This document shows, in pieces, positions 1 through 64,000 of a DNA stretch of 64,000 nt. Under the pieces are notes generated by a model, which had not been told where the DNA came from, searched no databases, and saw nothing but the letters and a program-made list of their open reading frames with translations. The translations under genes were made by a program, and so were the position numbers. Within the stretch, counting starts at the first letter, position 1, and every line of letters starts with the position of its first letter. Source of the DNA: an uncultured Candidatus Saccharibacteria bacterium (GTDB lineage: Bacteria; Patescibacteriota; UBA1384; JAMDBS01; CAYSHH01); contig CAYSHH010000003.1 in the NCBI GenBank assembly GCA_964430945.1, positions 4,183 to 68,182 on the forward strand, read 5' to 3'.

Positions 1-1660
1 TAATATTATCTGCATACAAAATCACTCGGCCGTCAATATTTCGTGCTGCACGACCGATGGTTTGTACGAGAGATGTTTCTGATCGCAAAAATCCTTCTTT
101 GTCTGCGTCGAGAACTGCCACTAGAGTTACCTCCGGTAGATCAAGCCCTTCACGCAGAAGATTTACTCCCACGAGACAATCAAATTTACCGAGACGCAAA
201 TCTTTTAATATCCTTATGCGATCTAGTGTATCAACCTCGGAGTGTAAATATCTTGATTTAATTTTCTTTTCTTTAAGATATTCATCAAGTTTCTCAGCCA
301 TTTTTTTAGTAAGAGTTGTGATCAATACCTTGTTGCCAAGTTTAGCCTCTTTTTGAATTTCTGTGATTACATCATCTACTTGTCCCTCAATAGGCTTAAG
401 TTCAATCTTTGGATCGAGAAGCCCAGTTGGGCGAATAATTTGTTCTACTATTTGAGATGAATTCTCCTTTTCCAAAATAGCTGGTGTAGCAGAGGTGTAT
501 ATGGTTTGTTTGGTCTTTTTTCTAAATTCATTGTATCTGAGTGGCCTATTATCTTGAGCTGATGGAAGACGAAAACCATACTCAATAAGTGCTTTTTTAC
601 GAGCTTGATCTCCTTCAAACATGCCTTTTATTTGTGGTACTGTTACGTGCGATTCATCAATAATTGTCAAAAACTCTTTGTTAAAATAATCAATCAACGT
701 GTATGGTGCTTGTCCTGGTTTGCGTCCAGTAAGATGTCTCGAATAATTCTCGATTCCTTTGCAATATCCGATTTCCTGCATCATCTCCAAATCGTAGTTT
801 GTTTTTCTTTCAAGTCTTTCAGCTTCAACTATTTTTCCTCGATCTAAAAAATATTTGATTCTTTCGGATAGTTCATGGCGAATACTCTTTATCGCTTGTT
901 TAAGTTTATTATCTCCAACAACGAAATGTTTAGCAGGAAAAATCAATGCATCATGATTTTTTTCCAATATGTTTCTAGTAAGCCTATCAATTATCGTGAT
1001 ATGAGATATTTTATTGTTTTCGATTTCTACCCTTGTGATTATCTCTTTGTCTGGCGCACAAATATTTAGTACTGAGCCTTTGGCATCAAAACTGCCTCGT
1101 TCCAGAGTTTGATTACGTGAATAATAAAGATTTATAAGATTATCTATCATCGCACTACGTGATATTTTCTGCCCCAAGCTTATATGAATAACTCTCTTTT
1201 TGTAATCTTCTGGAGAACCAAGCCCATAGATGCATGATACAGAAGCAACAATGATAACATCTTTTCGCGACAAAAGCTGTGTTGTCGCCCAGTGACGAAG
1301 TCGGTCTATTTCTTCGTTCACATCTGCATCTTTTTCTATGTAGACATCTTGATTTGGTAGATAAGCCTCTGGTTGATAATAGTCATAATATGATACAAAA
1401 TATCCAACTGCATTTTCCGGAAAGAAATCACGAAATTCTTGGCAAAGTTGTGCTGCAAGCGTCTTGTTGTGTGCGATAACGAGTGTAGGTCTTTGTATTT
1501 TCTGAATAACATTCGCCATCGTAAAAGTCTTTCCCGACCCAGTTACACCCAAAAGAGTCTGGTCTCGATAACCTTTATTTAATCCTGAGATCAATTTATT
1601 TATTGCTTGTGGTTGGTCTCCAGATGGTTTAAATTTACTACTTAACTTAAAATTATTCAT
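1..1660 (-). CDS. uvrB: Excinuclease ABC subunit B (UvrB); C-terminal end runs off the left window edge
   Basis: Minus-strand translation from ATG (rc of 1658-1660) gives [53 protein letters not shown]..., with the Walker A motif and UvrB helicase motifs ([36 protein letters not shown]). There is no stop before position 1, so it is absent from the ORF track. Confidence 0.95.
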
Positions 1661-1759
1661 AAAAAATTTATATTTTTAGTTTTCTACATTGATTTGTAAA
1701 ACCAATCAAATTATAAACTCAAAGCTAGGCAACACCGATAGTTTATATTATACCATATC

Positions 1760-2278
1760 TTGTTCGTAAAATGTACGGTATCATTTGATAATTATTTTAC
1801 AATCTGCAAAGATGTATATATATTACTAAATCAATTACTTATGAGAAATATTATGGAATTGCCAGACCCGATATTACAAGAAAATCTAGAGGGTGAAGAA
1901 AAAACAAATTCGATCATGCATTACTTGGGAAACGATCTTAATGTTATTATTACGTCATCAGGATTAATCGATACGTATCAACATAGATTAGATGATGGCT
2001 CATGTCCCAATTCCGATGTCTTACATGAGAAAATACTAAAGCATGAGAAAAGTGTTGAAAAACACAAGAAACAAGTTCTTGAGAAAATTGATAAATATTT
2101 GACTGAGGATTCTCAGGAGACCGATGTTATTGATAGAAACAAAGTAACTATAATAAGAAACATGTTAACTAAATCAGTTACATTCGAAGATTACCGGGAG
2201 TTAATAAAATATTACGAAGATAATATTGTCCAAAAGTATAAACAGCATGAACACCATAAAGACAATAAACAACAGTAG
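1760..2278 (+). CDS. Hypothetical protein (start uncertain; internal Met candidates)
   Basis: 172-aa ORF, divergent from uvrB, with no recognisable motifs. Confidence 0.4.
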   Translation: MFVKCTVSFDNYFTICKDVYILLNQLLMRNIMELPDPILQENLEGEEKTNSIMHYLGNDLNVIITSSGLIDTYQHRLDDGSCPNSDVLHEKILKHEKSVEKHKKQVLEKIDKYLTEDSQETDVIDRNKVTIIRNMLTKSVTFEDYRELIKYYEDNIVQKYKQHEHHKDNKQQ

Positions 2279-2517
2279 ACGCATCAAATCATAAGAGTAA
2301 AATATAATGTCTTAAAGATACTCGCGAAATACTTTTGACCACAATTCTATTATACTGTTTAAAAATTATTTTTTATAAAAAATAAAAAAATCATATGCCA
2401 ATGCTGATTACTATATTGGTGTGTTTTGATATAATATAAATAAATTTGTTCAATAGTTCACGTTTACACATTATTAACAAGTGCTTTTTATAAATAAAAA
2501 TAAAGAGAGGATCTAAA

Positions 2518-3423
2518 ATGGAAATAAATCAAAACCTTCGTGAGTCAAGGGAAAAAAATAATGCCATGGTTGTAATCATTGTTATATTAGTTGTTGTCAT
2601 ATGTATTGCAGGTTATTTTGCCTATAAATATTATACTCAGAGAAACAATGACCAGACCAGTTCATCTATTCCTACAAGCTTAGAGACGCCAACAAAATTA
2701 GATACCGGAAATGTTATTAATTTATTGAGATATCCTCAAGCCGAAACACTTACCAATGGTAAAAAAGTTTCAGATACTCAGGTCAATGATTTTACAATGC
2801 AAACCCATGATAGTGTTGCAGTGGTATACAATTACTATATGGGTCTGTTCGAGGAGAATCATTGGTCGCTAGGGTCCTACAATATTGGAGCTGATGAAAA
2901 AACAGCTTATGTTTCCATCAAAGAAGTCAATTTTCAAGCTGAAATTGCCATTGAGTCAATGTTACCAGAAAATATTACAAGTATAGTTATAGATATAAAA
3001 ACTGGCAATTTTACAGCTAGTGATAATTTCGATTACAAAACTGCTACGCCTACAGCTTCATCAACAGCTTTATTATCTAGCCCAGAAGCTAAAAAAAATG
3101 ATAATACTTCAGAAGAAAAAGTATCGATTACTAGTGATTATGTGATTTCTGATTCTAACACCCGAGTCATCGAGACAACAGAACTTGAATCATTATCGCC
3201 ATGGGAATTAAAAGTTGCCAGAAATGAAATATATGCCAGACATGGTCGTGAATTTGTTCACCAAGATTTACAATGTTATTTTGATAACAAGAGTTGGTAT
3301 TCAAAAAATAATAATTTCTCAGATGGCGATCTTACATCTACAGAAATAAAAAACATTTCAATTATCTTAGATTATGAAAAGAGTATTGATAGTCCTGTCA
3401 TGAATAAAGACTTGGGCTGTTAA
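2518..3423 (+). CDS. Membrane-anchored YARHG-domain protein
   Basis: N-terminal TM helix (MVVIIVILVVVICIAGYFAY). The C-terminus carries the YARHG signature (ARNEIYARHGREF). RBS aagagagga lies upstream. Confidence 0.7.
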   Translation: MEINQNLRESREKNNAMVVIIVILVVVICIAGYFAYKYYTQRNNDQTSSSIPTSLETPTKLDTGNVINLLRYPQAETLTNGKKVSDTQVNDFTMQTHDSVAVVYNYYMGLFEENHWSLGSYNIGADEKTAYVSIKEVNFQAEIAIESMLPENITSIVIDIKTGNFTASDNFDYKTATPTASSTALLSSPEAKKNDNTSEEKVSITSDYVISDSNTRVIETTELESLSPWELKVARNEIYARHGREFVHQDLQCYFDNKSWYSKNNNFSDGDLTSTEIKNISIILDYEKSIDSPVMNKDLGC

Positions 3424-3526
3424 ACTTTTATAATACAATAATTATCTAGATACGATATCTCAAGAACAATTTGAACCGAAGGTAGAATTATTATAAGCTT
3501 ATAGAATAAATAAGTATTTTAGACAT

Positions 3527-4480
3527 ATGCGAAAAATCACATATCCACTCATGGGCCCGTATACCGAAGTGTTTGAATACCTGGTTCGACAATTAGGGGC
3601 CAAATCAATAACTCCTCCCAAAATTACTCAAAAAACTATAAAACTTGGAGTAAGGCATAGTTCAGACATGGTGTGCTTCCCATTTAAAGTGACTTTGGGA
3701 AATATTATCCAAGGACTTGAGATGGGCGCTAATACTGTGCTCGCAGTAGGCACAACACCAGATCAGGAAGCAGCCAAATGCCGTTTTACATATTATTATC
3801 ATATTCAAGAACAAATATTAAAACGTATAGGTTATAAATTTGACATGCTCTACATAAGAGGTGGTCTAAAAGGTATAAATCAAACATTTCGAGATATCAA
3901 AAAAATAAACTCTACATTTGGATATTTGAAGACCCTGAGGCTTGTAAAAAACACTTACAGTAAAGTCAAACAGATAGAAGCACGCGAATATACATTCAAA
4001 CCAAAAAATATTAATATCGGGATCGTCGGCGAAGTCTACACTCTTTGGGAACCAAGTGTAAATTACAATATCATCAATAAACTCAGAAATTTAAATGTAG
4101 GAGTAGATCTGAGTTTTAAACTCACTGATTTTCTCGACGTTCAGCTTATGATGAATAAGGAAAATAAACAATATTACAATGAGGTAAAAAAATATTTTCC
4201 AAAGCGTATCGGTGGTCATGGATACGAATCGATGCAAAACACGATCCGATATGCGCATGAAGGGTTTGATGGAGTTATTCATCTAATGCCACTTAGCTGT
4301 ATGCCCGAAACCACCGTGGAAATGTCTATGAATATGATCAGTGAAGATTACAGAATACCAGTCTATCGTTTTCCGATAGATGAGAATTTTTTTGAGGCAG
4401 GTTTTGATACTCGGCTAGAAACATTTATCAAGCTTTTAAAAAGGAATAAGCAAAAAAAGACGGTATATGAAAAAAAATAA
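3527..4480 (+). CDS. Acyl-CoA dehydratase activase-associated protein (DUF2229-like)
   Basis: 317 aa, with an end that overlaps the HgdC-like ATPase gene start. The resemblance is to the uncharacterised domain fused to BadF/HgdC ATPases in 'CoA-substrate-specific enzyme activase' proteins. The domain call is from memory and is not certain. Confidence 0.45.
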   Translation: MRKITYPLMGPYTEVFEYLVRQLGAKSITPPKITQKTIKLGVRHSSDMVCFPFKVTLGNIIQGLEMGANTVLAVGTTPDQEAAKCRFTYYYHIQEQILKRIGYKFDMLYIRGGLKGINQTFRDIKKINSTFGYLKTLRLVKNTYSKVKQIEAREYTFKPKNINIGIVGEVYTLWEPSVNYNIINKLRNLNVGVDLSFKLTDFLDVQLMMNKENKQYYNEVKKYFPKRIGGHGYESMQNTIRYAHEGFDGVIHLMPLSCMPETTVEMSMNMISEDYRIPVYRFPIDENFFEAGFDTRLETFIKLLKRNKQKKTVYEKK

Positions 4481-5441
4481 TTCTAACAAAAGATATTATA
4501 TTGGTATCGACTGCGGGAGTGTATCGATGAAGGCAGTTGTCATTGATAACAAAAATACTATCGTAAAATCATATTACACAAAAAATAATGGGTTGACGGA
4601 AACGATAAAAAAGGTGATTTGCAATATTAAGGTTAATAAATATATTTCTGGTGTCGGAGTAACTGGAAGCGGTAGAGAATTTTTATCAATGCTTATCGGT
4701 GGTGATATTATAGAAAGTGAAATTATCGCTCATTATATTGCTACGACTACACTTTATCCGACCGTTAGTACAATATTTGATATTGGTGGGGAGGACAGTA
4801 AGCTCATGATGATCCGAGATGGTCAGTTGACGTCATTCGCGATGAACAGGGACTGTGGTGGTGGTACCGGGGCCATGATTGAGAGTATCGCCTACCGAAT
4901 GGGCATACCGCTAGAAAAAATTGGAGATACGGCCATGAAGAGTAAAACAGATGTCCAAATTCCGAGTAAATGCGGAATATTTGCTCAAAGTGCGGTCGTG
5001 AGTAAAATCAATAAAGGTGTTTCCAATGAAGACATACTCATGGGAGTTTGCCGTGGTTTAGTGGGAAATTTCTTTACAATGCTTGCAAAGGGTAAAAAAA
5101 TACAACCACCGTATGTTTTTCAAGGTGCAACAGCAAAAAATATCGCTTTGGTTAAATGTTTCGAAGATGAACTTGGCGAAAAAATTATTATTCCTACGAA
5201 CCCAGAACTTATGGGAGCTTTAGGAGTAGCAATGCTCACTAAGGAAGATTATTCTGGTGTTAGTAAATTCAAGGGATTTAATATTAAAAACAAACATTTT
5301 AAAACAGAAACCTATTATGGAGATAAATGTTCTAATTCTTGCGAAATCACAAAAATATTTGAGCACGAGAAGTTGATTGGTTATATTGGCAATAGATGTC
5401 GCCATTGTATAAAAAGGGGAGGCGATAATTTTGACAAATAA
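4467..5441 (+). CDS. HgdC/BcrAD-family ATPase ([4Fe-4S] 2-hydroxyacyl-CoA dehydratase / benzoyl-CoA reductase type activase)
   Basis: It aligns with A. fermentans HgdC in its Gly-rich ATP-binding loops. Both cluster-ligand cysteines are conserved in context: NRDCGGGTG matches NDKCAAGTG, and PSKCGIFAQS matches SSTCTVFAES. The extra C-terminal Cys-rich tail reads CSNSC...CRHC. Confidence 0.8.
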   Translation: MKKNNSNKRYYIGIDCGSVSMKAVVIDNKNTIVKSYYTKNNGLTETIKKVICNIKVNKYISGVGVTGSGREFLSMLIGGDIIESEIIAHYIATTTLYPTVSTIFDIGGEDSKLMMIRDGQLTSFAMNRDCGGGTGAMIESIAYRMGIPLEKIGDTAMKSKTDVQIPSKCGIFAQSAVVSKINKGVSNEDILMGVCRGLVGNFFTMLAKGKKIQPPYVFQGATAKNIALVKCFEDELGEKIIIPTNPELMGALGVAMLTKEDYSGVSKFKGFNIKNKHFKTETYYGDKCSNSCEITKIFEHEKLIGYIGNRCRHCIKRGGDNFDK

Positions 5442-6120
5442 AAGCTCAACAAAACTACACGATAGATATGAACTTTTCTGGTCAAGACTCATAAAAAAAG
5501 GTTTTTTATTTTCTAAAGATCCTTGGCATTATTCATCAAAAATCCCCTATCGATCAGTAGGGGATTTCTCAAAATATATAAGCAATAAAATAAGCGGTAA
5601 AAAACTTTTGGATGTTGGAGTTGGTAACGGTAAGCATGCAATTTATTTTACTAAAAAAAATTTTTCTGTATGGGGGATTGATATTTCCGAGTCTGCAATA
5701 AAATTTGCTAAAAATTATTGTGATATTATGCACGCTCAGGTTAATCTTAGGGTTGGAAATGTCATGAGACTTCCCTATCCACACGAATTTTTTGATGTAG
5801 TTCTAGATTCTGGTTGTTTACATCACTTAAAGGTTAGCGAATGGAAATGTTATATAAACAATATAAAAAAAGTACTCAAACGTGGTGGTTATTTATTCGT
5901 ACTAGCTTTTAGTGATAAAACAAAAATCGTTAGGAAGCTTGGCAAGCGTCAGGGTAAAAAAAGAAACTGGTCTATAAGAAATGAACATTATTACCATTAT
6001 TTCTCTAAAAAAGAAATTTTAAAAATGTTTGGCGATGATTTTCAGTTGGTAAAATGTTATGATATTAGAAGAAGCGACTCCCCTATACATTTTAGAATCT
6101 CATATCTATTGAAAAAATGA
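5431..6120 (+). CDS. Class I SAM-dependent methyltransferase
   Basis: Motif I reads LLDVGVGNGKHAIYF; VVLDSGCLHHL and RGGYLFVLAF are also present. The gene overlaps the activase gene by 11 nt. Confidence 0.7.
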   Translation: MTNKSSTKLHDRYELFWSRLIKKGFLFSKDPWHYSSKIPYRSVGDFSKYISNKISGKKLLDVGVGNGKHAIYFTKKNFSVWGIDISESAIKFAKNYCDIMHAQVNLRVGNVMRLPYPHEFFDVVLDSGCLHHLKVSEWKCYINNIKKVLKRGGYLFVLAFSDKTKIVRKLGKRQGKKRNWSIRNEHYYHYFSKKEILKMFGDDFQLVKCYDIRRSDSPIHFRISYLLKK

Positions 6121-6935
6121 ATCAAATCAGAATATATATAAATTCACATAGCAAATTATTTACGTTAATATCTTTAGGGATAATTTTTTGTGCCGTGTTC
6201 ATAGTATTTCTTTTCTATAATAATTATTTCAACAATAAGTCAGATAAATTTCTGGTAGATGCAGATACTCTTGAGAATAATACTGACTTTCCTACTCTAC
6301 CTACTCCAAAAGATACAGCAAATGACTCAGCGTCAAACGAGATTAAGAGCCAAGTAGCCATTAATGATCAGACTGATCAGTCAATCATTGCTCAAGAAAG
6401 CGATTCATCTAGCGATAATGATACTTCTGACAATGTTGATATTGACCAAGACAATAGTAGTAATAATAGTAATGATAATACAGATACTTTATCTGATAGC
6501 ACAAGTCAAAGTAGCGGAATTGAAATTAGAGGCAATGATACATGTAATACTGAAACTACAGCAGCATTGAATCTACTCTCGAGTAGTGCAGTAAGTTATT
6601 TTAGTAATGTTCAGGTCAATATTGGTGTAATAGAATGTGTTGATAGTGGATCGGGCATGTATGTTTGGGAAAATCCTCCTAGATTTGCTGCTGGTGCAGA
6701 TACCAGAAATGCCGGAACGATGTGGTATGCAGGTTCTATCGCGCATGATTCTTGCCATTCACGACAATATAAAGATGGTCGAGATTATTCTGGTCGTGAT
6801 GCCGAAGCCGAATGTCTCAATTTTCAGTATGGTACGCTTGAGGCGATGGGAGCCGATCAGTCAACACTTGACTATGTAAAAAACATTATCGATTCTGAAT
6901 ATTGGGAAATACCAGTCGATGAAAGATGGTGGTAA
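6117..6935 (+). CDS. Membrane-anchored secreted protein with a D/S/N-rich low-complexity linker and a Cys-containing C-terminal domain
   Basis: N-terminal TM (LFTLISLGIIFCAVFIVFLFY), a long acidic Ser/Asn/Asp-rich stretch and a C-terminal globular region with several Cys. Confidence 0.5.
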   Translation: MNQIRIYINSHSKLFTLISLGIIFCAVFIVFLFYNNYFNNKSDKFLVDADTLENNTDFPTLPTPKDTANDSASNEIKSQVAINDQTDQSIIAQESDSSSDNDTSDNVDIDQDNSSNNSNDNTDTLSDSTSQSSGIEIRGNDTCNTETTAALNLLSSSAVSYFSNVQVNIGVIECVDSGSGMYVWENPPRFAAGADTRNAGTMWYAGSIAHDSCHSRQYKDGRDYSGRDAEAECLNFQYGTLEAMGADQSTLDYVKNIIDSEYWEIPVDERWW

Positions 6936-6980
6936 TATATAAACAAAGAAATAATATAAATTAAATCCTTAGGAGGGATT

Positions 6981-7364
6981 ATGCAAATTTTAGGAATGAC
7001 CATGTGGGTATTTATCTTAATGGTGATTGTTTCTATCTTGGTTTCTGGTCTTACAATGTGGCTTGGCGCTGGATGGGCCGGTGTCAAAAAAGTTACTTAT
7101 GGTAAGGGTTTGTGGGTAGCAATTGTTGTAGGTATTTTTACTTGGTTGGTGTCAGCAGTTTTTGCTGGTGCAACTGGCGGATGGATGGCAATAATCGGAT
7201 TTATTGTCGGAGTTTTGATCTCACTTTGGATCATAAAAGCTATGTTCAAAATTGAATTTGGTCAAGCGTTCTTGGTCTGGATTATGAATATAGTTGCACA
7301 GGTCTTCGTATACTTTATCATTTCGATTATTCTAGTCGGAACAACGTTTGCTTTTTGGGTATAA
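6981..7364 (+). CDS. Small polytopic membrane protein (about 4 TM)
   Basis: Hydrophobic throughout; strong RBS aggaggg upstream. Confidence 0.55.
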   Translation: MQILGMTMWVFILMVIVSILVSGLTMWLGAGWAGVKKVTYGKGLWVAIVVGIFTWLVSAVFAGATGGWMAIIGFIVGVLISLWIIKAMFKIEFGQAFLVWIMNIVAQVFVYFIISIILVGTTFAFWV

Positions 7365-7495
7365 ACTATTTATTAAAACCAGTATAAGCAATAATTCTAA
7401 TGGTTTATTATCTACCACAAGTCGTGGTAGATATTTTTTGACTATTTATCGAATATTTAAGATAATAAATACAATATCATATAATTAAACTTACT

Positions 7496-8734
7496 ATGAT
7501 CTATAAATTTTCAAATTATGAAAAAGTATTTATAAATATGACTAAAAACTATGTGTCAGTTTACCCTGAGTATAGTTTTCAGTATTATTTTGATGATCAT
7601 AAGGAAAAACTAATCGGTAGCGGAAAAAAGATAATCATTGTGAAAATTAAAAATGCTAAAAAAGTATTTAAGAGAATATTTGAAGAGGGTTCCATTGGAT
7701 TGGGTGAGGTGTATTGTGACGGTCTAGTAAGGATCGCTGACAAAGATTATCGATACTTTCTTCTTATGATTGTTCGCACAGTATACGACAAAAGCCTTCA
7801 ATCAAAACTTTCTTTAAAAGATAAACTTCAGGTAATAAAAGCAAAAGCTGTCAGTAAATTTTTTACTAACAAAGATCAATATAAAGATATAAATAGTCAT
7901 TATAGTTTAAATGACTGGTTTTCTTCGGATGAAGATTCAAATCAATTTTATTTTTATTGGCTAGCATCTCCTTATATTCAATACACTTGCGCAAAATGGG
8001 ATCATGATACGAAAGAGCTGGAGGAGGCACAGATTAACAAATTTAATTTCTATGCCAAGCGTTTAGGTATTTCTAAAAAATCAAAAGGTAAAACTGTGCT
8101 TGATCTCGGATGTGGTTGGGGTGGACTAATGTTTTATCTGGCTGAGAATTTTCAGGTAAATTGCACTGGCATTACACTTTCTACGGCTCAGGCTTCATAC
8201 ATTAAAAAAGAAGCAAAAAAAAGAAAACTTGAACATCTAGTTAGAGTAAGAAATATCAACGTTCACAATATGGACGGTATTTATGATTACATCGTCTCGG
8301 TAGGGCTTTTGGAGCATATCGATGATTATGATGATTTATATAAAAAAACTTCTCTGCATCTCAAGCCAGGTGGACGAGCACTTTTTCACGCAATGTTTCA
8401 CGAAGACGCACACGATGATCCAGATCCATTTTTGTCAAAATATATTTTTCCAGGAGGATGTGTAACAAATATTAATAAAAGTATTAAAATTTTTAAAAAA
8501 TACTTTAAAAAAGTTGATAGGAATGATTTACCGGATTTGTCTTATCCCAAAACTCTTGTTTGTTGGTTCGATAAATTTTGCAAAAATGAGCCAAAGATCA
8601 GGAAACTTTTACGTGACAAAGGAAAATGCAAGGATATCGACTTTGCTATCCGCATGTTCAAACACTACCTAATGTTATCTTATTGTGGACTAACAGTTAA
8701 CGGACACGTATGCAACATACTGGCCGAAAAATAA
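7496..8734 (+). CDS. Cyclopropane-fatty-acyl-phospholipid synthase family methyltransferase (CMAS/CFA-synthase-like)
   Basis: VLDLGCGWGGLMFYLAENF (the DxGCGWG motif of CFA synthases), GITLSTAQASY, a conserved acidic region and the N-terminal CFA-synthase-type region IFEEGSIGLGEVYCDG. Confidence 0.8.
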   Translation: MIYKFSNYEKVFINMTKNYVSVYPEYSFQYYFDDHKEKLIGSGKKIIIVKIKNAKKVFKRIFEEGSIGLGEVYCDGLVRIADKDYRYFLLMIVRTVYDKSLQSKLSLKDKLQVIKAKAVSKFFTNKDQYKDINSHYSLNDWFSSDEDSNQFYFYWLASPYIQYTCAKWDHDTKELEEAQINKFNFYAKRLGISKKSKGKTVLDLGCGWGGLMFYLAENFQVNCTGITLSTAQASYIKKEAKKRKLEHLVRVRNINVHNMDGIYDYIVSVGLLEHIDDYDDLYKKTSLHLKPGGRALFHAMFHEDAHDDPDPFLSKYIFPGGCVTNINKSIKIFKKYFKKVDRNDLPDLSYPKTLVCWFDKFCKNEPKIRKLLRDKGKCKDIDFAIRMFKHYLMLSYCGLTVNGHVCNILAEK

Positions 8735-10095
8735 TTGAAGTTAACTCGGAAGATATTTATAAACAAAAAAGAAATTCTCTTCGTGATGCTTTTTTATTTA
8801 ACATAAAACACAAAACTAAAGTTCGTTTTAGCAAAAAAACCTCCAATTTATTTCGTGATCAGACTGGCATAAAAGCAAAAAAGATTGACGTTCATAATTT
8901 CAATCAAGTCTTATTGATTAATATGCAGAATAAAACTGCAACAGTGGAGGCAATGATAAGATTCGAAGATCTTGTAAAAGTAACTTTGAAATATAATTTG
9001 TTGCCTCCAGTTGCTCCCCAGCTAAAAACTATAACACTTGGTGGTGCAGTATCTGGAGTTGGTATAGAAGCAAGTTCGTTTCAATACGGTCTTGTACATG
9101 AAACAGTTCTGGAGATGGAAGTTATGCTCACTAACGGAAAAATTATCACTTGTACTTCAACGAATCAATATAAAGATCTATTTTTTTCTCTTCCAAATTC
9201 ATATGGGACACTTGGATATATTTTAAAAATTAAAATAGCGCTTGTTGATGCTAAAAAATACGTTAAAATCTCTCATCATAAGTATGCTGACGCAAATCAT
9301 TATTTTGCAGAGCTTGATAAAATCTGCATTGATAAAAAATTTGACTTTGTGGATGGGGTTGTATTTGACGAACGCAATATGTATATTTCAACTGCTCAAT
9401 TTGTTGACAGTGTGCCAAGAGTGAGTGATTACAAATATATGCAGATTTACTACAAATCAATTCTTAAAAAGAAAGAAGATTATCTTACGACGAGCGATTA
9501 TATTTGGCGCTGGGATACTGATTGGTTTTGGTGCTCCAAAATATTTGGTATGCAAAATACATTCTTGCGACTAGTACTTGGTAAATTTATGTTGGGCTCT
9601 AAGTCGTATTGGTCAATCGCACGATTTGAAGAAAAACATAAGATTAGGTCTAGAACGGAAAAAATTATTACTGGAAAAGTTAAACCTACCGAATCAGTTG
9701 TTCAGGACGTGTGTATCCCGATTGAAAATTGCGAGAAATTTTTAGAATTTTTTAATAAACAAATTGACATCAAGCCAATTTGGATTTGCCCTTTTCGAGC
9801 GTATGATAAAAATGAAACTTTTCCATTATTCAAATTAGATACTAAAAAATTGTATGTTGACTTTGGGTTTTGGGATGTAGTACCAACCGATAAATCAAAG
9901 GGATATTATAATAAACTAATAGAAAAAAAAGTTGAGGAATTAGGTGGCAAGAAATCACTTTACTCTGAATCATATTACGAACGTGATGAATTCTGGAAAA
10001 TATTTAATGGTAAAAATTATTTCAAACTAAAACACAAGTACGATCCAGAAAATTATTTTCCAGACCTATATACTCGTTGTGTTAAAAATAAATAA
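8710..10095 (+). CDS. FAD-binding PCMH-type (FAD_binding_4) oxidoreductase, DHCR24/BfaA(TmsA)-like
   Basis: ITLGGAVSGVGIEASSFQYGLVHETVLEMEVMLTNGKIITCT matches the FAD-binding-domain-4 core (GG..G.......G...d.v..levVl.dG.iv). It overlaps the upstream methyltransferase gene by 25 nt. Confidence 0.7.
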   Translation: MQHTGRKIIEVNSEDIYKQKRNSLRDAFLFNIKHKTKVRFSKKTSNLFRDQTGIKAKKIDVHNFNQVLLINMQNKTATVEAMIRFEDLVKVTLKYNLLPPVAPQLKTITLGGAVSGVGIEASSFQYGLVHETVLEMEVMLTNGKIITCTSTNQYKDLFFSLPNSYGTLGYILKIKIALVDAKKYVKISHHKYADANHYFAELDKICIDKKFDFVDGVVFDERNMYISTAQFVDSVPRVSDYKYMQIYYKSILKKKEDYLTTSDYIWRWDTDWFWCSKIFGMQNTFLRLVLGKFMLGSKSYWSIARFEEKHKIRSRTEKIITGKVKPTESVVQDVCIPIENCEKFLEFFNKQIDIKPIWICPFRAYDKNETFPLFKLDTKKLYVDFGFWDVVPTDKSKGYYNKLIEKKVEELGGKKSLYSESYYERDEFWKIFNGKNYFKLKHKYDPENYFPDLYTRCVKNK

Positions 10096-10148
10096 CAAAG
10101 TATAACTATAAATCAAAGCATTATTAAATAAAATTTTAAAGTTACATT

Positions 10149-10535
10149 ATGAAAGAAAAACTCTTGGCTCCATGTGGGATAAATTGTGCAATTTGCAAAG
10201 GATATTTGCGCGAAAAAAATACCTGTCCCGGGTGCAGATTTTTAGATCCCAAAACCAATACATTTAAATCTTGTACAAAATGCATTATTAAAAATTGTCC
10301 AGAACTCAAAAAAACTAAATCTAAGTTTTGCTATGAGTGTGACAAATATCCATGTAAACGAATGAAAGATTTAAATAAAAGATATGTTACTAGGTATGAC
10401 TATAATACTTTTAAAACTTTAGAATCAATTAAAAAAGATGGCACTAAAAAGACATTCGAAAAAATCATGAAAAAATATTCTTGTCCTAAGGGCACAATTT
10501 GCGTGCATGATAAAGAATGTTATTCATTGAATTAA
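10149..10535 (+). CDS. Cys-rich DUF3795-like protein
   Basis: CGINCAICKGY...CPGC...CTKC...C...CYEC...C pattern in 128 aa. Confidence 0.55.
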   Translation: MKEKLLAPCGINCAICKGYLREKNTCPGCRFLDPKTNTFKSCTKCIIKNCPELKKTKSKFCYECDKYPCKRMKDLNKRYVTRYDYNTFKTLESIKKDGTKKTFEKIMKKYSCPKGTICVHDKECYSLN

Positions 10536-10997
10536 ATGTTTCCAAATAGGAATTTTATGAAAAAAAGATATCGAATTATACCAGAAGTTCATATCATAGT
10601 GAAAAAAGATGACAAAGTATTGCTCTGTCGCAGATATAATACTGGTTATGAAGATGGTAAATTTCATTTTCCTGCAGGACATGTTGAAAACAATGAGTCA
10701 CCGCAAGAAACGGCCATAAGAGAAATTAAAGAAGAAGCAAATCTCACAGTTAATAAAAAAGACCTTCAATGTGTGCATGTTATGTATAGAAACTTTGAAA
10801 AAGAGATAGATAGAATAGCAATTTATTTTCAAACAGATCATTTTACAGGAATTCCGAAAATAGTTGAACAAAATAAATGTGATAAAGTAGATTGGTTTCC
10901 TGTAGATAATTTCCCCAAAAACACAATTTTCTATGTTAAGAAGGCATATGATTTTATAAATAAAAAGCAAATGTATAGCGAAGTAAGGGAAATGTGA
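10536..10997 (+). CDS. NUDIX hydrolase
   Basis: Nudix box FPAGHVENNESPQETAIREIKEEANL. Confidence 0.85.
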   Translation: MFPNRNFMKKRYRIIPEVHIIVKKDDKVLLCRRYNTGYEDGKFHFPAGHVENNESPQETAIREIKEEANLTVNKKDLQCVHVMYRNFEKEIDRIAIYFQTDHFTGIPKIVEQNKCDKVDWFPVDNFPKNTIFYVKKAYDFINKKQMYSEVREM

Positions 10998-11359
10998 TGG
11001 GTATTCAAATCGAATTCAATCCAGATTTGGCTCTCAGAAATATTTCTGAGTACACAAAAGGCAATCGAAAAAGGCAGGAGTGTATTCCGGCAAATCTTGA
11101 AGTTGGAAAAGTTTACGATTTTCTTAAAAAAGGTCAACGTATATTTTGGTTTGATGAAAGTGAATTTTGGTCTCACGGACAAATACCACTATATGAAACC
11201 AATGGTCACCAGCAACTTTCCCGACCAATTGCCAGTATTAAAATATTAGAAGTCACTCACTTTCTTGTTGATAAAGAAGTTTATACAAAAGGAAAATACA
11301 AAATTATGCAAATATTTAACGACCAAAAAATTCATTTTGAAGGGATGAAGAAAATATGA
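10994..11359 (+). CDS. Hypothetical 121-aa protein, copy 1 of a duplicated gene
   Basis: About 95% identical in aa and nt to 13680..14042. No family recognised; a PUA/ASCH-like fold would be a guess only. Confidence 0.7.
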   Translation: MMGIQIEFNPDLALRNISEYTKGNRKRQECIPANLEVGKVYDFLKKGQRIFWFDESEFWSHGQIPLYETNGHQQLSRPIASIKILEVTHFLVDKEVYTKGKYKIMQIFNDQKIHFEGMKKI

Positions 11360-12030
11360 GCAAACCTCAAAATACTAAACTTATAATTTTTGACTGGGAT
11401 GATGTTTTTATCATTGGATCAAAACATGCTTACATAGCTTGTTATTTACAGGTGCTAAAAGATCTTGGTGTCAAAATGTCTCAAAAAGATGCGCAAAAAA
11501 TCATCATTGATATGTGGGGAAAATCATATCAGGCTGTTATCGAAAGTCTGCTTTTTAAAAGGCCAGAACTTACGGGTGCGGGAATTAAGCTTTATGAGAA
11601 ATATTGTTTTAGCGATACTTTTTATAATAAACTAAAATTTATCGATGGAGGCAATAAGGCCATTGAAACACTGTCACAAAAATATACACTTGCACTTGCA
11701 ACAGGACAAGATCCAAAAATATTTGAGCATGTTGTTCGTAAATTTGAAATTAAAAACAAATTTGCGAAGATTGTTTTCTCTTGTGAGATTAAAGATGCGA
11801 ATAAACAAAAACCTCATCCATACGCCTTAAAAAAAATTATGAAAGATCTGGGTTTTAAGCCACATGAAACTGTATTTGTCGGTGATGCTGAAAATGATAT
11901 GTCGATGGCCAAAAATGCACACGTTACTCCAATCGCTGTTTTAACTGGACATTTGACCAAACCCCAAGCTCAGAAGTTAGGTATAAAATATATTATTGAT
12001 AATGTAACGCAAATAAATAGTTTATTGTAG
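11356..12030 (+). CDS. HAD-superfamily phosphatase
   Basis: Motif I IIFDWDDV, ATGQD, and a motif IV that includes ENDM. Confidence 0.8.
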   Translation: MSKPQNTKLIIFDWDDVFIIGSKHAYIACYLQVLKDLGVKMSQKDAQKIIIDMWGKSYQAVIESLLFKRPELTGAGIKLYEKYCFSDTFYNKLKFIDGGNKAIETLSQKYTLALATGQDPKIFEHVVRKFEIKNKFAKIVFSCEIKDANKQKPHPYALKKIMKDLGFKPHETVFVGDAENDMSMAKNAHVTPIAVLTGHLTKPQAQKLGIKYIIDNVTQINSLL

Positions 12031-12032
12031 AT

Positions 12033-12563
12033 ATGAAAATATATCTTATTGGTTCTGGTGGTGTTGGTAAATCGACAGTTGGTTTGATACTTTCCGAAAG
12101 ACTAAAATATAAATTTATTGATCTCGATGCAGAATTTGTGAAAAGATATTGCTCACCTGGTAAATATATTGATCAATATGGATATGATGACTATTGCACT
12201 AAAAACTCAGAACTATTCTTTGATATTCAAAAACAAAACGAGGATAATATTGTTGTGGCCCTTTCTTCTGGATTTTTAGTTTATAATAATCTACCTTTGA
12301 TCTTACACAAAAATATTCAAGTCCTAAAAGATGGCATTTCAATTTTACTAATGCCTTCAAGAGACTATAAAACCAGCGAAAAAGTGATTATCTCTCGTCA
12401 GCTAAAAAGAGGTTTTGGACTCAATTCCAAAAGAGAAAAAGAAAAAATCCGTGCAAGATTTGAAAAATATATTCGCTTTGATGACATTCAGATATTTTCC
12501 ACAAAATCACCTCCACGGATAGCAAGTCAAATTATTAAGAAATTAAAAAAATATGAAAAATAA
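12033..12563 (+). CDS. P-loop kinase, shikimate kinase (AroK)-like
   Basis: IYLIGSGGVGKSTVGLILSERLKYKFIDLDAEF parallels the AroK N-terminus (Walker A then xFxDxD). Confidence 0.55.
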   Translation: MKIYLIGSGGVGKSTVGLILSERLKYKFIDLDAEFVKRYCSPGKYIDQYGYDDYCTKNSELFFDIQKQNEDNIVVALSSGFLVYNNLPLILHKNIQVLKDGISILLMPSRDYKTSEKVIISRQLKRGFGLNSKREKEKIRARFEKYIRFDDIQIFSTKSPPRIASQIIKKLKKYEK

Positions 12564-13149
12564 TATTGCCCAAATTTTTGATTTTTTGCATCAAATACAA
12601 AAACTGAAAAAAACTAGGAGATTCAAAGACAGTCCAAAAATGCCTACCGAATCAGTTCCAGATCACACATGGCGACTAGTACTTATGGTTATCTTATTTA
12701 TTGATGAACTCAACCTTGAGATTGATGAGCTGAAAGCAATAAAAATTGCAATTGTTCATGACATTACCGAAAGCATAACAGATGATATTGATTTTTCACT
12801 CGTACATCAGGGAAAAGTTACCAAAGAAGAAAAACACAAAGAAGAGGTGGAAGCTATCAAAAAGATTCGCTCTATGCTGCCCAAAAAGATTGGCAAAGAA
12901 GTTTATGGTTTATGGCTCGAATATGAAACTGCTGAAACTAACGAAGCAAGATTTATAAAAGCACTAGACAAGATGGAGACACTCACTACTATTTTGGAAG
13001 CAGGCCATAAGTGTTATAGTAATCCTAGAGCAACTACACTTTATGCAACGAAACATATTGACAATTACCCAGAACTTAAGCCAGCATATACTGAGCTTAA
13101 AAAACGTCTAACAAAAGAAATGGCAAAAATGGGATATATATGGAAATAA
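12553..13149 (+). CDS. HD-domain phosphohydrolase (YfbR-like 5'-deoxynucleotidase family)
   Basis: The H...HD metal motifs are present (one as IAIVHDITES), and the length is similar to YfbR. Confidence 0.65.
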   Translation: MKNNIAQIFDFLHQIQKLKKTRRFKDSPKMPTESVPDHTWRLVLMVILFIDELNLEIDELKAIKIAIVHDITESITDDIDFSLVHQGKVTKEEKHKEEVEAIKKIRSMLPKKIGKEVYGLWLEYETAETNEARFIKALDKMETLTTILEAGHKCYSNPRATTLYATKHIDNYPELKPAYTELKKRLTKEMAKMGYIWK

Positions 13150-13162
13150 TTATGAAAAAACA

Positions 13163-13213
13163 AATTCAGCTGGTGGAATGATTTGTGTACATGACAAAAA
13201 GTGTTATAAGTAA
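13163..13213 (+). pseudogene. Remnant of the 3' end of a DUF3795-like gene (paralogue of 10149..10535)
   Basis: The frame encodes ..SAGGMICVHDKKCYK*, against CPKGTICVHDKECYSLN* at the end of 10149..10535. About 22 of 27 nt are identical over the core. Confidence 0.45.
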
Positions 13214-13230
13214 GTTATCGAAAGGAAAAA

Positions 13231-13656
13231 ATGAACATAAATTTATGGCAGACAATTTTGGCTGGGGTAGTAGCATCAATCGCATGGTTTGTAATTGGTG
13301 GTGGATTGTATATGAATCCATTGATTGCAAAGATTTATAAAAACGCTGAAAGTTCCCCTGGTTTAAAAAAATGGTCAAATACTCCAAAATACATTGGTTT
13401 CCAATTTTTGGGAATGTTAATTCAAGCTTTACTTTGGGCTTTTGTTTTTGCATATTTAAAATCAGTTTTACCGGAAGCAAAATTATCAGCAGGTTTAGTT
13501 TTTGGTTTAATTCTAGTTGCAATAAAGATCATTCCTCGAGCTTATGATATGTGGATTCAAACAACTTATCCAAATAAGTTATTACTAATAGAATTTATTA
13601 ATGGTACAATTGGAAGTTTTGTAATGGCACTAATCTTTGCATACATAATTTTGTAG
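13231..13656 (+). CDS. Small polytopic membrane protein
   Basis: 141 aa with 4 predicted TM segments; RBS aaaggaaaaa. Confidence 0.55.
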   Translation: MNINLWQTILAGVVASIAWFVIGGGLYMNPLIAKIYKNAESSPGLKKWSNTPKYIGFQFLGMLIQALLWAFVFAYLKSVLPEAKLSAGLVFGLILVAIKIIPRAYDMWIQTTYPNKLLLIEFINGTIGSFVMALIFAYIIL

Positions 13657-13675
13657 AAGTAATATCAACGAGGAA

Positions 13676-14044
13676 TTTTATGGGTATTCAAATAGAATTC
13701 AATCCAGATTTGGCTCTCAGAAATATTTCTGAGTACAAAAAAGGCAATCGAAAAAGGCAGGAGTGTATTCCAACAAATCTTGAAGTTGGTAAAATATACA
13801 ATTTTCTTAAAAAAGGCCAACGTATATTTTGGTTTGATGAAAGTGAGTTTTGGTCTCACGGACAAATACCACTCTATGAAACCAATGGTCACCAGCAACT
13901 TTCCCGACCGATTGCTAGTATTAAAATATTAGAAGTCGCTCACTTTCTAGTTGATAAAGAAGTTTATACAAAAGGAAAATACAAAATTATGCAAATATTT
14001 AACGACCAAAAAATTCATTTTGAAGGGATGAAAAAGATATGAAC
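13676..14044 (+). repeat. Segmental direct duplication of 10990..11361 (about 370 bp, about 95% nt identity)
   Basis: Direct nucleotide comparison of the two copies, including the ATGA junction with the next gene. Confidence 0.85.
13680..14042 (+). CDS. Hypothetical 120-aa protein, copy 2 of the duplicated gene
   Basis: MGIQIEFNPDLALRNISEY... is nearly identical to 10994..11359. As with copy 1, it overlaps the downstream gene through the ATGA context. Confidence 0.7.
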   Translation: MGIQIEFNPDLALRNISEYKKGNRKRQECIPTNLEVGKIYNFLKKGQRIFWFDESEFWSHGQIPLYETNGHQQLSRPIASIKILEVAHFLVDKEVYTKGKYKIMQIFNDQKIHFEGMKKI

Positions 14045-14491
14045 TATGTTAAGTTTATTCAAGTCAATAATCCAAGAGAACTTAGTGTACTTAGGAATAA
14101 AAAAGCTAATTGCAAAGATTTAAATTTTTCTTTTAATACTAATTATATTCAAAAATTGTCTAATCATTTAAAAAGTAAAAATGCTATTCAAATTATTGCA
14201 AAAATAAATGATAAGTTTGCTGGTTATATTGCCTCAGCAGAGATATTAGAACAATATCCAAATTATTTAGTAATATTTGAGCTTTTTGTTGATCCTGTAT
14301 CGCAAGGCTGTGGTTTGGGTACAAAATTAGTACAAAAAATAATTAACCAGGCAAAGAATAAAAACATGAAAGGTGTAATTGTTCAGACAGAAAAAGAAAA
14401 CATTCCCGCTCAGAAACTTTATGAAAAGATAGGATTTACTAAAATTGAAAACTCAGATTGGGAAGAAGGAATAACCTACACATATGAATAA
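14039..14491 (+). CDS. GNAT family N-acetyltransferase
   Basis: Acetyl-CoA motif A (QGCGLGTKLVQKII) followed by ...IPAQKLYEKIGF. Confidence 0.8.
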   Translation: MNYVKFIQVNNPRELSVLRNKKANCKDLNFSFNTNYIQKLSNHLKSKNAIQIIAKINDKFAGYIASAEILEQYPNYLVIFELFVDPVSQGCGLGTKLVQKIINQAKNKNMKGVIVQTEKENIPAQKLYEKIGFTKIENSDWEEGITYTYE

Positions 14492-14565
14492 GCTAAAAAA
14501 TATTAAATCTTGCCGACTATATCATTCACGAACATGAAAAAATGTTTAAAGTTAAGAAATAAATT

Positions 14566-15099
14566 ATGAAATTATTAAAAACAATTTATGAAACTGATAT
14601 TGGGTTAAAAAATAAAAAGCTCGATATCAAATACAATACAAGAGAAGCTACTAGGGTAGTGGTCTTCAACGATAAAGATGAAATCGCATTGATCTATCTG
14701 GCAAAAGAAGATTTTTATAAACTTCCAGGCGGTGGAATTGATGATGGAGAAAATGTCATAGATGCTCTTAAAAGAGAAGTTTTAGAAGAGTTAGGTATTA
14801 CTGTAGATCATATCAAAGAGATTGGACAAATATTTTCTTACAGAAACCAGATCCAAACAGTCCAAACTGATTTTTGTTTTACTGCCAAATTTTCAAAACA
14901 AGTTCAAGACCCCAAATACACTGACTTCGAAAAACAATTTGATTTTCAGACTCAATGGGTAAAAATTGATGAAGCTCTTAAACTATTCCAAACCCACAAA
15001 GCCAAAGACTATTTTGGAAAGTTTTTTAATGTTCGAGATCAAACTTTGATAAAAGAAGTAAAAAAGATTTGGAGAGGGAATGAAAAGAAACAATATTAA
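14566..15099 (+). CDS. NUDIX hydrolase
   Basis: Nudix box LPGGGIDDGENVIDALKREVLEELGI. Confidence 0.8.
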   Translation: MKLLKTIYETDIGLKNKKLDIKYNTREATRVVVFNDKDEIALIYLAKEDFYKLPGGGIDDGENVIDALKREVLEELGITVDHIKEIGQIFSYRNQIQTVQTDFCFTAKFSKQVQDPKYTDFEKQFDFQTQWVKIDEALKLFQTHKAKDYFGKFFNVRDQTLIKEVKKIWRGNEKKQY

Positions 15100-15856
15100 T
15101 AGATTAAAACAACTTAAAATAAAAGTTCAAGATTATCAAGAATTATTAAAAAATAATAAAGCTATTAGTTTAAATAAACAAAGACTTGATTTGGTGAAAA
15201 GATATACAGAATTAGAGCCTTTATTAAAAGAAGCAAATAAAGGTAAATCATATATTCAATTAAGTCCTGGAAATGTTTGGCCCATTTTAGATTCAATATC
15301 GTCAATAAATGATACTGCTTTACATAATCTTTTACCCGAAATCCTAAATGCTATAGAAAGAACAATAGCTTTTTATGGAGGTAAGAGAGTAGAAATCATT
15401 CCTGAAAATAGAACTATTTTAAAAATTATCAAGAATAATATTGATAATTTAGGAATTCCAAGAAATTTGAATAAAATTAATCAGGAATTATCTTCAATTA
15501 ATAAATTAATTGCAAGTAGCGAAGAAGTTGATTGGCAAAAGGCTGCAGAAGGATGCAGGTCTATAATAATTTATTTAAATGATCAATTATGCAAATTTTC
15601 GGAAGGTAAATATCATCACCTAGATTGTATGAAAAATAATGAGAAAAATCGGTTGATAGTATATTTAATTGAAAACAGAATGAAAGCCGATAGAGCGAAG
15701 ATTTTAGTAAATTCTATATATGATATCGGAGCAAAAGGTAAGCGAGAAACAAAAATTGAAGAATTATGTTTTTGTCTTGTTTTGGTTTATATTTTATTAT
15801 TTGATATTCAACAATTATCAAGTTATCAAATTTTAGAAAATGTTAATAATGAATAA
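15080..15856 (+). CDS. Hypothetical cytoplasmic protein
   Basis: 258-aa ORF with no recognised domain. It overlaps the next small membrane ORF by 17 nt. Confidence 0.45.
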   Translation: MKRNNINRLKQLKIKVQDYQELLKNNKAISLNKQRLDLVKRYTELEPLLKEANKGKSYIQLSPGNVWPILDSISSINDTALHNLLPEILNAIERTIAFYGGKRVEIIPENRTILKIIKNNIDNLGIPRNLNKINQELSSINKLIASSEEVDWQKAAEGCRSIIIYLNDQLCKFSEGKYHHLDCMKNNEKNRLIVYLIENRMKADRAKILVNSIYDIGAKGKRETKIEELCFCLVLVYILLFDIQQLSSYQILENVNNE

Positions 15857-16088
15857 TTATTTAAGTATTGTAGGATTATTTTTAAATATTATTGGTACAC
15901 TAATTATTATCAAATATGGTGTACCCAATGATCTTAAAAAAAATGGTGAAGGTTTTTTATTATTAGAACAAGAGGACAAAAAAGAAAAAAATAAGTATCA
16001 AGAATATAAAAAATTACAGAACATAGGATTGATATATTTGTTAATTGGATTTATTTTACAATTATTTAGTCAATTAAATAATTACTAA
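15840..16088 (+). CDS. Small 2-TM membrane protein
   Basis: Two hydrophobic helices flank a K/E-rich loop. Confidence 0.45.
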   Translation: MLIMNNYLSIVGLFLNIIGTLIIIKYGVPNDLKKNGEGFLLLEQEDKKEKNKYQEYKKLQNIGLIYLLIGFILQLFSQLNNY

Positions 16089-16091
16089 ATC

Positions 16092-16190
16092 ATGCCAACT
16101 GAATTTGAGAATAAGACATATAAAGCAGAAGATTTTACACTCAGGGATTTGTCGGGAATATTATTCTTATTTTTCTTAACTTTTAAATAA
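16092..16190 (+). pseudogene. 5' fragment of a pentapeptide-repeat protein gene (paralogue of 17859..18368)
   Basis: It encodes MPTEFENKTYKAEDFTLRDLSGILFLFFLTFK*, against MTTEFENKTFKSEDFTDKDLSGFLYS... at 17859; about 19 of the first 24 residues are identical before it diverges to a stop. Confidence 0.6.
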
Positions 16191-16207
16191 ATTTAATATA
16201 AAATTGT

Positions 16208-16684
16208 ATGAAAAATCAAACTATTAGACAATATCAGAAACAGGATAAAGATGATGTTTGGAAATTACATGTAGATGGACTTAATCAAACAACCGGTTTT
16301 AAATATGACTCTAAGCTTGATGATGATTTTAATAATATTAAAAGTATCTATCTTGATAACAATGGTGAATTTTATATTGCAGAAATTGATGATAAAGTGA
16401 TTGGTATGGGTGCATTGAGAAAAGTTGATAAAACTACAGCTGAGATTAAAAGGATGAGAGTTAATAAAAAATTTCAAGGCCAAGGAATTGGATCTAAGAT
16501 ACTTGAAAAACTTATTAACAGAGCCAAAGAGCTCGGATATCACAAATTAGTTCTTGATACTTCGGTCAAACAAATCCCCGCTCAAAAACTATATGAAAAA
16601 TTTGGATTTAAAAAATATAAGCAAGAAGGCAATACAATATATTATAAATTAGATATAAATAAGGAATTAAATGAACAGAAATAA
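16208..16684 (+). CDS. GNAT family N-acetyltransferase
   Basis: FQGQGIGSKILEKLINRAKELGYHKLVLDTSVKQIPAQKLYEKFGF; paralogous to 14039..14491. Confidence 0.8.
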   Translation: MKNQTIRQYQKQDKDDVWKLHVDGLNQTTGFKYDSKLDDDFNNIKSIYLDNNGEFYIAEIDDKVIGMGALRKVDKTTAEIKRMRVNKKFQGQGIGSKILEKLINRAKELGYHKLVLDTSVKQIPAQKLYEKFGFKKYKQEGNTIYYKLDINKELNEQK

Positions 16685-17837
16685 ATCAGAAAAATATTTG
16701 GGAATATATGATTTTGGAAACGTTGAGATTGTTGATGCAAAGGATCATTATCTAATTTCAAAAGACGGAAAAAGATATCTTGATTTTGTATCTGGCTGGT
16801 GCGTGGGCAACATTGGCTGGAATGTTCCAGAAGTAAATAATGCAATTAAGAATTTCAAAGGCCCAAATTATGTTAAACCGGGATATTTTTATAAACCATG
16901 GCTTGAACTTGCCGAACTTCTTGCAAAAATTACCCCAGGAAAATTAACAAAAAGTTATGCAGCAACCGGTGGGACAGAAGCAATTGAGCTTGCTATGCAA
17001 ATAGCAATGTATACAACTAGAAGAAATGAATTTATATCGATTGAAGGAAGTTATCACGGGCATTCAATTGGAGCGATGAGTATAGGATCATCTGATTATC
17101 GAAAGACGTATAAAAATTTGCTTCCAAATTGTCATAAAATTAATATCCCGCTTGATGAAAAAGCAGCTCAAAAAGTTGTAGAGCTTTTAAAAACAAAGAA
17201 AATTGCAGCATATATTTCTGAGCCGATTATCTGCAATTTGGGTGTTGAAATTCCAGCCAAAGAATATTATCAAATAGTTGAAAAAGCTTGTAAAAAATAT
17301 GGTACTTTATTTATTATGGATGAGGTAGCAACAGGATTTGGCAGAACTGGAAAAATGTTTGCTTTAGAGCATTACAATCTAAAACCAGATGTCATGTGTT
17401 TGGCAAAAGGAATCACTGGTGGTTATGGAGTATTGGGTGCAACAATTGTTACAGACGAAGTTGCTAAAAGACTTGAAGATTTTGATTTTTATTCAACATT
17501 TGGTTGGCATCCGCTAAATGTTTGTGCTGCGATTGCCAACATCAAATATCTGCTAAAACACAAGCTCTGGGAAAGTTCAAATGAAACTGGTGAATATTTT
17601 GAAAAAGAACTCGCTAAGATTTCATTTAAATATCCTGCCAAAATCAGAATCAAAGGGCTAGCAGTTGGTATCAAATTTGAAAAGCAGGGATATTCACAAG
17701 AAATTGTCAAACGAGCTAAAAAACTTGGATGTTTGCTCTACAATTTAGAGAACCAATATATTTTATTGTTCCCAGCATTAAATATATCTAAAAAAGAAAT
17801 TGATAAATGCGTAAAAATAATTAAAAAATCAGTTTAA
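16671..17837 (+). CDS. Class III PLP-dependent aminotransferase
   Basis: ATGGTEAIELAMQIA, DEVATGFGRTGKMFALEHY and the lysine region CLAKGITGG. Confidence 0.8.
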   Translation: MNRNKSEKYLGIYDFGNVEIVDAKDHYLISKDGKRYLDFVSGWCVGNIGWNVPEVNNAIKNFKGPNYVKPGYFYKPWLELAELLAKITPGKLTKSYAATGGTEAIELAMQIAMYTTRRNEFISIEGSYHGHSIGAMSIGSSDYRKTYKNLLPNCHKINIPLDEKAAQKVVELLKTKKIAAYISEPIICNLGVEIPAKEYYQIVEKACKKYGTLFIMDEVATGFGRTGKMFALEHYNLKPDVMCLAKGITGGYGVLGATIVTDEVAKRLEDFDFYSTFGWHPLNVCAAIANIKYLLKHKLWESSNETGEYFEKELAKISFKYPAKIRIKGLAVGIKFEKQGYSQEIVKRAKKLGCLLYNLENQYILLFPALNISKKEIDKCVKIIKKSV

Positions 17838-17858
17838 GTTTAATTGTAAAAAAACAAT

Positions 17859-18368
17859 ATGACCACTGAATTCGAAAATAAAACATTTAAGTCAGAAGAT
17901 TTTACTGACAAGGATTTATCAGGATTTTTGTATTCTGACTGTAAATTTGAAAATTGTAATTTTTCAAATACCAAAATCAACAATACCAAATTCCAAAATG
18001 TTAAATTTGTAAACTGCAAACTTGTCGGACTCAATTTTTCCAACACTCACAAGCTGACTTTAAGTCCAAGTTTTGAAAACTGTCTTATCTCAAATTGTGT
18101 GTTTTCAAATATTGAAATACCTGAAACTAATTTTTCGTCCTCAAAAATCGTTGAATCTGATTTTTATGACTCTGATCTTATTCGATCTGACTTTTCAAAA
18201 GTAGAGTTTAAGGATACTGTTTTTGACAAATGTGATCTTAGAGAGACTGATTTTAGAAATGCTTTTAACTACCGCATTAATCCAAATAAAAACAAACTTA
18301 AAAATGCACGATTCTCAATCCCAGAAGTCTTACACTTACTTGAAAATATTGAGATAATATTAGAATAA
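17859..18368 (+). CDS. Pentapeptide-repeat protein (Qnr/MfpA-like size, 169 aa)
   Basis: Tandem A(D/N)LxX-type pentapeptides (CKFENCNFSNTKINNTKFQNVKFVNCKLVGLNFSN...). Confidence 0.8.
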   Translation: MTTEFENKTFKSEDFTDKDLSGFLYSDCKFENCNFSNTKINNTKFQNVKFVNCKLVGLNFSNTHKLTLSPSFENCLISNCVFSNIEIPETNFSSSKIVESDFYDSDLIRSDFSKVEFKDTVFDKCDLRETDFRNAFNYRINPNKNKLKNARFSIPEVLHLLENIEIILE

Positions 18369-18369
18369 T

Positions 18370-18828
18370 ATGAAGAAAATAATTGTTATCTATGTCATCA
18401 TTGCTTTAGTTTTTGGCTTTGTGCTAGGTGGGTTTATGATGAGAAAGACACAAACTAGATCTTTATTTGCCCTAGATAGTTGCGAGGGTACTTGTCTAGA
18501 ATCAAAGGACGTTTTAGGAATTTTGGCATCAATTGGCATGCAAAATCTGGATTCGGTTATTCCAAACAAGATTGCAGAAACTGATAAAACTATTGTTATC
18601 GAAAATCCATTTCCTGAAGCAGACATTCACTATCTAATCTTACCCAAAAAAGATATCAAAGATATCGGCCAATTAGATGAAGAAAATATCGCTTACATTA
18701 ATGACGCATATAAATTGATGAATGATATAATTGTAAAAGACAATCTCAAAGACTACAAAATTGTCACATACGGGCCAGGATACCAGCACGCAACTTATCT
18801 GCATTTTCATCTGATGGCTGATAAATAA
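18370..18828 (+). CDS. HIT (histidine triad) family protein with N-terminal TM anchor
   Basis: N-terminal helix IIVIYVIIALVFGFVLGGFMM. HIT motif HFHLMAD (HxHxHxx) at the C-terminus. Confidence 0.65.
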   Translation: MKKIIVIYVIIALVFGFVLGGFMMRKTQTRSLFALDSCEGTCLESKDVLGILASIGMQNLDSVIPNKIAETDKTIVIENPFPEADIHYLILPKKDIKDIGQLDEENIAYINDAYKLMNDIIVKDNLKDYKIVTYGPGYQHATYLHFHLMADK

Positions 18829-18855
18829 AAAAATAAAGCCCCATTTTACTGGGGC
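18826..18855. terminator. Hairpin terminator between convergent genes
   Basis: gcccca-ttttac-tggggc stem-loop. The T-tract lies on the minus-strand side, serving 18878..19249. Confidence 0.55.
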
Positions 18856-18877
18856 ATTGTGCTGATTATAAGAAATA

Positions 18878-19249
18878 TTATTCGAACAAGTCTGGGAATA
18901 TATTTTTTAATTTTGACGATACGAAAATTATATTCTTCCCATCGTCATAGATTTTTTCTAATTCTTCTTGCTGAACGGCATTCTGTACGACGGTCAAATC
19001 GTAGGGACAATAAGAAATAGGATATTTGGCCAATTCTAAGTATGTGAAATCCATAAGACGCAAATCGCCACACACCATATTAAAGAGAGTGTTGGCACCT
19101 TCGGTGCCTAAAACTTCAGCGACAATATGTGACATTAGCATCCCTTCTTGGTGCTCGAGTTCAAGTTTTTTAATTGCTGCCCGAATTTCATCCGTATCAA
19201 ATCCAGGATTATCGAAGACGAATTTTTTTAACATAGATATTGTCATCAT
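18878..19249 (-). CDS. Hypothetical protein
   Basis: 123-aa ORF, no motifs. Confidence 0.4.
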   Translation of the reverse strand: MMTISMLKKFVFDNPGFDTDEIRAAIKKLELEHQEGMLMSHIVAEVLGTEGANTLFNMVCGDLRLMDFTYLELAKYPISYCPYDLTVVQNAVQQEELEKIYDDGKNIIFVSSKLKNIFPDLFE

Positions 19250-19375
19250 TAAAAAGTACCTCCAAAGTATTTTGTTTGTTAAGGAATTGACTTAGTAGTA
19301 TAGACTTTTTTATTCAACAAATCAATACAAAATACCCGGATAGACATTTAGTTAATAATTGAGATAATAGTATAT

Positions 19376-20452
19376 ATGAACACTGATTTGTTTGTACAAG
19401 GTGTCAAAAAGGGAGCTGAGAAAAAAGAGCTTCATAAGGCAATTGAAAATGTGCTAATAAAAAGCACTGATAATTTAAGTTGGCTTAAAAAAGGTGATAA
19501 AGTATTACTCAAACCTGCACTCAATTCTCCTGATCCATACCCAGCAACCACAAGCCCAGATAGTGTCAAAGTTGTTCATGATATTTTAGTTGAACATGGC
19601 GCAAAAGTAATCGTCGGAGATCAGTCTGGCATAGAGCACGTTCAACATTCACCAAATAAAATTATTGGTTCGAGTAAAAAATGTTTTATTAGCTCTGGTA
19701 TGGGAAAAGGATTGGAAAAAGATTTTGTTAGTTTTGAAACTCGCGATTGGGAAAAAGGATTTAAGCATTTTGAAAATGCCAAAACAAGTTCCTGGAAAAA
19801 TGGATTTAATGTCACAAACATCATTGACGAAGTAGATCATGTAATTAGTTTGCCAAGAGTGAGTACTCATGCCCAAGCTGGAGTAACTCTTGGATTCAAA
19901 AATCTAGTTGGAATTTTAAGACAAGATAGTCGTGCCGAATTTCATGCTGATGGCCCATTTTTTCAAGCATTTAAAATGTATACTCGAAAAACTTCTAATG
20001 CTAAAAATGTTAAAAACTGCAATAAGTTTTTTGAAAAAATAGTTGAAATTTCTGAATCAGTTCGCGATAAATTGCGTTTAACTCTATTTGTCGGTACATG
20101 TGCGCAAGTTACTTTCGGACCAGACAAAAAAGTAATGCGTAGTTTTTCATCAAAAATTGTTGTGCCGAAAACTGGTCTAGTATTCGCATCAGCAAATCAA
20201 GTTTCTGCCGAAGCATTTGCTATTGCATATATTAAACATCTTTACGAAAAATATGCAGGAAGTGCAAAGCTTTTACAGAAAGCTTTGGTTTGCGCCAACG
20301 GTCAAATAAGAGAATTGGATAAAGAAAAAGTCTGGGACAATCCATTTTTAGTTCATGCTCTAAAACTTAATTATGGTGATAAAAATATCAATATTGTTAA
20401 CATAGATCAAAATAAAATCATAAATATTTTAACAGGTGAATTATTTAAATAA
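19376..20452 (+). CDS. DUF362-family protein
   Basis: GDKVLLKPALNSPDPYPATTSPDSVKVVHDILVEHGAKVIVGDQSG resembles the DUF362 N-terminal signature (GDKVLIKPNlv...). Confidence 0.5.
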   Translation: MNTDLFVQGVKKGAEKKELHKAIENVLIKSTDNLSWLKKGDKVLLKPALNSPDPYPATTSPDSVKVVHDILVEHGAKVIVGDQSGIEHVQHSPNKIIGSSKKCFISSGMGKGLEKDFVSFETRDWEKGFKHFENAKTSSWKNGFNVTNIIDEVDHVISLPRVSTHAQAGVTLGFKNLVGILRQDSRAEFHADGPFFQAFKMYTRKTSNAKNVKNCNKFFEKIVEISESVRDKLRLTLFVGTCAQVTFGPDKKVMRSFSSKIVVPKTGLVFASANQVSAEAFAIAYIKHLYEKYAGSAKLLQKALVCANGQIRELDKEKVWDNPFLVHALKLNYGDKNINIVNIDQNKIINILTGELFK

Positions 20453-20591
20453 ACATAATAAAAATAATTCATCTAAATTTGTAAGATTGGTTAAATAATT
20501 ATTGACGTATTAAATATAATATGTTAATATTTACGCTCAAACAAATGTTAGACCTTTTCCAAATAAATAATAAACGGGAGGTGAAAACTCA

Positions 20592-20870
20592 ATGAGTCAA
20601 AATGTAAAAACAGTTTTGATTGTGGTAATAATCGCGATTTATCTTACTGTTGCAGCTGGTTCACTTATTGAAAAGATTGCTGATGTGACTACTGGCAGTG
20701 AACTGGCCATCAAGCAGATGGAAAACAGCGATGTCGCCTATGCCCAATTGGAAATTTATCAAAGATTTCAATGGGCATGGAATTACATTGGATTTGTGAT
20801 CGCAACCACTTTAGTATTCCTGGTTGTGAAATCAACATCGAAGAAAACTGACAATCGGTATTACGAATAA
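20592..20870 (+). CDS. Small membrane protein
   Basis: Strong SD gggaggtg and two hydrophobic segments; lies in the compositionally distinct segment. Confidence 0.45.
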   Translation: MSQNVKTVLIVVIIAIYLTVAAGSLIEKIADVTTGSELAIKQMENSDVAYAQLEIYQRFQWAWNYIGFVIATTLVFLVVKSTSKKTDNRYYE

Positions 20871-20882
20871 GGAGGATGTATC

Positions 20883-21857
20883 ATGGAAAAAATCAAAATT
20901 ATTATCGTGATGGTTATCGCATCAATTTTGCTTTCTGCTCTGGTGGGATGTGGCCCACCCCAGGTTGAGAAATACGAAGAAATAGGTCCATCAGAAACTG
21001 CTTTCATGATCAAGCTCGAGGGCGATACGCAAAAGGGTCAGGCAAAATTCATGTCTGAAGAGTTCCTCGAAAAAAATAAAGTTTCGACCAAGAGGATTAA
21101 GTACACACAGAGGAAAAGAGTTACCGGGAGATATCCCGCTGATTATGAGTGGATCCTTAACGAAAAAATTATAAAGGTAGATCGTAAGCCAGTAACCAGG
21201 GAATGGACTGGTTCCACAGATACCGGGACTTCAGAAAAGAACGAAGGTGTAAGGGCAGAGTCCAAGGAGTCAATTACCTTCGTTGCAGGAATGTCGGCGG
21301 CTGCACAGATCGAAGAATCTGACGCTGCGAAATTTCTTTATTTCTTCAATAACGAACCTCTTTCAACGATCATGGATTCTCAAATTCGTCCATACGTCGA
21401 ATCCAGGTTCATCGAGGAGTGCGGAAAAAGAACCCTTGATCAAATCATCACAGAAAAGGACAAAATTATGACTGCCATCCGCGAAGATGCAAAAAAGCAC
21501 TTCAAGGATAAAGGGATCACGATTACAGTTCTGGGATACAAGGGAGACTTCGGTTATCCTGATGAAAACATCCAAAAGGCAATCAACGAAAAGTTTATTG
21601 CTAATCGTGACAACGAGGCTCAAAAAAAGAAAAACCAGACAAGGATTGAATCGGCCCAGGCCGAAGCTCAAGCTGCAAAAATTCTTCAAGAATCAGCTGG
21701 AGGAGTTGCCTATCAGCTACGAATGAAAGAACTCCAACTTCGTGAAAAAGAGCTGACAATTCAATCCAAAGCTGTTGAGAAATGGAATGGTCAACTTCCT
21801 CAAGTTTCCGGAAATAATTCATCAATCATCAGCCTTCCGTTAAATACAAACAAGTAA
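20883..21857 (+). CDS. SPFH/band-7-like lipoprotein
   Basis: Lipobox-like LSALVGC signal. The central and C-terminal region has an SPFH-like pattern: ...TLDQIITEKDKIMTAIREDAKKHF..., then an alanine/glutamine-rich coiled region RIESAQAEAQAAKIL. SD aaggagga. Confidence 0.55.
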   Translation: MEKIKIIIVMVIASILLSALVGCGPPQVEKYEEIGPSETAFMIKLEGDTQKGQAKFMSEEFLEKNKVSTKRIKYTQRKRVTGRYPADYEWILNEKIIKVDRKPVTREWTGSTDTGTSEKNEGVRAESKESITFVAGMSAAAQIEESDAAKFLYFFNNEPLSTIMDSQIRPYVESRFIEECGKRTLDQIITEKDKIMTAIREDAKKHFKDKGITITVLGYKGDFGYPDENIQKAINEKFIANRDNEAQKKKNQTRIESAQAEAQAAKILQESAGGVAYQLRMKELQLREKELTIQSKAVEKWNGQLPQVSGNNSSIISLPLNTNK

Positions 21858-21875
21858 CATATATTTACTTCCCAA

Positions 21876-21901
21876 AAAGGTGTCTATTAGACACCTTTTA
21901 T
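21876..21901 (+). terminator. Rho-independent terminator
   Basis: aggtgtct-att-agacacct followed by tttta. Confidence 0.7.
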
Positions 21902-21917
21902 AATTCCTTACTGGAAA

Positions 21918-21954
21918 CCCCGCACGGTTTTCCGGCAGGAAAATGAGTGCGGGG
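21918..21954. other. GC-rich imperfect hairpin (ccccgcac...gtgcgggg), unusual for this AT-rich sequence
   Basis: 8-bp GC-rich arms with an about 21-nt interior. Confidence 0.4.
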
Positions 21955-21983
21955 AGGATGTTATTTAATTCATTTAAATAAAA

Positions 21984-22003
21984 GAAGCCCGTGCGCGGGC
22001 TTC
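21984..22003 (-). terminator. Terminator for minus-strand gene 22026..22409
   Basis: gaagcccg-tgcg-cgggcttc, with the T-tract on the minus strand. Confidence 0.6.
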
Positions 22004-22025
22004 GTGAAAAATTGAAATATATCGA

Positions 22026-22409
22026 CTAGATATTTGTTGTTTTTTTAAAGAAATCGTTACAACACCCAATCATTATCGATCGAGTGTCAATTATTTGAAA
22101 TGCTACATTTTCGTTGTACTTATAAATTGTACCGTCTACACATTTTACATAATTGAAGTACAACTTTTCGCCGTTCGTTTTCGGTTTGAGAAAAAAGTAA
22201 TGTTTTCCTGCGTAGTCTTTAAAAACCATTGTTGGAACCGATTCCAGTAATTTATTTAAAGTGACCACGAGTACTCCGCAATGAATGTCTGTTATGGTTT
22301 TTCTCTGAAGACTTCTAATTACTGAACGGATATTGTGTCCTAACTTCACGTAATCTGGTTTTCTTTTTCCAGTAGACTTAGGACAAAAACGTAAATTATT
22401 CATGAACAA
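22026..22409 (-). CDS. Hypothetical protein (127 aa), strong SD
   Basis: aaggagga lies 7 nt before the ATG on the minus strand. No motif recognised. Confidence 0.45.
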   Translation of the reverse strand: MFMNNLRFCPKSTGKRKPDYVKLGHNIRSVIRSLQRKTITDIHCGVLVVTLNKLLESVPTMVFKDYAGKHYFFLKPKTNGEKLYFNYVKCVDGTIYKYNENVAFQIIDTRSIMIGCCNDFFKKTTNI

Positions 22410-22500
22410 ATCCTCCTTTTATTTTTAGACCTCAAATTATGTCATAAAAATACCATATAGTCAATAATTTGGTATAATATATTTAAATATAGGAGGGAAT

Positions 22501-24726
22501 ATGAATGTACTAAAAAAAATAATTATTACTTTTGTGATTGGGATGTTTTTGATCCCAGTTTTTGTATTTGCCGAAGACAAGCCAACAAATGATGCACCAG
22601 GTACACAAATACCAAAATTAGACGCATCTGAGACACAAGACGCGCCGATACTTCAAAATAACGAAGTTTATCCGTTTTGGGGACCGGTGTGTCAACGTTA
22701 TACCTACTCGGTTACGTATTTAGATCAAAAAGGACGTGCACCGGAATACATGCAGATATATTTCAATGGCAAGATGATTGATATGGAGAAAGAAGATCCA
22801 AATAACAATGATTATAAAAACGGGGTTAAATATATTTATAAATATGTTCCCACAAAAATCGGCTCAAATTTTTATTATTTTGAAGCGTCAAATGGTGTAG
22901 GCAAAGCTCGTGCCGCAATTATCGACTCACCCGACAATGGTCCTGTGCTTTTCGATAGTGATTTTAAAAATAATGAAATAGTTTTGTACGACAAAGAAAA
23001 TGATAAAGTCACATGGAACTACCCGACTCACGAAGAATGGGTTGGGGGTGTAGCTTTATCAGATGATGGTAAATACCTGGCCGCAAAAACATCCTACCAT
23101 GTATATCTATTTGATACATCCAAATCTGAACCACTCTGGGTATATGATTCTAGTGTAGACAATATGATTGGTGGTGATGTAAAAGGTGGTATAGATATAT
23201 CAGCCGACGGAAGTAAAATTTTTGCAGCAATAGGATCTAAAGCTTTACTTTTTGATAAAAATTCCAAAATACCTGCTTGGGAATATTCAAATAATGGTCA
23301 AGTTTCGGGTAGTGCGTACAATGTTTCAATTTCTGCCGACGGAAACTATGCTGCAAGTGCAATGGCTGGAGGTGGAGAATGCGACGCTGGAGAGGGACAA
23401 TGTAAGGAAAAAGACGCATTAATATTTTGGAATACCAATTCTAAAGATCCACTTTGGAGATACCAAACCGAAGGAAATTTTCATGATGTTTCAATATCTG
23501 CCGATGGCTCATATCTAGCTTCTTCGACTGGTTGTCCTGATAGAAGTGCTTATATATTTTCTCGCGATTCAAATGAGCCGATTGTTCAATCCGAAATGTT
23601 GACCAAAGACTCGCCAGTTGATGAAGCGTCAATTTCAGCAGATGGAATGTATAGTGTCTTTGGGGCAGAATCTTCTGACGGTGGAGTATTCCTATTTGAC
23701 CGCAATTCAAATAACCCAATTTGGAAATTTCCAACACCCAATGGCATTTCCGTTAGGGCACTTAGCATGACACCCGATTCTAAATATATTGGTGCAGCTA
23801 CTATGGCCAAAGGATACGCATATATATTTTCACGTGATTCCAATGAACCCACTGATACCTGGGATGTTGACGCTAGCCTAGGAGTAGAGGATATTGCCGA
23901 TGATGGATCCTATATAGCTGTTGGTGGAACAGATAAAAAAGTTCACATTTTCGAGCGAGGAAAAAGTGAACAACAATCACAATTTGATCTCACTGAATTT
24001 GTTGGAGAGTTAGATGTTTCAGGAAATGGTAAATATGTTGCTGCAGGCACGTCAGGATCAGTATATTTTTTTGAATCGCTTGATATTGACAATAATAGTG
24101 TTTCTGAGTGTGCACAAATTATTGAGCCGTCTCCTAAACCAACAAACTATAGCGCAGATATCGCAAAACCAACAAACAACAAAACAGGATTTGACATGCC
24201 CTTAAAAATATCGGGAATTATTTTCATACTTTCGCTTATCATCTCGGCAGTTTATTTGTATCTGATCAAAAAAGATAAGATTACTAGAAATAAAATGATT
24301 GCTTCGTTATTATTAATCATAATACTAGTAAGCTTTGGCGCAGCATTGTATTTTATTCTAGTAGATAATTCCAATACACACAACGTCGATAGTCCAAATG
24401 TTGTCAAAAGTCAAGACATTCAAACGGACGATAGTGCAAATACAGATGATGTAAATAAAAATGTTGAGGTTGCAAATCCAGAAGGAGAGAGTACATCAGT
24501 TATAAATGATAGTAGTAGCGAAGGGTCAAGCACAACAAACGATAACGTCTCTGGGGATAGTAGCTCTCAAAATGTAATACAACAAGATCCATCAGGTGAT
24601 AATAATAGTTCGGAAAACGTAATAATTCAAGACGAAACGAATGGTGATTCGGGAAACGTGATTAATAATACCGAATCCAATGATGGCACAAGTAGTGACG
24701 GTGGGGCAGGTATCGTGGTAGACTAA
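22501..24726 (+). CDS. Large surface protein with about 8 beta-propeller-type repeats, 2 TM helices and an S/N/D-rich tail
   Basis: Signal peptide. Repeated blade-like units about 45 aa long (VSISADGNYAAS, VSISADGSYLAS, ASISADGMYSVFG, MTPDSKYIGAA, IADDGSYIAVGG, VSGNGKYVAAG). TM helices follow (IIFILSLIISAVYLYLI, LLLIIILVSFGAALYFILV), then a low-complexity tail. Confidence 0.7.
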   Translation: MNVLKKIIITFVIGMFLIPVFVFAEDKPTNDAPGTQIPKLDASETQDAPILQNNEVYPFWGPVCQRYTYSVTYLDQKGRAPEYMQIYFNGKMIDMEKEDPNNNDYKNGVKYIYKYVPTKIGSNFYYFEASNGVGKARAAIIDSPDNGPVLFDSDFKNNEIVLYDKENDKVTWNYPTHEEWVGGVALSDDGKYLAAKTSYHVYLFDTSKSEPLWVYDSSVDNMIGGDVKGGIDISADGSKIFAAIGSKALLFDKNSKIPAWEYSNNGQVSGSAYNVSISADGNYAASAMAGGGECDAGEGQCKEKDALIFWNTNSKDPLWRYQTEGNFHDVSISADGSYLASSTGCPDRSAYIFSRDSNEPIVQSEMLTKDSPVDEASISADGMYSVFGAESSDGGVFLFDRNSNNPIWKFPTPNGISVRALSMTPDSKYIGAATMAKGYAYIFSRDSNEPTDTWDVDASLGVEDIADDGSYIAVGGTDKKVHIFERGKSEQQSQFDLTEFVGELDVSGNGKYVAAGTSGSVYFFESLDIDNNSVSECAQIIEPSPKPTNYSADIAKPTNNKTGFDMPLKISGIIFILSLIISAVYLYLIKKDKITRNKMIASLLLIIILVSFGAALYFILVDNSNTHNVDSPNVVKSQDIQTDDSANTDDVNKNVEVANPEGESTSVINDSSSEGSSTTNDNVSGDSSSQNVIQQDPSGDNNSSENVIIQDETNGDSGNVINNTESNDGTSSDGGAGIVVD

Positions 24727-24762
24727 AGACATAAATTATATATAAAAATATAGAAAGGAAAT

Positions 24763-25395
24763 TTGATGAGTTTTCTTCACATCTTTGCACTTCTATTTGC
24801 GGTCGGAAATCCGATTGATGATCTCCCGATATTTATTGAGATGACTAGAAACAAAAAAATGTCCAATGTGCACATTATGATTTTGGTGGCATGCTTATTT
24901 TCTTTCGGTTTATCAGTTTTATTTTTATATACTGGTATGGCAATATTAGATGCTTTTGATATTGGGATAGAAGCATTTCGTATCGCTGGGGGCCTAGTCA
25001 TATTGCTTATTGGACTGAAACTTCTTGTTGGGTTTAATGTTAAAAAAGATGAAAAGGAAGAAGCAAAAGAAGTCAAGGTTCAGACAGAAAAAGAAAGTCT
25101 TATCTCCCAGGCTATTGTGCCGTTAGCAGTTCCTCTCTTGGCTGGACCAGCAGTGATTAGTACCGTAGTTCTTTTGGCAAGCAATGATAATGTTCCTGAT
25201 GTAAAGATACTTATTGCTTTAGTGGCGCTTACGTTAATAGACTATATAATTTTTATTACAGCTGGCAGATTGGCAAAATTCTTAGGTGATATAGGTATCG
25301 AAGTGATTGCTAAACTCTTGAGTATCATCATGATTGCAATGGGTATACAATATACATTGCTAGGTCTAGCAAATACATTTCCAGGGTTGATGTAA
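24763..25395 (+). CDS. MarC-family (UPF0056) integral membrane protein
   Basis: N-terminus FALLFAVGNPIDDLPIFIEMT resembles the MarC N-terminus. Polytopic. Confidence 0.6.
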   Translation: MMSFLHIFALLFAVGNPIDDLPIFIEMTRNKKMSNVHIMILVACLFSFGLSVLFLYTGMAILDAFDIGIEAFRIAGGLVILLIGLKLLVGFNVKKDEKEEAKEVKVQTEKESLISQAIVPLAVPLLAGPAVISTVVLLASNDNVPDVKILIALVALTLIDYIIFITAGRLAKFLGDIGIEVIAKLLSIIMIAMGIQYTLLGLANTFPGLM

Positions 25396-25420
25396 TCTAA
25401 TTAATAGAAAATAGAAAAAA

Positions 25421-25732
25421 ATGAAAACAAAAAACATTATTATAACAAGCTTATTAAATGCAATTTGTGTTTTAATTTATGTCGGGATTGTGGCTGTACT
25501 CATGACAAATGCCCCACACATTTTCGGCAAGATGGAAGGTATTGCAGGGCCATTTGGTTTTTTGATGCTCTTTGTGGTAAGTGCCACAATTTGTGGATAT
25601 CTTGTTTTCGGCCAGCCAATATTGTACTACCTTGGTGGGCAAAAAAAAGAAGCAATAAATCTTCTTGGTTATATAGTTCTTTGGCTCATACTTTCAACTG
25701 GAGTAACGCTAATATTTTTGGCAATCAAATAG
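25421..25732 (+). CDS. Small 3-TM membrane protein
   Basis: Hydrophobic 103-aa ORF. Confidence 0.45.
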   Translation: MKTKNIIITSLLNAICVLIYVGIVAVLMTNAPHIFGKMEGIAGPFGFLMLFVVSATICGYLVFGQPILYYLGGQKKEAINLLGYIVLWLILSTGVTLIFLAIK

Positions 25733-25733
25733 T

Positions 25734-26840
25734 TTATTTACTACCGAAAGGATTAATCTTTTCGGCCATTTTTTTAGCTTTCTTTATTGCGGCTTCACTT
25801 TCTTTTTGATGAGACTGCCCATTGTATCTCATAATTTGAGCAATCCATTTTGTGTTTTCGATATTTTCTAAAATCATAATGATTATTAGGGTCAATGGTA
25901 TACAAAGCAATACGCCTATTCCACCCAAAAGATATCCCCAAAAAAATACTGAAATAAATACAACAACCGGGGAAATATTCAGTCTATCACCCATCAGTTT
26001 AGGTTGAATAATATTTTGTACCCCACCGTTTATAATTATATATCCAACTATTATAATAATCGCAGTCACAGGCCCACCTATTAGATATCCTAATATTGCA
26101 GGGGGAATTAAAGCAATTATGAAACCAACGGCAGGTATGTACCCCATTAACCAAGACAAGACACCAAGCAAAAAAGCGTGAGGTATACCGAGGATTAGTA
26201 GTAAAATCATATTTCCAATAGCTACAAGTAAATTTACAAAAGTAAGGGTATTTACGTATTTTCTAATATCTTTTGTAATATCGGATACCCTCATCATAAT
26301 TGAATTACTGATATTTAGATCCTTTTTGCCTCTTGAGTGGAAAGAAATTGCAGCTACAATCATAAAAACAAATATCAAAAGCGTAATTCCAAACTGAGAA
26401 ATAGATGACAAAATAATACCGATTAGCCTCTCGATATAGGGAATAATATTTATAATAGAGTTTGCATTTATGCCTAATGAATTGACAATATTTGAAGACC
26501 AATCATCACCTAGCCGTACTGATAGTTGAGTAACATAGATTGGAACCTCGATTGATAACTTAGTTATTGAAACAAACACGATACCGACGACTGTACCCAG
26601 GACCCCAATAACCATTAATATGGTAACTAATATTGATAGCCAGTTAGCAAACCCATGTTTTTTAAGATAAGTATGTATTGGTATAACACAGATCGTAATC
26701 ACAGCAGCCAATATGATAGGATTAATAATTATAGACATTTCTCTGATGCCATACAGTATTATAAAAATGCTAGCCATTCCTAACAAGTAAATTATTAGCT
26801 TATAAATCCCATCACTATTTTTAATCTTTTCTTCGTTCAT
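25734..26840 (-). CDS. AI-2E family transporter (PerM/UPF0118)
   Basis: IPAVGFIIALIPPAILGYL...NIIQPKLMGDRLNISPVVVFISVFFWGYLLGGIGVLLCIPLT. Confidence 0.8.
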   Translation of the reverse strand: MNEEKIKNSDGIYKLIIYLLGMASIFIILYGIREMSIIINPIILAAVITICVIPIHTYLKKHGFANWLSILVTILMVIGVLGTVVGIVFVSITKLSIEVPIYVTQLSVRLGDDWSSNIVNSLGINANSIINIIPYIERLIGIILSSISQFGITLLIFVFMIVAAISFHSRGKKDLNISNSIMMRVSDITKDIRKYVNTLTFVNLLVAIGNMILLLILGIPHAFLLGVLSWLMGYIPAVGFIIALIPPAILGYLIGGPVTAIIIIVGYIIINGGVQNIIQPKLMGDRLNISPVVVFISVFFWGYLLGGIGVLLCIPLTLIIIMILENIENTKWIAQIMRYNGQSHQKESEAAIKKAKKMAEKINPFGSK

Positions 26841-26874
26841 ATATTATATTATATCATTTTCTAATATCGGAAGA

Positions 26875-27351
26875 TCAAAGCTTTCCTTTCTTTATAAACT
26901 CTTTGATTACCAACATATTTTTTTCTGGATCTTCAATATCTTTTAATTCAAGGTCACTATCTTGAGTAGAAATTTTAATCATAATATCACCAAAATTCAA
27001 TTTCTTTCCAATAATATTTTGTCGATATCTGATTGTTTCAAATTGACTATATGTGAATGAATCGTATTTGGGTATTATCCCGGTTCGTTTAATTATTTCA
27101 TCAGATTTAAGAATTAAATATTCATAATTATAATTTAAATATATTAATATTGAATAAAACATCACAAAACCAACAAATGCGACAAAAAGAATGTCAAGCG
27201 AAACGCCTTCCAATAATGGCGTTGTAACAAATAGTCTTACATCTAAGAAGTGCAGAATCAGATATAATATCAAAAACATTACAAAAACGGCCAACATTTT
27301 ATAATAAGTACATTTTTTACTTTTTCGTATGATTTGTTCTTTATTGTCCAT
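26875..27351 (-). CDS. Membrane protein with bacterial PH (bPH_2/YdbS-like) domain
   Basis: Two N-terminal TM helices, then ...EFIKKGKL typical of bPH_2. Confidence 0.55.
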   Translation of the reverse strand: MDNKEQIIRKSKKCTYYKMLAVFVMFLILYLILHFLDVRLFVTTPLLEGVSLDILFVAFVGFVMFYSILIYLNYNYEYLILKSDEIIKRTGIIPKYDSFTYSQFETIRYRQNIIGKKLNFGDIMIKISTQDSDLELKDIEDPEKNMLVIKEFIKKGKL

Positions 27352-27396
27352 AAAGTAAATATACCATACTTTAATTTTATATGGTAGAATTGAAAT

Positions 27397-27735
27397 ATGA
27401 AATATTTAAATAAAGAAGTTCCAGAAGAAATAAAAATAAAAGTACAAATTGTAATATATAGCGTAATAGCTCTTATGGTAAGTGGTACAATATTGTTTCA
27501 TTTTCTTGAAGGATGGTCATATATTGACTCGTTTTATTTTCTTAGTGTAACAATTACAACTATTGGTTATGGAGATTTATGTCCTACGACAGATTTGACC
27601 AAAATTTTAACGGTTATATATTCATTTGCAGGTATTGGAATAATTCTGCTCGTTGCTCAGACTTTTACGAAAGCATATATTGAAAAAAGATATAATCATC
27701 TACAATCTAAGAGGAACCACGATAATCATAAATAA
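27397..27735 (+). CDS. Minimal 2-TM potassium channel (KcsA-like pore only)
   Basis: M1-P-M2 layout with the selectivity filter TITTIGYGD. 112 aa, no RCK domain. Confidence 0.75.
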   Translation: MKYLNKEVPEEIKIKVQIVIYSVIALMVSGTILFHFLEGWSYIDSFYFLSVTITTIGYGDLCPTTDLTKILTVIYSFAGIGIILLVAQTFTKAYIEKRYNHLQSKRNHDNHK

Positions 27736-27791
27736 AGCCTGCTAATTAAATATTTACATAGGGCTGTAAAAAACAAATATAGTGGATTTAT

Positions 27792-28025
27792 ATGGAAATC
27801 AATCAAGAAAATGTTGAACAGTATCTAGAGCAAAAAAAGAAAGTGTCGATCTCTGATATTAGAGATTACTTTGATATTGACATATACGAAGAGAAGCAGG
27901 AATTGGACGCTCTACTTTTTGATCTTGAAGACGGAAACTATCTTATCATCGAGCATCCGAAAGGGCAAAAAGAAAAAGATGAAATATTACAAGCCGATAC
28001 TATGATATATCTGGCTGGCAACTAA
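27792..28025 (+). CDS. Small acidic hypothetical protein
   Basis: 77-aa ORF. Confidence 0.4.
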   Translation: MEINQENVEQYLEQKKKVSISDIRDYFDIDIYEEKQELDALLFDLEDGNYLIIEHPKGQKEKDEILQADTMIYLAGN

Positions 28026-28036
28026 TTAAAATAATT

Positions 28037-28360
28037 ATGATAAATTTTGAAGATTGGACAAAACTCGATATTAAAATAGGAGAAATTAAGGATGTCGAAA
28101 AGATTGAAAAGTCTGATAAATTGCTAAAATTGACGGTTGATTTTGGTGATGAAACAAAAATCATTGTTTCTGGAATTGCTGATAAATATTCACCAGAAGA
28201 TGTTATTGGCAAGCAAACGCCTTTTATTACTAATCTTGAACCAAGAGAAATATTTGGCGTCGAATCACAGGGCATGATATTGGCGTGTCATGATGAGGAA
28301 GGTAATCCTGTCTTATTATATCCTGATAGGAAAGTTCAGGCTGGTAGCAAAATTTCATAG
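28037..28360 (+). CDS. tRNA-binding domain protein (Trbp111/CsaA/MetRS C-terminal domain family)
   Basis: DIKIGEIKDVEKIEKSDKLLKLTVDFGDETKIIVSGIADKY...GVESQGMILA, an OB-fold tRNA-binding signature. Confidence 0.8.
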   Translation: MINFEDWTKLDIKIGEIKDVEKIEKSDKLLKLTVDFGDETKIIVSGIADKYSPEDVIGKQTPFITNLEPREIFGVESQGMILACHDEEGNPVLLYPDRKVQAGSKIS

Positions 28361-28496
28361 ATTTACTAAACATTTCTAATAATATGACGACAGAAGAGCT
28401 CGTATTAGACAGTCATCTATTGAAATAAGTTCTAAAATGTTATAAAATACTGACCTAATAATTTTTTAGGTGTTTTAGTTTTATTAACATGAAGGG

Positions 28497-29957
28497 GTGA
28501 TTTTTTTGTTTAACAAAAAACTACTTGATTTGTATGTGAATAGTAGAAGAGAAGGCGGTAGCGATTATAATGATAGTGATTTAATGTTGGAATATGACGA
28601 GAGATTATATAGACCAGTCGAGGACTTAGTCAAAAAAAATAGACCTTCAAAATGGGGTTTTAGGCTTGCCAGAAGATTTAGGCGTTTGCAAAATAGCAAA
28701 AATTTAAGCCCTATGATCAAAGAATTTATGCAAGATTATTGGTCCTTGTTATGGGATGCACTTCGGACACCCATTGAGGAAGGATCAATCCCGAGAACTA
28801 CGATAAGCGCAATTTCGGATCTGAATAAGAGGCTCCCGGTTAGAAATTTAGATAAACCCGATTTACTATTTATACCGATTGAAGAATTTTCTATAGTGAA
28901 TCCGAAATTCACATATAGAAAAGTAAAAAAGGTTACTTATCTCGGATATCAGTGCGGTTGTGATAGATTTGTTGAAATACCGCTCATGGACCAAGTTTGG
29001 TTAAAGGGTGGTGACGTTCGTGTAGTACTCAAAGGGTTATTTAACGATGAGTATATCGATAAAGAAATTCCCTTAAACGACCACGATATTTGCGTAAGGG
29101 ATTATAATATCGGAAAAAATTACCTACAGATAGTCGGAGAAGATGATCTTTCAGGCATTGAAATTTTTGATGATATTGTAGACGTCATAGCATCTAGAGA
29201 CGTCGATATGAATCAAGGATTATTAAGTGCTGACGGGATATATTATACACAGTCAGCAAAAGATGCAATAATATCTGGCTTTATCCATCCTATCGGTGCC
29301 GATCAAGGTGTATTTGGCAAAGGCACATTCACTGTAAATAAGCGCGATACTAGCGGAAAAATTGAAAAGATTAAAATTTTCAAGCCGAGAATTGCCTATG
29401 AAAGGACAATTAAATTTGTAGTAGAAGGTAAAACACGAGGTTTAATAATAGATGACAATAATCTCCAACTTTTCATGGGAATATATCTAATGGTTTCCTT
29501 TTGTAGGTTGGTCAAAAAAGAAGATCGTAGCAGTAGGATAGAAAAAATATATTATCTACTAAAAGAAATGGGTATATTAGATCATTACAAATACGTATTT
29601 AAGCAATTATTTAATATAATTTGCGATAACGTTTTTGATCTGTTCGAGTATTCTCATATCCTGTATCCATTTTTTGAGCTCGAAGCCAAAGGAAGGGATG
29701 ACCAAGTGGCTCAGTGGCTAATAATGAAATTAAATAAGTGGCTTAGAAATGAATTCCGAGCCACATATAAACTCTATTCGAAAGAGTTTTATGATAGTTT
29801 AGTAATTGATAGTGGATGTGAAAAGAAAATTTTCACCTTGGATAATTTTCAAAGTGATCCAATATTGAAGCAAAAAATAGACATCTGGATACCCGGATTT
29901 TTGGAAAGATCCAGGGCAAGAAATATTGTGGCCGGATCAATGCTAGCCACCTGTTAA
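28497..29957 (+). CDS. Large hypothetical protein (486 aa); start may be TTG at 28506
   Basis: Long ORF with its own terminator. No recognised family. Confidence 0.5.
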   Translation: MIFLFNKKLLDLYVNSRREGGSDYNDSDLMLEYDERLYRPVEDLVKKNRPSKWGFRLARRFRRLQNSKNLSPMIKEFMQDYWSLLWDALRTPIEEGSIPRTTISAISDLNKRLPVRNLDKPDLLFIPIEEFSIVNPKFTYRKVKKVTYLGYQCGCDRFVEIPLMDQVWLKGGDVRVVLKGLFNDEYIDKEIPLNDHDICVRDYNIGKNYLQIVGEDDLSGIEIFDDIVDVIASRDVDMNQGLLSADGIYYTQSAKDAIISGFIHPIGADQGVFGKGTFTVNKRDTSGKIEKIKIFKPRIAYERTIKFVVEGKTRGLIIDDNNLQLFMGIYLMVSFCRLVKKEDRSSRIEKIYYLLKEMGILDHYKYVFKQLFNIICDNVFDLFEYSHILYPFFELEAKGRDDQVAQWLIMKLNKWLRNEFRATYKLYSKEFYDSLVIDSGCEKKIFTLDNFQSDPILKQKIDIWIPGFLERSRARNIVAGSMLATC

Positions 29958-29971
29958 ATAATTTTTATAAG

Positions 29972-29996
29972 TCGGAGTAAAAACTCCGGCTTTTTA
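29972..29996 (+). terminator. Rho-independent terminator
   Basis: tcggagt-aaaa-actccgg followed by cttttt. Confidence 0.7.
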
Positions 29997-30016
29997 TTTT
30001 CTGATATAATATAATT

Positions 30017-30493
30017 ATGCAAAATTCAATAAAAAAAGGTCTAAGTTTTGGTCTTGCTTCGGGTGTTATAACAACCCTTGGCCTAATGGTAGGAATGTAT
30101 TCCGGTACGCATTTACAATCAGTAGTAATCGGATCAATTATCACAATAGCCATCGCGGACTCTCTATCTGACGGTTTGGGAATGCATCTTTCTGAAGAAT
30201 CTCAAACAACATCTACCGTAAAAACCATTTGGCAAGCTACTTTTTCGGCGGTAATTACCAAGTTTATAATTGCAATAACTTTTATAATACCAGTTCTTCT
30301 GTTTGATCTTAACACTGCAATTATCATAAGTATAATTTGGGGAATTACGCTTATAACCATATTTAGTTACTACATGGCTCTCAATAAAAAGGACCGACCG
30401 TTAAATGTTATATCTGAACATATCGGCATCACAATTATAGTCATCGTTCTTACATATTATATTGGTAATTGGATATCAAATTTATATAAGTAG
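30017..30493 (+). CDS. VIT1/CCC1-family-like small membrane protein (DUF125-type)
   Basis: GLSFGLASGVITTLGLMVGM...AIADSLSDGLGMHLSEESQ resembles the VIT-family TM core. Confidence 0.5.
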   Translation: MQNSIKKGLSFGLASGVITTLGLMVGMYSGTHLQSVVIGSIITIAIADSLSDGLGMHLSEESQTTSTVKTIWQATFSAVITKFIIAITFIIPVLLFDLNTAIIISIIWGITLITIFSYYMALNKKDRPLNVISEHIGITIIVIVLTYYIGNWISNLYK

Positions 30494-30503
30494 GAGGTTT
30501 CAA

Positions 30504-30698
30504 ATGCTTACAAATTGCGAATACGATAAAATCAAGCTTTTACACGATATTAGTAAGATTGAGTGGTTTTTAGCACATCATGCCAAAGCAGATGCTGAAA
30601 CAGAAGATCAGGAATTTCTACATACATGCGAAGCCCTTCAACAAGACCTTTCTAGACACGCAGAAGTTATCAGGAATAAAGTCAAAATCACTAAATAA
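30504..30698 (+). CDS. Small hypothetical protein (64 aa) with strong SD
   Basis: taggaggt 7 nt upstream of ATG at 30504. The track ORF starts earlier, at 30462. Confidence 0.4.
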   Translation: MLTNCEYDKIKLLHDISKIEWFLAHHAKADAETEDQEFLHTCEALQQDLSRHAEVIRNKVKITK

Positions 30699-32040
30699 TT
30701 TTACGAGTTCTTAATATCTTTTTGCTGTCACGCCACATTTTTCTTAGCTCTCCGACCAAAAAGAAAGAACCAACTATAAGTATGCAATCCTTTGAATTGG
30801 ACTTCTTTTGAGTAGATTTTAGTGCTTTATAAGGATCAAGGCATATTTTAGCTTTAATATTCTTATTTGATCTCACCCAAATACTCATTATTGTCTTAGG
30901 ATCGGCGCATTTCCTTAGTGAAAAAAAGAATTTTGTGACATATAGATAATCTACAAATGGTGCTAGTATCTTACCTATCCTTATGGTATCTTTATCGGCT
31001 GCTGAAGCATATATTACATGTAGTTTTCGATAATTCAGCAGCCCAAGATTATCAAGAGTAGTTTTTATTTTGTCGGGATTGTGTGCTACATCCAATATAA
31101 CATACGGTCGTTTACTAATTATTTCAAACCTGCCAGGCAATTCGGTATTCGCAATGCCTTTTTTGATATGTTTTTCACTAATACCTAGTTTTTTGGTTGC
31201 TTCAATTGCTAAAGTTGCATTGCTGATCTGATGTTGTCCCCACACCGACATTGTATAAACCACATTTTTATATTCGAAAATAAATTTTCCGGATTTATGC
31301 TTGGGGTTTTTGATATTTACCTTTACAAAGAAAAACTGAGCATTTTTGTTTTTGCACTCGGTAGCAAAAATATTTCTAATATGATTTCTTTTTTCAGAGG
31401 TTAAAAAAATAGTTTTTGATTTAATTATCTTTGATTTAGTTTTGGCAATTTTAGTCAACGTATTTCCGAGAATCTCTGTATGATCATAATCAATGTGAGT
31501 TATTATCGTTAGCCTTGATTTTTTGATGATATTTGTAGCATCGAACTCTCCACCGAGTCCAACTTCAGAAACAACATACTGACAATTGTTTTTTACAAAA
31601 TAAATAATTGCGATTGCAAAACACACCTCAAAATATGAAGGTATACCGTACTTTGATTTCTCAGCACAAATATCTATTGCTGGCTTGATCGAATTTACAA
31701 TGCTGATAAATTCTCTCGGACTTATAAGATTATAATCAATTTTATATTTCTCAATTGTCTCGGTTGTAAACGGTGAGGTAAATAGGCCAGTTTTTTTACC
31801 GGAACTTACTAGTATGCTATGTATAAAATTGGCAACGGATCCTTTGCCAGAAGTTCCACCGATATGAATATAGTTTTTAATCTTGTTTTGAGGGTTACCA
31901 AGAAGTTTCAAGAAATAAACTAACCTTTTTAAATATATTTCGGGATTGCTTTGATCTTTTGTATATTGCTTTTGCTTTTCGATGTTCCCTAGAGATTCGA
32001 TATATGCTATTTCCTTATAATATTGTTCGTATAATTTCAT
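30691..32040 (-). CDS. folC: Folylpolyglutamate synthase / dihydrofolate synthase (Mur ligase family)
   Basis: P-loop IHIGGTSGKGSVANF, Mur-ligase central domain and typical length. Confidence 0.85.
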   Translation of the reverse strand: MKLYEQYYKEIAYIESLGNIEKQKQYTKDQSNPEIYLKRLVYFLKLLGNPQNKIKNYIHIGGTSGKGSVANFIHSILVSSGKKTGLFTSPFTTETIEKYKIDYNLISPREFISIVNSIKPAIDICAEKSKYGIPSYFEVCFAIAIIYFVKNNCQYVVSEVGLGGEFDATNIIKKSRLTIITHIDYDHTEILGNTLTKIAKTKSKIIKSKTIFLTSEKRNHIRNIFATECKNKNAQFFFVKVNIKNPKHKSGKFIFEYKNVVYTMSVWGQHQISNATLAIEATKKLGISEKHIKKGIANTELPGRFEIISKRPYVILDVAHNPDKIKTTLDNLGLLNYRKLHVIYASAADKDTIRIGKILAPFVDYLYVTKFFFSLRKCADPKTIMSIWVRSNKNIKAKICLDPYKALKSTQKKSNSKDCILIVGSFFLVGELRKMWRDSKKILRTRKII

Positions 32041-32939
32041 ATAATATTTCTAAATATATATTCTAAAATTTTATCCCTCGTGTTTTTTATAGTATTAATC
32101 TTTTTAATATTTTGACCAGTATTCCTGTAATGTGTTAAATCTTTAGCTATTCCAGCGAGTCTTTCAATCAAACAAGCAAAAAATTCATGTTTATTGTCTG
32201 CATATTCTGACATAATATCAATAAATTTGATCCAAAATTTAATATTGTGTTTGTCTGCTTTATCTATAAAATAGCCCCACCAAAGATATGCCCAATCGTA
32301 TTCAGACGGTGCGAAGCGGATATGGCCACCTAGATCAAATATGCCAATTTTGTCTTTATAAATCCTAAAGTGTTGTTGTGAAAAGGCTCCAAAATTTATA
32401 ATTGTTTTTGTGTCAATTTTTTTAAAATACTCAAAGGATCTATTTGTTTGTTCGTTATCAAATCGATATTTTTTATGGGATTGATCATCGGAAAACCAAT
32501 ATTTTAACCTGGTATTTAGCCATATTTCAGACGATTCTTCTAATTTAGAAAATTTATTATGAGAATCTTTTGTATATTGTTTAAAACTGTCAATAGTATT
32601 TAATTCTTTATGTAGAGACTCAATAGAACATCTTATAACTTTTATATTTTTTAATAAATTATTAATTGATGGAGATAAACCAGGTAAATAATCCTCAACA
32701 AGAAATAAACGAGATGATTCATATATTTTTGGTATCAAGATATCTTTTATGTTAATTTGATTTAAAATTTTTAATATCTGAACTTCGTTATCATGATGAT
32801 CTGTTTTAATAACAAAAAATTTATTTTCTTTCTTAGCTTTTAATATGAAATCCTTATTTTTGTCCAACGCACAAACTGGAGTATAGCCTAGTTTCAAAGC
32901 AGTATTGATTGTTTTTTTGTTTATATTTTTCACATTCAT
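32037..32939 (-). CDS. Kinase-like (APH/choline-kinase fold) protein, co-transcribed with folC
   Basis: DLGG.IRFAPSEYDWAYLWW resembles the DFG/E.DW region of APH-like kinases. Overlaps folC by 4 nt. Weak call. Confidence 0.35.
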   Translation of the reverse strand: MNVKNINKKTINTALKLGYTPVCALDKNKDFILKAKKENKFFVIKTDHHDNEVQILKILNQINIKDILIPKIYESSRLFLVEDYLPGLSPSINNLLKNIKVIRCSIESLHKELNTIDSFKQYTKDSHNKFSKLEESSEIWLNTRLKYWFSDDQSHKKYRFDNEQTNRSFEYFKKIDTKTIINFGAFSQQHFRIYKDKIGIFDLGGHIRFAPSEYDWAYLWWGYFIDKADKHNIKFWIKFIDIMSEYADNKHEFFACLIERLAGIAKDLTHYRNTGQNIKKINTIKNTRDKILEYIFRNII

Positions 32940-33020
32940 ATTATACCTATAGATATGGAGTCAATCAATGAGAGTAAGCTTAACAAACAAAAATAAACCA
33001 CGTTGTGATTTATTTTTGTT

Positions 33021-33095
33021 TGGCAGCCTGTAGGGGAATCGAACCCCTGTTTTCAGCTTGAAAAGCTGACGTCCTAACCATTAGACGAACAGGCC
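33021..33095 (-). tRNA. tRNA-Glu (anticodon TTC)
   Basis: The reverse complement folds as a cloverleaf with anticodon loop ttTTCaa, a TpsiC arm ggttcgattcc and a 3' gCCA. Confidence 0.85.
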
Positions 33096-33138
33096 TTATT
33101 ATGATTTTTTAAAAACAATAGTGATTATTATATCAATA

Positions 33139-33705
33139 TTATTGTGGTATCGCAATGTCTTTTATTAAGTTATCGCTTTGATTTAAATTGTATTCGTAAA
33201 GATCAGAATATTTTCGTTGTTCATCGGCATTGGTAGCATTAGTATATTGGATCAATGCGTCTTTTGCTTTTTTTAAAAGCTCAAGAGATTTGACCATTTG
33301 ACTATTTATATCGTTAAATTTTTTATCAATTTTTAAATTATTAAATTTATTCATTCCTTCGTCAATCATCGATTCTAATTCATTGGATGCATTACTGGCC
33401 TCAGTGTCAGTAAAAATAGTTTTATATTTTATTTTATCCAAATAATCGTTAAATTTATCATTAATTGGTTTTCTGATTTTCAATACTTCATCTATATATA
33501 CCTCACCAGAAGTTATCATATCGTTACTTACATCGGCTACACTATTTAAATTATTAGAATCAGATATTATAATCGGTTCAGATGAACTTAAATCAGAAAA
33601 ATTTTTCTTTTGCAAATTCTTTTCCTGGGTATTTTCTTGTGTATAGTAATATATTGCGCCACCGACAAGTACTAATAATATTAGGGGTAAAATAACTTTT
33701 TTCAT
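33139..33705 (-). CDS. Membrane-anchored hypothetical protein
   Basis: N-terminal TM ILPLILLVLVGGAIYYY; the rest is polar. Confidence 0.45.
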   Translation of the reverse strand: MKKVILPLILLVLVGGAIYYYTQENTQEKNLQKKNFSDLSSSEPIIISDSNNLNSVADVSNDMITSGEVYIDEVLKIRKPINDKFNDYLDKIKYKTIFTDTEASNASNELESMIDEGMNKFNNLKIDKKFNDINSQMVKSLELLKKAKDALIQYTNATNADEQRKYSDLYEYNLNQSDNLIKDIAIPQ

Positions 33706-33737
33706 TTTTATTATATTAAGGTTAATTTATTGTAAGA

Positions 33738-33812
33738 TGGAGGGCGCTATGGGGATCGAACCCATGACAAACTGCTTAAGAGGCAGTTGCTCTACCACTG
33801 AGCTAAGCACCC
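33738..33812 (-). tRNA. tRNA-Lys (anticodon CTT)
   Basis: gggtgcttagctcagtggtagagc..., anticodon loop ctCTTaa, ggttcgatccc, CCA. Confidence 0.85.
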
Positions 33813-33919
33813 GCAATTTATTCTTGGGCAGATCTATTACAATGTCACAAATTAGAATTATAAAATACGTAAACAAATATTAATATTTGTAATTTATTCG
33901 AGTATTATACTATGGCATA

Positions 33920-33996
33920 TGGTGCTCTCAAGAGGAGTCGAACCTCTAACCTTCTGGTCCGAAGCCAGACGCTCTATCCAATTGAGCTATGAGAGC
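33920..33996 (-). tRNA. tRNA-Arg (anticodon TCG)
   Basis: gctctcatagctcaattggatagagc (Arg-type D arm), anticodon loop ctTCGga, ggttcgactcc, CCA. Confidence 0.75.
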
Positions 33997-34046
33997 TCAC
34001 ATTATCAAAATACTATCATGCAAATAATTTAGCGGGTTATAAAGGA

Positions 34047-34122
34047 TGGGGTGAACGATGGGATTTGAACCCACAACCACCAGAGCCACAATCTGGTGCT
34101 CTACCGTTGAGCTACGTCCACC
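34047..34122 (-). tRNA. tRNA-His (anticodon GTG) with G-1
   Basis: Extra 5' G pairing with C73, anticodon loop ttGTGgc, ggttcaaatcc, CCA. Confidence 0.85.
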
Positions 34123-34134
34123 ATATCTATAAGA

Positions 34135-34211
34135 TGGTGTCCGCGAGTGGATTCGAACCACTGACCTACAGCTTAGAAGGCTGTCGCTCTATCCAACTGA
34201 GCTACGCGGAC
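34135..34211 (-). tRNA. tRNA-Arg (anticodon TCT)
   Basis: gtccgcgtagctcagttggatagagc, loop ctTCTaa, ggttcgaatcc, CCA. Confidence 0.85.
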
Positions 34212-34273
34212 ATACTTCAAAAATATCGTTTCACGATATTTTCAAATTAAAAAATAATATTTTAAATTATTTT

Positions 34274-34349
34274 TGGAGCGGGTGAGCGGAATCGAACCGC
34301 CATAGCCAGCTTGGAAGGCTGGTACATTAACCGTTATGCTACACCCGCA
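34274..34349 (-). tRNA. tRNA-Gly (anticodon TCC)
   Basis: gcgggtgtagcataacggtta..., loop ctTCCaa, ggttcgattcc, CCA. Confidence 0.85.
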
Positions 34350-34560
34350 TATGATAATTTTTTAAAATCAAATCAAGTGTAAGACTAATTATATATTTTA
34401 AATCAAAATACTCTAATTTAAAACCAATTTATGGTCGGGCACAATCAACGCTCTTACAACTTTTTTCCTTACACAAACTCAGGATATTAATTTAAACTAT
34501 TCACTTAAACTAACCAAATAATATCAAAAAACTTGCGAGAAATAAAGAGTTAGAGATAGA

Positions 34561-34587
34561 AAAATAAAAAGAGACGAAAAGTCTCTT
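34561..34587 (-). terminator. Rho-independent terminator for 34617..35285
   Basis: aagagac-gaaaa-gtctctt with the T-tract on the minus strand. Confidence 0.7.
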
Positions 34588-34616
34588 CTTGAACTAAATA
34601 TGGTGACTGGTGATTT

Positions 34617-35285
34617 TTAATAAAGTTTGAATATTTCTTTTACAGTCTTCCGGGTAGCTTCAAATAATTGCCTATCTATTCTAATTTTTTCTTTTAATGT
34701 TTTTACAAGTAAAACTTTATTATTTTCCGACAGAAATGCTCTTTTATTCTCTTCGTATCTGGAGCGCCAATCCAACGCATCTTTTTTTAGTTTTACAGGT
34801 ACGGGCACTAAACGATCAAAAGAATGGCAGTTATTCATACTGAAGTATAGATTAAATTCCCAAACATAATACTTATCTGGATGTGGTACGGTATCATATT
34901 GTAGTACATCATGTAAATAGTGAAGCTCCTGTAACAATGTTACGCCTGCTGATCTAAAATATATAACTGCACGATCTTTGTCTAAGTCTTTTTTAGGGTA
35001 ACGTTCTCGCCATTTCCAATTTGTAAACACGCTGTCCCAGAAAAATCTCGAATCTAATGATAATTTCATCTTTACACCATGTTCTTTATAAAAATGCAAT
35101 AAACTTTGCTTGAATTGATTCAAATTACCCTTTTCTTCATAAAAATGTTTAAGGGCATGTTTGGCAAAATCGCTTTGATCCAAGATGATTGCTTCTTTTA
35201 TTAATTCTGCAGGGCAATGTTGAATATCTGGATTATTTGTAAGTAAATCAAAAAATGCATCTTCGGGTGTAAGTATTTTTGCCAT
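34617..35285 (-). CDS. Hypothetical protein (222 aa)
   Basis: Long ORF with RBS and terminator; no recognised motif. Confidence 0.5.
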   Translation of the reverse strand: MAKILTPEDAFFDLLTNNPDIQHCPAELIKEAIILDQSDFAKHALKHFYEEKGNLNQFKQSLLHFYKEHGVKMKLSLDSRFFWDSVFTNWKWRERYPKKDLDKDRAVIYFRSAGVTLLQELHYLHDVLQYDTVPHPDKYYVWEFNLYFSMNNCHSFDRLVPVPVKLKKDALDWRSRYEENKRAFLSENNKVLLVKTLKEKIRIDRQLFEATRKTVKEIFKLY

Positions 35286-35561
35286 CGTAATTCACTCCTT
35301 ATTTGCTATATTCGTAAAATTTTAAAATTCACGAAGTAACAAATAAAGAGCAATTATTAAGCAACAAAACTAGACCATAGTATTAAAAGAATATTATACT
35401 GTTAATGTAAAAATTAACTATTTAAAACAAGTTCCAACTTTCAAATACCTGTTGAATAAAAATAACTACTGAGTGGCTACTTTTAGCCAAAAATCACGTT
35501 TTTATTTTCTCTATCTGTAAACTTGACATATGTATCAAGTTTACGGTCGTAATAGATTAAC

Positions 35562-35639
35562 TGGTCGGGGTGCCGAGACTCGAACTCGGGACCTCTTGCT
35601 CCCAAAGCAAGCGCTCTAGCCAACTGAGCCACACCCCGC
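35562..35639 (-). tRNA. tRNA-Pro (anticodon TGG)
   Basis: cggggtgtggctcagttggctagagc, loop ttTGGga, agttcgagtct, CCA. Confidence 0.85.
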
Positions 35640-35718
35640 GATCAATCAAATTCCTTGTAATATTACTTGATTTAACCTAAAAAGTCAATTACAATTTTGT
35701 TGATATTTATATTTTACT

Positions 35719-36522
35719 ATGAAAAAAATAATTTTACTAATTTCTATTATATTTGTCATTGTTCCATTGGCGGGATGTGAAGTCAAGAATGTTTCTGAAG
35801 ATGGAAACGAATATATATCTTCTCAGATAAATTTACCCAAAAACGAGAATAATGCAAAAGAAGAGAGCATTAAAGACACAATTGGCAATAGCTCAAACGA
35901 AGTAAAAACCCAAGTAGTGCTAAATGTGCCTTTCGCTGATCAAGCGCCAAATAAAAATTGGGGCGATCCATATCAAGAGGCTTGTGAAGAAACATCGATT
36001 ATTATGGCAAATGCTTTTATTAAAAATAATGGAACAGAAGATCTTGATAAAAGTTATATAAATGAACAAATTATTGAAATGGTGTCTTGGCAAGAGACAA
36101 ACATGGGCGGACATTTTGATCTAGATGCACAAAGTACTCTTGAACTATTTCAAAAATTTTATAATTATTCGGGCGGGCAAGTAGTCGTTATAAGTTCGGC
36201 AGATGATATCAAACAATACTTATCCGATGGGAAAATTATTATTGCACCGACGTCCGGTAGAAAACTTAAAAATCCATATTTCACACCGCCAGGTCCCGTA
36301 TATCACATGTTGGTGATAAAGGGTTACGATGGGAATAATTTTATCACAAATGACCCAGGCGTTTGGCAGGGAAAAAATTTTCAGTATCCGTCAGATAATC
36401 TATTTTTGTCAATTCAAGATTTGCCACCAGAGGCATTAGGAAAAACTGGATATATAAAATCACACCCAGATATTATGGGCAATAGTTCAAAACGGGTCAT
36501 AGTAATAGCAAAAAATTATTGA
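35719..36522 (+). CDS. Lipoprotein with C39-like (peptidase_C39_2/YvpB-like) cysteine peptidase domain
   Basis: Lipobox PLAGC. VLNVPFADQAPNKNWGDPYQEACEETSIIMANAF matches the C39-like Q...C(E)xTS motif. Downstream His (PGPVYHMLVIKGYDG) and Asp (NDPG) are present. Confidence 0.6.
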   Translation: MKKIILLISIIFVIVPLAGCEVKNVSEDGNEYISSQINLPKNENNAKEESIKDTIGNSSNEVKTQVVLNVPFADQAPNKNWGDPYQEACEETSIIMANAFIKNNGTEDLDKSYINEQIIEMVSWQETNMGGHFDLDAQSTLELFQKFYNYSGGQVVVISSADDIKQYLSDGKIIIAPTSGRKLKNPYFTPPGPVYHMLVIKGYDGNNFITNDPGVWQGKNFQYPSDNLFLSIQDLPPEALGKTGYIKSHPDIMGNSSKRVIVIAKNY

Positions 36523-36771
36523 CTTTAATTGTTATTAATAATATAATATTTTTAGTGCTTAACTGAAAGAAACGAATGTTATGTCAGAGCAAGATAAGCA
36601 CGAAATATTAATATAAAAATTACAAAAAATATCATTCAATGATGACAATAATCATATTTCCCAAATTTGTAGCTCATAATTTGTGTCTGATTATCGTAAA
36701 TCTGTAAAAGCAGATATTTTTTGTAAACTTAAAACCACATTTTAGTACTATGCGTGGTGAGAAAGGACAAC

Positions 36772-38259
36772 ATGGGCATTATATTATACGTGATTGTAGC
36801 TGCAGTTGGAGGTGTTGGAGTTGGTTTTGTAACTCGTAATGTACTTACGAAAAAAAGAATTAAAGATGCCGAAGCAAAACATAGGGATTTAATCTCGAAA
36901 GCAAAAGATGAAGCAATGAAAATTAAGGATGATGCGCGTAGAGAAGAAGAGAAAAAAAGACAATCGCTCGATGATCTTGAATCTCAATTGAGAAGAAAGG
37001 ATAACAATCTAGACAAAAGATTTGATGATTTGGAGTCTCAAAAAAAAGATCTTACTAAAAAAGCTGACGAAATCAATGTGATCAAAAAAGAAATTGAAGA
37101 AATCAAAAAATCACAAGGAGAGAAATTGCAGAAGATTGCCAAAATTAAACCAGAAGAAGCAAAAAAAATTCTACTAGATCAAATTGAAAAGGAATATAAA
37201 GATGATGTTATTGCAAAAATAAAATCAGAAAAACAGAGGCTAAAAGAAGAATCAGATAAAATTGCCAAAGAAATTATCTCTACAGTAGTTAGTCGTTTAG
37301 CCTCAGAGCAAACAGCAGAAAGTACAGTTTATTCAGTAACTCTACCATCCGACGAAATGAAGGGAAGAATTATTGGACGAGAGGGTAGAAATATTCAGAT
37401 ATTTGAAAAAATGACTGGTACAGACGTTCTTATCGATGATACGCCAGATACAGTAACCATTTCTTGTTTTGATCCGGTTAGAAGATACATTGCCAAGCTT
37501 GCACTAGAAAAACTTGTTGCTGATGGTCGTATACAACCCGCAAGAATTGAAGAAGTCATTGAAAAGGTTGGCAAAGATGTTTCTAAAGAGATTAAAGAAG
37601 CTGGAGAACAGGCGGCTTATGAAGTGGGAGTAGCCGGCCTACATCCAGATATTATTAAAATATTGGGAAGACTAAAATTTAGGACTTCTTATGGTCAAAA
37701 TGTATTAAGACACACTATCGAGGTAACACAATTAGCTGGTATGCTTGCTGAAGAAATAGGCGCAGACGTTCAAGTATGTAAGAAAGCAGGGCTTTTACAT
37801 GATCTAGGTAAAGCTGTCGATCACGAGGTTCCTGGGGCACATCACCATATCAGTATGGATATTGCGAAAAAATATGGTATGTCAAATGTTATTGTAAATG
37901 CAATAGGTGCTCACCACGATGATATCGAGCCGGAAACAGTAGAAGCAATACTTGTTCGAGCAGCAGACGCAATATCTGCATCACGGCCAGGTGCAAGAAA
38001 AGAATCATTAGAATCATACATCAAACGACTGACAGAACTAGAAAACCTTGCTAAAGATTTTGAAGGCGTAGAAAAAGCATATGCAATCCAAGCAGGTAGA
38101 GAAATTCGAATTATTGTCAAACCAAAAAATATTGACGACCTCGGTGCCATCAAGCTCTCAAAAGATGTTGCAAGACGCATTGAAAAAACACTTCAGTATC
38201 CAGGAACGATCAGGGTTAATGTTATAAGAGAAACACGAGCTACTGAATACGCTAAGTAA
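36772..38259 (+). CDS. rny: Ribonuclease Y
   Basis: N-terminal TM, a coiled-coil K/E-rich region, a KH domain (GRIIGREGRNIQIFEKMTGTDVLIDD) and an HD domain (LRHTIEV...GLLHDLGKAVDHE). The ATG at 36772 is preferred over the GTG at 36754. Confidence 0.9.
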   Translation: MGIILYVIVAAVGGVGVGFVTRNVLTKKRIKDAEAKHRDLISKAKDEAMKIKDDARREEEKKRQSLDDLESQLRRKDNNLDKRFDDLESQKKDLTKKADEINVIKKEIEEIKKSQGEKLQKIAKIKPEEAKKILLDQIEKEYKDDVIAKIKSEKQRLKEESDKIAKEIISTVVSRLASEQTAESTVYSVTLPSDEMKGRIIGREGRNIQIFEKMTGTDVLIDDTPDTVTISCFDPVRRYIAKLALEKLVADGRIQPARIEEVIEKVGKDVSKEIKEAGEQAAYEVGVAGLHPDIIKILGRLKFRTSYGQNVLRHTIEVTQLAGMLAEEIGADVQVCKKAGLLHDLGKAVDHEVPGAHHHISMDIAKKYGMSNVIVNAIGAHHDDIEPETVEAILVRAADAISASRPGARKESLESYIKRLTELENLAKDFEGVEKAYAIQAGREIRIIVKPKNIDDLGAIKLSKDVARRIEKTLQYPGTIRVNVIRETRATEYAK

Positions 38260-38389
38260 AGATAATTAAAACAGTTGTTAGTTATTAAAAATATTCGCCT
38301 GTAGGCGAATATTTTTAATAAAACTTATCTTGTCAGATCTTTTTATTAATAAATTTACTTTAATGTAACAGTATGCAAAATCAATTCTT

Positions 38390-38466
38390 TGGTACTCTCG
38401 AGGGGACTCGAACCTCTAATCTTTCCCTTAGGACGGGACTGCTTTATCCAATTAAGCTACGAGAGC
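38390..38466 (-). tRNA. tRNA-Arg (anticodon CCT, probable)
   Basis: Arg-type D arm gctctcgtagcttaattggataaagc, anticodon region gtCCTaa, ggttcgagtcc, CCA. The anticodon stem has one mismatch, so the isotype is less certain. Confidence 0.65.
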
Positions 38467-38578
38467 AAAATATTATCTAGTATTTTAGCAGTAACGTTAA
38501 ATTTTATATATCTAATGACAATACAAGATGTTATAATATATTATAATACTATTATATCTTCAATAAGGTGTAAATTCA

Positions 38579-39529
38579 ATGAAAAACCATAGGATTTTCC
38601 TGATTATAATATTAATTATTCTAATTCTCGCAATATTTTACATTTTTTTAATTATAAAAAATGTTAGTACTAATTCGACGACCGAAACTCAAACATCTTT
38701 AAAAATGACGAACCAGCCAGCGATAGACGAAAATATTGCATCTAGTGCACAAAGCAAAAATAGTAAAGAGCAAAACCAAAAAATTACAGAGCATATCAAT
38801 AATATTATCAATACTAATCAATATGGAAAATGTGGAGTTTATGTAAAAAACATAAAAACTGGTGAGGAAATTACTATCAATGAAAATGAGGAATTCTTTC
38901 CAGCAAGTATATATAAATTGCCGTTGGCAGTACTTATATTAAAAGACATCGACGATAAAAAGGTTTCATTTGATGATAATTATATTGTAAATTATTCTCA
39001 TATTGCCTACAGCTATGACGCCTTAGCGTCTAAAATTGGTAGTTCTGTTAGTGTCCGTTATTTACTCGAATCACTGATAAGAAATTCTGATAACACCGCC
39101 CAAAAATTATTGACAACCGAGATTATTGGAGGTTATGAAAATTTTAATAAAAGAATTATCGAAGATTTAAAGATTGATGGTTTTCAAGGAAATTTTGAAA
39201 ATTTATCAGTTACGCCACGTGAGGTAGGTACATTATTGGAAAATATCTATCATAAAAAATATCTTAGTGGTGTGAGTAATGAATATTTACTAGAATTGTT
39301 GTCTAGTACTTCGTCAAGTTTTGATGATCGAATAGTTATAGGAGTACCAGATGACACGCGGGTAGCACATAAGATAGGTCAATTAGATGATATCTATCAA
39401 GATGCTGGAATTGTTTATGGCGATGAAGATTATATTATCGTTTTAATGAATGAAAAAATAATGTCATACGATATGGCATCTAAAAAAATATCAGATATTT
39501 CCAATCTAATATGGAATTATTTTAATTAG
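38579..39529 (+). CDS. Serine beta-lactamase-like / penicillin-binding (class A-like) family protein
   Basis: Signal/TM anchor. SxxK motif FFPASIYKLPLAVL, a downstream SDN-like motif (RNSDNTAQKLL) and KIGQ resembling KTG. Confidence 0.65.
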   Translation: MKNHRIFLIIILIILILAIFYIFLIIKNVSTNSTTETQTSLKMTNQPAIDENIASSAQSKNSKEQNQKITEHINNIINTNQYGKCGVYVKNIKTGEEITINENEEFFPASIYKLPLAVLILKDIDDKKVSFDDNYIVNYSHIAYSYDALASKIGSSVSVRYLLESLIRNSDNTAQKLLTTEIIGGYENFNKRIIEDLKIDGFQGNFENLSVTPREVGTLLENIYHKKYLSGVSNEYLLELLSSTSSSFDDRIVIGVPDDTRVAHKIGQLDDIYQDAGIVYGDEDYIIVLMNEKIMSYDMASKKISDISNLIWNYFN

Positions 39530-39546
39530 TATTATATAGTTTAAAT

Positions 39547-40296
39547 ATGCAAAATATAAATAATAAAAATAAGCACAAAAGTATTATAAAGCATATACGT
39601 TTTACTTATATGTCTTTTGTTCTTTTGGTAATCGGAGTCGCAATAGGTATATTTGTTACTGCTCAGTGGCGCACTCAGCCATCTAGAGCATCTGATCCAG
39701 TAGTATCATATAGTTCTTTGATTCAGACAAAAAATAAGTTAAACGAAGAAAACCAGGCACTGAAAGCACAAATTAAAAATTTAAATTTGGAATCATCTGA
39801 TGCTCAAGATAATTTAAAAAAATATACAGACTTAAAATCTAAAGTTGAAAAAGTAGAACAATATGAGGACGAAGTTGGTCTTACTGAACAAAATGGGGAA
39901 GGAATAATCATTACACTGAATGATTCAATAAACCCAAAAGTTAGTTCTCAATCGATTACACACGCAGCTGACCTTAGAGACATAATTAATTTTTTGTGGG
40001 GCAGTGGAGCCAAGGCAATAGAAGTAAATAACGAACGTGTGGTGTTTAACACATCGATAGATTGCATTGTAAATACAATCTTAATAAATTCTACAAAGAC
40101 TACACCACCATTTTTAATCAAAGCGATAGGCAACTCAGACGAATTAAATTCTAAATTGGCATCCACAGATGTTCTTTCTGATATTAAAAAACGAGTTGTA
40201 ACCGAAGGATTAGTTTTTGAAGTTGAAAAAAAAGACAATGTGAATATAAAACCTTATAGTGGTAGTATGGAGCTTGATTATGCCGATATCAAATAG
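39547..40296 (+). CDS. DUF881 (YlxW/YlxX-like) family protein
   Basis: TM, coiled coil, then GEGIIITLNDS...AADLRDIINFLWGSGAKAIEVNNERVVFNTSIDC...PPFLIKAIGNSDEL. Confidence 0.7.
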   Translation: MQNINNKNKHKSIIKHIRFTYMSFVLLVIGVAIGIFVTAQWRTQPSRASDPVVSYSSLIQTKNKLNEENQALKAQIKNLNLESSDAQDNLKKYTDLKSKVEKVEQYEDEVGLTEQNGEGIIITLNDSINPKVSSQSITHAADLRDIINFLWGSGAKAIEVNNERVVFNTSIDCIVNTILINSTKTTPPFLIKAIGNSDELNSKLASTDVLSDIKKRVVTEGLVFEVEKKDNVNIKPYSGSMELDYADIK

Positions 40297-40882
40297 CAAA
40301 AAAACAATAATTGTTGTACTTGCAATCTCGGTATTATTGGGACTTATTGCATCTAGACAATTTTTATTGAGCGAAAAAATTAAAAAAGAAGTTAGTAGTG
40401 AATCGAATCAATCGCTTGCATTTGAAGTTGCTGAATTATTTAACTCAAACGAGCAACTCAAAAGTGATATCGAAAAATTGAGTAGCGAGCTTGATAAATT
40501 GGAAAAAACATATATTGATTCAAAACAAGCAAACGAAGCACTAGATTCTAAAATAGAAAAATATGAAACAATACTTGGAATTCAGGAGTTACAAGGTGGT
40601 GGCGTAAGGATAGAATTTGACAAGAAGGTTGCTTCTATTCAAATAGTCGATCTAATAAACGCACTAAAAAATATTGGTGTAAATGCAATATCAATCAACG
40701 GAAATAGAATTTTATTAAATAGTTCGATCGCAGAAAGTGTTTTTCCGCCACCGCTTACTATTGAGGCTATTGGTGATAAGAATTTATTATATAATTCCTT
40801 GACAAGATCAGGCGGTATAATTGACCAAATAGGATATGGACAAACAACGATCGTAGATGATATGATATTACCAAGTAAATAA
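40259..40882 (+). CDS. DUF881 family protein (tandem paralogue)
   Basis: Same layout: GGGVRIEFDKK...IVDLINALKNIGVNAISINGNRILLNSSI...PPPLTIEAIGDKNLL. Confidence 0.7.
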   Translation: MVVWSLIMPISNSKKTIIVVLAISVLLGLIASRQFLLSEKIKKEVSSESNQSLAFEVAELFNSNEQLKSDIEKLSSELDKLEKTYIDSKQANEALDSKIEKYETILGIQELQGGGVRIEFDKKVASIQIVDLINALKNIGVNAISINGNRILLNSSIAESVFPPPLTIEAIGDKNLLYNSLTRSGGIIDQIGYGQTTIVDDMILPSK

Positions 40883-40890
40883 AATTATAC

Positions 40891-41910
40891 ATGACAGATA
40901 ATAAAACAACAATAGAAATATCAACCTGGACAATTGCGAAATTTTTTCTATTTATTTTAGGATTATTTTTCTTGTATTATATAAGAAACGTCGTTGCTTT
41001 TATTTTTATTGTTGTGATACTAGTTGCTGGTTTCTCCCCAATAGTAAATTGGATGGTAAGAAATAAAATACCTAGAATAATATCGGTAGTAATATTGTAT
41101 ATCATGATATTGGCATTTTTTGCTTTTGTAGTTTACCTAATTATTCCACCAATTATTGAGCAAACAACAGTTTTATCAACAAATATAAATGCATATTCCG
41201 ACAGCATAAAATCGATAAAAATTAATATTTCAGACTTTTTGTTTCAGGGAAAAGATATCCTAAGTTTTATTGGACAATCCTTGTCGCAAGTAAGAGGTGG
41301 TGTATATAAATCATTTTTGGCTTTATTTGGATCTGCAGCGACAGCAATTACAGTGCTAGTGTTAACTTTTTATATATTAGTCCAAGAAGATAGTATAGAA
41401 AAATTTATCTTAGCAATGTTTCCGCAAAAACAAAAACGTCATGCACTCGCAATTTATAATAAAGTATCAATTAAGCTTGGTAATTGGTTGAGAGGTCAAG
41501 TAGTTTTAGCATTGATAATTGGTTTCACGTCATATATTATATTACGAATTTTAGGTATTCAATACTCATTATCGCTAGCGTTTTTAGCTGGTATTTTGGA
41601 AATTGTACCGATTATCGGTCCTATCATTGCAGGTTTGGTTGCAATTGGATTAGCGTATATTACTGGTGCAGCATGGTGGCAAATTATTTCGATAGCTATA
41701 TCATATGTAATTGTACAGCAACTTGAGGCACAATTTCTCGTACCAAAAGTAATGGGTAAAGCTGTTGGTCTTTCACCAATTATAGTCATAATCGCGTTAA
41801 TGATCGGGGCTCAGATAGGTGGTATTATTGGAGCAGTTTTGGCAATCCCAATTGCCGCTGGTGTTTTAGTGGTAATCAATGAATGGCCAAATTTGAAAAA
41901 GATAAAATAA
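40891..41910 (+). CDS. AI-2E family transporter (second copy)
   Basis: EIVPIIGPIIAGLVAIGLAY...QQLEAQFLVPKVMGKAVGLSPIIVIIALMIGAQIGGIIGAVLAIP. Confidence 0.8.
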   Translation: MTDNKTTIEISTWTIAKFFLFILGLFFLYYIRNVVAFIFIVVILVAGFSPIVNWMVRNKIPRIISVVILYIMILAFFAFVVYLIIPPIIEQTTVLSTNINAYSDSIKSIKINISDFLFQGKDILSFIGQSLSQVRGGVYKSFLALFGSAATAITVLVLTFYILVQEDSIEKFILAMFPQKQKRHALAIYNKVSIKLGNWLRGQVVLALIIGFTSYIILRILGIQYSLSLAFLAGILEIVPIIGPIIAGLVAIGLAYITGAAWWQIISIAISYVIVQQLEAQFLVPKVMGKAVGLSPIIVIIALMIGAQIGGIIGAVLAIPIAAGVLVVINEWPNLKKIK

Positions 41911-42051
41911 TCTTGACTAAAAACGCATAATAGGTTAAATTGTTAAAAATATGTTAAATAAAAGTTAAACCGGCAGTGTCTTGATTTTATTTTTAGGTCG
42001 GACAACCGGATAAACGCAAAACATTGATGTTTTTGTGTATTTGGAGGTTAG

Positions 42052-44019
42052 ATGAATCTAACGATTTACGCACCATTTCTTGGAATTTTTGGACTTATTG
42101 TTGCTTGGTTTCTGTTTATGTATGTAAAAAAACAGCCAACAGGCAATAAGCTAATGACTGAAATTTCTGAGACTATTCACAAAGGGGCAATGGTATTTAT
42201 CAAAAAAGAATATTCTATCCTTGCAATTTTCATTGTAGTTGTCTTTGGACTTCTATTCTGGAAGCTTGGGTCGGGTAGTGCAATAGCATTTCTAGTCGGA
42301 GCAATTTGTTCAATGCTTGCTGGGTATTTTGGTATGAACTCGGCAACGCGTGCAAATGTACGTACTACACAAGCAGCGAAAGATGGTGGAACGGCTAGAG
42401 CATTAAGTGTTTCTTTTTGGGGTGGAGCTGTTATGGGACTCTCAGTTGCTTCACTCGGTCTTTTAGGGTTAGGAATATTTTATTATTTTTATAGCGAAGT
42501 TGATGTCAGTGTACTTACTGGATTTGCGATGGGTGCCTCATCAATCGCACTATTCGCTCGTGTTGGTGGTGGAATATATACCAAATCAGCAGATGTTGGA
42601 GCTGATTTAGTTGGAAAAGTAGAAGCTGGTATACCAGAAGATGACCCAAGAAACCCAGCAGTTATTGCTGATAATGTTGGTGATAATGTTGGTGATACAG
42701 CTGGTATGGGCGCAGATCTTTTTGAATCATATGTCGGATCAGTGATCGCTACTGTCACTATCGGAGCAACTATGGCAGTAAGTCAAACAGCATATATGGC
42801 TTATCCATTGATAGTAATTAGTTTCGGTTTACTTGCGTCAATATTGGGAATTATGTCTATTAAAATTCTTGAAAAAATGAATCCACAATTAGCGCTTAGA
42901 TATGCAACATATATTAGTGCCGTTTTATTGTTAATTTGTTCATATTTTCTACTTGGATATTTGGGTTTACCAAAAGAAATATTCTGGGCAGTACTCGCTG
43001 GAGTAATCGGCGGTATTTCAATTGGACTTATTACAGAGCACTATACATCTGGAAAACCAGTTAAGATGATAGCTAAATCATCAGAAACTGGCGCGGCTAC
43101 AAATATTATAAGTGGTCTTGCAACTGGTATGTATAGTACTATTCTACCAATACTTATCATATCAGTAATCATTTGGATTGCTTATTATTTTGCCGGTCTT
43201 TACGGTATTGGCATTGCGGCTGTAGGTATGCTTTCTACGATCGGTGTAACAATGAGTGTAGACGCATATGGACCAATTGCAGACAATGCTGGTGGAATAG
43301 CCGAAATGGCAGGTCTGCCAAAAGAAGTAAGAAAAGTTACTGACAAATTAGATTCGCTTGGAAATACAACGGCAGCCATTGGCAAAGGATTCGCGATTGG
43401 TTCAGCAGCTCTCACTGCTCTTGCACTATTTTCAGCATATACAACAACAGTCGGTTTAGATGGCATTGATATCTCAAATGCAAAAGTAACAATCGGCATG
43501 TTTATTGGCGGTATGCTTCCATTTTACTTTGGAGCTGCTACTATGACTGCAGTTGGAAAAGCTGCGTTTGATATAGTAAAGGAAGTTAGAAGTCAATTTA
43601 AAAATATAAAAGGTCTTATGGAAGGTAAGGTCAAAGCTGATTCTGAAAAAGTCGTAGCTATATCTACCGCATCAGCTTTAAGAGAAATGATAATCCCAGG
43701 TATCGTTGCAATTGTTGTTCCAGTAATCATTGGTTTTGTACTTGGCGCTGAAGCACTCGGTGGATTTTTGGCTGGTGCCACAGTTGTTGGTGTACTTCTT
43801 GCTCTTATGATGTCAAATGCTGGTGGTGCTTGGGATAATGCTAAAAAATATATTGAAGAAGGTAATCTCGGTGGTAAGGGTTCGGATGCACACAAGGCCG
43901 CAGTTGTAGGTGACACGGTTGGGGACCCCTTTAAAGATACATCAGGTCCATCCATGAATATATTAATTAAGCTTATGACTATCGTCTCTTTAGTTATCGC
44001 CCCACTACTACTTATGTAA
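42052..44019 (+). CDS. hppA: Membrane-bound K+/Na+-type H+-translocating pyrophosphatase (V-PPase)
   Basis: Signature [37 protein letters not shown], and EGN...[24 protein letters not shown]. 655 aa, polytopic. Confidence 0.95.
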
Positions 44020-44046
44020 TTAATCGTAAAAAGTATATATTAAAAA

Positions 44047-44072
44047 ATCACCCATTCTCTGGGTGATTTTTT
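44047..44072. terminator. Bidirectional rho-independent terminator
   Basis: atcaccca-ttctc-tgggtgat flanked by A and T tracts. Confidence 0.75.
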
Positions 44073-44088
44073 AAATTAACAATTTTTG

Positions 44089-44165
44089 TGGTGGACGACA
44101 TAGGACTTGAACCTATAACCCCTTGCATGTCATGCAAGTGCTCTAACCAATTGAGCTAGCCGTCC
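44089..44165 (-). tRNA. tRNA-Val (anticodon GAC)
   Basis: ggacggctagctcaattggttagagc, loop atGACat, ggttcaagtcc, CCA. Confidence 0.85.
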
Positions 44166-44303
44166 GGGATGCAAACCTTAATATATTAATAATCTGCTAT
44201 CTAATATTATTTATTTGTAACTTATGTGATTGAACTTTCCCAATATATCATAAAACTTATTGATTTTCAATGAAAAATATGTTAATATCCTCTCATCAAA
44301 AAT

Positions 44304-44597
44304 TTGAACGAGGTGAAAAAAATGTTTTTTAACATGGACATTGTAGCAATGTTGATTTGTCTTTTCGCAATATGTTATATATACTGCAAAAAGAAAAATG
44401 TTTCAAAAGTCATTGAAAAGAAATTTCAAGGCATGGGGATTGAGTTGACAATCAATTCACGTATGATTGTCGTCTTTGCGATATTTCTCATGCCCATTTT
44501 GTGGCTATCGATAAGATTTTATGCTAGCTGGCTTATCCTACTGATTGTGCTGGCATTTTATCTGTCATCTTTAATTAAACTTTCAAGCCTAGAGTAA
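44304..44597 (+). CDS. Small 3-TM membrane protein
   Basis: 97-aa hydrophobic ORF with RBS gaggtg. Confidence 0.45.
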   Translation: MNEVKKMFFNMDIVAMLICLFAICYIYCKKKNVSKVIEKKFQGMGIELTINSRMIVVFAIFLMPILWLSIRFYASWLILLIVLAFYLSSLIKLSSLE

Positions 44598-44653
44598 TGA
44601 ATTATTCTAGGCTTAATAATACACACAAGCCGAGTATATGTTGCTCGGCTTTT

Positions 44654-45652
44654 TTAGTAGTCACCAAATCCCGACTCAAGTCTTTCAACGGTACCATTTG
44701 AATCAATAGTTCTATAATATCCTGGGTCACCACCTTGAAGACCCGTGTCGGAATAATCGCTAGACGATACGCTATAAGTTTCGCCGGTAGACGATGAGTG
44801 AACTGTCTCTTGACCAAGTATGGCTCTTTCTGACCAACTGTCAGATAAGCTTGCCTTATCTGATGTGTCGGATACTGATGTTGATGTATCAAAACCATCA
44901 TCTGCGCTTGGTGTAATCTGTGCTGTGCATCTTATAGAAAGAGCTACCTCGGATGCTAATCCGCCTTGAGAATCCCACTTATCTGTAGTTGTGGCGCTCT
45001 GATAATAACTCAAAACATACCCAGAATCATCAATCGGATATTTTTTATATAAACCTATGCCCTTGATAGATCTTCCTTGATTGGTTGCACTAAATTCGCG
45101 CATGATAAATCCACCTTCAACTTCTTCACCAGAGTTAGTAAAAGTATATCCGTCGTTTCCAAGTGCTTGCATGATAGTTGTAATTGCTTGATCTGGTTCG
45201 CCGTAAAGATTAAACAATATTGGGGCAATAAACCAGCCAGCACCGACTGTTTGGTCTGAATTGTATATATCTACCCCACGGCCAGATTGATCTGATGAAA
45301 TAGTCCAATCCTGAGGAGCTAACGCACTACAATATCCAGATGATTTAGGAACTAATTTTTGACTACTGTCGTCAATTGTTATGCTCTCTACAGTTGTATT
45401 AGATGTCGGTGATAAACTTGTAGTGGTCTCAGGTTTTTGAATCGGAGTATTACTGCTGTATGATGCAACTTGTTTTTCGTCTGCAACATTAAAGTCAGTG
45501 TCGTTGGTACCGATCCAATAAAAAACACCAAGTGCAATAAAAATTATTACGACCGTTAAAATAACATATTTTATTTTTCTTTTTTTGGCCGGATCATTTT
45601 TGTCTTCCGGCCCGGAATTTTCATAAAAATCACCCAAGTTGTTTGAGTCCAT
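44654..45652 (-). CDS. Membrane-anchored S/T-rich extracellular protein
   Basis: N-terminal TM (YVILTVVIIFIALGVFYWI), a Thr/Ser-rich linker and a C-terminal globular part. Confidence 0.5.
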   Translation of the reverse strand: MDSNNLGDFYENSGPEDKNDPAKKRKIKYVILTVVIIFIALGVFYWIGTNDTDFNVADEKQVASYSSNTPIQKPETTTSLSPTSNTTVESITIDDSSQKLVPKSSGYCSALAPQDWTISSDQSGRGVDIYNSDQTVGAGWFIAPILFNLYGEPDQAITTIMQALGNDGYTFTNSGEEVEGGFIMREFSATNQGRSIKGIGLYKKYPIDDSGYVLSYYQSATTTDKWDSQGGLASEVALSIRCTAQITPSADDGFDTSTSVSDTSDKASLSDSWSERAILGQETVHSSSTGETYSVSSSDYSDTGLQGGDPGYYRTIDSNGTVERLESGFGDY

Positions 45653-45684
45653 TTTCCCTCCTTATTTATAAATTAAAAAATATT

Positions 45685-46359
45685 TTAATTAGAAAGTAAC
45701 TTATCAATCTGTGCAGATAGATTAGAAAACGACGGATTGCTTTGATATTCAGTTCCATTAATATAAAATGTTGGAGTTCCAGCAAGACCCAATTCATCTA
45801 GTAATGTCTTAGAATCATCAATTTTTTTCTTTATTTCATCCGATACTCGATCAGAGTTGAATTTGTCCATATCTAGTCCAATATTCTGAGCAGCAGCAAC
45901 GATACCGTTTTCGTCATATTCACTAGCTTCAAATAATGCATCATGCATCTCCCATCCCTTACCCTGTAAATTAGCAGCTTCAATGGCATATGCGGCCGGT
46001 AGAGCATCTGCATGGTAACTCAATGGATATGGAAGATAACCAAATTGAACCTTATCTTTATATGCCTCGACAGTTTTTGCTATCTCAGGGTGAACCGATC
46101 TGCATGCAGGACACTCTATATCAGAAGCTTCGATAATAGTAACTTTTGAATCGCTTGGTCCGACAGTGATAGCAAGCTTTACCAGTTCATTATTTACATC
46201 ATCATTAGATTTTATGGTTTCTGCTTGAGAGGTGCTAGCGTTTTTTACAGTTCCACTATCTGTACTGGTTGGTTGATTATTTGAACAATTAGCACCAGTA
46301 AAAATCATTAAGCAAAAAAGCAGAGTCGAAGTAATTAAAATAATATTATTTTTTTTCAT
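45685..46359 (-). CDS. DsbA-like thiol:disulfide oxidoreductase (thioredoxin fold), secreted
   Basis: Signal peptide and CPAC active site (IEASDIECPACRSV). Confidence 0.75.
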   Translation of the reverse strand: MKKNNIILITSTLLFCLMIFTGANCSNNQPTSTDSGTVKNASTSQAETIKSNDDVNNELVKLAITVGPSDSKVTIIEASDIECPACRSVHPEIAKTVEAYKDKVQFGYLPYPLSYHADALPAAYAIEAANLQGKGWEMHDALFEASEYDENGIVAAAQNIGLDMDKFNSDRVSDEIKKKIDDSKTLLDELGLAGTPTFYINGTEYQSNPSFSNLSAQIDKLLSN

Positions 46360-46496
46360 AAATTCCTTTGTATTATTTTTTTATAAATTTTAAAAAAATT
46401 AATTTATATGTAATTTTATTAAACCAAATTCTGTCAGTAATTCAAGGTCCATAATGACAAAAGTAATTATTTAATTAACATTCATATATTTAATAA

Positions 46497-46525
46497 TTGA
46501 AAAAACCATTAATTTATGTTATAAT
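46497..46525 (+). promoter_or_regulatory. Sigma-70-like promoter of tmRNA
   Basis: TTGAAA -35 box, 17-nt spacer, TATAAT -10 box, ending 10 nt before the tmRNA 5' GGGGCC. Confidence 0.6.
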
Positions 46526-46535
46526 TGCACGTGTT

Positions 46536-46888
46536 TGGGGCCATATTGGTTTCGACAGAACATTAATAACTATTGTGTCATGCCGAGTGGGATTGAGCAC
46601 TTGTAATAAAATCAATCAAACTTTAAGTGCAAAAAACTTTGTAAACAAAGTAAAGACTGCTTTTGCAGGATTTAACTTTGCACCAGCTTTAGCCTAATAA
46701 CGCTTTAGCCGTCCTTGTACACAGCGGCCCGACCGTGTACTATGGGCGCCAAATTTCGGGCTGGATGCTCTAAAGATAGATTTGGTATAGAGTATCAAGA
46801 GATAACGAAATCATGTTTCTAAGCATGTATAAAAGCACGATAGTTCATTGTGTTTTGGACAGGAGTTCGACTCTCCTTGGCTCCACCA
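46536..46888 (+). ncRNA. ssrA: tmRNA (SsrA)
   Basis: 5' ggggccatattggtttcgacag... tRNA-like start. 3' end ggacaggagttcgactctccttggctccacca carries the T-arm and CCA. The internal tag frame gca aaa aac ... gct tta gcc taa taa encodes AKNFVNKVKTAFAGFNFAPALA plus a double stop. Confidence 0.9.
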
Positions 46889-46892
46889 AAAA
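46874..46892 (+). repeat. attL-like: 19-bp tmRNA 3' end (tccttggctccaccaaaaa), repeated at 49991..50009
   Basis: Perfect 19-bp direct repeat seen in the sequence. Confidence 0.8.
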
Positions 46893-46920
46893 AATTCTGA
46901 TGTATTTTCAGAATTTTTTT
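46892..46920 (+). terminator. tmRNA terminator
   Basis: aaattctga-tgtattt-tcagaattt followed by ttttt. Confidence 0.75.
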
Positions 46921-47237
46921 GTTGCAATTAAATATGTTAATTAAATTTAAAATAATTTCATTTAAAAAAGATTGTTTGCTAAAACTTACTTCTATCATTA
47001 AATTCTAACGTCCACTATTGTTTCTTTTTTTAATAAAGTCACATGAAAAATCAACAAACTCGACAAGGTCTTTGTTAAGTTTGTTTTGTTATATTATTAT
47101 CCACTCCTTTAATAAACATATTGAATCTAATATGTTATTGTGTTGAATTTTTAACTAGATATAGCAAGTATTGAAACAAAATTATTTTTATGCTAAGCTT
47201 GTGCTGATTATTTGTATATTAACAGGAGGCAGAATAA

Positions 47238-48509
47238 ATGCTAACTAAAACTTTCTATTTTCCAAATGGACACTATTTATTCGATGGAAGAAACTTGGAC
47301 ATCTATGAAATCAGAGAAGACGAAAAGATTCCTGAATTTAATTTTTCTGATTCTCATCAAGATACAAATTATTTTCTTAGAACTATAGTTTTGAATTTAA
47401 CATACAGCTGCAATTTAAAATGCAGTTATTGCTATGCAAACCAGGGAGCATATTGTCAACCAGGAATCAGTATGTCGTATGAGACTGCAAGGCAAGCAAT
47501 TGACTTGTTATTCGAGTCTGTTAGAAAGAATAGCGGAAATACAATGAGAATTGTTTTCTTCGGAGGCGAACCGCTTCTTTCTTATCAGCTCATAATAGAT
47601 ATTGTTAAATATGTTACACAAAAAAATATAGATAACTATGAAATTCAATATCTCATGACTACGAACGGGACTTTAATCAAAGAAGCGCAGGCAATTTTTT
47701 TTAAGAAAAACAAGTTTCAGATTATGGTAAGTATTGATGGAGACAAAATAACACATGACTCTTGTAGAATCTACGCAAATGGAGAAGGTTCATACCATGA
47801 TACTGTGTGTGCTGTTGAATTAATGATAAAAAAAGAGATCCCGCTAGAGGGAAGAATAACAATCGCAAACAATAACACGGATATATTAAAATCTGTTAAG
47901 CATCTTCGCAAAATTGGTCTTAAAAGAATAACTTTCGCAACAGACTATAATTTGTCACGTAGTGGCTTTGATAATTTTCTAAAATCTTTATCACTACTTG
48001 CAAGCTATTATTTATATTCAATTCAGAATGCAGACTATTTTGATATTTCCAATTTTACCGCACCCATTTCTTCAATTGTCACCAAAAGTAAAAAAATATT
48101 TCATTGTAGTGCTGGATTGTCATATCTTTCAGTTGGGGCTGACGGTTTAATATATCGTTGTCCTAGATTTACAGATAATAAGTTATTTCAAATTGGCAGA
48201 GTTGGAAAAAATTCTTTTGATATTGTCTCTCGGGAGATAGATAAATTCAGCCAAATTGTTAAGCATGGGGCACATGAAAGAACATTAGAATGTTCTGAAT
48301 GTCCTTATATTTTTCTGTGTGGCGGAAACTGTTACCACCATTCATTTACAAAAACTGGCAAGGAATTCAATGTGATTAGTCCAGAGTGTAAATGTAAACA
48401 TCTGATATATGATAATGCAATTAAAATTCTTTGCTTGCTGAACCCAAAGACAAGTCGCGATTTTCTCAATTTCTTGAGTGGTTCCTGGCAGACTAAAGGA
48501 GGTGAATAA
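47238..48509 (+). CDS. Radical SAM enzyme with C-terminal SPASM domain (anSME/peptide-maturase family)
   Basis: CNLKCSYC (CxxxCxxC). SPASM cysteines CSAGLSYLSVGADGLIYRC...CSECPYIFLCGGNC...CKCKH. SD aggagg. Confidence 0.85.
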   Translation: MLTKTFYFPNGHYLFDGRNLDIYEIREDEKIPEFNFSDSHQDTNYFLRTIVLNLTYSCNLKCSYCYANQGAYCQPGISMSYETARQAIDLLFESVRKNSGNTMRIVFFGGEPLLSYQLIIDIVKYVTQKNIDNYEIQYLMTTNGTLIKEAQAIFFKKNKFQIMVSIDGDKITHDSCRIYANGEGSYHDTVCAVELMIKKEIPLEGRITIANNNTDILKSVKHLRKIGLKRITFATDYNLSRSGFDNFLKSLSLLASYYLYSIQNADYFDISNFTAPISSIVTKSKKIFHCSAGLSYLSVGADGLIYRCPRFTDNKLFQIGRVGKNSFDIVSREIDKFSQIVKHGAHERTLECSECPYIFLCGGNCYHHSFTKTGKEFNVISPECKCKHLIYDNAIKILCLLNPKTSRDFLNFLSGSWQTKGGE

Positions 48510-48513
48510 ATAA

Positions 48514-48624
48514 GTGAAAAAGCTTAATTTTGGTTTAACACCAGAAGATAAAGAAAAACTTAAAGCTAATGCTTTAAAGGCCAATGCTTCGTGTGAAGGC
48601 GGACCCGAAGGAGCAGCTGGCTAA
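48514..48624 (+). CDS. 36-aa peptide, candidate RiPP precursor (MKKLNFGLTPEDKEKLKANALKANASCEGGPEGAAG)
   Basis: GTG start 8 nt after SD aaggaggtg, which lies within the last codons of the rSAM gene. It has its own terminator and a K/E-rich leader-like N-terminus. The C-terminus is Cys/Gly-rich with an internal GG. Confidence 0.55.
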   Translation: MKKLNFGLTPEDKEKLKANALKANASCEGGPEGAAG

Positions 48625-48645
48625 AATTACCGTTACGCTATTAGT

Positions 48646-48673
48646 AGGACCTTGAATAGAGGTCCTTTTTTTT
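48646..48673 (+). terminator. Rho-independent terminator after the peptide gene
   Basis: aggacc-ttgaataga-ggtcct followed by ttttttt. Confidence 0.8.
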
Positions 48674-48687
48674 ATAATATTTATTAT

Positions 48688-49281
48688 ATGAAATATACTT
48701 ACACAAATAAATACTGCGCCTTTTACCAACTTCCATTTTGTTGTGCTCCCGCAACATTACAATGGGTAATGTATCGAAATGGATTAAATATGATAGATCA
48801 AGAATTAATTGGAAAAGAATTAGGATTACGTTTACCCCAAAAAGCCAAACCCTTTTTTAGCAATGAAGATTTAATATTTTTACCAGACAACACCTCTATT
48901 AGTTTTGGAACTCAAATATTTATTAAAAAATTTAAGATTAATAGTTTTTTTAAAAAATATAATATGCCCTTAAAAATTTCGAAACAATATTTTTTCAAAA
49001 CGAAAAAAGGATTAAAAATTTTTTTGATAAATAATCTTAAGAAAAAAAATGATATAGTTTTAAGATTTAATAATAAATTGATTTCTAGTAATAAAAAAGG
49101 CTGTGGTCATTTGGCATTAATTTATAGTTTGAATGCTCACAACGATATAGTCGGAATTGGTGATCCAGATCCACCTTTCTATAAAACTATGACTTTAAAT
49201 GATATTTTGTTTTCAATATCTAATAAAATCGATGGAACTCAACGAGGATTATTTTATATTGAGAAAGTGAAAAAGTCTTAA
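48688..49281 (+). CDS. Peptidase C39-like cysteine protease domain protein (standalone)
   Basis: YQLPFCCAPATLQWVMYRNG matches the C39 Q....C(G)xAxLxMvxxYxG region. The His (GCGHLALIYSL, like gHfvVl) and the downstream Asp (DIVGIGDPD) are present. Start taken at 48688. Confidence 0.55.
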   Translation: MKYTYTNKYCAFYQLPFCCAPATLQWVMYRNGLNMIDQELIGKELGLRLPQKAKPFFSNEDLIFLPDNTSISFGTQIFIKKFKINSFFKKYNMPLKISKQYFFKTKKGLKIFLINNLKKKNDIVLRFNNKLISSNKKGCGHLALIYSLNAHNDIVGIGDPDPPFYKTMTLNDILFSISNKIDGTQRGLFYIEKVKKS

Positions 49282-49707
49282 TAATTATCTAATTTAGCTT
49301 AGTATCGGTTGTAGGCCATGGAGTAGATAGTTTAGCCGTCAGTGGCATGAAAAGAGTAAAAATAGTCGTGCTCTTCTAATAGACGAGTAAAAATAAAGAC
49401 GGGTATTTTCCGTCATTATTTTTTAAATGTACTGCTAAAAAAATCCGATTCATATCTTAAAATAAATGGGCTATAGATAATGATTTATTTTTCGGCGTTT
49501 AACATATCAATAACAGATATAGTGTAGAAATTTTTTTCATTTAATAGATTAACCGTTCTATTTCTATGCTTTTCGGCATCTATTTTCGTTTTTAATTTTT
49601 TGTTGTCTTTTATAAGCAAATAATTGCAATACTATATCCTCTCATTTATTACGAAATTACAACTGGTTATTTAAGTTTAAAACTATCATGATGTGCTTAT
49701 AAAAATA

Positions 49708-49910
49708 ATGATGGAAAAATCTTTAAGGATTTGGGAAAGAAACTGAAAGCTTTCAGAGAGGAAGCTGGGCTTACTCAATCTCAAGTTGCCAAATCAACTA
49801 GTATTTCTGTTAATTATTATGCAAGAATTGAAAGGGGCGAAGAATACCCTACTTACGAAGTTCTCCATCAGATAAAAAAGGCACTAAAAATAAAGTCGAA
49901 TCTAGTTTAG
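49708..49910 (+). pseudogene. XRE-family HTH regulator, frameshifted
   Basis: ATG at 49708 gives MMEKSLRIWERN*. The +1 frame from 49731 encodes (L)GKKLKAFREEAGLTQSQVAKSTSISVNYYARIERGEEYPTYEVLHQIKKALKI (XRE HTH). The shift sits in the run gaaaaatc. Confidence 0.55.
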
Positions 49911-49990
49911 ATCCTCTTTATCCTTATATACTTTCTTTAATTTCAGTGCCCAATCGATTATTATTTCAAAGAAAGTGTTCCAATTTTTTA

Positions 49991-50009
49991 TCCTTGGCTC
50001 CACCAAAAA
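49991..50009 (+). repeat. attR-like copy of the tmRNA 3' end (tccttggctccaccaaaaa)
   Basis: Identical 19-mer, immediately followed by a terminator hairpin. Confidence 0.8.
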
Positions 50010-50037
50010 GAATCAGGATAGTTTCTGATTCTTTTTT
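50010..50037 (+). terminator. Terminator hairpin after attR (probably the original tmRNA terminator)
   Basis: gaatcag-gatagtttct-ctgattc followed by tttttt. Confidence 0.65.
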
Positions 50038-50150
50038 GTCTGAGAGTGATTAGAAGGCACTTTAAAAACGCATTTTATGGTAGCGATGGCGGTATGAAAT
50101 AGGTATTTATTTCATGTTGACTAGCTATCATAAAGAAAGAAGGTAATAAA

Positions 50151-50414
50151 ATGAAAAAGTTTGAAAGAGAAATTCAAATCATCAAAGAAGAACTGCGCAA
50201 TGTTCAAATCGAAAACTTTGGATGGGGGATCGCGACATGATATATATATATTATTGAAGGAAAATACTACAAAAACGGAGGATATCAAACAGTCATATTC
50301 TCTGTTCAAATATCACCCGATAAAACTATCAAGCTAATAGATTTGGGAGCTGATCCTAAAAATAAATGCAAACAAATGGAATATGAATGTATAGGCGAAG
50401 TAAAATATCTTTAA
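50151..50414 (+). pseudogene. Small ORF (about 87 codons) interrupted by an in-frame TGA at 50238
   Basis: MKKFEREIQIIKEELRNVQIENFGWGIAT*YIYIIEGKYYKNGGYQTVIFSVQISPDKTIKLIDLGADPKNKCKQMEYECIGEVKYL*. RBS gaaggtaa upstream. Confidence 0.3.
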
Positions 50415-50474
50415 TTCTTGTAACAATGTATATTTCTTGAACAAAAAAAGAGAAATTAAGGTTAGGTAATTTCA

Positions 50475-50507
50475 AAAAACAAAATCGGCTAAACCGCCGA
50501 TTTTTTA
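50475..50507. terminator. Bidirectional terminator downstream of truB
   Basis: aatcggc-taaacc-gccgatt flanked by A and T tracts. Confidence 0.7.
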
Positions 50508-51167
50508 GTTGGCTTTATCTTTCCAAAACTTCTCAAATCTATCTAAATCGTAAGCATTATTAATATGATAATCACCTACACGAGTGCGTTTAAGATTTGC
50601 GAGATAGCCTCCAGTACCAAGTTTCTCTCCAATATCACGTGCTAAGGACCGGATATATGTACCTGGACCACAAGTCACTTGTATCTCGAGATATGGCCAC
50701 CTATACGAAATTAGTTCAATATTTTTTATTTCGATAATGCGTGCTTTCATTACAACCTTTTGCCCAGCACGAACTCGTCGACATGCAGGTTTCCCATTGA
50801 TTTTAATTGCACTATAAACAGGTGGTACTTGTTTGATAACACCAATAAAACACTTTAAAACACGATTAATTTCCGTACGCGTAATTTTACTATCGTACTC
50901 TATAATTATCTTATCACCTTCTTCGTCGTCAGTTGTACTTGTTTCGCCTAGCTTAATTTTGGCGATATATTCTTTTTCGGTCTTCTCAATTTTTCCCAAC
51001 TCGCGAGTTCCTTCGCGGGTAATTCCCACCACTAAAATTCCACTTGCCAATGGATCAAGGGTGCCAGCATGACCAATTTTTTTAATACCCGTAATTTTTC
51101 TTAGCCTTGCGATCATGTCAAAGCTTGTTGGTCCTTTTGGTTTAATTATCGCGTAGATATGTTTCAT
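50505..51167 (-). CDS. truB: tRNA pseudouridine(55) synthase
   Basis: MKHIYAIIKPKGPTSFDMIARLRKITGIKKIGHAGTLDPLASGILVVG (catalytic Asp in GTLDP). Confidence 0.9.
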   Translation of the reverse strand: MKHIYAIIKPKGPTSFDMIARLRKITGIKKIGHAGTLDPLASGILVVGITREGTRELGKIEKTEKEYIAKIKLGETSTTDDEEGDKIIIEYDSKITRTEINRVLKCFIGVIKQVPPVYSAIKINGKPACRRVRAGQKVVMKARIIEIKNIELISYRWPYLEIQVTCGPGTYIRSLARDIGEKLGTGGYLANLKRTRVGDYHINNAYDLDRFEKFWKDKAN

Positions 51168-51212
51168 ATATTTTCTTTACTAAAGAGTGTATTTTACCTT
51201 ATTATATAAAAT

Positions 51213-51794
51213 ATGAAAAGAAGTGACAAAGAAAAAATACTTATTGATTCAACTTTCGCAGCCAAACGACTATTGGGCGCGTATTTAATTAGACAAATAG
51301 ACAAGCATAGATTAATAGGTAAAATCGTCGAAACAGAAGTGTATCACCAAGACGATCCAGCATCCCACTCGTGTCATGGTCGTACAAAACGCTGTGAGAT
51401 AATGTTTGGTACACCAGGATTTTCTTATATCTATCTAGTCTATGGTATGTACTACTGTTTAAATATTGTAACTGGCAAAGAAGGTGAAGGAGCCGCAGTC
51501 CTGATCCGTGCGCTGGAGCCGATCAAAGGAATTGATACAATGAAGATATATCGAAAGATGGATGATATAAAAAATCTTACCAATGGTCCAGGAAAAGTTT
51601 GTCAGGCTTTAAATATCACAAATAAAGAGAACAAAAAATATTTATTGGACAATAAATCCTCGTTTTATATAAAATTTAATAATCAGATTCAAGATAATAA
51701 AATAATATATACAACACGTATCGGTATTTCCAAAGCAAAAGATATGCTCATGAGATTTTATGTTAAAGATTCAAAATATGTGTCAATCAAATAA
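51213..51794 (+). CDS. mpg: DNA-3-methyladenine glycosylase (Mpg/AAG family)
   Basis: LLGAYLIRQIDKHRLIGKIVETEVYHQDDPASHSCHGRTKRCEIMFGTPGFSYIYLVYGMYYCLNIV...NGPGKVCQALNI. Confidence 0.85.
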   Translation: MKRSDKEKILIDSTFAAKRLLGAYLIRQIDKHRLIGKIVETEVYHQDDPASHSCHGRTKRCEIMFGTPGFSYIYLVYGMYYCLNIVTGKEGEGAAVLIRALEPIKGIDTMKIYRKMDDIKNLTNGPGKVCQALNITNKENKKYLLDNKSSFYIKFNNQIQDNKIIYTTRIGISKAKDMLMRFYVKDSKYVSIK

Positions 51795-51850
51795 GTATCT
51801 AAATTACATGTTATAATATAAAAAATAATCTAAATAATAATCATATACGA

Positions 51851-53305
51851 ATGAACGAAATCCCAAAAATTAATATTGGTCTACAGAAAGCACCATTTCC
51901 CAAGAAAAAGCCAGATGTAGAGCGATCTACAACTACTAAAAAACAATATCATGAATCGGAGCTAGATTTAGAAGATAAAAAGGCTTCGGAGCTAGATATC
52001 GAGACTTTCAATAATCTACGTAGCAAATTATCTCAAATTGATCCAAATAAACTATCTCAAAAGCAAATCAGAGACCTCAATAATATTTTATCTCAACAAA
52101 AAATTTTGCGAGATGAAGCGTCTAATACTAGTAGAACCGACCAAGTAGAATCTTCAAACCAAAATGACAAAGAAAATCAAAAATCTTTATCACTCGATAA
52201 GGAAAGGATGAAACAGGATATGATTGCAGCGATACCAACTTATGACGAGGTGTATAAGTATTATAGAAAAACAAGAAATAACGATATCGAGACAGCAAAA
52301 AGAAATACTGATATAGTTGTCGAAATGTTTAAAGATTACCCAAAAACAATAACTGAGGCTATAGATAAAGCACAAACAAACACCATTGATTTAGAATTTA
52401 TTAAATGCATTGATGAGAAAAAAGAAAAAGTCGAATGGTGTTTTAGACAAATATGGGACATTAACCCGCAAAAAGCTGAGCAATTTGCACGTTCTCTTGG
52501 CATGGAAATTTTTAATACCAATGAGGATGTGAATAGATTAGTAGAAAAAGGAGATGACAGTATCAAATTTGCCGACAAAAGATTTATAAATCCACTGAAT
52601 AGTATCTTAATTGACAGTTCAAGTTTGCCAGAAGACAACCCCTATAAACAAGCACTTATTGCTGAATATATTACTTATCCCGGATTGTTGATGCAATGTA
52701 AAGGTAGACACAATGAAATAACAAAGATACTAATAAATGGGTATAGTGGGATTTTTGTCGGCCCAGAAATACATAGCAAACATTACAATTTATATGAAAC
52801 ATACCCAAGTTTTGAAAAAGCCAAAGAAAAAGGTAAAATTCCACAAGCATACTTAGATCTACGCGAAAAGAGAAAAAGTGAAGAAGAAAAAGAGAAAAAA
52901 ATAAAAAAAGTTGAGCAAGATCTTTCGGATTGGGAAGGTTCATTCAAATGGCCACTTCTGCCTGAAAAGTTAAGAAAGCAACCCTTGAGTAAGGAAAATG
53001 TAATAAAATGGCTCAAAGTACAGCTATATGTTATAGAACATCCGAGTAGCATTAAAATGCTTCGGATAAGAAGGGATAATTATTCAAAAGAAGAATTAAT
53101 GGACAAAGCGACTCAGGAAGAAATCACAAAATATGTTAAAAGAAAACAATTAAGGGCTTTAGAGGCAATTCTCGACTCAAATACCCCAGAGTTAACTTGT
53201 GATTTGGGATACTTTAAAAAAAATGGGATAGACATACAAGCATATATCGATAAAGCTTTGAAAAGCGCACCAGAGGATTTAAAAAAAGAGTTAGAAAGAT
53301 ATTAA
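51851..53305 (+). CDS. Hypothetical K/E-rich cytoplasmic protein (484 aa)
   Basis: Long ORF with no recognised motif. Confidence 0.5.
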   Translation: MNEIPKINIGLQKAPFPKKKPDVERSTTTKKQYHESELDLEDKKASELDIETFNNLRSKLSQIDPNKLSQKQIRDLNNILSQQKILRDEASNTSRTDQVESSNQNDKENQKSLSLDKERMKQDMIAAIPTYDEVYKYYRKTRNNDIETAKRNTDIVVEMFKDYPKTITEAIDKAQTNTIDLEFIKCIDEKKEKVEWCFRQIWDINPQKAEQFARSLGMEIFNTNEDVNRLVEKGDDSIKFADKRFINPLNSILIDSSSLPEDNPYKQALIAEYITYPGLLMQCKGRHNEITKILINGYSGIFVGPEIHSKHYNLYETYPSFEKAKEKGKIPQAYLDLREKRKSEEEKEKKIKKVEQDLSDWEGSFKWPLLPEKLRKQPLSKENVIKWLKVQLYVIEHPSSIKMLRIRRDNYSKEELMDKATQEEITKYVKRKQLRALEAILDSNTPELTCDLGYFKKNGIDIQAYIDKALKSAPEDLKKELERY

Positions 53306-53380
53306 CATCATCATTAATCATTTAAGTCGATAAAGAATATTAGTCTTGTATCTTTTTCATAACAGATTATAATAAATAAC

Positions 53381-53902
53381 ATGTTAATATTTTTAAATAT
53401 AGTTTTTTGGACAATTTTTGTAGTAATGGTCTTAAAACTTGTATCAACCTTTGTTTCAATCTTTTCTGGTTCCCCATCTGGTGAAACATCCAGTAAAATA
53501 ATTAAAAAACTATTCAAACAAATTGATCCAAAAAAAAATAGTGTCATTTACGATCTTGGTTCTGGATTGGGAAATGTTGGCATTGCAATAGTGAAAAATT
53601 TTCCTGTCAAAGTGATCGGCTATGAGATTTCCCCATTACCATATCTTACATCAAAAATTAGATCATTATTTGTCAAAAACTTTACTGTCAAATATGCCAA
53701 TGTCAAAAAAGCTAACATTAGCGATGCGAATGTAGTTTACTGCTATCTTTTACCAGGTCTACTTTCCGAGATTGCACCAAAACTTACCAAAGAATTGCCC
53801 AAAAACACAAAAATTATTTCACTACTTTTTGAAATAAAAGGACTCAAAAAACAAAAAACCATCGAGATAGATGGTAATAAGTTTCATATTTATATTGTAT
53901 GA
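53381..53902 (+). CDS. Small membrane-anchored class I SAM-dependent methyltransferase
   Basis: N-terminal TM. VIYDLGSGLGNVGIAIVKNFPVKVIGYEISP (motif I) and VVYCYLLPG. Confidence 0.6.
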   Translation: MLIFLNIVFWTIFVVMVLKLVSTFVSIFSGSPSGETSSKIIKKLFKQIDPKKNSVIYDLGSGLGNVGIAIVKNFPVKVIGYEISPLPYLTSKIRSLFVKNFTVKYANVKKANISDANVVYCYLLPGLLSEIAPKLTKELPKNTKIISLLFEIKGLKKQKTIEIDGNKFHIYIV

Positions 53903-53906
53903 GCAC

Positions 53907-54377
53907 TTATATGTAGTTTTTCATCGCTCGACGAGTTTCTCGACGCTGGTCTCTTTCTTTGAGTACTTGTCTTTTATCATGTTTTTTACGACCACGAACC
54001 AACCCAACCAAAAGTTTAGCCAGTCTGTTTTTCTTAAGATACAGTTTCAGTGGCACGAGAGTCAATTTTTTTTGCTCGACCTTTTCAACCAAAAAATCTA
54101 TTTCTTTTTTATGCATTAAAAGTTTGCGCGTGCGTGTCGGCTCGGTTGTTTTCGAGATATTGATATTTATTGCAAAAATTTCTGCTACACCGTTAAGGTG
54201 AAGTACCTTAACATAGGCACCTTTAAGTTGGACATTTTTGGCTCTAACTTGTTTTATTTCCTCACCGGTGAGTACAATTCCAGATTCAATCCTTTCCAAA
54301 ATGTCATAATCAAAATACGCTTTTTTATTTTTTGCAATTTCATTATCTTTCATGTTGTTATTATACCTGCCATTCAA
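53907..54377 (-). CDS. smpB: SsrA-binding protein SmpB
   Basis: IAKNKKAYFDYDILERIESGIVLTGEEIKQVRAKNVQLKGAYV...KLLMHKKEIDFL and a basic C-terminal tail. The likely start is the internal Met MKDNEIAKNKK at 54353. Confidence 0.9.
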   Translation of the reverse strand: MNGRYNNNMKDNEIAKNKKAYFDYDILERIESGIVLTGEEIKQVRAKNVQLKGAYVKVLHLNGVAEIFAININISKTTEPTRTRKLLMHKKEIDFLVEKVEQKKLTLVPLKLYLKKNRLAKLLVGLVRGRKKHDKRQVLKERDQRRETRRAMKNYI

Positions 54378-54413
54378 TGTTTTTAAAAGTAATAAAAAAG
54401 GAGCATATGCTCC

Positions 54414-55109
54414 CTATGAAGAGTTTGATGGTTTTTGCGGACAATGGCATTTATTTAGTACAGAATCAAGAATATATCTATACGATCCGGGTTGAAAATC
54501 TGTACCCAGTATAAGTTTATTGATACTGTCCAAAATATTTTTGGCAAAATTTATGTAAAACTGTTCATCGAGTTGTGTGTCCACTCGCGGCAGAATTTCT
54601 CCTAATAAATTTGGAATAACTTTTTTCCAAATTCGTAAAATTTCCCTACTGCAAATCACGTGGTATTTGTTGGACACGTATGTTTGTCCAGACATATTTA
54701 AGCCAAATTTAAAAGTTTTTGATTTATTTTCAACAGTCCTGATGTAATGATGTAACGAAATAGCCACATTCCAGCACATCATTCGTGCCTCGCGTTTAAT
54801 ACCGCAAAAGCAACTTCTCTCATCGTGCTCTGTTTCGAGAATCCCACAGAACCTTAAGGTTCTTTTGACTCTTGAATATTGTCCAAGCAATGCTGTCGCA
54901 TAAGACAGAAGCTCGCTAAACGGACAGACACCCACTGGCCTTCCGCATTGGAGTAAAAAAACATTTCTCATTATCCAAGGAGGGCTAGCATTACTTACAT
55001 GGTGTTGAAATAATTCACTTTGGTTACATTTATCAAGACCGTAACCAAACAAAGTATTTCTTGGAACGAATTCATTTAGTCTATTCCTGTTAGGAAAACA
55101 GCTTTTCAT
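54414..55109 (-). CDS. Cys-rich hypothetical protein, divergent from the tmk-dcd-thyX operon
   Basis: 231 aa with about 12 Cys (CGRPVGVCPFSE...RFCGILETEHDERSCFCG...CHCPQ). A metal or Fe-S ligand role is possible. Family not recognised. Confidence 0.45.
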   Translation of the reverse strand: MKSCFPNRNRLNEFVPRNTLFGYGLDKCNQSELFQHHVSNASPPWIMRNVFLLQCGRPVGVCPFSELLSYATALLGQYSRVKRTLRFCGILETEHDERSCFCGIKREARMMCWNVAISLHHYIRTVENKSKTFKFGLNMSGQTYVSNKYHVICSREILRIWKKVIPNLLGEILPRVDTQLDEQFYINFAKNILDSINKLILGTDFQPGSYRYILDSVLNKCHCPQKPSNSS

Positions 55110-55244
55110 ATTTCATCACTCCACATCTTATTTTTAAGGAATCATCCTTTATCTAAATATATAGTAATTTTTATCTTTGTCCAATTTGGCAAGTAAATAA
55201 AAATAAGATATTGTAAAATTAAACAAAAATTATATTTTATTTAT

Positions 55245-55907
55245 ATGAAAAATGGAAAACTAATTGTTTTGGAAGGAATCGATGGATCTGGAAAGTCCAC
55301 TCAACATGAACTACTAGTCAAATACCTTCGATCCAAAGGAAAAACTGTAAAAACTATCAAATTTCCTCGTCATGGAAAAAAGTTTTTTGGTGTAATGGTG
55401 GATGAATACCTGAATGGTAAATTTGGCAAAGCAAGTCAAGTCGATGGACATCTCGCCTCGATAATATTTGCCCTTGATAGGCTTGAAGTTTCAAATAAAA
55501 TTAAAAATTGGCTGAAACTCGGTTATTATGTGATCCCCGATAGATACACTACTTCAAATCTCGGACATCAACTTGGCAAGATGATCAATAAATCAGACAA
55601 GCAAAAAAACACATTCATAAAATGGGATCGAGAAATGGAATACAAAATTTTAGGTATCCCGAAGCCCGACAAAGTGATATATTTACACGTCGATTTCAAA
55701 ATAGTCAAAAAGTTACTTCATAAAAGAGGTCGCGGTGATCAACATGAAACAGATATTAAATATTTAAAAAATTCGCAACTTGCATATGACTATGTCTGCA
55801 CACATTCTAAAAATTGGTCAAAATTATCATGTATGAACAAAAAACACGATAATATTGATACAATATCAAATATACATATGAAAATAATCAAAAAACTAAG
55901 CCTATAA
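55245..55907 (+). CDS. tmk: Thymidylate kinase
   Basis: LIVLEGIDGSGKSTQHELL (P-loop), then DRY (motif DRYTTS). Confidence 0.9.
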   Translation: MKNGKLIVLEGIDGSGKSTQHELLVKYLRSKGKTVKTIKFPRHGKKFFGVMVDEYLNGKFGKASQVDGHLASIIFALDRLEVSNKIKNWLKLGYYVIPDRYTTSNLGHQLGKMINKSDKQKNTFIKWDREMEYKILGIPKPDKVIYLHVDFKIVKKLLHKRGRGDQHETDIKYLKNSQLAYDYVCTHSKNWSKLSCMNKKHDNIDTISNIHMKIIKKLSL

Positions 55908-55908
55908 T

Positions 55909-57084
55909 ATGAATCAAATTGGAGCATTACCATCACAAGTAATTAGAAAAATATCAAAACTGAGTCATGTGACTTGCGCCGGTAAAACTGTTTTAGAAGA
56001 CAATATTCAACCAGCTAGTTTAGACCTTACGCTTAGCGACAAAGGTTGGTGTGTAAAAAGTACCTTTTTACCACGGACAAATGAAAAAATAGAAGACGCG
56101 ATAAACAGATATAAACTGTATGATATTGATTTGAGTTCGCCAGTAGTTTTAAACACTGGAGTTTCATATATTTTAAAACTGAATGAAGAATTTAATCTCG
56201 ATAAATCAATTTATGGTTATTCAAGCCCGAAAAGTTCATCTGGTAGAATTAATCTTTGGGTTAGAACATTGGCAGACAATGTCCCAAGATTTGATAAGAT
56301 CCCTTATGGTTACAAGGGGCCGTTATATATATTGGTTTCCGCATCTTCATGGCCAGTGCAACTCGAAAAAGATATTTCTCTAAACCAAATGATGTTTTTT
56401 AACGGACATAATACATTGTCAGACTTTGAACTGAAGTTAGTACATCAGGAATCGGGATTGTTGTTTGACGATCAAGAAAATAAAATAACAAGTGATTATC
56501 TAGCAGACAATGGACTTCTACTTACAGCCGATCTTTCAAGTGATATTATCGCTTACAAAGCGAAAAGTACTGTTGGAGTTTTGGATCTTAGTAAAAAATA
56601 TCATTATGATCTGAATGACTTTTTTATGCCCATCTATAAGCAAAAAGATGAGGAGATCGTTTTAGAAAAAAATGGATTTTATCTACTGTCCTCAAACGAA
56701 AGAATTTCAGTTCCACCAGATTATGCAGTAGAAATGGTGGCATATGACATATCGTCTGGTGAATTTAGATCACACTATGCAGGGTTTTTTGACCCAGGGT
56801 TTGGATATAGCAAGAAAAAGGAAATCAGCGGAAGACAGGCAGTTCTTGAAGTATGTCCTCATGAAACATTCATCTTAAGACACAAGCAGCCAGTTTGTAA
56901 GATGATTTATGAATACATGGTTCAAGTCCCGGATAAGATATATGGACAAGACACGAATTCTCATTATTATCTACAACAAGGCCCTCAGCTTGGGAAATAT
57001 TTTAAAAAAATAAAAAATGATAATTTGTATAAAAAAAGTTCTAAGATAAAAAAGAAAGGCAACGATGAAAAGCAACGGTTCTAA
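55909..57084 (+). CDS. dcd: Long-form dCTP deaminase-like (dUTPase-fold) protein
   Basis: PASLDLTLSDKGWCV and FFDPGFGYSKKKEISGRQAVLEV resemble Dcd motifs. The 391-aa length matches the long 2'-deoxycytidine 5'-triphosphate deaminase family. Confidence 0.6.
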   Translation: MNQIGALPSQVIRKISKLSHVTCAGKTVLEDNIQPASLDLTLSDKGWCVKSTFLPRTNEKIEDAINRYKLYDIDLSSPVVLNTGVSYILKLNEEFNLDKSIYGYSSPKSSSGRINLWVRTLADNVPRFDKIPYGYKGPLYILVSASSWPVQLEKDISLNQMMFFNGHNTLSDFELKLVHQESGLLFDDQENKITSDYLADNGLLLTADLSSDIIAYKAKSTVGVLDLSKKYHYDLNDFFMPIYKQKDEEIVLEKNGFYLLSSNERISVPPDYAVEMVAYDISSGEFRSHYAGFFDPGFGYSKKKEISGRQAVLEVCPHETFILRHKQPVCKMIYEYMVQVPDKIYGQDTNSHYYLQQGPQLGKYFKKIKNDNLYKKSSKIKKKGNDEKQRF

Positions 57085-58480
57085 TCAAAAGATTCAGAGA
57101 AGAACATATTTATTGGATGGAAAAAGTGAAGAAAATATTGCGATGGCGATGGCTGTTACTAGTAGATCTCCATTACCATTTGATAAGATATTATCACAAA
57201 TAAACGATCGAAAATCATCTGATTTTTTAGAAAAATTTTATATAACTTATGGTCATGGATCGATTGCTGACACGGCTTTTATTCATATTGCAATTGAAAA
57301 TATTTCACAAATTGCTGTAAAAGAACTAGAGAATACAAGACTCGGTGCTTACCAAGAAAAATCAACTCGCTATCAAATTCTTGATCGTAAACATGTCGTA
57401 TATCCAAAAGAAATTGTCGAGTCTAAATTTGCAAAAGAATATCACGATACCATAAATATGCTATTTGATTTATATGATGATTTTGTTGAGATATTGCTTG
57501 AAAAAGCGCGTATAAAAGATCCTAGGAAAAAGGGAGAAAAAAAAGGTGTTTATGAAAATAGAATAAGAATTCCAGTGATCGATCGATGTCGTCTAATACT
57601 ACCAGTTTCTGTAATGTGCAATGTCGGTCTAACAATGTCGGCTCGCTCAATTGAATATACAATCGCCAAATTGCTATCAAATCCGATTTCTGAAGTTCAA
57701 GATCTAGGAAGGGACATTAAAAAGGTTGCCATTAAAAAACTACCAATTCTAGTAAAATATGCAAACAAAATCGACTATTTCCAAGAAACTCAAGAAAGAA
57801 TATCAACTATTTCCAAAAAAAATATTGGAATCAAAGTGAATCAGCACCCCAAAAACAAACCAGTGGATTTGGTTTCTTATGACAAAAATGCACTCGATAA
57901 AGTAATCACCACAGTTTTTGAAAGATATTCGGGTAAGTCGTATAAAACAATAAAATCGAAAGTAAGAAAAATGTCCCAAAAGCAAAAACAAAAAGTTTTT
58001 GATGATATAATTGGAAAAAGAACAAAGAGACATGATAAACCATTAAGGGAATTAGAATATACTGATTATGTTTTTGATATTGTCTGTGACTACGGTGCTT
58101 TTAAAGATTTGCAAAGGCACAGAATGACAACACAAACATGGCAAAAATTTACAACAGATTTGGGCTATATCGAGCCATTAAATCTAAAGGAAACGGGTAG
58201 AGAAAAAGAGTATCACGAGGTAATGAAAAAAACAGCGAAAGTTTTTAATAAAATATCAAAAGAAATGCCATTATTAGCTCAATACATTATCCCAATGGCG
58301 TATCGCAGAAGATTTATGATGAAAATGAATCTTCGTGAAGCAATATATCTGATCGAATTACGCTCAAGCAAACAAGGACACATATCATATCGTCGAATAG
58401 CAAATCAGATGTGGGATGCGATAAACAAAGTACATCCTTATTTTGCCAAGCATATTAAAGTAGACAAAGAAGGAATTTGA
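57065..58480 (+). CDS. thyX: Flavin-dependent thymidylate synthase ThyX-like (long form, 471 aa)
   Basis: ThyX motifs: ISQIAVKELENTRLGAYQEKSTRY (like vSRa..hqLvRHRlasysqeSqRY), DYGAFKDLQRHRMTTQTWQ (RHR), RCRLILPVSV and LREAIYLIELRSS. Confidence 0.7.
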   Translation: MKSNGSNQKIQRRTYLLDGKSEENIAMAMAVTSRSPLPFDKILSQINDRKSSDFLEKFYITYGHGSIADTAFIHIAIENISQIAVKELENTRLGAYQEKSTRYQILDRKHVVYPKEIVESKFAKEYHDTINMLFDLYDDFVEILLEKARIKDPRKKGEKKGVYENRIRIPVIDRCRLILPVSVMCNVGLTMSARSIEYTIAKLLSNPISEVQDLGRDIKKVAIKKLPILVKYANKIDYFQETQERISTISKKNIGIKVNQHPKNKPVDLVSYDKNALDKVITTVFERYSGKSYKTIKSKVRKMSQKQKQKVFDDIIGKRTKRHDKPLRELEYTDYVFDIVCDYGAFKDLQRHRMTTQTWQKFTTDLGYIEPLNLKETGREKEYHEVMKKTAKVFNKISKEMPLLAQYIIPMAYRRRFMMKMNLREAIYLIELRSSKQGHISYRRIANQMWDAINKVHPYFAKHIKVDKEGI

Positions 58481-58538
58481 GTAAATTTCTCATAAAGCCC
58501 AAAAATATAAAAAATCAATGCTATTATGTACTATTTTG

Positions 58539-58567
58539 ATTGACAAAAACGTATTTCTGTGTTACTA
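58539..58567 (+). promoter_or_regulatory. Sigma-70-like promoter upstream of the thrS leader
   Basis: TTGACA -35 box, 17-nt spacer, TACTAT -10 box. Confidence 0.55.
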
Positions 58568-58579
58568 TTTACTCAGTTA

Positions 58580-58747
58580 GTTCAAAAATGATGACAAAGC
58601 TTAACCAACTTTAGAGTTTTTGACGCAAGCATAAGCGATAATATGTAAAAGTGATCCGTTAAAGATAAATTGGGTGGAACCGTCCTAAAAAGGACCCCAA
58701 TATCCGAAACGGGTTTTTGTTTTATAAATATAAATAAGGGGATTATT
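58580..58747 (+). promoter_or_regulatory. Possible T-box riboswitch leader of thrS
   Basis: aaattgggtggaaccgtcc (58667..58685) resembles the T-box consensus AATTAGGGTGGTACCGCG. An ACC triplet lies in the upstream leader. A short hairpin plus T-tract (atccg-aaa-cgggt ttttt) follows. The structure is not fully resolved. Confidence 0.35.
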
Positions 58748-60511
58748 ATGAAAAAAGAATTAGAAGCACTTAGACACTCAAGCTCTCATGTCATGACAAT
58801 GGCAGTTTTAGAGCTGTTTCCAAAAGCTAAAATGGGTGTGGGTCCTGCTACCGAAGATGGTTTTTATCAAGATTATGACCTTGGTAGACCATTAACACCA
58901 AAAGATATAAAAAAGATTGAAAAGATAATGGGCAAAATTAAATCTCAAAAACTCAAATTTGAACACGAAAATTGGGGTGTACTTAAAGCTAGAAATTACT
59001 TCAAAAAAATCGATCAAAAATACAAAGTTGAGATGATTGACGATCTTGTCAAAGCAGAAGAAGACAAGGGAAAAAAGTTAAAAAAAGTATCAATCTACAA
59101 AATCGGAGATTATGCTGATCTTTGTGTCGGACCTCATGTGAAAACAACAGCCAATATCGGTTTTTACAAACTTCTCTCAATTGCAGGTGCTTACTGGCGT
59201 GGAGACGAAAACAATAAAATGCTCCAAAGAATTTATGGGACTGCATTCGAAACTAAAGATGAACTCAAAAAATACATTATTACTACCGAAGAAGCAAAAC
59301 GATATGACCACAGAATGATCGGTAAGCGTCTCGGCCTTTTTATGTTTGATGAAGAAGTCGGCCCTGGTCTTCCATTGTGGTTACCAAAAGGAGCTCGTCT
59401 TTTAAACACTATAAAAGAATATGCCTTTCATACTTATCTTGAAAACGGATATGAACCAGTTTCAACACCACATATTGCATCTATTAAGCTTTTCAAACAT
59501 TCGGGACATCTAGATTTTTACAAAGAAAATTTATATAGTCCATTCGAGCTTGAAAAGGACAAGTACATGGTAAAACCAATGAATTGTCCTTTTCATGTAG
59601 CGATGTATAACTCCGATATACATTCATATAGAGATTTACCAATTCGTTGGACTGAAATGGGTACAGTATATCGATATGAAAAAAGTGGCGTACTTCATGG
59701 ACTTACACGTGTTCGAGGCTTTACTCAAGACGATGCACATATTATTTGCACCCCAGAACAACTTTCTAGTGAATTAAATAAGGCATTAAAACTTACTAAA
59801 GAAATGTTAAAAACATTTGGCTTTAAGGATTTTGAGCTCAATATCTCGATACGTGATCCTAAAAATACAAAAAAATATATTGGTTTAGACGAAGAATGGA
59901 AAAAGGCAGAAGAATCTCTTGTCGCAGCAATAAAAAAAGCTGGATTCAAAGATTTTATTTATGATATCGGTGGGGCAGTATTCTACGGCCCAAAAATTGA
60001 TATAAAGATCAAAGACGCCCTAGGAAGAGAATGGCAGCTTTCTACTATTCAGGTTGATTTTAACTTGCCAGAGCGTTTTAAAATGACTTATATTGATAAA
60101 GACGGTAAGGAGAAGACACCGTTTATGATTCACCGTGCGCTTCTCGGATCCTTAGAAAGATTTATCGGAGTACTTCTAGAATATCATAAGGGCGAACTTC
60201 CTCTATGGCTTAATCCGATGCAAGTGAAAATATTACCAATTACAGACAAACATATAAAATATGCCGAGAAAATAAAAAAAGAGCTCAATGAAAACAATAT
60301 ACTAGCTCAAATTGATACACGCTCAGAGTCTACTGGTAAAAAAATTCGTGACGCTCAACTAGAAAAGGTTCCCTACATGTTAATTATTGGAGATAGAGAG
60401 GAAAAAGCAGGTAAAGTAGCGGTTCGAACAAGAGCTGGTAAAGATAAGGGTGCGATCGCAATGAGTTCTTTCTTGGAAGAAATTAAACAGGAAATTGCCA
60501 AGAAGAAATAA
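58748..60511 (+). CDS. thrS: Threonyl-tRNA synthetase lacking the N-terminal TGS/editing domains
   Basis: RHSSSHVM, the class II motifs, Zn ligands (CPFHV...HGLTRVRGFTQDDAHIIC) and an anticodon-binding C-terminus. ATG at 58748 with SD aagggga. Confidence 0.9.
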   Translation: MKKELEALRHSSSHVMTMAVLELFPKAKMGVGPATEDGFYQDYDLGRPLTPKDIKKIEKIMGKIKSQKLKFEHENWGVLKARNYFKKIDQKYKVEMIDDLVKAEEDKGKKLKKVSIYKIGDYADLCVGPHVKTTANIGFYKLLSIAGAYWRGDENNKMLQRIYGTAFETKDELKKYIITTEEAKRYDHRMIGKRLGLFMFDEEVGPGLPLWLPKGARLLNTIKEYAFHTYLENGYEPVSTPHIASIKLFKHSGHLDFYKENLYSPFELEKDKYMVKPMNCPFHVAMYNSDIHSYRDLPIRWTEMGTVYRYEKSGVLHGLTRVRGFTQDDAHIICTPEQLSSELNKALKLTKEMLKTFGFKDFELNISIRDPKNTKKYIGLDEEWKKAEESLVAAIKKAGFKDFIYDIGGAVFYGPKIDIKIKDALGREWQLSTIQVDFNLPERFKMTYIDKDGKEKTPFMIHRALLGSLERFIGVLLEYHKGELPLWLNPMQVKILPITDKHIKYAEKIKKELNENNILAQIDTRSESTGKKIRDAQLEKVPYMLIIGDREEKAGKVAVRTRAGKDKGAIAMSSFLEEIKQEIAKKK

Positions 60512-60531
60512 CTGTTAAAAATATCATTCTT

Positions 60532-60568
60532 AAAAAAAGAAAAAATCGGGATTTGACCCGATTTTTTC
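60532..60568. terminator. Bidirectional terminator between thrS and the convergent MiaB-like gene
   Basis: aatcggg-atttga-cccgatt flanked by A and T tracts. Confidence 0.8.
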
Positions 60569-60589
60569 TTTACCGATTAAACACAAAAA

Positions 60590-61654
60590 TTATTTCCTCG
60601 TGTTAATCAGCTTGTTTAAAATACTCCATCTTCTTTTTTTCTCTTCTCGAGAAACATTATCATTAAATTTCATTTGAGCTAGTGTTTGAGGACGTGGAGA
60701 ATATTGGGCGACAAAAGCGCCATTAAAATCAATTTTTTTACATATTTTAACACTGTCTGTAAATTGTTTAGTGGTTTCACCAGGAAAACCTACGATTACG
60801 TCAGTTGTTAGTTTTAGATTGCTAATTTCTGATTTAAGACTCGACACAACGTTACAATATTCTTTTACGCTATACCCACGATTCATCTTTTTTAGTATTT
60901 TATTATTTCCAGACTGCAGTGGTAAATGCAAATGTCGATTCCATTTTTTAGCAGTGATTAAAAATGAAACTAATCGTTTTGTAAAATTTCTAGGATTCGC
61001 ACTTATAAAATTATATTTAAAATCGCCGGGAATGATATCAACCTTCACTAAAAGATTTGTAAAATCGTCAGTATTATTTTTACTTGATTTAAAATTATTA
61101 ACATTTTGTCCCAGAAGAATAATATTTTTTCTACCCATATTTATTTCATATTTAATTTCAGAGATAATATCCGAAATTTTTCTAGATCTTTCTCTTCCAC
61201 GCGTATATGGAACTGCACAATAAGTACAAAAATTATTGCACCCTTGCATAATTGGCACAAAAGCAGTTTCAGGGTCCGTATCGGCTGGAGCGAAGTAATA
61301 TTCGTTAAGAGATTTAACTGACTTAATATTTTTAATATTCGATCCAATATATTTCATAATATCATCGGGGTCTACAAAAATACCGTTTTTATCAGAAATG
61401 CGCTTCTTGTCTTCTTCTAATACACACCCAGTTACGATGGTTTTTATTTTGATATTTTGTTTTCTAAGAGATTCTATTTTTCCAATAATCTTATCAACTG
61501 GTTTCTGTCTTACTGAACAAGAGAGTATAAACACAATATCTGCGTCTCTTGGCGAATTAACATAAATATAACCCATCTTAGTCAAAAGATGGGTTATATT
61601 CTTAGCGTCATAATAATTATATTGACAACCTAATATTTCTACAGCAAATCTCAT
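60590..61654 (-). CDS. MiaB/RimO-family radical SAM methylthiotransferase-like enzyme without TRAM domain
   Basis: N-terminal MTTase domain (ILGCQYN...VFILSCSVRQ) and the rSAM CNNFCTYC. 354 aa, no C-terminal TRAM. Confidence 0.75.
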   Translation of the reverse strand: MRFAVEILGCQYNYYDAKNITHLLTKMGYIYVNSPRDADIVFILSCSVRQKPVDKIIGKIESLRKQNIKIKTIVTGCVLEEDKKRISDKNGIFVDPDDIMKYIGSNIKNIKSVKSLNEYYFAPADTDPETAFVPIMQGCNNFCTYCAVPYTRGRERSRKISDIISEIKYEINMGRKNIILLGQNVNNFKSSKNNTDDFTNLLVKVDIIPGDFKYNFISANPRNFTKRLVSFLITAKKWNRHLHLPLQSGNNKILKKMNRGYSVKEYCNVVSSLKSEISNLKLTTDVIVGFPGETTKQFTDSVKICKKIDFNGAFVAQYSPRPQTLAQMKFNDNVSREEKKRRWSILNKLINTRK

Positions 61655-61664
61655 CTACGCAATT

Positions 61665-62402
61665 TTATTTCTCGTTTTTAGAATCTTTTTTGTCTGCACC
61701 TTCTTTTTTAGTTCCTTCGCCGTCTTTTTCAGCTTTTTCGGCTTCTTTAGCGTCTTTTTCTGCCTGAGCTTCTTCTTCCATCTTTTCTACGGCTTCTTTT
61801 TCTGCATCAGCAGCTGTTCCTTCGAGAGCTTCAAGTTCTTCTTCGCTTCTTGGTGGATTAACAAGTGCGATTACCTCGTCAGCCTCGATCATAGGCTTAA
61901 TTTTTTCTGGAATATTTAAATCACTAGCTTTTATTTGATCGTCAAATGTTTTAAGTCTTGAAATGTCAACAACTATTTCATGAACTAAATCTCCAGGCAA
62001 ACATTCAACTTCGATCTCATCGTAGTTGGCAATAAAGCTACCCTCTTGATCTTTAACGGCAGGAGATACACCAATAAATTTAATAGGAATTTCAGTTGTA
62101 ATCTTCTCATCCATTTTGATAGCGTATAGATCTGCGTGTATGGGCTGACTTGTTATTGGGTGAAATTGAATATCCTGAATAAGTACTTTATCAGCTGCTT
62201 TATCATCAATTTGAATGTCGATAAGCGAACTAGTTCCTGCTTTTTTATAAACATCAGAAAATTTCTTTAGATCAATCTCAAGACTTTCTGATTTTTTTCC
62301 TTTACCATATAAAACTACAGGCAAAATACCATTCTCACGAAGTTCTTTAACTTTTCTGCCAGTAATTTCTCTTTTTTTAGCTTTAAGTGTTATTTTTTCC
62401 AT
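61665..62402 (-). CDS. rplY: Ribosomal protein L25 / general stress protein Ctc
   Basis: MEKITLKAKKREITGRKVKELRENGILPVVLYGKGKKS...; the long form has an acidic/lysine tail. Confidence 0.85.
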   Translation of the reverse strand: MEKITLKAKKREITGRKVKELRENGILPVVLYGKGKKSESLEIDLKKFSDVYKKAGTSSLIDIQIDDKAADKVLIQDIQFHPITSQPIHADLYAIKMDEKITTEIPIKFIGVSPAVKDQEGSFIANYDEIEVECLPGDLVHEIVVDISRLKTFDDQIKASDLNIPEKIKPMIEADEVIALVNPPRSEEELEALEGTAADAEKEAVEKMEEEAQAEKDAKEAEKAEKDGEGTKKEGADKKDSKNEK

Positions 62403-62716
62403 AGCTTTATAAAATCTCCATCAAATTCATTAATTTGTTTATCTATTATTTTTTTATTATCAATCGAAATGTAATTATTGTTTTTATGTATAGCTTTAGG
62501 CTTAGGGTTTTTGTCTAATATCACAACGTGTACACTTTGTACATTTTCATGCCCCTTGTTACAGTTTAGATGCAATATTGCAATCTCATCTAAAATATAT
62601 TTTACTTTAATCTCGTTTATATCAAATTTTCTGTTACAAATTGGACATCTAGTTTGCTTTTGTATTTTTCGAATTAAATTTAAAATATGTTTATACATTA
62701 TTCTCCTTAGATACAC
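62390..62716 (-). CDS. Small Zn-ribbon protein
   Basis: CPICNRK...LNCNKGH Cys/His pattern. Overlaps the L25 start. Confidence 0.4.
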   Translation of the reverse strand: MYLRRIMYKHILNLIRKIQKQTRCPICNRKFDINEIKVKYILDEIAILHLNCNKGHENVQSVHVVILDKNPKPKAIHKNNNYISIDNKKIIDKQINEFDGDFIKLWKK

Positions 62717-62787
62717 CTGGTATTATACAAAAATAACGTAAATTAGTCAACGCACAAAAAATATGGTATATTCTAGTTATTAATTTT

Positions 62788-63825
62788 ATGAAAACAAAAA
62801 TAATTTGCACAATTGGACCAGCTTCGGACAGCGAGGCAATGATTAGAAGTCTTATTAAGAACGACATGCAAATCGCACGGTTTAACTTTTCGCATAATTC
62901 ACACGAGTATCATCGCGAAAAGATTAAATTAGTCAGATCTGTAGCCAAACAACTCAATAAAAATGTTAAAATACTCTGCGATCTACAGGGACCCAAGATT
63001 AGAGTATCAAATTTTCCAAATCCTCCGATAGTTCTTAAATCACGCCAAAGGGTTATACTTACAACGGGAAAATACGATTTAACAAAAAAAAATCATGTTG
63101 TCGAAATTGGTATAGACGATAAATATCTCCATGCAGATGTAAAAAAAGACGACACTATACTTATGGATGACGGAAAGATTGAGCTAAAAGTTGTTGAAGT
63201 TAGACAATTTAAAATCTATTGCCGTGTTTTAAATGGAGGTGATCTGTACCCATTAAAGGGATTAAATCTACCTACCACGTCCACCACGACAAATTCGCTA
63301 ACACCAAAGGACAAAAAAGATTTAAAGTTTATGCTAACTCAAAAACCAGAATATATTGCAATATCATTTGTTCAATGCAAAGAGGATATTGAGCGTTTAA
63401 GAAAACTTATAAATAATCCAAAGATTAAAATTGTATCAAAAATTGAGCGTGCACCAGCTATGGATCATCTAGAAGAAATTTTAGAAGTTTCTGATATGGT
63501 TATGGTTGCGAGAGGTGATCTTGGTGTGGAAATACCTATAGAGCGCTTACCAATATTACAAAAGCAAATTATTAAAAGATCTAATTACCTAGCAAAACCA
63601 GTAATTACCGCGACTCAGCTTTTAGATTCTATGACCGAGAATCCTTATCCAACTCGTGCAGAAGCGACCGATGTGGCCAATGCGATATTTGATGGTACAA
63701 ATGCAGTTATGCTATCCAATGAAACAGCAGTTGGCAAATACCCAATTAAGTCACTTCAAATGCTTGTAAGGATCGTAAATGAGACAGAAAAATTTATTTA
63801 TAGAGATGCATCATCTTCTTGCTGA
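62788..63825 (+). CDS. pyk: Pyruvate kinase, short form without the C-terminal domain
   Basis: [52 protein letters not shown]. 345 aa, against about 470 for the canonical enzyme. Confidence 0.85.
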
Positions 63826-64000
63826 TTATCTCGCCACTCGCTAATAAGAGCATGATTCCCAGACAAAAGAATTTCAGGAACTCTAAGGGCTCCTGTTCTT
63901 TTTGATTTCGGGATAAACTCTTGTGGTCTGGTATACTGAGGATATTGTTTTCTACCTATTTTCGTATGAGTCTCAGATATCAAAGATTCTCTAGTTATTA
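63798..64000 (-). CDS. trmD: tRNA (guanine37-N1)-methyltransferase TrmD, C-terminal part; the gene continues beyond the window
   Basis: ...[10 protein letters not shown]...[17 protein letters not shown] matches the TrmD C-terminus. No start codon lies inside the window. Confidence 0.7.

What the first reader, a model, noticed from the sequence alone, without database searches (positions are those of the whole stretch)
3527..6120. Orphan HgdC/BcrAD-type [4Fe-4S] ATPase activase operon with no dehydratase or reductase client nearby
4467..5441 aligns convincingly with 2-hydroxyglutaryl-CoA dehydratase component A, including both cluster-ligand cysteines, and has an extra C-terminal CxxxC...CxxC tail. 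It is translationally coupled upstream to a 317-aa DUF2229-like partner and downstream to a SAM methyltransferase. No HgdAB/BcrBC-like catalytic subunits are in the window. Such ATP-driven electron 'archerases' normally serve radical enzymes; in a minimal genome the client is unknown.
Basis: partly seen in the sequence, partly recalled or inferred. Interest (0 to 1): 0.6.

Follow-up and report, generated by a model that had tools for sequence, protein, structure and literature searches.

The report
Minimal two-gene ATP-driven iron-sulfur reductase
The "orphan" electron-pumping ATPase is not orphan: the gene just upstream encodes its own stripped-down catalytic partner, and together they form a self-contained two-gene enzyme, distantly related to bacterial plasmalogen and ether-lipid synthases, that is widespread in ultra-small bacteria and archaea and whose substrate is still unknown.

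Summary
The three ORFs, their overlaps, both HgdC-type cluster cysteines and the Cys-rich tail are real. The interpretation "no client nearby" is wrong. The 317-aa DUF2229 protein (3527-4480) has the fold of the catalytic subunits of the benzoyl-CoA reductase / 2-hydroxyacyl-CoA dehydratase / double-cubane family: all 17 significant PDB matches belong to it. It also keeps three invariant cysteines. In 32 of 32 testable loci from CPR bacteria, DPANN and other anaerobes, this gene is immediately followed by an activase, with no other recurrent neighbour. Natural fusions of the two proteins exist. The activase tail is a family-wide four-cysteine site. It also occurs after the second activase domain of the 1,475-aa Listeria protein that I take to be the fused plasmalogen synthase. 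The window's pair corresponds to the Act2+tail and Red2 (PlsR-like) modules of that system, reduced to one gene each. The methyltransferase is kept only in an 83 %-identical relative and is not part of the core. The most likely mechanism is ATP-driven electron injection into a three-Cys [4Fe-4S] homodimer. The substrate is unproven; a membrane-lipid ester is the leading guess (about 0.3). I rate this a new variant of a known kind, of moderate interest.

The parts
3527..4480 (+). 'Red' subunit: a 317-aa DUF2229-type catalytic (client) protein with the BCR/HAD/DCCP catalytic-subunit fold. It is closest to the Red2/PlsR-like module.
   Evidence: Pfam DUF2229 scores 37.8 bits. The AF2 model has pLDDT 92.3 and pTM 0.90. 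Foldseek against the PDB gives 17 top hits, all DCCP, BzdNO, HadBC or MbdON chains, with E 7e-8 to 6e-4. BLASTP to Monoglobus Red2 gives 28 % identity, E 2e-45; to Listeria Red2, E 1e-7.
3674..3676 (+). Codon of Cys50 (motif SSDMvCFPFK), a proposed [4Fe-4S] ligand.
   Evidence: Invariant in 68 homologs down to 36 % identity. Aligns with Cys in Listeria Red1 and Red2, Monoglobus Red1 and Red2, and the P. bifermentans BBD protein. In homolog P0122 an intein is inserted exactly before it.
3779..3781 (+). Codon of Cys85 (motif CRF), a proposed [4Fe-4S] ligand.
   Evidence: Invariant in 68 homologs. Aligns with 'GGGCRAT' of Listeria Red2 and 'GpCRag' of Monoglobus Red2.
4298..4300 (+). Codon of Cys258 (motif DGVIHLmPLSCMPE), a proposed [4Fe-4S] ligand.
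   Evidence: Invariant. Aligns to the C-terminal Cys motif of HadC 3o3m_B and DCCP 7yyl_C. Inteins are inserted exactly before it in P0126 and P0133.
4467..5441 (+). Activase ('archerase'): a 324-aa HgdC/HadI/BcrAD-type ASKHA ATPase with a C-terminal extension of about 60 aa.
   Evidence: TIGR00241 scores 169 bits against a cutoff of 125. PDB phmmer hits are MbdQ, HadI and HgdC. AF2 pLDDT is 91.4. Foldseek hits HadI, MbdQ, HgdC and DCCP-R with TM 0.85-0.90 and rmsd about 2 A over about 259 residues. The best match within Listeria Pls is Act2+tail (31 % identity, 149 bits), against 87 bits for Act1.
4854..4856 (+). Codon of Cys130, a ligand of the inter-subunit [4Fe-4S] (equivalent to HgdC Cys127).
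   Evidence: Invariant in 65 cassette activases. Aligned to Cys127 of 1HUX.
4971..4973 (+). Codon of Cys169, the second ligand of the inter-subunit [4Fe-4S] (equivalent to HgdC Cys166).
   Evidence: Invariant in 65 cassette activases. Aligned to Cys166 of 1HUX.
5259..5408 (+). Activase tail: a small three-stranded beta domain carrying a four-Cys metal site (C288, C292, C311, C314).
   Evidence: C288, C292 and C311 are invariant in 65 activases. The fourth Cys is mutually exclusive: at -3 of C288 in 48 sequences, at position 314 in 16, at -4 in 1. AF2 predicts strands at 278-284, 293-299 and 302-307 with pLDDT about 88-93. The same motif lies in Listeria Pls at C604/C607/C611/C630 and in the Monoglobus activase.
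4467..4480 (+). 14-nt overlap between the Red stop and the activase start (translational coupling).
   Evidence: In 32 single-Red loci the gap ranges from -32 to +70 nt, and 27 of them overlap.
5431..6120 (+). Class I SAM methyltransferase: a lineage-specific downstream gene, not part of the conserved core.
   Evidence: Methyltransf_25/11 hits. No NCBIfam model reaches its cutoff. Present after the cassette only in the 83 %-identical relative L098. Absent after the cassette in L013 and the other loci.
6117..7364 (+). Two uncharacterised ORFs in the same apparent unit: 6117-6935 (272 aa, N-terminal membrane anchor, no Pfam hit) and 6981-7364 (127-aa membrane protein).
   Evidence: The first overlaps the methyltransferase stop by 4 nt. 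Neither is found next to the cassette elsewhere.
7409..7433 (+). Terminator-like hairpin (10-bp stem followed by a T-run), the likely end of the local transcription unit. Promoter-like hexamers follow at 7438-7485.
   Evidence: This is a consensus scan only; the counts are not significantly above those of shuffled sequence.

Best explanation
Genes 3527-4480 and 4467-5441 encode a complete, self-contained two-component enzyme of the BCR/HAD/DCCP ('archerase') superfamily.

The 324-aa protein is the ATP-driven electron injector.
- It is inferred to be a homodimer holding one [4Fe-4S] between the Cys130/Cys169 pairs.
- It would be reduced by ferredoxin or flavodoxin.
- It has an extra four-Cys metal domain at its C-terminus.

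The 317-aa DUF2229 protein is its client.
- It is a trimmed catalytic subunit that most likely forms a homodimer.
- Each monomer would carry a [4Fe-4S] cluster held by Cys50, Cys85 and Cys258, leaving one iron free to bind a substrate oxygen.

Proposed cycle:
- ATP hydrolysis drives a low-potential electron from the activase cluster into the client cluster.
- The client cluster then reduces a hard-to-reduce carbonyl or ester group via a ketyl-type radical.

In evolutionary terms the pair is the Act2+tail and Red2 (PlsR-like) modules of the plasmalogen synthase / glycerol ester reductase lineage, reduced to one copy each.

Basis of each step:
- Shown here: fold, invariant cysteines, strict gene linkage, natural fusion, homology chain.
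- Inferred from the family: clusters, homodimers, ATP-coupled electron transfer.
- Guess, about 0.3: the substrate is the sn-1 ester of a membrane glycerolipid, giving ether or plasmalogen lipids in a lipid-scavenging CPR cell.
For: Red subunit:
- Three invariant Cys in 68 homologs.
- AF2 pLDDT 92.
- All 17 significant PDB fold matches are catalytic subunits of DCCP, BzdNO, HadBC or MbdON.
- The C258 motif aligns to the C-terminal Cys motif of HadC and DCCP.
- Inteins in homologs sit exactly at C50 and C258.

Activase:
- TIGR00241 is above its cutoff.
- C130 and C169 correspond to HgdC Cys127 and Cys166.
- TM 0.85-0.90 to HadI, MbdQ, HgdC and DCCP-R.

Linkage:
- 32 of 32 single-Red loci with enough downstream sequence have the activase within 150 nt, and 27 overlap.
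- No other neighbour family recurs in more than 3 of 32 loci.
- A natural Red-activase fusion, P0121, exists.
- No second Red or activase is present in the window.

Lineage:
- The four-Cys tail is shared with Listeria Pls Act2 and the Monoglobus activase.
- win_Red to Monoglobus Red2 gives E 2e-45, Monoglobus Red2 to Listeria Red2 gives E 1e-10, and win_Red to Listeria Red2 gives E 1e-7. Red1 types pair with each other.
- hhalign to the Red domain of a P. bifermentans BBD protein gives probability 98 % with all three Cys aligned.
- DUF2229 is the 'reduction' domain of Ger/PlsA, which work alone when expressed in E. coli (PMC13159169; PMC12838417).

Lipid hint:
- A CFA-synthase-like gene plus a FAD oxidoreductase gene lie downstream here, and in the relative L098. 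In L013 only the CFA-synthase-like gene was detected.
- Ger hits and CFA synthases have been reported in DPANN (PMC11868695).
Against: - There is no biochemical evidence of any kind.
- Sequence similarity of Red to canonical HGD-D subunits is not significant (hhalign probability below 8 %; PDB profile E 0.045-0.33).
- Fold TM-scores are only about 0.5.
- Cys-Cys geometry could not be measured because no model coordinates were available.
- The homodimer is inferred only from the single gene and the 1:1 fusion. A Red1 gene elsewhere in the genome cannot be excluded.
- Against a lipid substrate: Red is only 22-25 % identical to Listeria Red2 and scores about 22 bits per Red domain with the family profile.
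- Against a lipid substrate: characterised Pls/Ger have two Red and two Act modules.
- Against a lipid substrate: the cassette is common in DPANN, Bathyarchaeota and Asgard archaea, whose own lipids have no ester to reduce.
- The metal in the tail (Zn or Fe-S) is unknown.
Confidence: 0.72

Rival explanations
1. The activase is an orphan that serves a canonical HgdAB/BcrBC/DCCP-type client encoded elsewhere, and the DUF2229 protein is only an accessory or scaffold.
For: Pfam labels the domain 'uncharacterised'. No protein with a strong HGD-D hit is in the window. The rest of the genome could not be inspected.
Against: - The DUF2229 protein has the catalytic-subunit fold and three invariant Cys.
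- The pair is linked in 32 of 32 loci across bacterial and archaeal phyla, with no third conserved gene.
- The two proteins are fused in P0121.
- In PlsA/Ger the DUF2229 region is part of the reductase itself (PMC13159169).
Confidence: 0.06
2. A classical acyl-CoA enzyme: a 2-hydroxyacyl-CoA dehydratase or benzoyl-CoA-reductase-like enzyme acting on a CoA thioester in a fermentation or aromatic pathway.
For: Databases name homologs '2-hydroxyglutaryl-CoA dehydratase' or 'acyl-CoA dehydratase activase'. The fold is shared with HadBC and BzdNO.
Against: - No recurrent neighbour family of any kind was found around 32 cassettes. A canonical Azoarcus locus, by contrast, has CoA-transferase and acyl-CoA dehydrogenase genes next to its subunits. 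The cassette neighbours were clustered by similarity but not individually annotated.
- There is one Red gene, not an alpha/beta pair.
- HGD-D scores are absent or weak for Red, against 187-408 bits for canonical subunits.
- hhalign to canonical subunits is not significant.
- The hosts are CPR and DPANN organisms with minimal metabolism.
Confidence: 0.08
3. A DCCP/YjiLM-like reductase for a non-lipid substrate, either a small molecule or another ubiquitous metabolite. In this lineage it may be coupled to methylation by the downstream TPMT/TehB-like methyltransferase, as a detoxification or repair function.
For: - It has a two-gene, probably homodimeric layout like DCCP/DCCP-R and yjiM-yjiL.
- The best single PDB fold hit is DCCP.
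- The cassette occurs in archaea that lack ester lipids.
- In the close relative L098, the methyltransferase, DUF362, rhodanese, MsrB and MsrA genes follow the cassette.
Against: - Red has only three cysteines in total. From my recollection of the DCCP literature, not checked here, the double-cubane cluster needs six cysteine ligands.
- YjiM scores 408 bits on HGD-D, while Red has no significant HGD-D hit.
- The four-Cys-tail activase and the DUF2229-type Red are signatures shared with Pls, not with DCCP-R or DCCP.
- The methyltransferase linkage is conserved only at 83 % identity.
Confidence: 0.25

Closest known systems
Anaerobic plasmalogen synthase PlsA/PlsR (C. perfringens CPE1194/1195; single fused gene in Listeria, Enterococcus, Lactococcus)
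   Same: - An HgdC-type activase domain is followed by the same four-Cys tail (Listeria C604/C607/C611/C630).
- The Red domains are DUF2229-type with the same three Cys motifs.
- It acts without accessory genes.
- The window activase is 31 % identical to Listeria Act2+tail, and the window Red is closest to Red2.
   Different: - Pls has two activase domains (Act1 without the tail, Act2 with it) and two different Red modules (Red1 and Red2). The window has one of each.
- Red identity is only 22-25 %, and the family profile scores about 22 bits per Listeria Red domain.
- Function was not tested here.
- The Listeria protein is taken to be Pls on the basis of the literature statement that Listeria has active pls orthologs (PMC9702350) and its BBD architecture. 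I did not compare it directly with CPE1194/1195.
Glycerol ester reductase Ger (T. maritima Tmari_0479; D. alkenivorans SHJ90043)
   Same: - It is built from the same Pfam components (BcrAD_BadFG, DUF2229, weak HGD-D).
- Published 'Ger homologs' were reported in Woesearchaeota, Pacearchaeota and Asgard, the same groups that carry this family (PMC13159169; PMC11868695).
   Different: - Ger is one polypeptide with the architecture BBDHDDH. Here there are two small genes, in the order D(H) then B.
- The Ger sequence could not be obtained, so no direct comparison was made.
Uncharacterised three-gene operons Red1-Red2-activase (for example Monoglobus pectinilyticus; MAGs of Bacillota, Planctomycetia and Asgard)
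   Same: - These are the nearest relatives outside the family. Red is 28 % identical to Monoglobus Red2 (E 2e-45; 232 bits with the profile).
- The activase is 38.5 % identical, of the same length, and carries the same tail.
   Different: They carry an additional canonical DUF2229 subunit (Red1, 328-339 aa), and their Red2 is 360-400 aa long with an insertion. The window's type has lost Red1.
Double-cubane cluster protein DCCP with DCCP-R (E. coli YjiM/YjiL)
   Same: - It has a two-gene layout, with a homodimeric reductase and a dedicated HgdC-like ATPase.
- DCCP is the top structural hit for Red (7yyl_A, E 7e-8), and DCCP-R matches the activase.
   Different: - DCCP is a strong HGD-D family member (YjiM 408 bits). 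As I recall, it binds its [8Fe-9S] cluster with six Cys.
- Red has three Cys in total and no significant HGD-D hit.
- DCCP-R lacks the four-Cys tail.
2-Hydroxyacyl-CoA dehydratases (HgdAB-HgdC, HadBC-HadI) and class I benzoyl-CoA reductases (BcrABCD, BzdNOPQ, MbdONPQ)
   Same: - The activase core and its two bridging-cluster Cys are shared.
- The catalytic-subunit fold is shared, as is the C-terminal 'DGVI...C.PE' motif.
   Different: - These have heterodimeric alpha/beta catalytic subunits of 375-450 aa with strong HGD-D scores.
- They sit among CoA-transferase and acyl-CoA dehydrogenase genes.
- Their activators have no tail.
- Sequence similarity to Red is not significant.

Membership tests
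HgdC/HadI/BcrAD-type activase (archerase ATPase) | ASKHA-fold ATPase that matches the curated family models | tested here: met
   TIGR00241 scores 169.4 bits against a cutoff of 125.4; PF01869 scores 128 bits. Foldseek TM is 0.85-0.90 with rmsd about 2 A to 4ehu, 9gai_D and 1hux.
HgdC/HadI/BcrAD-type activase (archerase ATPase) | Two cysteines per monomer that bridge one [4Fe-4S] in the dimer (HgdC Cys127 and Cys166) | tested here: met
   C130 and C169 align to Cys127 and Cys166 of 1HUX and are invariant in 65 homologs. Actual cluster binding cannot be tested here. The ligand identity in HgdC is from my recollection of the 1HUX paper.
BCR/HAD/DCCP catalytic (client) subunit superfamily | The characteristic catalytic-subunit fold | tested here: met
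   The AF2 model (pLDDT 92.3) gives 17 significant PDB hits, all catalytic chains of DCCP, BzdNO, HadBC or MbdON, each with probability 1.00. TM is only about 0.5.
BCR/HAD/DCCP catalytic (client) subunit superfamily | Conserved cysteines that bind the active-site Fe-S cluster | tested here: inconclusive
   Three invariant Cys are present. C258 aligns with the C-terminal Cys motif of HadC and DCCP. C50 and C85 align only within DUF2229-type proteins. The geometry was not measurable.
BCR/HAD/DCCP catalytic (client) subunit superfamily | Membership of Pfam HGD-D (PF06050) at gathering score | tested here: not met
   The window protein has no HGD-D hit at E <= 0.01. About a quarter of its homologs carry a weak precomputed PF06050 hit. 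Canonical subunits score 187-408 bits.
PlsA/PlsR - Ger lineage (DUF2229-type lipid ester reductases) | DUF2229 domain in the reductase part | tested here: met
   PF09989 scores 37.8 bits against a cutoff of 29.4, covering residues 12-193.
PlsA/PlsR - Ger lineage (DUF2229-type lipid ester reductases) | Four-Cys motif directly after the (second) activase domain | tested here: met
   Listeria has C604-x2-C607-x3-C611...C630. The window has C288-x3-C292...C311-x2-C314. The alignment runs through the tail. That this motif is a defining feature is my own observation, not a published criterion.
PlsA/PlsR - Ger lineage (DUF2229-type lipid ester reductases) | Two activase domains plus two distinct Red modules (BBD... 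architecture, conserved in all confirmed ether-lipid producers per PMC13159169) | tested here: not met
   There is one activase gene and one Red gene, and no other copy in the 64-kb window. The same holds for 32 related loci.
PlsA/PlsR - Ger lineage (DUF2229-type lipid ester reductases) | Conversion of the sn-1 acyl ester to an alk-1-enyl or alkyl ether | not testable with these tools
   This needs anaerobic heterologous expression and lipid analysis.
Double-cubane cluster proteins (DCCP/YjiM) | Six cysteine ligands for an [8Fe-9S] cluster | tested here: not met
   The Red protein contains only three cysteines in total. The six-Cys requirement is from my recollection of the DCCP literature.
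2-Hydroxyacyl-CoA dehydratases | Alpha/beta pair of HGD-D subunits in a CoA-transferase or acyl-CoA pathway context | tested here: not met
   There is a single Red gene and no recurrent neighbour family in 32 loci. Compare the Azoarcus locus.

The most novel reading that the evidence does not exclude
The Red+Act pair is the smallest natural form of the ester-to-ether lipid reductase. It would be a homodimeric, single-Red enzyme with an additional Fe-S relay cluster in the activase tail. Lipid-scavenging ultra-small symbionts, both CPR bacteria and DPANN archaea, would use it to convert host-derived ester phospholipids into ether or plasmalogen lipids. The gene pair would have been exchanged between the two domains. 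Alternatively, and equally novel, the pair acts on a completely new, non-lipid substrate class for archerase-driven radical chemistry.
Probability: 0.3. Interest if true: 0.75.

Novelty: new variant of a known kind. Interest (0 to 1): 0.5.

Why it matters
- If the pair is active on its own, it defines the minimal parts list (about 640 residues, one Red and one Act) of an ATP-driven low-potential reductase. The characterised relatives are 1,300-1,500-residue multi-domain proteins. That makes it an attractive target for structure and mechanism work, including the unexplained four-Cys tail that no solved activator has.
- If the substrate is a membrane lipid, CPR and DPANN cells would remodel stolen lipids into ethers. 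Metagenomic surveys that count 'Ger homologs' as evidence of ether-lipid or brGDGT production, including hits in archaea, would then need to separate this split single-Red type from true BBD-type Ger/PlsA.
- If the substrate is not a lipid, those surveys over-call, and a new reaction awaits discovery.
- It also corrects a recurrent annotation trap: DUF2229 proteins next to 'activases' are the clients, not accessories.

Tried and rejected
1. Original PlsA/PlsR paper: the look-up by DOI was not held.
2. Obtaining T. maritima Ger or C. perfringens PlsA/PlsR sequences was not possible with the collections. I used a Listeria 1,475-aa protein, found in a chromosome fragment filed under plasmids, as the Pls representative.
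4. Measuring Cys-Cys distances: no model coordinates were exposed.
5. hhalign of the family against the canonical HGD-D subunits (Azoarcus alpha and beta, E. coli YjiM):
   - The global mode gave meaningless alignments.
   - The local mode was not significant, probability below 8 %.
   - The tie to canonical enzymes therefore rests on fold and one motif only.
6. Conserved-neighbour search around 32 cassettes found nothing recurrent. Neighbourhoods in Pelagicoccus mobilis, Acidobacteriota and Woesearchaeota were uninformative.
7. Literature searches for a description of the split system in CPR or DPANN found only generic 'Ger homolog' mentions.
8. I considered the methyltransferase as a core member and rejected it.
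9. I considered a double-cubane cluster and rejected it on cysteine count.
10. The promoter scan is not above chance.

Full report
**Observation**

The window holds three co-directional ORFs: 3527-4480 (317 aa), 4467-5441 (324 aa) and 5431-6120 (229 aa, TTG start behind a GGGGAGG Shine-Dalgarno). They overlap by 14 and 11 nt.

The 324-aa protein passes the curated model TIGR00241 'acyl-CoA dehydratase activase' (169 bits against a cutoff of 125) and PF01869. It matches the solved activators MbdQ, HadI, HgdC and DCCP-R at E 2.5e-34 to 6e-22. Counting through the 1HUX alignment puts its C130 and C169 on HgdC Cys127 and Cys166. The C-terminal C288-x3-C292...C311-x2-C314 motif exists.

The 317-aa protein passes Pfam DUF2229 (37.8 bits against a cutoff of 29.4). 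The third ORF is a generic class I SAM methyltransferase that reaches no NCBIfam cutoff. The descriptive part of the finding is therefore correct.

**The upstream partner is the client**

I aligned 68 homologs of the 317-aa protein, down to 36 % identity. Three cysteines are invariant: C50 (SSDMvCFPFK), C85 (CRF) and C258 (DGVIHLmPLSCMPE). The window protein contains no other cysteine.

An AlphaFold2 model built on that alignment is confident (pLDDT 92.3, pTM 0.90). Foldseek against the PDB returns 17 matches with E <= 6e-4, all at probability 1.00. Every one is a catalytic chain of the benzoyl-CoA reductase / 2-hydroxyacyl-CoA dehydratase / double-cubane family: DCCP 7yyl and 6eno, BzdNO 8s02 and 8s2r, HadBC 3o3m/n/o, and MbdON 9gai and 9g87. 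The next hits drop to E > 3e-3 and are unrelated.

A profile search of PDB sequences weakly aligns the C258 motif to the C-terminal 'DGVI...FC.PE' segment of HadC and DCCP (E 0.045-0.33).

At sequence level the link to canonical HGD-D subunits is otherwise not significant (hhalign probability below 8 % against the Azoarcus alpha and beta subunits and E. coli YjiM). TM-scores are about 0.5. The tie to the canonical enzymes is therefore at fold level. No other Red-like or activase-like ORF exists anywhere in the 64 kb.

**Gene linkage**

Exact-sequence look-ups and one scan of species-representative genomes gave 80 loci. The nearest relatives are:
- Candidatus Saccharibacteria MAGs (61-66 % identity).
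- An unclassified archaeon (60 %).
- Woesearchaeota, Pacearchaeota and Nanoarchaeia.
- Aminicenantes/Acidobacteriota, Omnitrophota, Cloacimonadota, Dehalococcoidia and Bathyarchaeota.
- One named isolate, Pelagicoccus mobilis.
- At 28-30 % identity, many Asgard (Promethearchaeota) genomes.

My script found that all 32 non-redundant loci with a single 290-330-aa Red gene and at least 900 nt of downstream sequence have an activase starting within 150 nt. In 27 of them the genes overlap. Among 241 neighbouring ORFs, no family recurs in more than 3 of the 32 loci.

The exhaustive profile search found 2,481 representatives. They include:
- A natural Red-activase fusion, P0121 (625 aa).
- Tandem Red-Red fusions.
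- A class of 360-400-aa proteins.
- Intein-bearing versions.

The 360-400-aa class sits in three-gene operons, Red1-Red2-activase, in Bacillota, Planctomycetia and Asgard archaea. Monoglobus pectinilyticus is one example.

The inteins are inserted exactly before C50 (P0122) and exactly before C258 (P0126 and P0133), using those cysteines as the +1 residue. Inteins typically home to cofactor or active-site motifs (established knowledge). This independently flags the two residues as the functional core.

**The activase tail**

In 65 activases from these loci, C130, C169, C288, C292 and C311 are invariant. The fourth tail cysteine is mutually exclusive. It lies three residues before C288 in 48 sequences (CxxCxxxC...C). 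It lies at position 314 in 16 sequences, including the window (CxxxC...CxxC). In one sequence it lies four residues before C288. There are therefore always four cysteines, which argues for a real metal site.

AlphaFold2 (pLDDT 91.4) folds residues 278-307 into three beta strands with pLDDT about 88-93. Solved activators align only over the first 259 or so residues, so this domain has no structural precedent among them. Whether it binds Zn or an Fe-S cluster cannot be decided here.

**Relation to known systems**

Published work describes DUF2229 as the 'reduction' domain of the glycerol ester reductase Ger (architecture BBDHDDH) and of plasmalogen synthase. PlsA comprises Act1-Act2-Red1 and PlsR comprises Red2. 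Both enzymes convert E. coli lipids when expressed alone under anoxic conditions (PMC13159169; PMC12838417; PMC9702350).

A 1,475-aa Listeria monocytogenes protein has this BBD architecture (DUF2229 286 bits, two BcrAD domains). Against this protein:
- The window activase aligns best to its second activase domain, straight through the tail (31 % over 316 aa, E 9e-44).
- The Listeria tail reads C604-x2-C607-x3-C611...C630.
- The alignment to Act1, which has no tail, is weaker (E 5e-23).
- The window Red aligns best to the Red2 region (E 5e-8 against the full-length protein, 1e-7 against the excised Red2 segment), with C50 and C85 matched.
- It aligns only marginally to Red1.

The family profile scores 232 bits on Monoglobus Red2, 86 on Monoglobus Red1, and about 22 per Red domain of Listeria. 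A P. bifermentans BBD protein aligns at hhalign probability 98 % with all three Cys matched.

The window's pair is thus the Act2+tail and Red2 (PlsR-like) modules of this lineage, reduced to single genes. It is homologous to the characterised enzymes but distant from them.

**Mechanism**

The steps below are inferred from the family.
- The activase dimer holds a [4Fe-4S] between the C130/C169 pairs and is reduced by ferredoxin or flavodoxin.
- On ATP hydrolysis it injects an electron into the Red cluster.
- The Red cluster is held by three Cys. Its unligated iron binds a substrate oxygen and generates a ketyl-type radical.
- The single Red gene and the 1:1 fusion suggest a Red2Act2 complex, analogous to homodimeric DCCP.

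The substrate is open. A membrane-lipid ester is the leading candidate, for these reasons:
- The sub-clade signatures are shared with Pls.
- The cassette is autonomous.
- Its carriers appear to be mostly anaerobes; this is my impression from the lineages listed and was not tested.
- A CFA-synthase-like gene overlapping a FAD_binding_4 oxidoreductase gene lies 2 kb downstream here, and the pair recurs in the relative L098. In L013 only the CFA-synthase-like gene was detected.

I put this at only about 0.3. Identity to Pls is low, characterised enzymes have two Red modules, and the cassette is frequent in archaea that have no ester lipids. A non-lipid DCCP-like role is a serious rival.

Classical acyl-CoA dehydratase or reductase chemistry is unlikely. 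No recurrent neighbour of any kind accompanies the cassette, whereas the canonical Azoarcus locus has CoA-transferase and acyl-CoA dehydrogenase genes beside its subunits.

**The methyltransferase and the local unit**

The methyltransferase follows the cassette only in an 83 %-identical relative (L098). It is absent after the cassette in the 66 %-identical Saccharibacteria locus L013 and in all other loci.

In this window a 10-bp hairpin with a T-run at 7409-7433, followed by promoter-like hexamers, suggests that the unit runs Red-Act-MTase-272-aa ORF-127-aa membrane ORF. That scan is not statistically above shuffled sequence.

**Verdict**

The finding's description is right. Its headline, an orphan activase with no client, is not. 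What is there is a minimal, widely distributed two-gene member of the DUF2229/Pls/Ger branch of the archerase enzymes.

The papers I found mention such hits only generically as 'Ger homologs' in DPANN and Asgard. I found no description of the split single-Red form, the four-Cys tail with its ligand swap, or the inteins at the cluster cysteines. I rate it a new variant of a known kind, with interest about 0.5.

Noticed in passing
homologs P0122, P0126, P0133 (no window coordinates; equivalent to window codons 3674-3676 and 4298-4300): Three homologs of the Red protein carry LAGLIDADG inteins. They are inserted exactly before invariant Cys50 (P0122) or Cys258 (P0126, P0133), and use those cysteines as the +1 splice residue.
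   Followed up: partly
window 5319-5408 and 65 activases from loci L002-L092: The fourth cysteine of the activase tail swaps position in a mutually exclusive way. It is at -3 of C288 in 48 sequences, at position 314 in 16 (the window and Saccharibacteria types), and at -4 in one. The site therefore always has four Cys.
   Followed up: yes
window 7496-8734 and 8710-10095 (+): A CFA-synthase-family methyltransferase (PF02353, 167 bits) overlaps by 25 nt with a FAD_binding_4 oxidoreductase. This resembles the BfaB/BfaA pair that makes 10-methyl fatty acids from oleoyl lipids (PMC5660069, PMC7791843). It suggests lipid-tail remodelling in a CPR-like genome. The pair recurs near the cassette in L098; in L013 only the CFA-synthase-like gene was detected.
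   Followed up: partly
window 6117-6935 and 6981-7364 (+): Two ORFs with no Pfam match sit in the same apparent unit as the cassette. One is a 272-aa protein with an N-terminal membrane anchor, an Asp/Ser/Asn-rich linker and a Cys/His-containing C-terminal domain. The other is a 127-aa multi-pass membrane protein. Neither is seen next to the cassette elsewhere.
   Followed up: no
L016 (archaeon CSMAG_2753), L017-L022, compared with L013-L015: The Red protein of this CPR-like bacterium is 60 % identical to that of an unclassified archaeon and 44-46 % identical to Woesearchaeota and 'Methanosarcinales'-labelled MAGs. That is closer than to most bacteria, which suggests transfer of the cassette between CPR and DPANN.
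   Followed up: no
L001 3191-3652 (about 4 kb upstream of the Red gene, just outside the window start): A flavodoxin gene lies upstream on the overlapping Logan contig, after P-type ATPase and MgtE genes. From memory, flavodoxin is a known reductant of HgdC-type activators. No linkage was tested.
   Followed up: no
window 2518-3423 (+) and L098 2708-3619: A YARHG-domain protein with an N-terminal membrane segment lies directly upstream of the cassette, both here and in the 83 %-identical relative.
   Followed up: no
L095 3083-6931 (Paraclostridium bifermentans plasmid pHD0315_2-2): This 1,282-aa protein has BcrAD-BcrAD-DUF2229-HGD-D architecture. It lacks the four-Cys tail and has a cysteine-free C-terminal stretch of about 360 aa. 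It is a different sub-architecture of the same lineage, sitting next to a Crp/Fnr regulator.
   Followed up: partly
L098 6275-9199: In the closest relative, the cassette and methyltransferase are followed by DUF362, rhodanese, MsrB and MsrA genes. These are redox and sulfur-repair functions that are absent at this position in the window.
   Followed up: no
L099 1-14945: One cassette-bearing contig has the pair embedded among many short unannotated same-strand ORFs, a resolvase and a collagen-repeat protein. This may be a mobile or viral context.
   Followed up: no
window 33021-35638, 38390-38466, 44089-44165 (-) and 46537-46888 (+): A cluster of seven tRNA genes lies at 33021-35638, with two more tRNA genes further along. 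A tmRNA with tag peptide AKNFVNKVKTAFAGFNFAPALA confirms a bacterial origin.
   Followed up: no
window 10149-10535 (+): A Cys-rich DUF3795 protein (128 aa) lies downstream of the lipid-modifying pair and is conserved in L013. It may be a metal or Fe-S protein of unknown role.
   Followed up: no

What the first reader, a model, noticed from the sequence alone, without database searches (positions are those of the whole stretch)
10990..14044. About 370-bp segmental duplication (95% nt identity) of a 120-aa unknown gene, plus a remnant of the DUF3795 gene 3' end
10994..11359 and 13680..14042 encode near-identical proteins, and both copies end in the same ATGA overlap with the next gene. Upstream of copy 2, at 13163..13213, a short frame encodes ..GGMICVHDKKCYK*, mirroring the C-terminus (..GTICVHDKECYSLN*) of the DUF3795 gene that lies upstream of copy 1. 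This implies duplication of a larger ancestral block [DUF3795 gene - X - 120-aa gene] followed by differential decay. The 2.3 kb between the copies (HAD, kinase, HD, membrane protein) may be a cargo insertion. The high identity suggests a recent event or gene conversion.
Basis: seen in the sequence. Interest (0 to 1): 0.6.

Follow-up and report, generated by a model that had tools for sequence, protein, structure and literature searches.

The report
Recent duplicate of small unknown gene
A streamlined candidate-phyla-radiation bacterium carries two intact, 95%-identical copies of a small conserved gene of unknown function plus a decayed fragment of a neighbouring gene, which is an ordinary recent gene duplication in a locus that is repeatedly rearranged.

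Summary
X1 (10997-11359) and X2 (13680-14042) are gap-free 363-nt copies with 17 differences (95.3%). Twelve differences are synonymous (dS 0.20, dN/dS 0.09), so both copies are under purifying selection. Similarity stops exactly at the ATG and at the TGA, and each stop overlaps the next gene's ATG (ATGA).

The DUF3795 3' remnant (about 13145-13213) is also real (family HMM E=0.0017, unique nt match). It lies on the same dot-plot diagonal as X2 (offsets 2684 and 2683). The 472 nt between remnant and X2 (a DUF1761 gene) are unrelated to the Nudix gene in copy 1.

A relative (L089) has CMAS-FADox-DUF3795-Nudix-X, so X1 sits at the ancestral position and X2 is the derived copy. In the closest relatives, DUF3795 and the Nudix gene at 14566 are adjacent, so the 4 kb between them is a variable hotspot. 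A second gene-end remnant lies at 16092-16167.

X belongs to a compact family with no Pfam domain, found in Patescibacteria and DPANN archaea. It has no confident structural match and only a weak DUF2584/YtmB link. Its neighbours are often nucleotide-salvage enzymes.

Verdict: an ordinary lineage-specific duplication in a plastic locus. Interest is low to moderate.

The parts
10149..10535 (+). Intact DUF3795 gene (128 aa). Its 3' part, about 10458-10523, is the counterpart of the remnant.
   Evidence: Pfam PF12675, 25.8 bits against a cut-off of 22.6. Homologues of 60-84% identity exist. Homology to relatives and to the remnant both end at the Cys-Tyr codons at 10518-10523.
10536..10997 (+). 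Nudix hydrolase gene A (153 aa). It fills the interval between DUF3795 and X1.
   Evidence: Pfam NUDIX E=1.3e-18. A 153-aa orthologue (55% identity) occupies the same position in L089.
10997..11359 (+). X1, the 120-aa conserved protein of unknown function, at the ancestral position.
   Evidence: It is syntenic with X of L089 (75% aa identity; window 7001-11356 is collinear with L089).
11356..12030 (+). HAD-family phosphatase gene. Its ATG lies inside the ATGA at the end of X1.
   Evidence: Pfam HAD_2 E=1.8e-25; ORF table.
12033..12563 (+). Shikimate-kinase-like P-loop kinase gene.
   Evidence: Pfam SKI E=7.9e-15. There is a weak PADLOC match to viperin-associated kinases, E=2.6e-6.
12553..13149 (+). 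HD_3 / YfbR-like phosphohydrolase gene. Its stop codon lies at the start of the remnant.
   Evidence: Pfam HD_3 E=3.8e-34; alignment of 13143-13159 with 10458-10474.
13145..13213 (+). Pseudogene fragment of a DUF3795 3' end (..GGMICVHDKKCYK*), with frame-breaking indels upstream of the GG codons.
13231..13656 (+). DUF1761 membrane-protein gene (141 aa), unrelated to the Nudix gene that holds the equivalent interval in copy 1.
   Evidence: Pfam DUF1761, 44.3 bits against a cut-off of 31. Background-level nt identity to 10524-10996. No tblastn signal. Seven relatives elsewhere have no X or DUF3795 nearby.
13680..14042 (+). X2, the derived copy of X. It carries T87A at a site that is Thr in 94 of 99 other aligned family members and Ala in none.
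14039..14491 (+). GNAT acetyltransferase gene. Its ATG lies inside the ATGA at the end of X2.
   Evidence: Pfam Acetyltransf_1 E=3.7e-17.
14566..15099 (+). Nudix hydrolase gene B. Its orthologue lies directly after DUF3795 in the closest relatives, so it is the right-hand anchor of the variable region.
   Evidence: 86% aa identity to L081 and 82% to L085, where it follows DUF3795 after one gene or after 17 nt.

Best explanation
Shown. This is a real, lineage-specific duplication of a small protein-coding gene, here called X. X codes for 120 aa and belongs to an unnamed family found in Patescibacteria and DPANN archaea. The two copies sit in a chromosomal, same-strand array of about 20 small genes running from about 7.5 to 18.8 kb, in a Moranbacteria-like CPR genome.

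X1 occupies the ancestral slot (CMAS-FADox-DUF3795-Nudix-X, as in relative L089). X2 is the added copy and arose after the split from that relative. Both copies are intact and under purifying selection.

Inferred. The copied tract runs exactly from the ATG to the TGA. Because X ends in ...ATATGA, the tract itself supplies the start codon of whatever gene follows. Each copy is therefore translationally coupled to a different downstream enzyme: HAD-kinase-HD after X1, and GNAT-Nudix after X2. In such a tightly packed genome, only an end-precise copy would leave the neighbouring genes working.

The DUF3795 3' fragment at 13145-13213 begins at the stop codon of the HD gene. I read it as the scar of a block-level event in which a segment of about 2.68 kb was inserted or duplicated through a short homologous anchor in the DUF3795 3' end. 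This could have been a tandem duplication or a single-crossover integration of circularised DNA. A second scar of the same design lies at 16092-16167. The locus between DUF3795 and Nudix-14566 is thus a recombination hotspot that gains and swaps small genes.

Function of X (inferred, low confidence). X is a small beta-rich protein that acts with nucleoside or nucleotide salvage and house-cleaning enzymes, for example as a ligand-binding or accessory subunit.
For: Duplication and its sharp borders.

Selection: 12 synonymous and 5 non-synonymous differences, dS=0.20, dN=0.017, omega=0.087.

Each copy is the other's closest relative by far. They are 96% identical to each other, 75% to L089 and at most 71% to anything in the 5.8 billion protein clusters. 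Both are in the public record of one 86.6-kb contig.

X1 is ancestral: window 7001-11356 is collinear with L089 (CMAS 80%, FADox 70%, DUF3795 60%, Nudix 55%, X 75%).

Hotspot: in L085, DUF3795 is followed after 17 nt by the orthologue of Nudix-14566. In L081 a single gene lies between them.

Remnant. It starts at the HD stop codon, where a tandem or Campbell-type junction is expected.

Second scar: 16092-16167 is 77% identical to the first 25 codons of the gene at 17859, with two genes in between.

ATGA coupling is a trait of the family: 15 of 72 homologous loci have a -4 overlap with the next gene.

The array is chromosomal: a tmRNA and 9 tRNAs are present. No plus-strand terminator-like site was found between 10.2 kb and the end of the scanned region at 19.0 kb.

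Context of X elsewhere: the immediate same-strand neighbours in 75 loci include HD (7), Nudix (6), PNP (4) and PRTase (4). Cytidylyltransferase, Maf and CYTH also occur. A nucleoside-deoxyribosyltransferase-like family appears about 15 times within three genes of X; 12 of the 15 members aligned hit PF05014 below threshold.
Against: No reads were available, so the assembly could not be checked directly.

No relative closer than about 75% aa identity is available to polarise the events.

The remnant and X2 are collinear to within 1 nt with DUF3795 and X1. This points to one block event, yet the middle gene differs and the remnant is more diverged (69%) than dS=0.20 predicts. A simple 'precise copy of X alone' does not explain the collinearity.

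End-precise duplication has no known dedicated mechanism and relies on selection as a filter.

The functional inference for X rests on variable gene neighbourhoods only.
Confidence: 0.6

Rival explanations
1. One ancestral block [DUF3795 3' end - middle gene - X] was duplicated as a unit. Afterwards the second copy lost or replaced its middle gene and the DUF3795 fragment decayed.
For: The two similarity segments are collinear: offsets 2684 and 2683, and spacing of 476, 475 and 476 nt in copy 1, copy 2 and L089. The remnant's 27-nt core identity (81%) fits neutral decay at dS=0.20.
Against: The 472-nt middle is non-homologous (identity 0.31/0.275 against a background of 0.289+-0.023; no tblastn signal). 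The model therefore needs a replacement of Nudix by DUF1761 that keeps the length to within 1 nt. Over all 65 nt the remnant is only 69% identical to the resident gene and has indels, which makes it older than the X pair. Identity upstream of X2 ends exactly at the ATG.
Confidence: 0.25
2. X1 and X2 are older paralogues kept nearly identical by gene conversion (concerted evolution). The 95% identity then dates the last conversion, not the duplication.
For: Identity is confined to the coding region and the flanks are unrelated. The collinear remnant is more diverged than X, as expected if only X was homogenised.
Against: A conversion tract must lie inside the homologous region. Yet the first 14 nt are identical, and the last 93 nt differ at only two synonymous sites. 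By comparison, X1 and L089 differ at 5 of the first 15 nt. There is no mosaic pattern: the longest identical run of 83 nt is about what 17 random differences would give (my estimate). The 12:5 synonymous to non-synonymous pattern looks like simple divergence.
Confidence: 0.2
3. One copy is a xenologue. A DNA block from a closely related lineage, for example [DUF3795 3' end - NudixA - X1 - HAD - kinase - HD], was taken up, circularised and integrated by a single crossover in the DUF3795 3' end. This left the displaced resident 3' end as the remnant. X1 and X2 would then be orthologues from two lineages rather than in-genome duplicates.
For: The remnant begins exactly at the end of the HD gene, which is the expected circle junction, and the bracketed segment is 2684 nt. 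A second bracketed block lies at 16092-17936. The identities to relatives are mosaic: DUF3795 is 79-84% identical to L081/L085 but 60% to L089, while CMAS is 77% and 80%.
Against: The model needs a donor and a recipient that both carried X at the same distance from DUF3795 with different middle genes. No such donor or recipient arrangement was found. Seven DUF1761 loci lack X and DUF3795, and 80 X loci lack DUF3795. The gene order seen in L089 is the one found around X1, not around X2.
Confidence: 0.15
4. The second copy is a metagenome assembly artefact, for example a strain chimera or repeat mis-join.
For: The source is a metagenome-assembled contig, and no reads could be examined. The longest identical run between the copies is 83 nt, enough to tangle small-k assembly graphs.
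Against: Both copies are complete and are separated by 2.3 kb of unique sequence. Each is fused in frame-precise ATGA overlaps to a different intact gene. The 17 differences show a purifying-selection pattern. Two independent mis-joins at codon-exact positions would be required.
Confidence: 0.03

Closest known systems
Recent tandem-region paralogues in bacteria, with or without concerted evolution (textbook example from my own knowledge: tufA/tufB of enterobacteria)
   Same: There are two near-identical coding sequences in direct orientation with unrelated flanks. Both are kept by purifying selection.
   Different: X has no known function. The copies are only 2.7 kb apart in one gene array. 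The identity reaches the very first and last codons. No conversion mosaic is seen. CPR genomes are small and poor in paralogues, so a young duplicate is less expected there.
Pfam DUF2584 (PF10763) / Bacillus subtilis YtmB (PDB 2nwa), a family of unknown function
   Same: YtmB is the top PDB sequence hit of two X-family profiles. The N-terminus (MGxxVEFNT) and the F-x-x-K-x-G-x-R-v-Y-P motif align in register. Fourteen of 61 X-family members give sub-threshold DUF2584 hits, the best at 1.7e-5.
   Different: X1 and X2 do not hit the Pfam model at all. The PDB E-values are 0.097 and 0.49. Foldseek did not list 2nwa among the top 50 matches. X is about 30-40 residues longer. DUF2584 itself has no assigned function.
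   Same: The best Foldseek hits of a confident model (pLDDT 90.7) are cereblon Lon-N domains, a Lon N-domain, and SRA and AspBHI domains.
   Different: None of the matches is significant (E>=0.012, TM 0.29-0.37, rmsd 7-9 A). There is no sequence-profile link.
Gene-end duplications left by single-crossover (Campbell-type) integration or by tandem duplication junctions
   Same: A multi-gene block is bracketed by an intact gene end and a truncated copy of that end. This occurs twice in 8 kb: DUF3795 at 10458-10523 / 13145-13207, and the pentapeptide gene at 16092-16167 / 17859-17936.
   Different: The bracketing repeats are only 69-77% identical and 65-78 nt long. No integrase, plasmid or phage genes are seen nearby. 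The donor is unknown.

Membership tests
Segmental (block) duplication | Two copies in direct orientation with significant nucleotide identity | tested here: met
   363 nt, 95.3% identity, no gaps, blastn E=9e-166. It is the only such repeat in the window.
Segmental (block) duplication | Homology continues through neighbouring sequence irrespective of gene borders | tested here: not met
   Identity drops to background at the ATG and the TGA. The 472 nt between remnant and X2 are unrelated to the 473 nt in copy 1.
Segmental (block) duplication | Separate similarity segments are collinear (same diagonal) | tested here: met
   Offsets are 2684 nt (remnant) and 2683 nt (X). Spacing is 476 and 475 nt.
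Gene conversion between paralogues | Converted tract less diverged than adjacent homologous sequence, or mosaic tracts, or grouping by genome in a phylogeny | tested here: inconclusive
   The remnant is 69% identical against 95% for X, but the remnant may have another origin. No mosaic is seen within X. Only one genome is available, so the phylogenetic test is not possible.
DUF3795 (PF12675), for the fragment at 13145-13213 | Significant match to the family profile, including the conserved C-terminal CVH...C motif | tested here: met
   The family HMM gives E=0.0017 over all 4085 window peptides. C118, V119 and H120 are invariant in 24 homologues and all three residues are present in the fragment (ICVH). 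There is a nucleotide match to seven homologues' 3' ends.
DUF3795 (PF12675), for the fragment at 13145-13213 | Complete open reading frame with the N-terminal Cys clusters | tested here: not met
   Only about the last 22 codons are present. Indels break the frame upstream of the GG codons, and the 5' 320 nt are absent. It is a pseudogene fragment.
DUF2584 / YtmB, for protein X | Pfam PF10763 score above the gathering cut-off (25 bits) | tested here: not met
   X1 and X2 give no hit even at E<=10. Distant family members score about 14 bits, and the best E-value among the 61 members is 1.7e-5.
DUF2584 / YtmB, for protein X | Significant profile or structural similarity to the solved member 2nwa | tested here: inconclusive
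PUA-like fold (ASCH/EVE/SRA/Lon-N), for protein X | Significant structural superposition on a member (for example TM>0.5 or Foldseek E<1e-3) | tested here: not met
   The best result is E=0.012-0.045 with TM 0.34-0.37, using models of pLDDT 82 and 91.
Anti-phage defence or phage protein, for X and its neighbours | Match to PADLOC or PHROG models | tested here: not met
   X, DUF1761 and the 258-aa ORF give no hits. There are only weak hits for the kinase (pVip-kinase, 2.6e-6) and for DUF3795 (LmuC, 0.0016).

The most novel reading that the evidence does not exclude
X could be an ORF-sized mobile gene. It would copy itself, or be copied, exactly from start codon to stop codon into gene boundaries and donate its terminal ATGA as the start of the downstream gene. 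That would explain four things: its codon-exact duplication here, its very variable neighbourhoods, its patchy spread, and its unusually high identity (57-70%) across Patescibacteria and DPANN archaea. A related possibility is that the slot between DUF3795 and X is subject to cassette-like gene exchange that keeps spacing constant (476/475/476 nt).
Probability: 0.06. Interest if true: 0.75.

Novelty: new member of a known kind. Interest (0 to 1): 0.3.

Why it matters
The duplication itself matters little. It is one more example of paralogue birth, though it is notable for occurring in a reduced CPR genome and for its codon-exact borders.

Three side results are more useful.

- The locus between DUF3795 and a Nudix gene is a documented hotspot. 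It holds 25 nt in L085, one gene in L081 and nine genes here, and it carries two gene-end scars. It is therefore a concrete place to study how ultra-small genomes gain genes.
- X is a strongly conserved, compact protein family shared by CPR bacteria and DPANN archaea. It has no Pfam domain, no significant structural match among solved (PDB) or predicted viral (BFVD) structures, and recurrent nucleotide-salvage neighbours. That makes it a reasonable target for structural and biochemical work on how these symbionts scavenge nucleotides.
- The length-preserving but non-homologous interval between remnant and X2 remains unexplained.

Tried and rejected
- Extension of X homology into the flanks. 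Ungapped identity and shuffled local-alignment tests were not significant.
- Hidden homology between the Nudix interval and the DUF1761 interval, including other reading frames. Identity was at background, and tblastn and blastn found only chance matches.
- A third X copy or X fragments in the window. None were found.
- Other genomes with two X copies close together. None of 80 loci has one within +-8 kb. The one MAG with two loci (L034/L046) shows a 3.4-kb collinear 89% match, more like two strains or a large duplication.
- A pre-existing DUF3795-DUF1761-X arrangement elsewhere. It was not found in 7 DUF1761 loci or 80 X loci.
- Assigning the remnant to an 'L089-type' DUF3795. It matches 30/36 in the core, but over 65 nt the resident gene is the best match (45/65). 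The assignment was dropped.
- Pfam, NCBIfam, PADLOC and PHROG searches for X. There were no hits.
- Reaching DUF2584 proteins with the last homologue search. It listed only close family members.
- A literature search for DUF2584/YtmB found nothing relevant.
- Rfam found only tRNAs and the tmRNA in the window.
- Looking up the source contig by exact protein failed for X1.

Full report
**Checking the observation**

The ORF table and repeat search show two 120-aa ORFs on the plus strand. A pairwise alignment and a base-by-base count give these results:
- The copies are 10997-11359 and 13680-14042, 363 nt each, with no gaps.
- They differ at 17 positions (95.3% identity) and at 5 amino acids (T20K, A32T, V39I, D41N, T87A).
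- A self-blastn of the whole window finds no other repeat of comparable size.
More than 1000 homologues begin MGI..., which is ATG 10997.

Identity collapses to 33-40% immediately outside the ATG and the TGA. Shuffling tests on the flanks are not significant. Both copies end ...ATATGA, and the embedded ATG starts the next gene: HAD at 11356 and GNAT at 14039.

**Selection and age**

- Nei-Gojobori counting gives 12 synonymous and 5 non-synonymous differences, with dS=0.20, dN=0.017 and omega=0.087. Both copies have therefore been maintained as coding genes since they diverged.
- X2 alone carries Ala at position 87, next to the invariant His88. The other 99 aligned family members have Thr in 94 cases and never Ala.
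- The copies are 96% identical to each other. They are 75% identical to the nearest syntenic relative and at most 71% to anything else in the protein collection. Both belong to the public record of one 86.6-kb contig.

**The remnant**

The frame 13172-13213 reads GGMICVHDKKCYK*. Several tests support it as a real DUF3795 fragment:
- A tblastn of the DUF3795 protein against the window gives it as the best non-self hit (E=0.006).
- An HMM of 24 homologues, searched against all 4085 stop-to-stop peptides, gives E=0.0017.
- The 27-nt core matches the resident gene 22/27, and none of 48,701 other offsets reaches this.
- The motif GG-T-ICVH-xx-KCY is the conserved C-terminus of this DUF3795 subfamily, followed by a variable tail.
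- Nucleotide alignment with seven homologues extends the fragment to about 13145-13209 and shows frame-breaking indels.

It is therefore a pseudogene fragment. Over 65 nt it is 69% identical to the resident gene, which is its best match. In the 36-nt core it is closer to L089 (30/36), so its exact source cannot be assigned.

The remnant is offset by 2684 nt from its counterpart and X2 by 2683 nt. The distance from the Cys-Tyr codons to the X start codon is 476 nt in copy 1, 475 nt in copy 2 and 476 nt in relative L089.

Yet the interval holds an orthologous 153-aa Nudix gene in copy 1 and L089, and an unrelated DUF1761 membrane-protein gene in copy 2 (Pfam). Nucleotide identity across the interval is at background level and there is no protein-level signal. 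I could not explain this length-preserving non-homology. It is recorded as unexplained.

**Relatives**

- L089 (a 6.1-kb contig) carries CMAS-FADox-DUF3795-Nudix(153 aa)-X. It is collinear with window 7001-11356 and ends at the last codon of X. X1 is therefore at the ancestral position, and the duplication is younger than the split from L089.
- In L085 (DUF3795 84% identical), the gene 17 nt after DUF3795 is the orthologue (82%) of the Nudix gene at 14566.
- In L081-L084 (79%), one gene separates them.

Relative to those genomes, window 10526-14558 is a 4-kb gain containing NudixA, X1, HAD, kinase, HD, the remnant, DUF1761, X2 and GNAT. Homology with relatives stops at the same Cys-Tyr codons where the remnant homology stops. 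The DUF3795 C-terminal tails differ in every homologue. This point is therefore a recurrent breakpoint.

**A second scar**

Window 16092-16167 is intergenic. It is 77% identical to the first 25 codons of the intact pentapeptide-repeat-like gene at 17859-18368. A GNAT gene and an aminotransferase-like ORF lie in between. This is the same design as DUF3795 ... block ... remnant. Two such scars within 8 kb argue for repeated block insertion or duplication through short homologous anchors.

**What X is**

Sequence searches:
- X has no Pfam, NCBIfam, PADLOC or PHROG match.
- More than 1000 close homologues of 57-71% identity exist.
- Only 168 representatives at 50% identity were found among 1.84 billion proteins, so the family is compact.
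- It occurs in at least 296 species-representative genomes. Most of the 80 best are Patescibacteria. About 17 are DPANN archaea, some with RFC-like neighbours.

Structure:
- AlphaFold models reach pLDDT 82 and 91 and are beta-rich.
- Foldseek against PDB and BFVD gives nothing significant. The best hits are cereblon/Lon-N and SRA-type domains, with E>=0.012 and TM about 0.35.
- A weak but repeated link points to DUF2584/YtmB. PDB 2nwa is the top hit at E=0.097 and 0.49, and 14 of 61 family members give sub-threshold Pfam hits.

Neighbourhoods of X:
- They are variable but rich in nucleotide-metabolism genes: HD, Nudix, purine/uridine phosphorylase, phosphoribosyltransferase, Maf, CYTH and cytidylyltransferase.
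- A nucleoside-deoxyribosyltransferase-like family is also frequent.
- In the window, X1 sits in Nudix-X1-HAD-kinase-HD, and X2 sits in DUF1761-X2-GNAT-Nudix.
- In 15 of 72 loci the next gene overlaps X by ATGA.

My functional guess is a ligand-binding or accessory protein of nucleotide salvage or house-cleaning. This is an inference with low confidence.

**Weighing the mechanisms**

- Assembly artefact: unlikely, because it would need two codon-exact mis-joins and the differences show a selection signature.
- Gene conversion between old paralogues: it would explain CDS-limited identity and the older-looking remnant. However, conversion tracts cannot reach the very ends of the homologous region. 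Here the first 14 nt are identical and there is no mosaic.
- Import of one copy on a block from a related lineage: it fits the junction at the HD stop codon and the mosaic identities, but it lacks any observed donor arrangement.

I therefore commit to this reading. The duplication is real and young. X1 is ancestral and X2 is derived. It sits in a hotspot built by repeated block events, and the exact order of those events is unresolved.

**Context**

The window is chromosomal and bacterial, with a tmRNA and nine tRNAs, and has 27-39% GC. Genes from 7.5 to 18.8 kb are co-directional. No plus-strand terminator-like site was found downstream of 10.2 kb within the scanned region, which ends at 19.0 kb.

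**Verdict**

- This is a new member of a known kind, namely a lineage-specific gene duplication with a pseudogene scar.
- Interest is about 0.3. It comes mainly from the uncharacterised CPR/DPANN family and the unexplained equal spacing, not from the duplication itself.

Noticed in passing
window 16092-16167 and 17859-18368: There is a second gene-end scar. An intergenic 76-nt fragment (MPTEFENKTYKAEDFTLRDLSG..) is 77% identical to the 5' end of the intact pentapeptide-repeat-like gene, 1767 nt downstream. GNAT2 (16208-16684) and an aminotransferase-like ORF (16671-17837) lie in between.
   Followed up: partly
window 10521-10997, 13205-13680; L089 5255-5731: The spacing from the DUF3795 Cys-Tyr codons to the X start codon is 476, 475 and 476 nt. 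In the second case the interval holds an unrelated gene (DUF1761 instead of Nudix). This is a length-preserving, non-homologous replacement with no explanation.
   Followed up: yes
L001-L080 (X at about 8001 in most loci): The X family is shared by Patescibacteria and DPANN archaea (Woese-, Pace-, Aenigmatarchaeota, Nanoarchaeia) at 57-68% identity to the window protein. This is unusually high for a cross-domain family and suggests inter-domain transfer. It is patchy: at least 296 of 185,579 species representatives carry it.
   Followed up: partly
L003:8796-9230, L010:8397-8828, L012:5918-6352 and about 12 more loci: The commonest neighbour of X is a family of about 140 aa with no Pfam hit above threshold. 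Its members resemble nucleoside 2-deoxyribosyltransferase / N-glycosidase proteins: 12 of the 15 aligned members hit PF05014 below threshold (best 5.6e-5), and there are weak PDB hits to CMP N-glycosidase and NDTs.
   Followed up: partly
L008, L034, L046, L058: A conserved block of PNP_UDP_1 phosphorylase, X and phosphoribosyltransferase occurs in several archaeal and bacterial loci. This is the clearest operon-like hint that X works in nucleoside salvage. L034 and L046 come from one MAG and share 3.4 kb at 89% identity.
   Followed up: partly
window 10526-14558 compared with L085 482-506 and L081 10376-10952: DUF3795 and the Nudix-14566 orthologue are adjacent (L085) or separated by a single 23S_rRNA_IVP-family gene (L081) in the closest relatives. 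The window has nine genes there. The DUF3795 C-terminal tails after the Cys-Tyr codons differ in every homologue, which points to a recurrent breakpoint.
   Followed up: yes
window 13938-13940 (codon 87 of X2): X2 has Ala where 94 of 99 other aligned family members have Thr and none has Ala. The site is directly before the invariant His88. This may reflect relaxed or altered function of the derived copy.
   Followed up: no
window 38282-38321 and 32984-33022: There are two near-perfect palindromes of 39-40 nt (95% and 87% self-complementary). Both are next to tRNA genes in the 33-38.5 kb tRNA cluster, and they are probably terminators or processing hairpins.
   Followed up: no
window 12033-12563: The shikimate-kinase-like gene between HAD and HD gives weak PADLOC matches to viperin-associated kinases (pVip-kinase E=2.6e-6, VakA 3.4e-4). 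This fits a nucleotide kinase rather than a shikimate kinase.
   Followed up: no

What the first reader, a model, noticed from the sequence alone, without database searches (positions are those of the whole stretch)
46874..50037. About 3.1-kb insertion into the 3' end of tmRNA, flanked by a perfect 19-bp direct repeat and carrying no integrase
tccttggctccaccaaaaa occurs at the tmRNA 3' terminus (46874..46892) and again at 49991..50009, each followed by a different terminator hairpin. Duplication of the ssrA 3' end is the standard signature of site-specific integration at tmRNA. Here the bounded segment holds only the rSAM-peptide pair, the C39-like peptidase and a frameshifted XRE repressor-like gene. 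There is no integrase or excisionase, so it is either a decayed island or a minimal element mobilised in trans. The tmRNA gene is functionally restored by the island-borne copy of its end.
Basis: seen in the sequence. Interest (0 to 1): 0.8.

Follow-up and report, generated by a model that had tools for sequence, protein, structure and literature searches.

The report
Decayed genomic island at tmRNA gene
A 3.1-kb stretch after the tmRNA gene of a Patescibacteria (CPR) genome is most likely the worn-down remnant of a mobile defence island that once inserted there and now carries a small peptide-modification gene cluster; this is a known kind of genome scar seen here in a little-studied phylum.

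Summary
TCCTTGGCTCCACCAAAAA occurs only at 46874-46892 (the last 15 nt of an intact tmRNA plus AAAA) and at 49991-50009. Each copy is followed by a different strong terminator hairpin.

The insertion reading is largely supported.
- A related species (L173) has the same upstream flank, tmRNA, terminator and truB, but no island and no second repeat.
- Another relative (L074) shares the right junction and flank but carries different cargo: a PLD nuclease, a 128-aa gene and type I HsdR.
- A third (L091) has two tandem repeat copies.

The segment is a mosaic, not a minimal element.
- The rSAM/36-aa precursor/196-aa cassette occurs elsewhere in CPR genomes at unrelated sites.
- 49362-49601 is a PLD pseudogene with three stops.
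- The XRE gene has lost its ATG rather than being frameshifted.
Both repeat copies are therefore under selection, so perfect identity does not imply a recent event.

No integrase was found in the segment, in the part of the window scanned, or within 10 kb in nine related islands.

Verdict: a decayed, remodelled ssrA island, a new member of a known kind (Dehalococcoides ssrA islands, CIMEs). Moderate interest.

The parts
46497..46525 (+). tmRNA promoter-like site (TTGAAA, 17-nt spacer, TG, TATAAT)
   Evidence: 11 of 12 consensus matches, ending 11 nt before the tmRNA 5' end.
46537..46888 (+). tmRNA gene (ssrA), intact, with CCA encoded
   Evidence: ARAGORN. Rfam RF00023 scores 133 bits over the full model. 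It is 86-88% identical to the tmRNAs of relatives L075 and L173.
46874..46892 (+). Left repeat (attL-like core): last 15 nt of tmRNA plus AAAA
   Evidence: family D4.
46887..46921 (+). Terminator hairpin after the left repeat, on the island side
   Evidence: -14.7 kcal/mol, z-score -5.9; inverted repeat I25.
47238..48509 (+). Radical SAM/SPASM peptide maturase, 423 aa, PapB/QhpD-like
   Evidence: Pfam Radical_SAM, Fer4_12 and SPASM. NCBIfam best matches are rSAM_PapB and quino_hemo_SAM, both below their equivalog cut-offs. Homologues of 40-50% identity sit in the same three-gene cassette in other CPR contigs.
48514..48624 (+). 36-aa precursor peptide (GTG start) with C-terminal core SCEGGPEGAAG
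   Evidence: The ORF is. Homologous 36-aa ORFs follow the rSAM gene in L003, L004 and L006, and one is readable in L002. The conserved motif is CEGGxEGxxG.
48646..48675 (+). Intrinsic terminator after the precursor gene
   Evidence: 8-pair stem followed by a T-run.
48691..49281 (+). 196-aa protein of the cassette, possibly a papain-fold (C39-like) peptidase
   Evidence: No Pfam, NCBIfam, PADLOC or PHROG hit. Q13, C17/C18, H140 and D158 are invariant in 4 homologues. The L002 homologue has a faint PF13529 hit. Profile comparison and PDB search were not significant, and the AlphaFold2 model was unusable.
49398..49414 (.). Terminator-like hairpin matched on both strands, after the cassette
49362..49601 (-). 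Pseudogene fragment of a PLD-family (DrmC/MkoC-like) nuclease: residues 13-93 of about 239, with three in-frame stops
   Evidence: blastx against the L074 PLD protein gives 59% identity, E = 3e-29. DNA homology between the window and L074 starts at 49360. The L074 protein matches PLDc_2, MkoC and DrmC.
49731..49910 (+). XRE-family HTH gene resembling a restriction-modification control protein. The ancestral ATG is lost, leaving a possible TTG start; homology to relatives begins at 49701.
   Evidence: Pfam HTH_3. It is 86% identical to L074 XRE with pN/pS about 0.1. PADLOC matches are HTH_VI, capH and Control_protein. The family has 927 members at E <= 1e-8; those that carry a source name come from Patescibacteria-group bacteria.
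49902..50006 (-). Conserved 34-aa ORF (LVEPRIKNWNTFFEIIIDWALKLKKVYKDKEDLN). It converges on XRE, overlapping it by 9 nt, and its first five codons are the reverse complement of the tmRNA 3' end.
   Evidence: ORF list. It is conserved in 23 of 87 sources searched (the window plus 22 loci), with changes mostly at third codon positions. pN/pS is 0.15-0.26.
49991..50009 (+). Right repeat (attR-like core)
   Evidence: Homology among islands of this family stops exactly at ...CCACCA.
50005..50036 (+). Terminator hairpin after the right repeat, shared with L074 and presumed to be the original tmRNA terminator
   Evidence: -15.2 kcal/mol, z-score -5.2. Alignment with L074.
50152..50400 (+). Chromosomal flank: disrupted copy of a 119-aa gene that is intact in L074
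   Evidence: Relative to L074 it shows an internal deletion and a stop.
50505..51167 (-). truB, the first clearly housekeeping gene to the right. It anchors synteny with L074, L075 and L173.
   Evidence: Pfam TruB_N. Homologues of 75-78% identity.

Best explanation
The segment 46893-49990 is the decayed and remodelled remnant of a genomic island that integrated by site-specific recombination into the 3' end of the tmRNA gene in an ancestor of this Patescibacteria lineage.

What is shown:
- The two 19-bp copies sit where attL and attR would. The left one completes the tmRNA and is followed by an island-side terminator. The right one is followed by the terminator and flank that lead to truB.
- The original island belonged to a CPR-wide family of defence islands. 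Their right end is a conserved module: a 34-aa ORF, an XRE/control-protein-like gene, a PLD nuclease and a gene of about 125 aa. Restriction-modification, Shedu or BREX-like genes follow.
- In this genome only the right-most 650 bp or so of that island survives: the small ORF, the XRE gene without its ATG, and the first third of the PLD gene with three stops.
- The rest has been replaced by a 2.1-kb peptide-modification (RiPP) cassette: a PapB-like radical SAM maturase, a 36-aa precursor and a putative peptidase. This cassette occurs at unrelated sites in other CPR genomes.

What is inferred:
- An integrase once catalysed the insertion and has since been lost.
- The element is now fixed and inherited vertically.
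- The repeat stays perfect because one copy is tmRNA and the other is the start of a selected ORF.
For: 1. The duplicated tmRNA 3' end bounds the segment and is not chance.
2. An island-free allele exists. L173 (TruB 75% identical) has the same upstream flank, tmRNA, terminator, two small genes, truB and the start of MPG. It has no XRE, PLD, small ORF or RiPP genes and no second core.
3. L074 (TruB 77%) has the same right junction and flank but different cargo: an intact PLD gene, a 128-aa gene and HsdR.
4. L091 has tandem cores 868 bp apart. The second is the identical 19-mer with a truncated small ORF, as expected from accretion at an att site.
5. Decay is visible: the PLD pseudogene and the lost XRE start codon.
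6. Every core copy in this group of relatives is followed at once by a strong terminator, as is the real tmRNA end in L173.
7. Pairs of near-identical modules have unrelated right flanks that diverge exactly at CCACCA: L092/L093 at 98% identity, L094/L096 at 89%, L087/L095 at 84%. Conversely, L094 and L097 share a right flank but carry different modules.
8. The RiPP cassette sits in four other genomic contexts with no tRNA or tmRNA nearby.
9. The general rule that islands split t(m)RNA genes and restore them, leaving a displaced fragment at the far end, is stated in PMC4383910. Dehalococcoides shows 20-bp ssrA repeats, tandem islands and integrase-less members (PMC3146451).
Against: - No integrase, serine recombinase or transposase was found in the segment or in the ORFs between 2.5 and 36.5 kb of the window that were scanned.
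- None was found within up to 10 kb to the left of the module in nine related islands.
- No related island outside this group of close relatives has a tmRNA or a second core within 10 kb.
- In distant family members the terminal GTCCACCA could simply be the ORF start (Met/Leu/Val-Val-Asp).
- In L104 and L108 an aminoacyl-tRNA synthetase gene starts 10-20 nt beyond the terminus, which does not look like a t(m)RNA downstream region.
- GC content does not differ from the surroundings.
- TruB and MPG identities do not settle whether the empty site in L173 is ancestral or a secondary loss.
- L173 has an extra 160-aa gene between tmRNA and the flank, so it is not a clean empty site.
Confidence: 0.6

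Rival explanations
1. The segment is a cis-mobilisable element (CIME). It lacks recombination genes but keeps functional attL and attR, and it can still be excised and integrated by a cognate integrase encoded elsewhere in the genome or on an incoming related island.
For: - The 19-bp repeats are perfect and there is no integrase between them.
- This matches the CIME definition in PMC6323972 and the integrase-less ssrA islands of Dehalococcoides (PMC3146451).
- L091 shows tandem cores, consistent with accretion.
- The Logan contig L075 ends exactly at the tmRNA CCA. This is compatible with several alternative continuations after the tmRNA in that population.
Against: - The perfection of the repeat is explained without mobility, because both copies are under selection: one as tmRNA, the other as the ORF start.
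- The right junction and its flank are shared by descent with L074, whose DNA is about 74% identical over the shared stretch.
- Both Logan contigs from run SRR13007709 that were retrieved (L172 and L001) carry the occupied junctions. No contig with an empty or circular junction was among them.
- No integrase was seen in the ORFs scanned between 2.5 and 36.5 kb of the window or in any related island.
Confidence: 0.15
2. There was no site-specific integration. The small ORF/XRE/PLD module is a conserved boundary of a defence-gene hot spot downstream of tmRNA. Cargo is swapped by homologous or illegitimate recombination, and the likeness of the ORF start to the tmRNA end has another origin, such as an old local duplication or microhomology-mediated rearrangement seeded by the shared TCCACCA.
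For: - The second repeat is the start of a conserved ORF found across CPR genomes, always beginning NTG GTG GA(C/G).
- Right flanks are housekeeping genes and left flanks are defence genes, with no recombinase.
- A leuS-like gene lies just to the right in L104 and L108, and a leucyl-tRNA synthetase gene lies about 1.5 kb to the right in L092. This hints at a stable chromosomal position in some lineages.
Against: - Given the conserved TCCACCA, a match of 8 further nt to the genome's own tmRNA is very unlikely by chance, roughly 1 in 65,000 by my own estimate.
- Close relatives carry 13-15 of 15 matches.
- Every core is followed by its own terminator.
- Tandem cores occur in L091.
- Module homology breaks sharply at CCACCA between 98%-identical copies.
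- An island-free tmRNA-truB locus exists.
Confidence: 0.15
3. The island family moves without a classical integrase. A module protein, for example the PLD-family enzyme (a superfamily that works through a covalent phospho-histidine intermediate) or the unassigned protein of about 125 aa, catalyses recombination at Ala-acceptor-type 3' ends (G[G/C]TCCACCA).
For: - No tyrosine or serine recombinase lies next to any of nine islands.
- The PLD gene and the ~125-aa gene are always adjacent to the terminus.
- GGGTCCACCA is a genuine tRNA-Ala 3' end in the L087 organism.
Against: - The PLD protein resembles the defence nucleases DrmC and MkoC and is usually followed by restriction-modification or other defence genes, which fits a defence role.
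- The left ends of the islands, where integrases of t(m)RNA islands usually sit, were never sampled.
- No circular form or second core was seen outside this group of close relatives.
Confidence: 0.07

Closest known systems
Dehalococcoides ssrA-specific genomic islands (McMurdie et al. 2011, PMC3146451)
   Same: - The islands lie directly downstream of the single-copy tmRNA gene in a small, streamlined genome.
- They are bounded by ssrA and a roughly 20-bp direct repeat of its 3' end.
- Tandem arrays of repeats occur (seen here in relative L091).
- Extra conserved sequence lies on the island side next to the right repeat.
- Some islands lack the integration module and were proposed to be cis-mobilisable or fixed.
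- Cargo varies between strains.
   Different: - Those islands carry a CcrB-like serine recombinase module (DsiB) next to attL. No recombinase of any kind was found here or in related CPR islands.
- The conserved sequence beside the right repeat here is a protein-coding ORF plus an XRE/PLD module.
- The cargo here is defence or RiPP genes rather than reductive dehalogenases.
Cis-mobilisable elements (CIMEs), as defined for streptococcal ICE derivatives (definition quoted in PMC6323972)
   Same: The segment is flanked by intact attL- and attR-like repeats, lacks integration and transfer genes, and plausibly derives from a larger element by deletion.
   Different: - No parental ICE or IME with a cognate integrase is known for this lineage.
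- Mobilisation is untested.
- The shared old junction with L074 argues for fixation rather than current mobility.
tRNA/tmRNA-targeting islands and prophages with tyrosine integrases (Islander, PMC4383910; from my own knowledge, Williams 2002 and 2003 on sublocations in tRNA and tmRNA genes)
   Same: The target is the 3' end of tmRNA. The identity block runs from the 3' side of the T arm through CCA, so the gene is restored, and the displaced fragment marks the far end.
   Different: There is no integrase and no compositional contrast. The displaced fragment doubles as the start of a conserved ORF.
Ranthipeptide and QhpD-type radical SAM/SPASM peptide clusters (PapB family, NCBIfam NF047865)
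   Same: The cargo maturase matches rSAM_PapB and quino_hemo_SAM best. The precursor has a single Cys followed by Glu residues (CEGGPEG), the kind of Cys-Asp/Glu pairing these enzymes cross-link by thioether bonds (this chemistry is from my own knowledge).
   Different: Scores are far below the equivalog cut-offs (232 against 340 bits). The 36-aa precursor family is unannotated, and the chemistry is untested.

Membership tests
Site-specifically integrated t(m)RNA genomic island | Lies immediately 3' of an intact tRNA or tmRNA gene | tested here: met
   The tmRNA is at 46537-46888 and the segment starts at 46889-46893.
Site-specifically integrated t(m)RNA genomic island | Far end marked by a direct repeat of the 3' part of the target gene | tested here: met
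   A 19-bp perfect repeat, 15 nt of it tmRNA; 0 of 100 shuffles gave 2 matches.
Site-specifically integrated t(m)RNA genomic island | Encodes an integrase (tyrosine or serine recombinase) | tested here: not met
   Pfam and NCBIfam scans of all ORFs in the segment found none. None was found in the ORFs scanned between 2.5 and 36.5 kb of the window or in nine related islands.
Site-specifically integrated t(m)RNA genomic island | Absent from the same locus in related genomes (empty site) | tested here: met
   L173 has the same upstream flank, tmRNA, terminator, two small genes and truB, with no island genes and no second core. Caveats: it carries an extra 160-aa gene, and the phylogenetic polarity is unresolved.
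Site-specifically integrated t(m)RNA genomic island | Excision to a circular form and regeneration of attB | not testable with these tools
   No read data were available. The two Logan contigs retrieved from run SRR13007709 both carry occupied junctions.
Cis-mobilisable element (CIME) | Retains attL and attR but lacks integration and transfer genes | tested here: met
Cis-mobilisable element (CIME) | Derived from, and mobilised by, a related element with a cognate integrase | tested here: inconclusive
   A larger related island exists (L074), but no integrase-bearing relative was found. Mobilisation cannot be tested here.
Dehalococcoides-type ssrA-GI | DsiB/CcrB-like serine recombinase integration module adjacent to attL | tested here: not met
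   No Resolvase or Recombinase domain was found in the segment. The left ends of intact relatives were not sampled.
Dehalococcoides-type ssrA-GI | Tandem arrays of ssrA 3'-end repeats downstream of ssrA | tested here: inconclusive
   The window has only two copies. Relative L091 has two island-end cores 868 bp apart, but its tmRNA is not on the contig.
Radical SAM/SPASM RiPP cluster (PapB/ranthipeptide-like) | rSAM maturase with a SPASM domain next to a short Cys-containing precursor conserved with it | tested here: met
   Pfam and NCBIfam. The precursor motif CEGGxEGxxG is conserved in five loci. The NCBIfam score is below the equivalog cut-off, so this is a related family, not PapB itself.
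Peptidase C39-like (for the 196-aa protein) | Significant match to a C39 profile or fold with a Cys/His catalytic pair | tested here: inconclusive
   There is no Pfam hit. hhalign against the window's own C39_2 protein gave E = 0.15. The PDB search found nothing and the AlphaFold2 model had pLDDT 31. Only invariant Q, C, H and D residues and a faint PF13529 hit in L002 support it.

The most novel reading that the evidence does not exclude
The small-ORF/XRE/PLD module marks a widespread family of defence islands in Patescibacteria that insert at Ala-acceptor-type RNA 3' ends (tmRNA or tRNA-Ala, G[G/C]TCCACCA) without any classical integrase. In this reading the recombination core is embedded in the start codon region of a conserved 34-aa ORF, and a module protein (the PLD-family enzyme or the unassigned ~125-aa protein) acts as the recombinase. 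The window would then hold a stripped-down member of a new class of integrative element.
Probability: 0.1. Interest if true: 0.8.

Novelty: new member of a known kind. Interest (0 to 1): 0.4.

Why it matters
Islands at the tmRNA gene are a classic route of gene gain. My literature search found no description of such an island in Patescibacteria/CPR, whose genomes are tiny and whose mobile elements are poorly known.

This locus, with its relatives, shows three things:
- the tmRNA 3' end is a variable site in one CPR group, with at least three states among four related genomes;
- the same conserved island end (34-aa ORF, XRE, PLD) borders restriction-modification, Shedu and BREX-like gene sets in many CPR lineages;
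- small cargo such as a radical SAM peptide cassette can replace most of an island while its ends persist.

It also gives a practical caution. A perfect att-like repeat can be kept by selection on a gene that overlaps it, so perfection alone is not evidence of recent or ongoing mobility.

If the integrase-less reading were right, it would point to a new integration mechanism. That is unlikely on present evidence.

Tried and rejected
1. The genome-contig scan with the 23-nt tmRNA 3' end returned only tRNA-Ala genes of Moraxellaceae and others, because the tmRNA end mimics tRNA-Ala.
2. An exact look-up of the rSAM protein found nothing. My first TruB look-up used the wrong end of a minus-strand ORF and was repeated correctly.
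3. Viral-contig scans with XRE, PLD, the attR-flank 19-mer, the 196-aa family and the rSAM protein gave only generic XRE hits or nothing. There is no sign of a phage origin.
4. No tRNA or tmRNA lies next to the RiPP cassette in other genomes, so the cassette is not itself a tmRNA-targeting element.
5. I searched related islands for tmRNA, a second core or an integrase. All were negative within the 10 kb available.
6. I considered that the region upstream of the right repeat (GGTGTTCCA...) was a degenerate T arm. It cannot form a T stem and encodes the conserved WNT motif of the small ORF, so I rejected this.
7. A chance origin of the repeat is rejected.
8. An assembly artefact is rejected, because separately assembled Logan contigs cover both junctions.
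9. Single-sequence structure prediction of the 196-aa protein gave pLDDT 31, so no fold search was run.
10. A two-gene comparison (TruB, MPG) to polarise the empty site gave conflicting signals.

Full report
**1. Observation**

The 19-mer TCCTTGGCTCCACCAAAAA occurs exactly twice in the 64-kb window, at 46874-46892 and 49991-50009. There are no further matches even with three mismatches, and no shuffle reached two matches. With mismatches the repeat extends to 22 of 24 nt.

The first copy is the end of a full-length tmRNA at 46537-46888. ARAGORN finds a tag peptide and Rfam RF00023 scores 133 bits over the whole model. A good promoter match lies just upstream. The repeat is therefore 15 nt of tmRNA (part of the T-stem 3' strand, the acceptor 3' strand and ACCA) plus four A.

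Each copy is followed at once by a different, strong A-tract/stem/T-tract hairpin, at -14.7 and -15.2 kcal/mol with z-scores near -5 to -6.

Two Logan contigs from run SRR13007709 reproduce both junctions at 100% identity. L172 equals 44034-47134 and L001 equals 47817-51468. The structure is not an artefact of one assembly.

The host is a low-GC member of Patescibacteria (CPR), judging from the source names of TruB homologues. GC content shows no contrast across the segment.

**2. What lies between the repeats**

Reading left to right:
- a terminator and 316 bp of non-coding DNA;
- a 423-aa radical SAM/SPASM maturase whose best NCBIfam matches are PapB and QhpD-type thioether maturases, below their cut-offs;
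- a 36-aa ORF, followed by a terminator;
- a 196-aa protein with no family match, followed by a terminator-like hairpin;
- at 49362-49601 on the minus strand, a fragment 59% identical to residues 13-93 of a PLD-family nuclease, with three in-frame stops (E = 3e-29);
- an XRE-type HTH gene;

No ORF has an integrase, recombinase, excisionase or transposase domain.

The XRE gene is not frameshifted. Compared with relatives, its ATG has mutated to ATA and three bases were inserted, leaving a TTG as a possible start. Its coding sequence is still strongly constrained, with pN/pS about 0.1.

**3. The cassette is separate cargo**

Homologues of the rSAM enzyme (40-50% identity) are followed by a 36-aa ORF in L003, L004, L005 and L006, and one is readable in L002. 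A further ORF follows that is homologous to the 196-aa protein in L002, L003 and L006. These lie in four other CPR genomic contexts, next to folate genes, pilus genes or a histidine kinase. No tRNA or tmRNA is nearby.

The precursors share a C-terminal CEGGxEGxxG motif. This is a small, patchily distributed peptide-modification (RiPP) cassette, not a tmRNA-targeting element.

The 'C39-like' label for the third gene rests on invariant Q, C, H and D residues and a faint Pfam hit in one homologue. Profile, PDB and structure tests were inconclusive.

**4. The right 650 bp is an old island end**

L074 (TruB 77% identical) is collinear with the window from smpB through MPG, truB and a 119-aa gene up to the right repeat and its terminator. 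It continues inward through the small ORF, the XRE gene and the first 280 bp of the PLD gene, at about 74% DNA identity from window 49360 onward.

Beyond that point L074 has an intact PLD gene (DrmC/MkoC-like), a 128-aa gene and a type I HsdR gene. The window has the RiPP cassette instead.

The module of small ORF, XRE, PLD and a gene of about 125 aa recurs in many CPR contigs. Type I or type III restriction-modification, Shedu, Dcm/Vsr or BREX-like genes lie on its left, and housekeeping genes on its right.

The window therefore keeps only the stump of such a defence island.

**5. The right repeat is also a gene start**

The stretch between the XRE stop codon and the right repeat is conserved even in distant relatives, with changes mostly at third codon positions of the minus strand. 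pN/pS is 0.15-0.26.

This 34-aa ORF always begins NTG GTG GA(C/G), which is the reverse complement of (C/G)TCCACCAN. In the window its first five codons are the reverse complement of the tmRNA end.

Both repeat copies are therefore under purifying selection. The repeat's perfection does not date the event.

In close relatives the core matches the tmRNA end at 13 of 15 positions (L074), 14 of 15 (L091 copy 1) and 15 of 15 plus AAAA (L091 copy 2).

**6. Evidence that this is an insertion site**

- L173 (TruB 75% identical) has the homologous upstream flank and a tmRNA ending ...CTCCTTAGCTCCACCA, followed by a terminator, a 160-aa gene, a 142-aa gene weakly homologous to the 119-aa flank gene (E = 2e-4), truB and the start of MPG. 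It has no XRE, PLD, small ORF or RiPP genes and no second core.
- L091 carries two cores 868 bp apart, each followed by its own terminator. The second sits with a truncated small ORF, as expected from successive insertions at one att site.
- Module copies that are 98% (L092/L093), 89% (L094/L096) and 84% (L087/L095) identical lose all similarity exactly after ...CCACCA. L094 and L097 share a right flank but hold different modules.
- L075 has the tmRNA in the opposite orientation next to truB, and its contig stops exactly at CCA.

Four related genomes thus show at least three states at this locus.

**7. What speaks against a simple story**

- No recombinase was found in the segment, in the ORFs scanned between 2.5 and 36.5 kb of the window (the remaining ORFs of the window were not run against Pfam), or within up to 10 kb to the left of the module in nine related islands.
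- No related locus outside this group of close relatives has a tmRNA or a second core within reach.
- In L104 and L108 an aminoacyl-tRNA synthetase gene starts 10-20 nt beyond the terminus.
- In distant members the terminal GTCCACCA may simply be the ORF start. Against that, the tRNA-Ala of the L087 organism really does end in GGGTCCACCA. Whether each island end copies its own host's Ala-acceptor RNA stays open.
- TruB and MPG identities disagree on whether L173 is an outgroup.

**8. Interpretation**

The best account (about 0.6) is an old site-specific integration of a defence island at ssrA. It was followed by loss of the recombination genes and most of the cargo, decay of the PLD gene and the XRE start codon, and replacement of the interior by a RiPP cassette. 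The ends persist because they are functional sequences.

The rivals are:
- a still-mobilisable CIME (about 0.15);
- a recombination hot spot with no integrase-mediated origin (about 0.15);
- an integrase-less mechanism using a module protein (about 0.07).

**9. Comparison with known systems**

The closest described system is the family of ssrA-specific islands of Dehalococcoides. [quoted passage not shown]

The general principle of t(m)RNA islands is stated in PMC4383910, and the CIME definition in PMC6323972.

This locus fails the integrase criterion of both island families. It meets the formal CIME definition, but without any evidence of mobilisation.

It is a new member of a known kind. It is notable mainly for its phylum, for the att core that overlaps a gene start, and for the conserved XRE/PLD boundary module of CPR defence islands.

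Noticed in passing
window 50152-50400 (+): The gene just outside the right repeat is a disrupted copy of a 119-aa gene that is intact in L074. It has an internal deletion of about 100 bp and a premature stop. A very divergent positional homologue of 142 aa sits next to truB in L173.
   Followed up: partly
window 48514-48624, with L002, L003, L004 and L006: The 36-aa precursors of the rSAM cassette share a strictly conserved C-terminal core, CEGGxEGxxG, with a single Cys. This suggests one Cys-Glu thioether cross-link made by a PapB/QhpD-like enzyme. The family is unannotated.
   Followed up: partly
window 35719-36522 (+): A second, clear Peptidase_C39_2 family protein of 267 aa (E = 2e-10) lies 11 kb upstream, unrelated in sequence to the 196-aa cassette protein.
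   Followed up: partly
window 10994-11359 and 13680-14042 (+): Two nearly identical paralogues of 120-121 aa (MGIQIEFNPDLALRNISEY...) lie 2.7 kb apart. Function is unknown.
   Followed up: no
window 54414-55109 (-): A 231-aa ORF of odd composition fills the gap between smpB and the thymidylate kinase gene. Relative L075 has a 457-aa HD-domain gene in that position. It may be a degraded gene or non-coding DNA.
   Followed up: no
L075 8251-10240: In this relative the tmRNA lies next to truB but points away from it, inverted relative to the window. The Logan contig ends exactly at the tmRNA CCA, which may reflect alternative continuations after the tmRNA in that population.
   Followed up: partly
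L091 1207-1221 and 2075-2093: Two island-end cores lie 868 bp apart and flank a 180-aa gene of unknown function with Cys pairs near its C-terminus. The second core is identical to the window's 19-mer and keeps only a truncated small ORF. A MazE-like gene follows.
   Followed up: partly
L087 19566-19641 (-): The tRNA-Ala(tgc) of this CPR organism ends in ...GTCGGGTCCACCA, the same GGTCCACCA that ends the defence-island module 9 kb away on the other strand.
   Followed up: no
L104 and L108, with L092 (right flanks): In L104 and L108 the module abuts the start of an aminoacyl-tRNA synthetase gene (leuS-like by its N-terminus). In L092 a leucyl-tRNA synthetase gene lies about 1.5 kb away. This hints at a second conserved chromosomal position for these islands.
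   Followed up: no
window 33021-35638, 38390-38466 and 44089-44165 (-): Nine tRNA genes, all on the minus strand, lie upstream of the tmRNA. None is tRNA-Ala, so the genome's tRNA-Ala 3' end could not be compared with the repeat.
   Followed up: no
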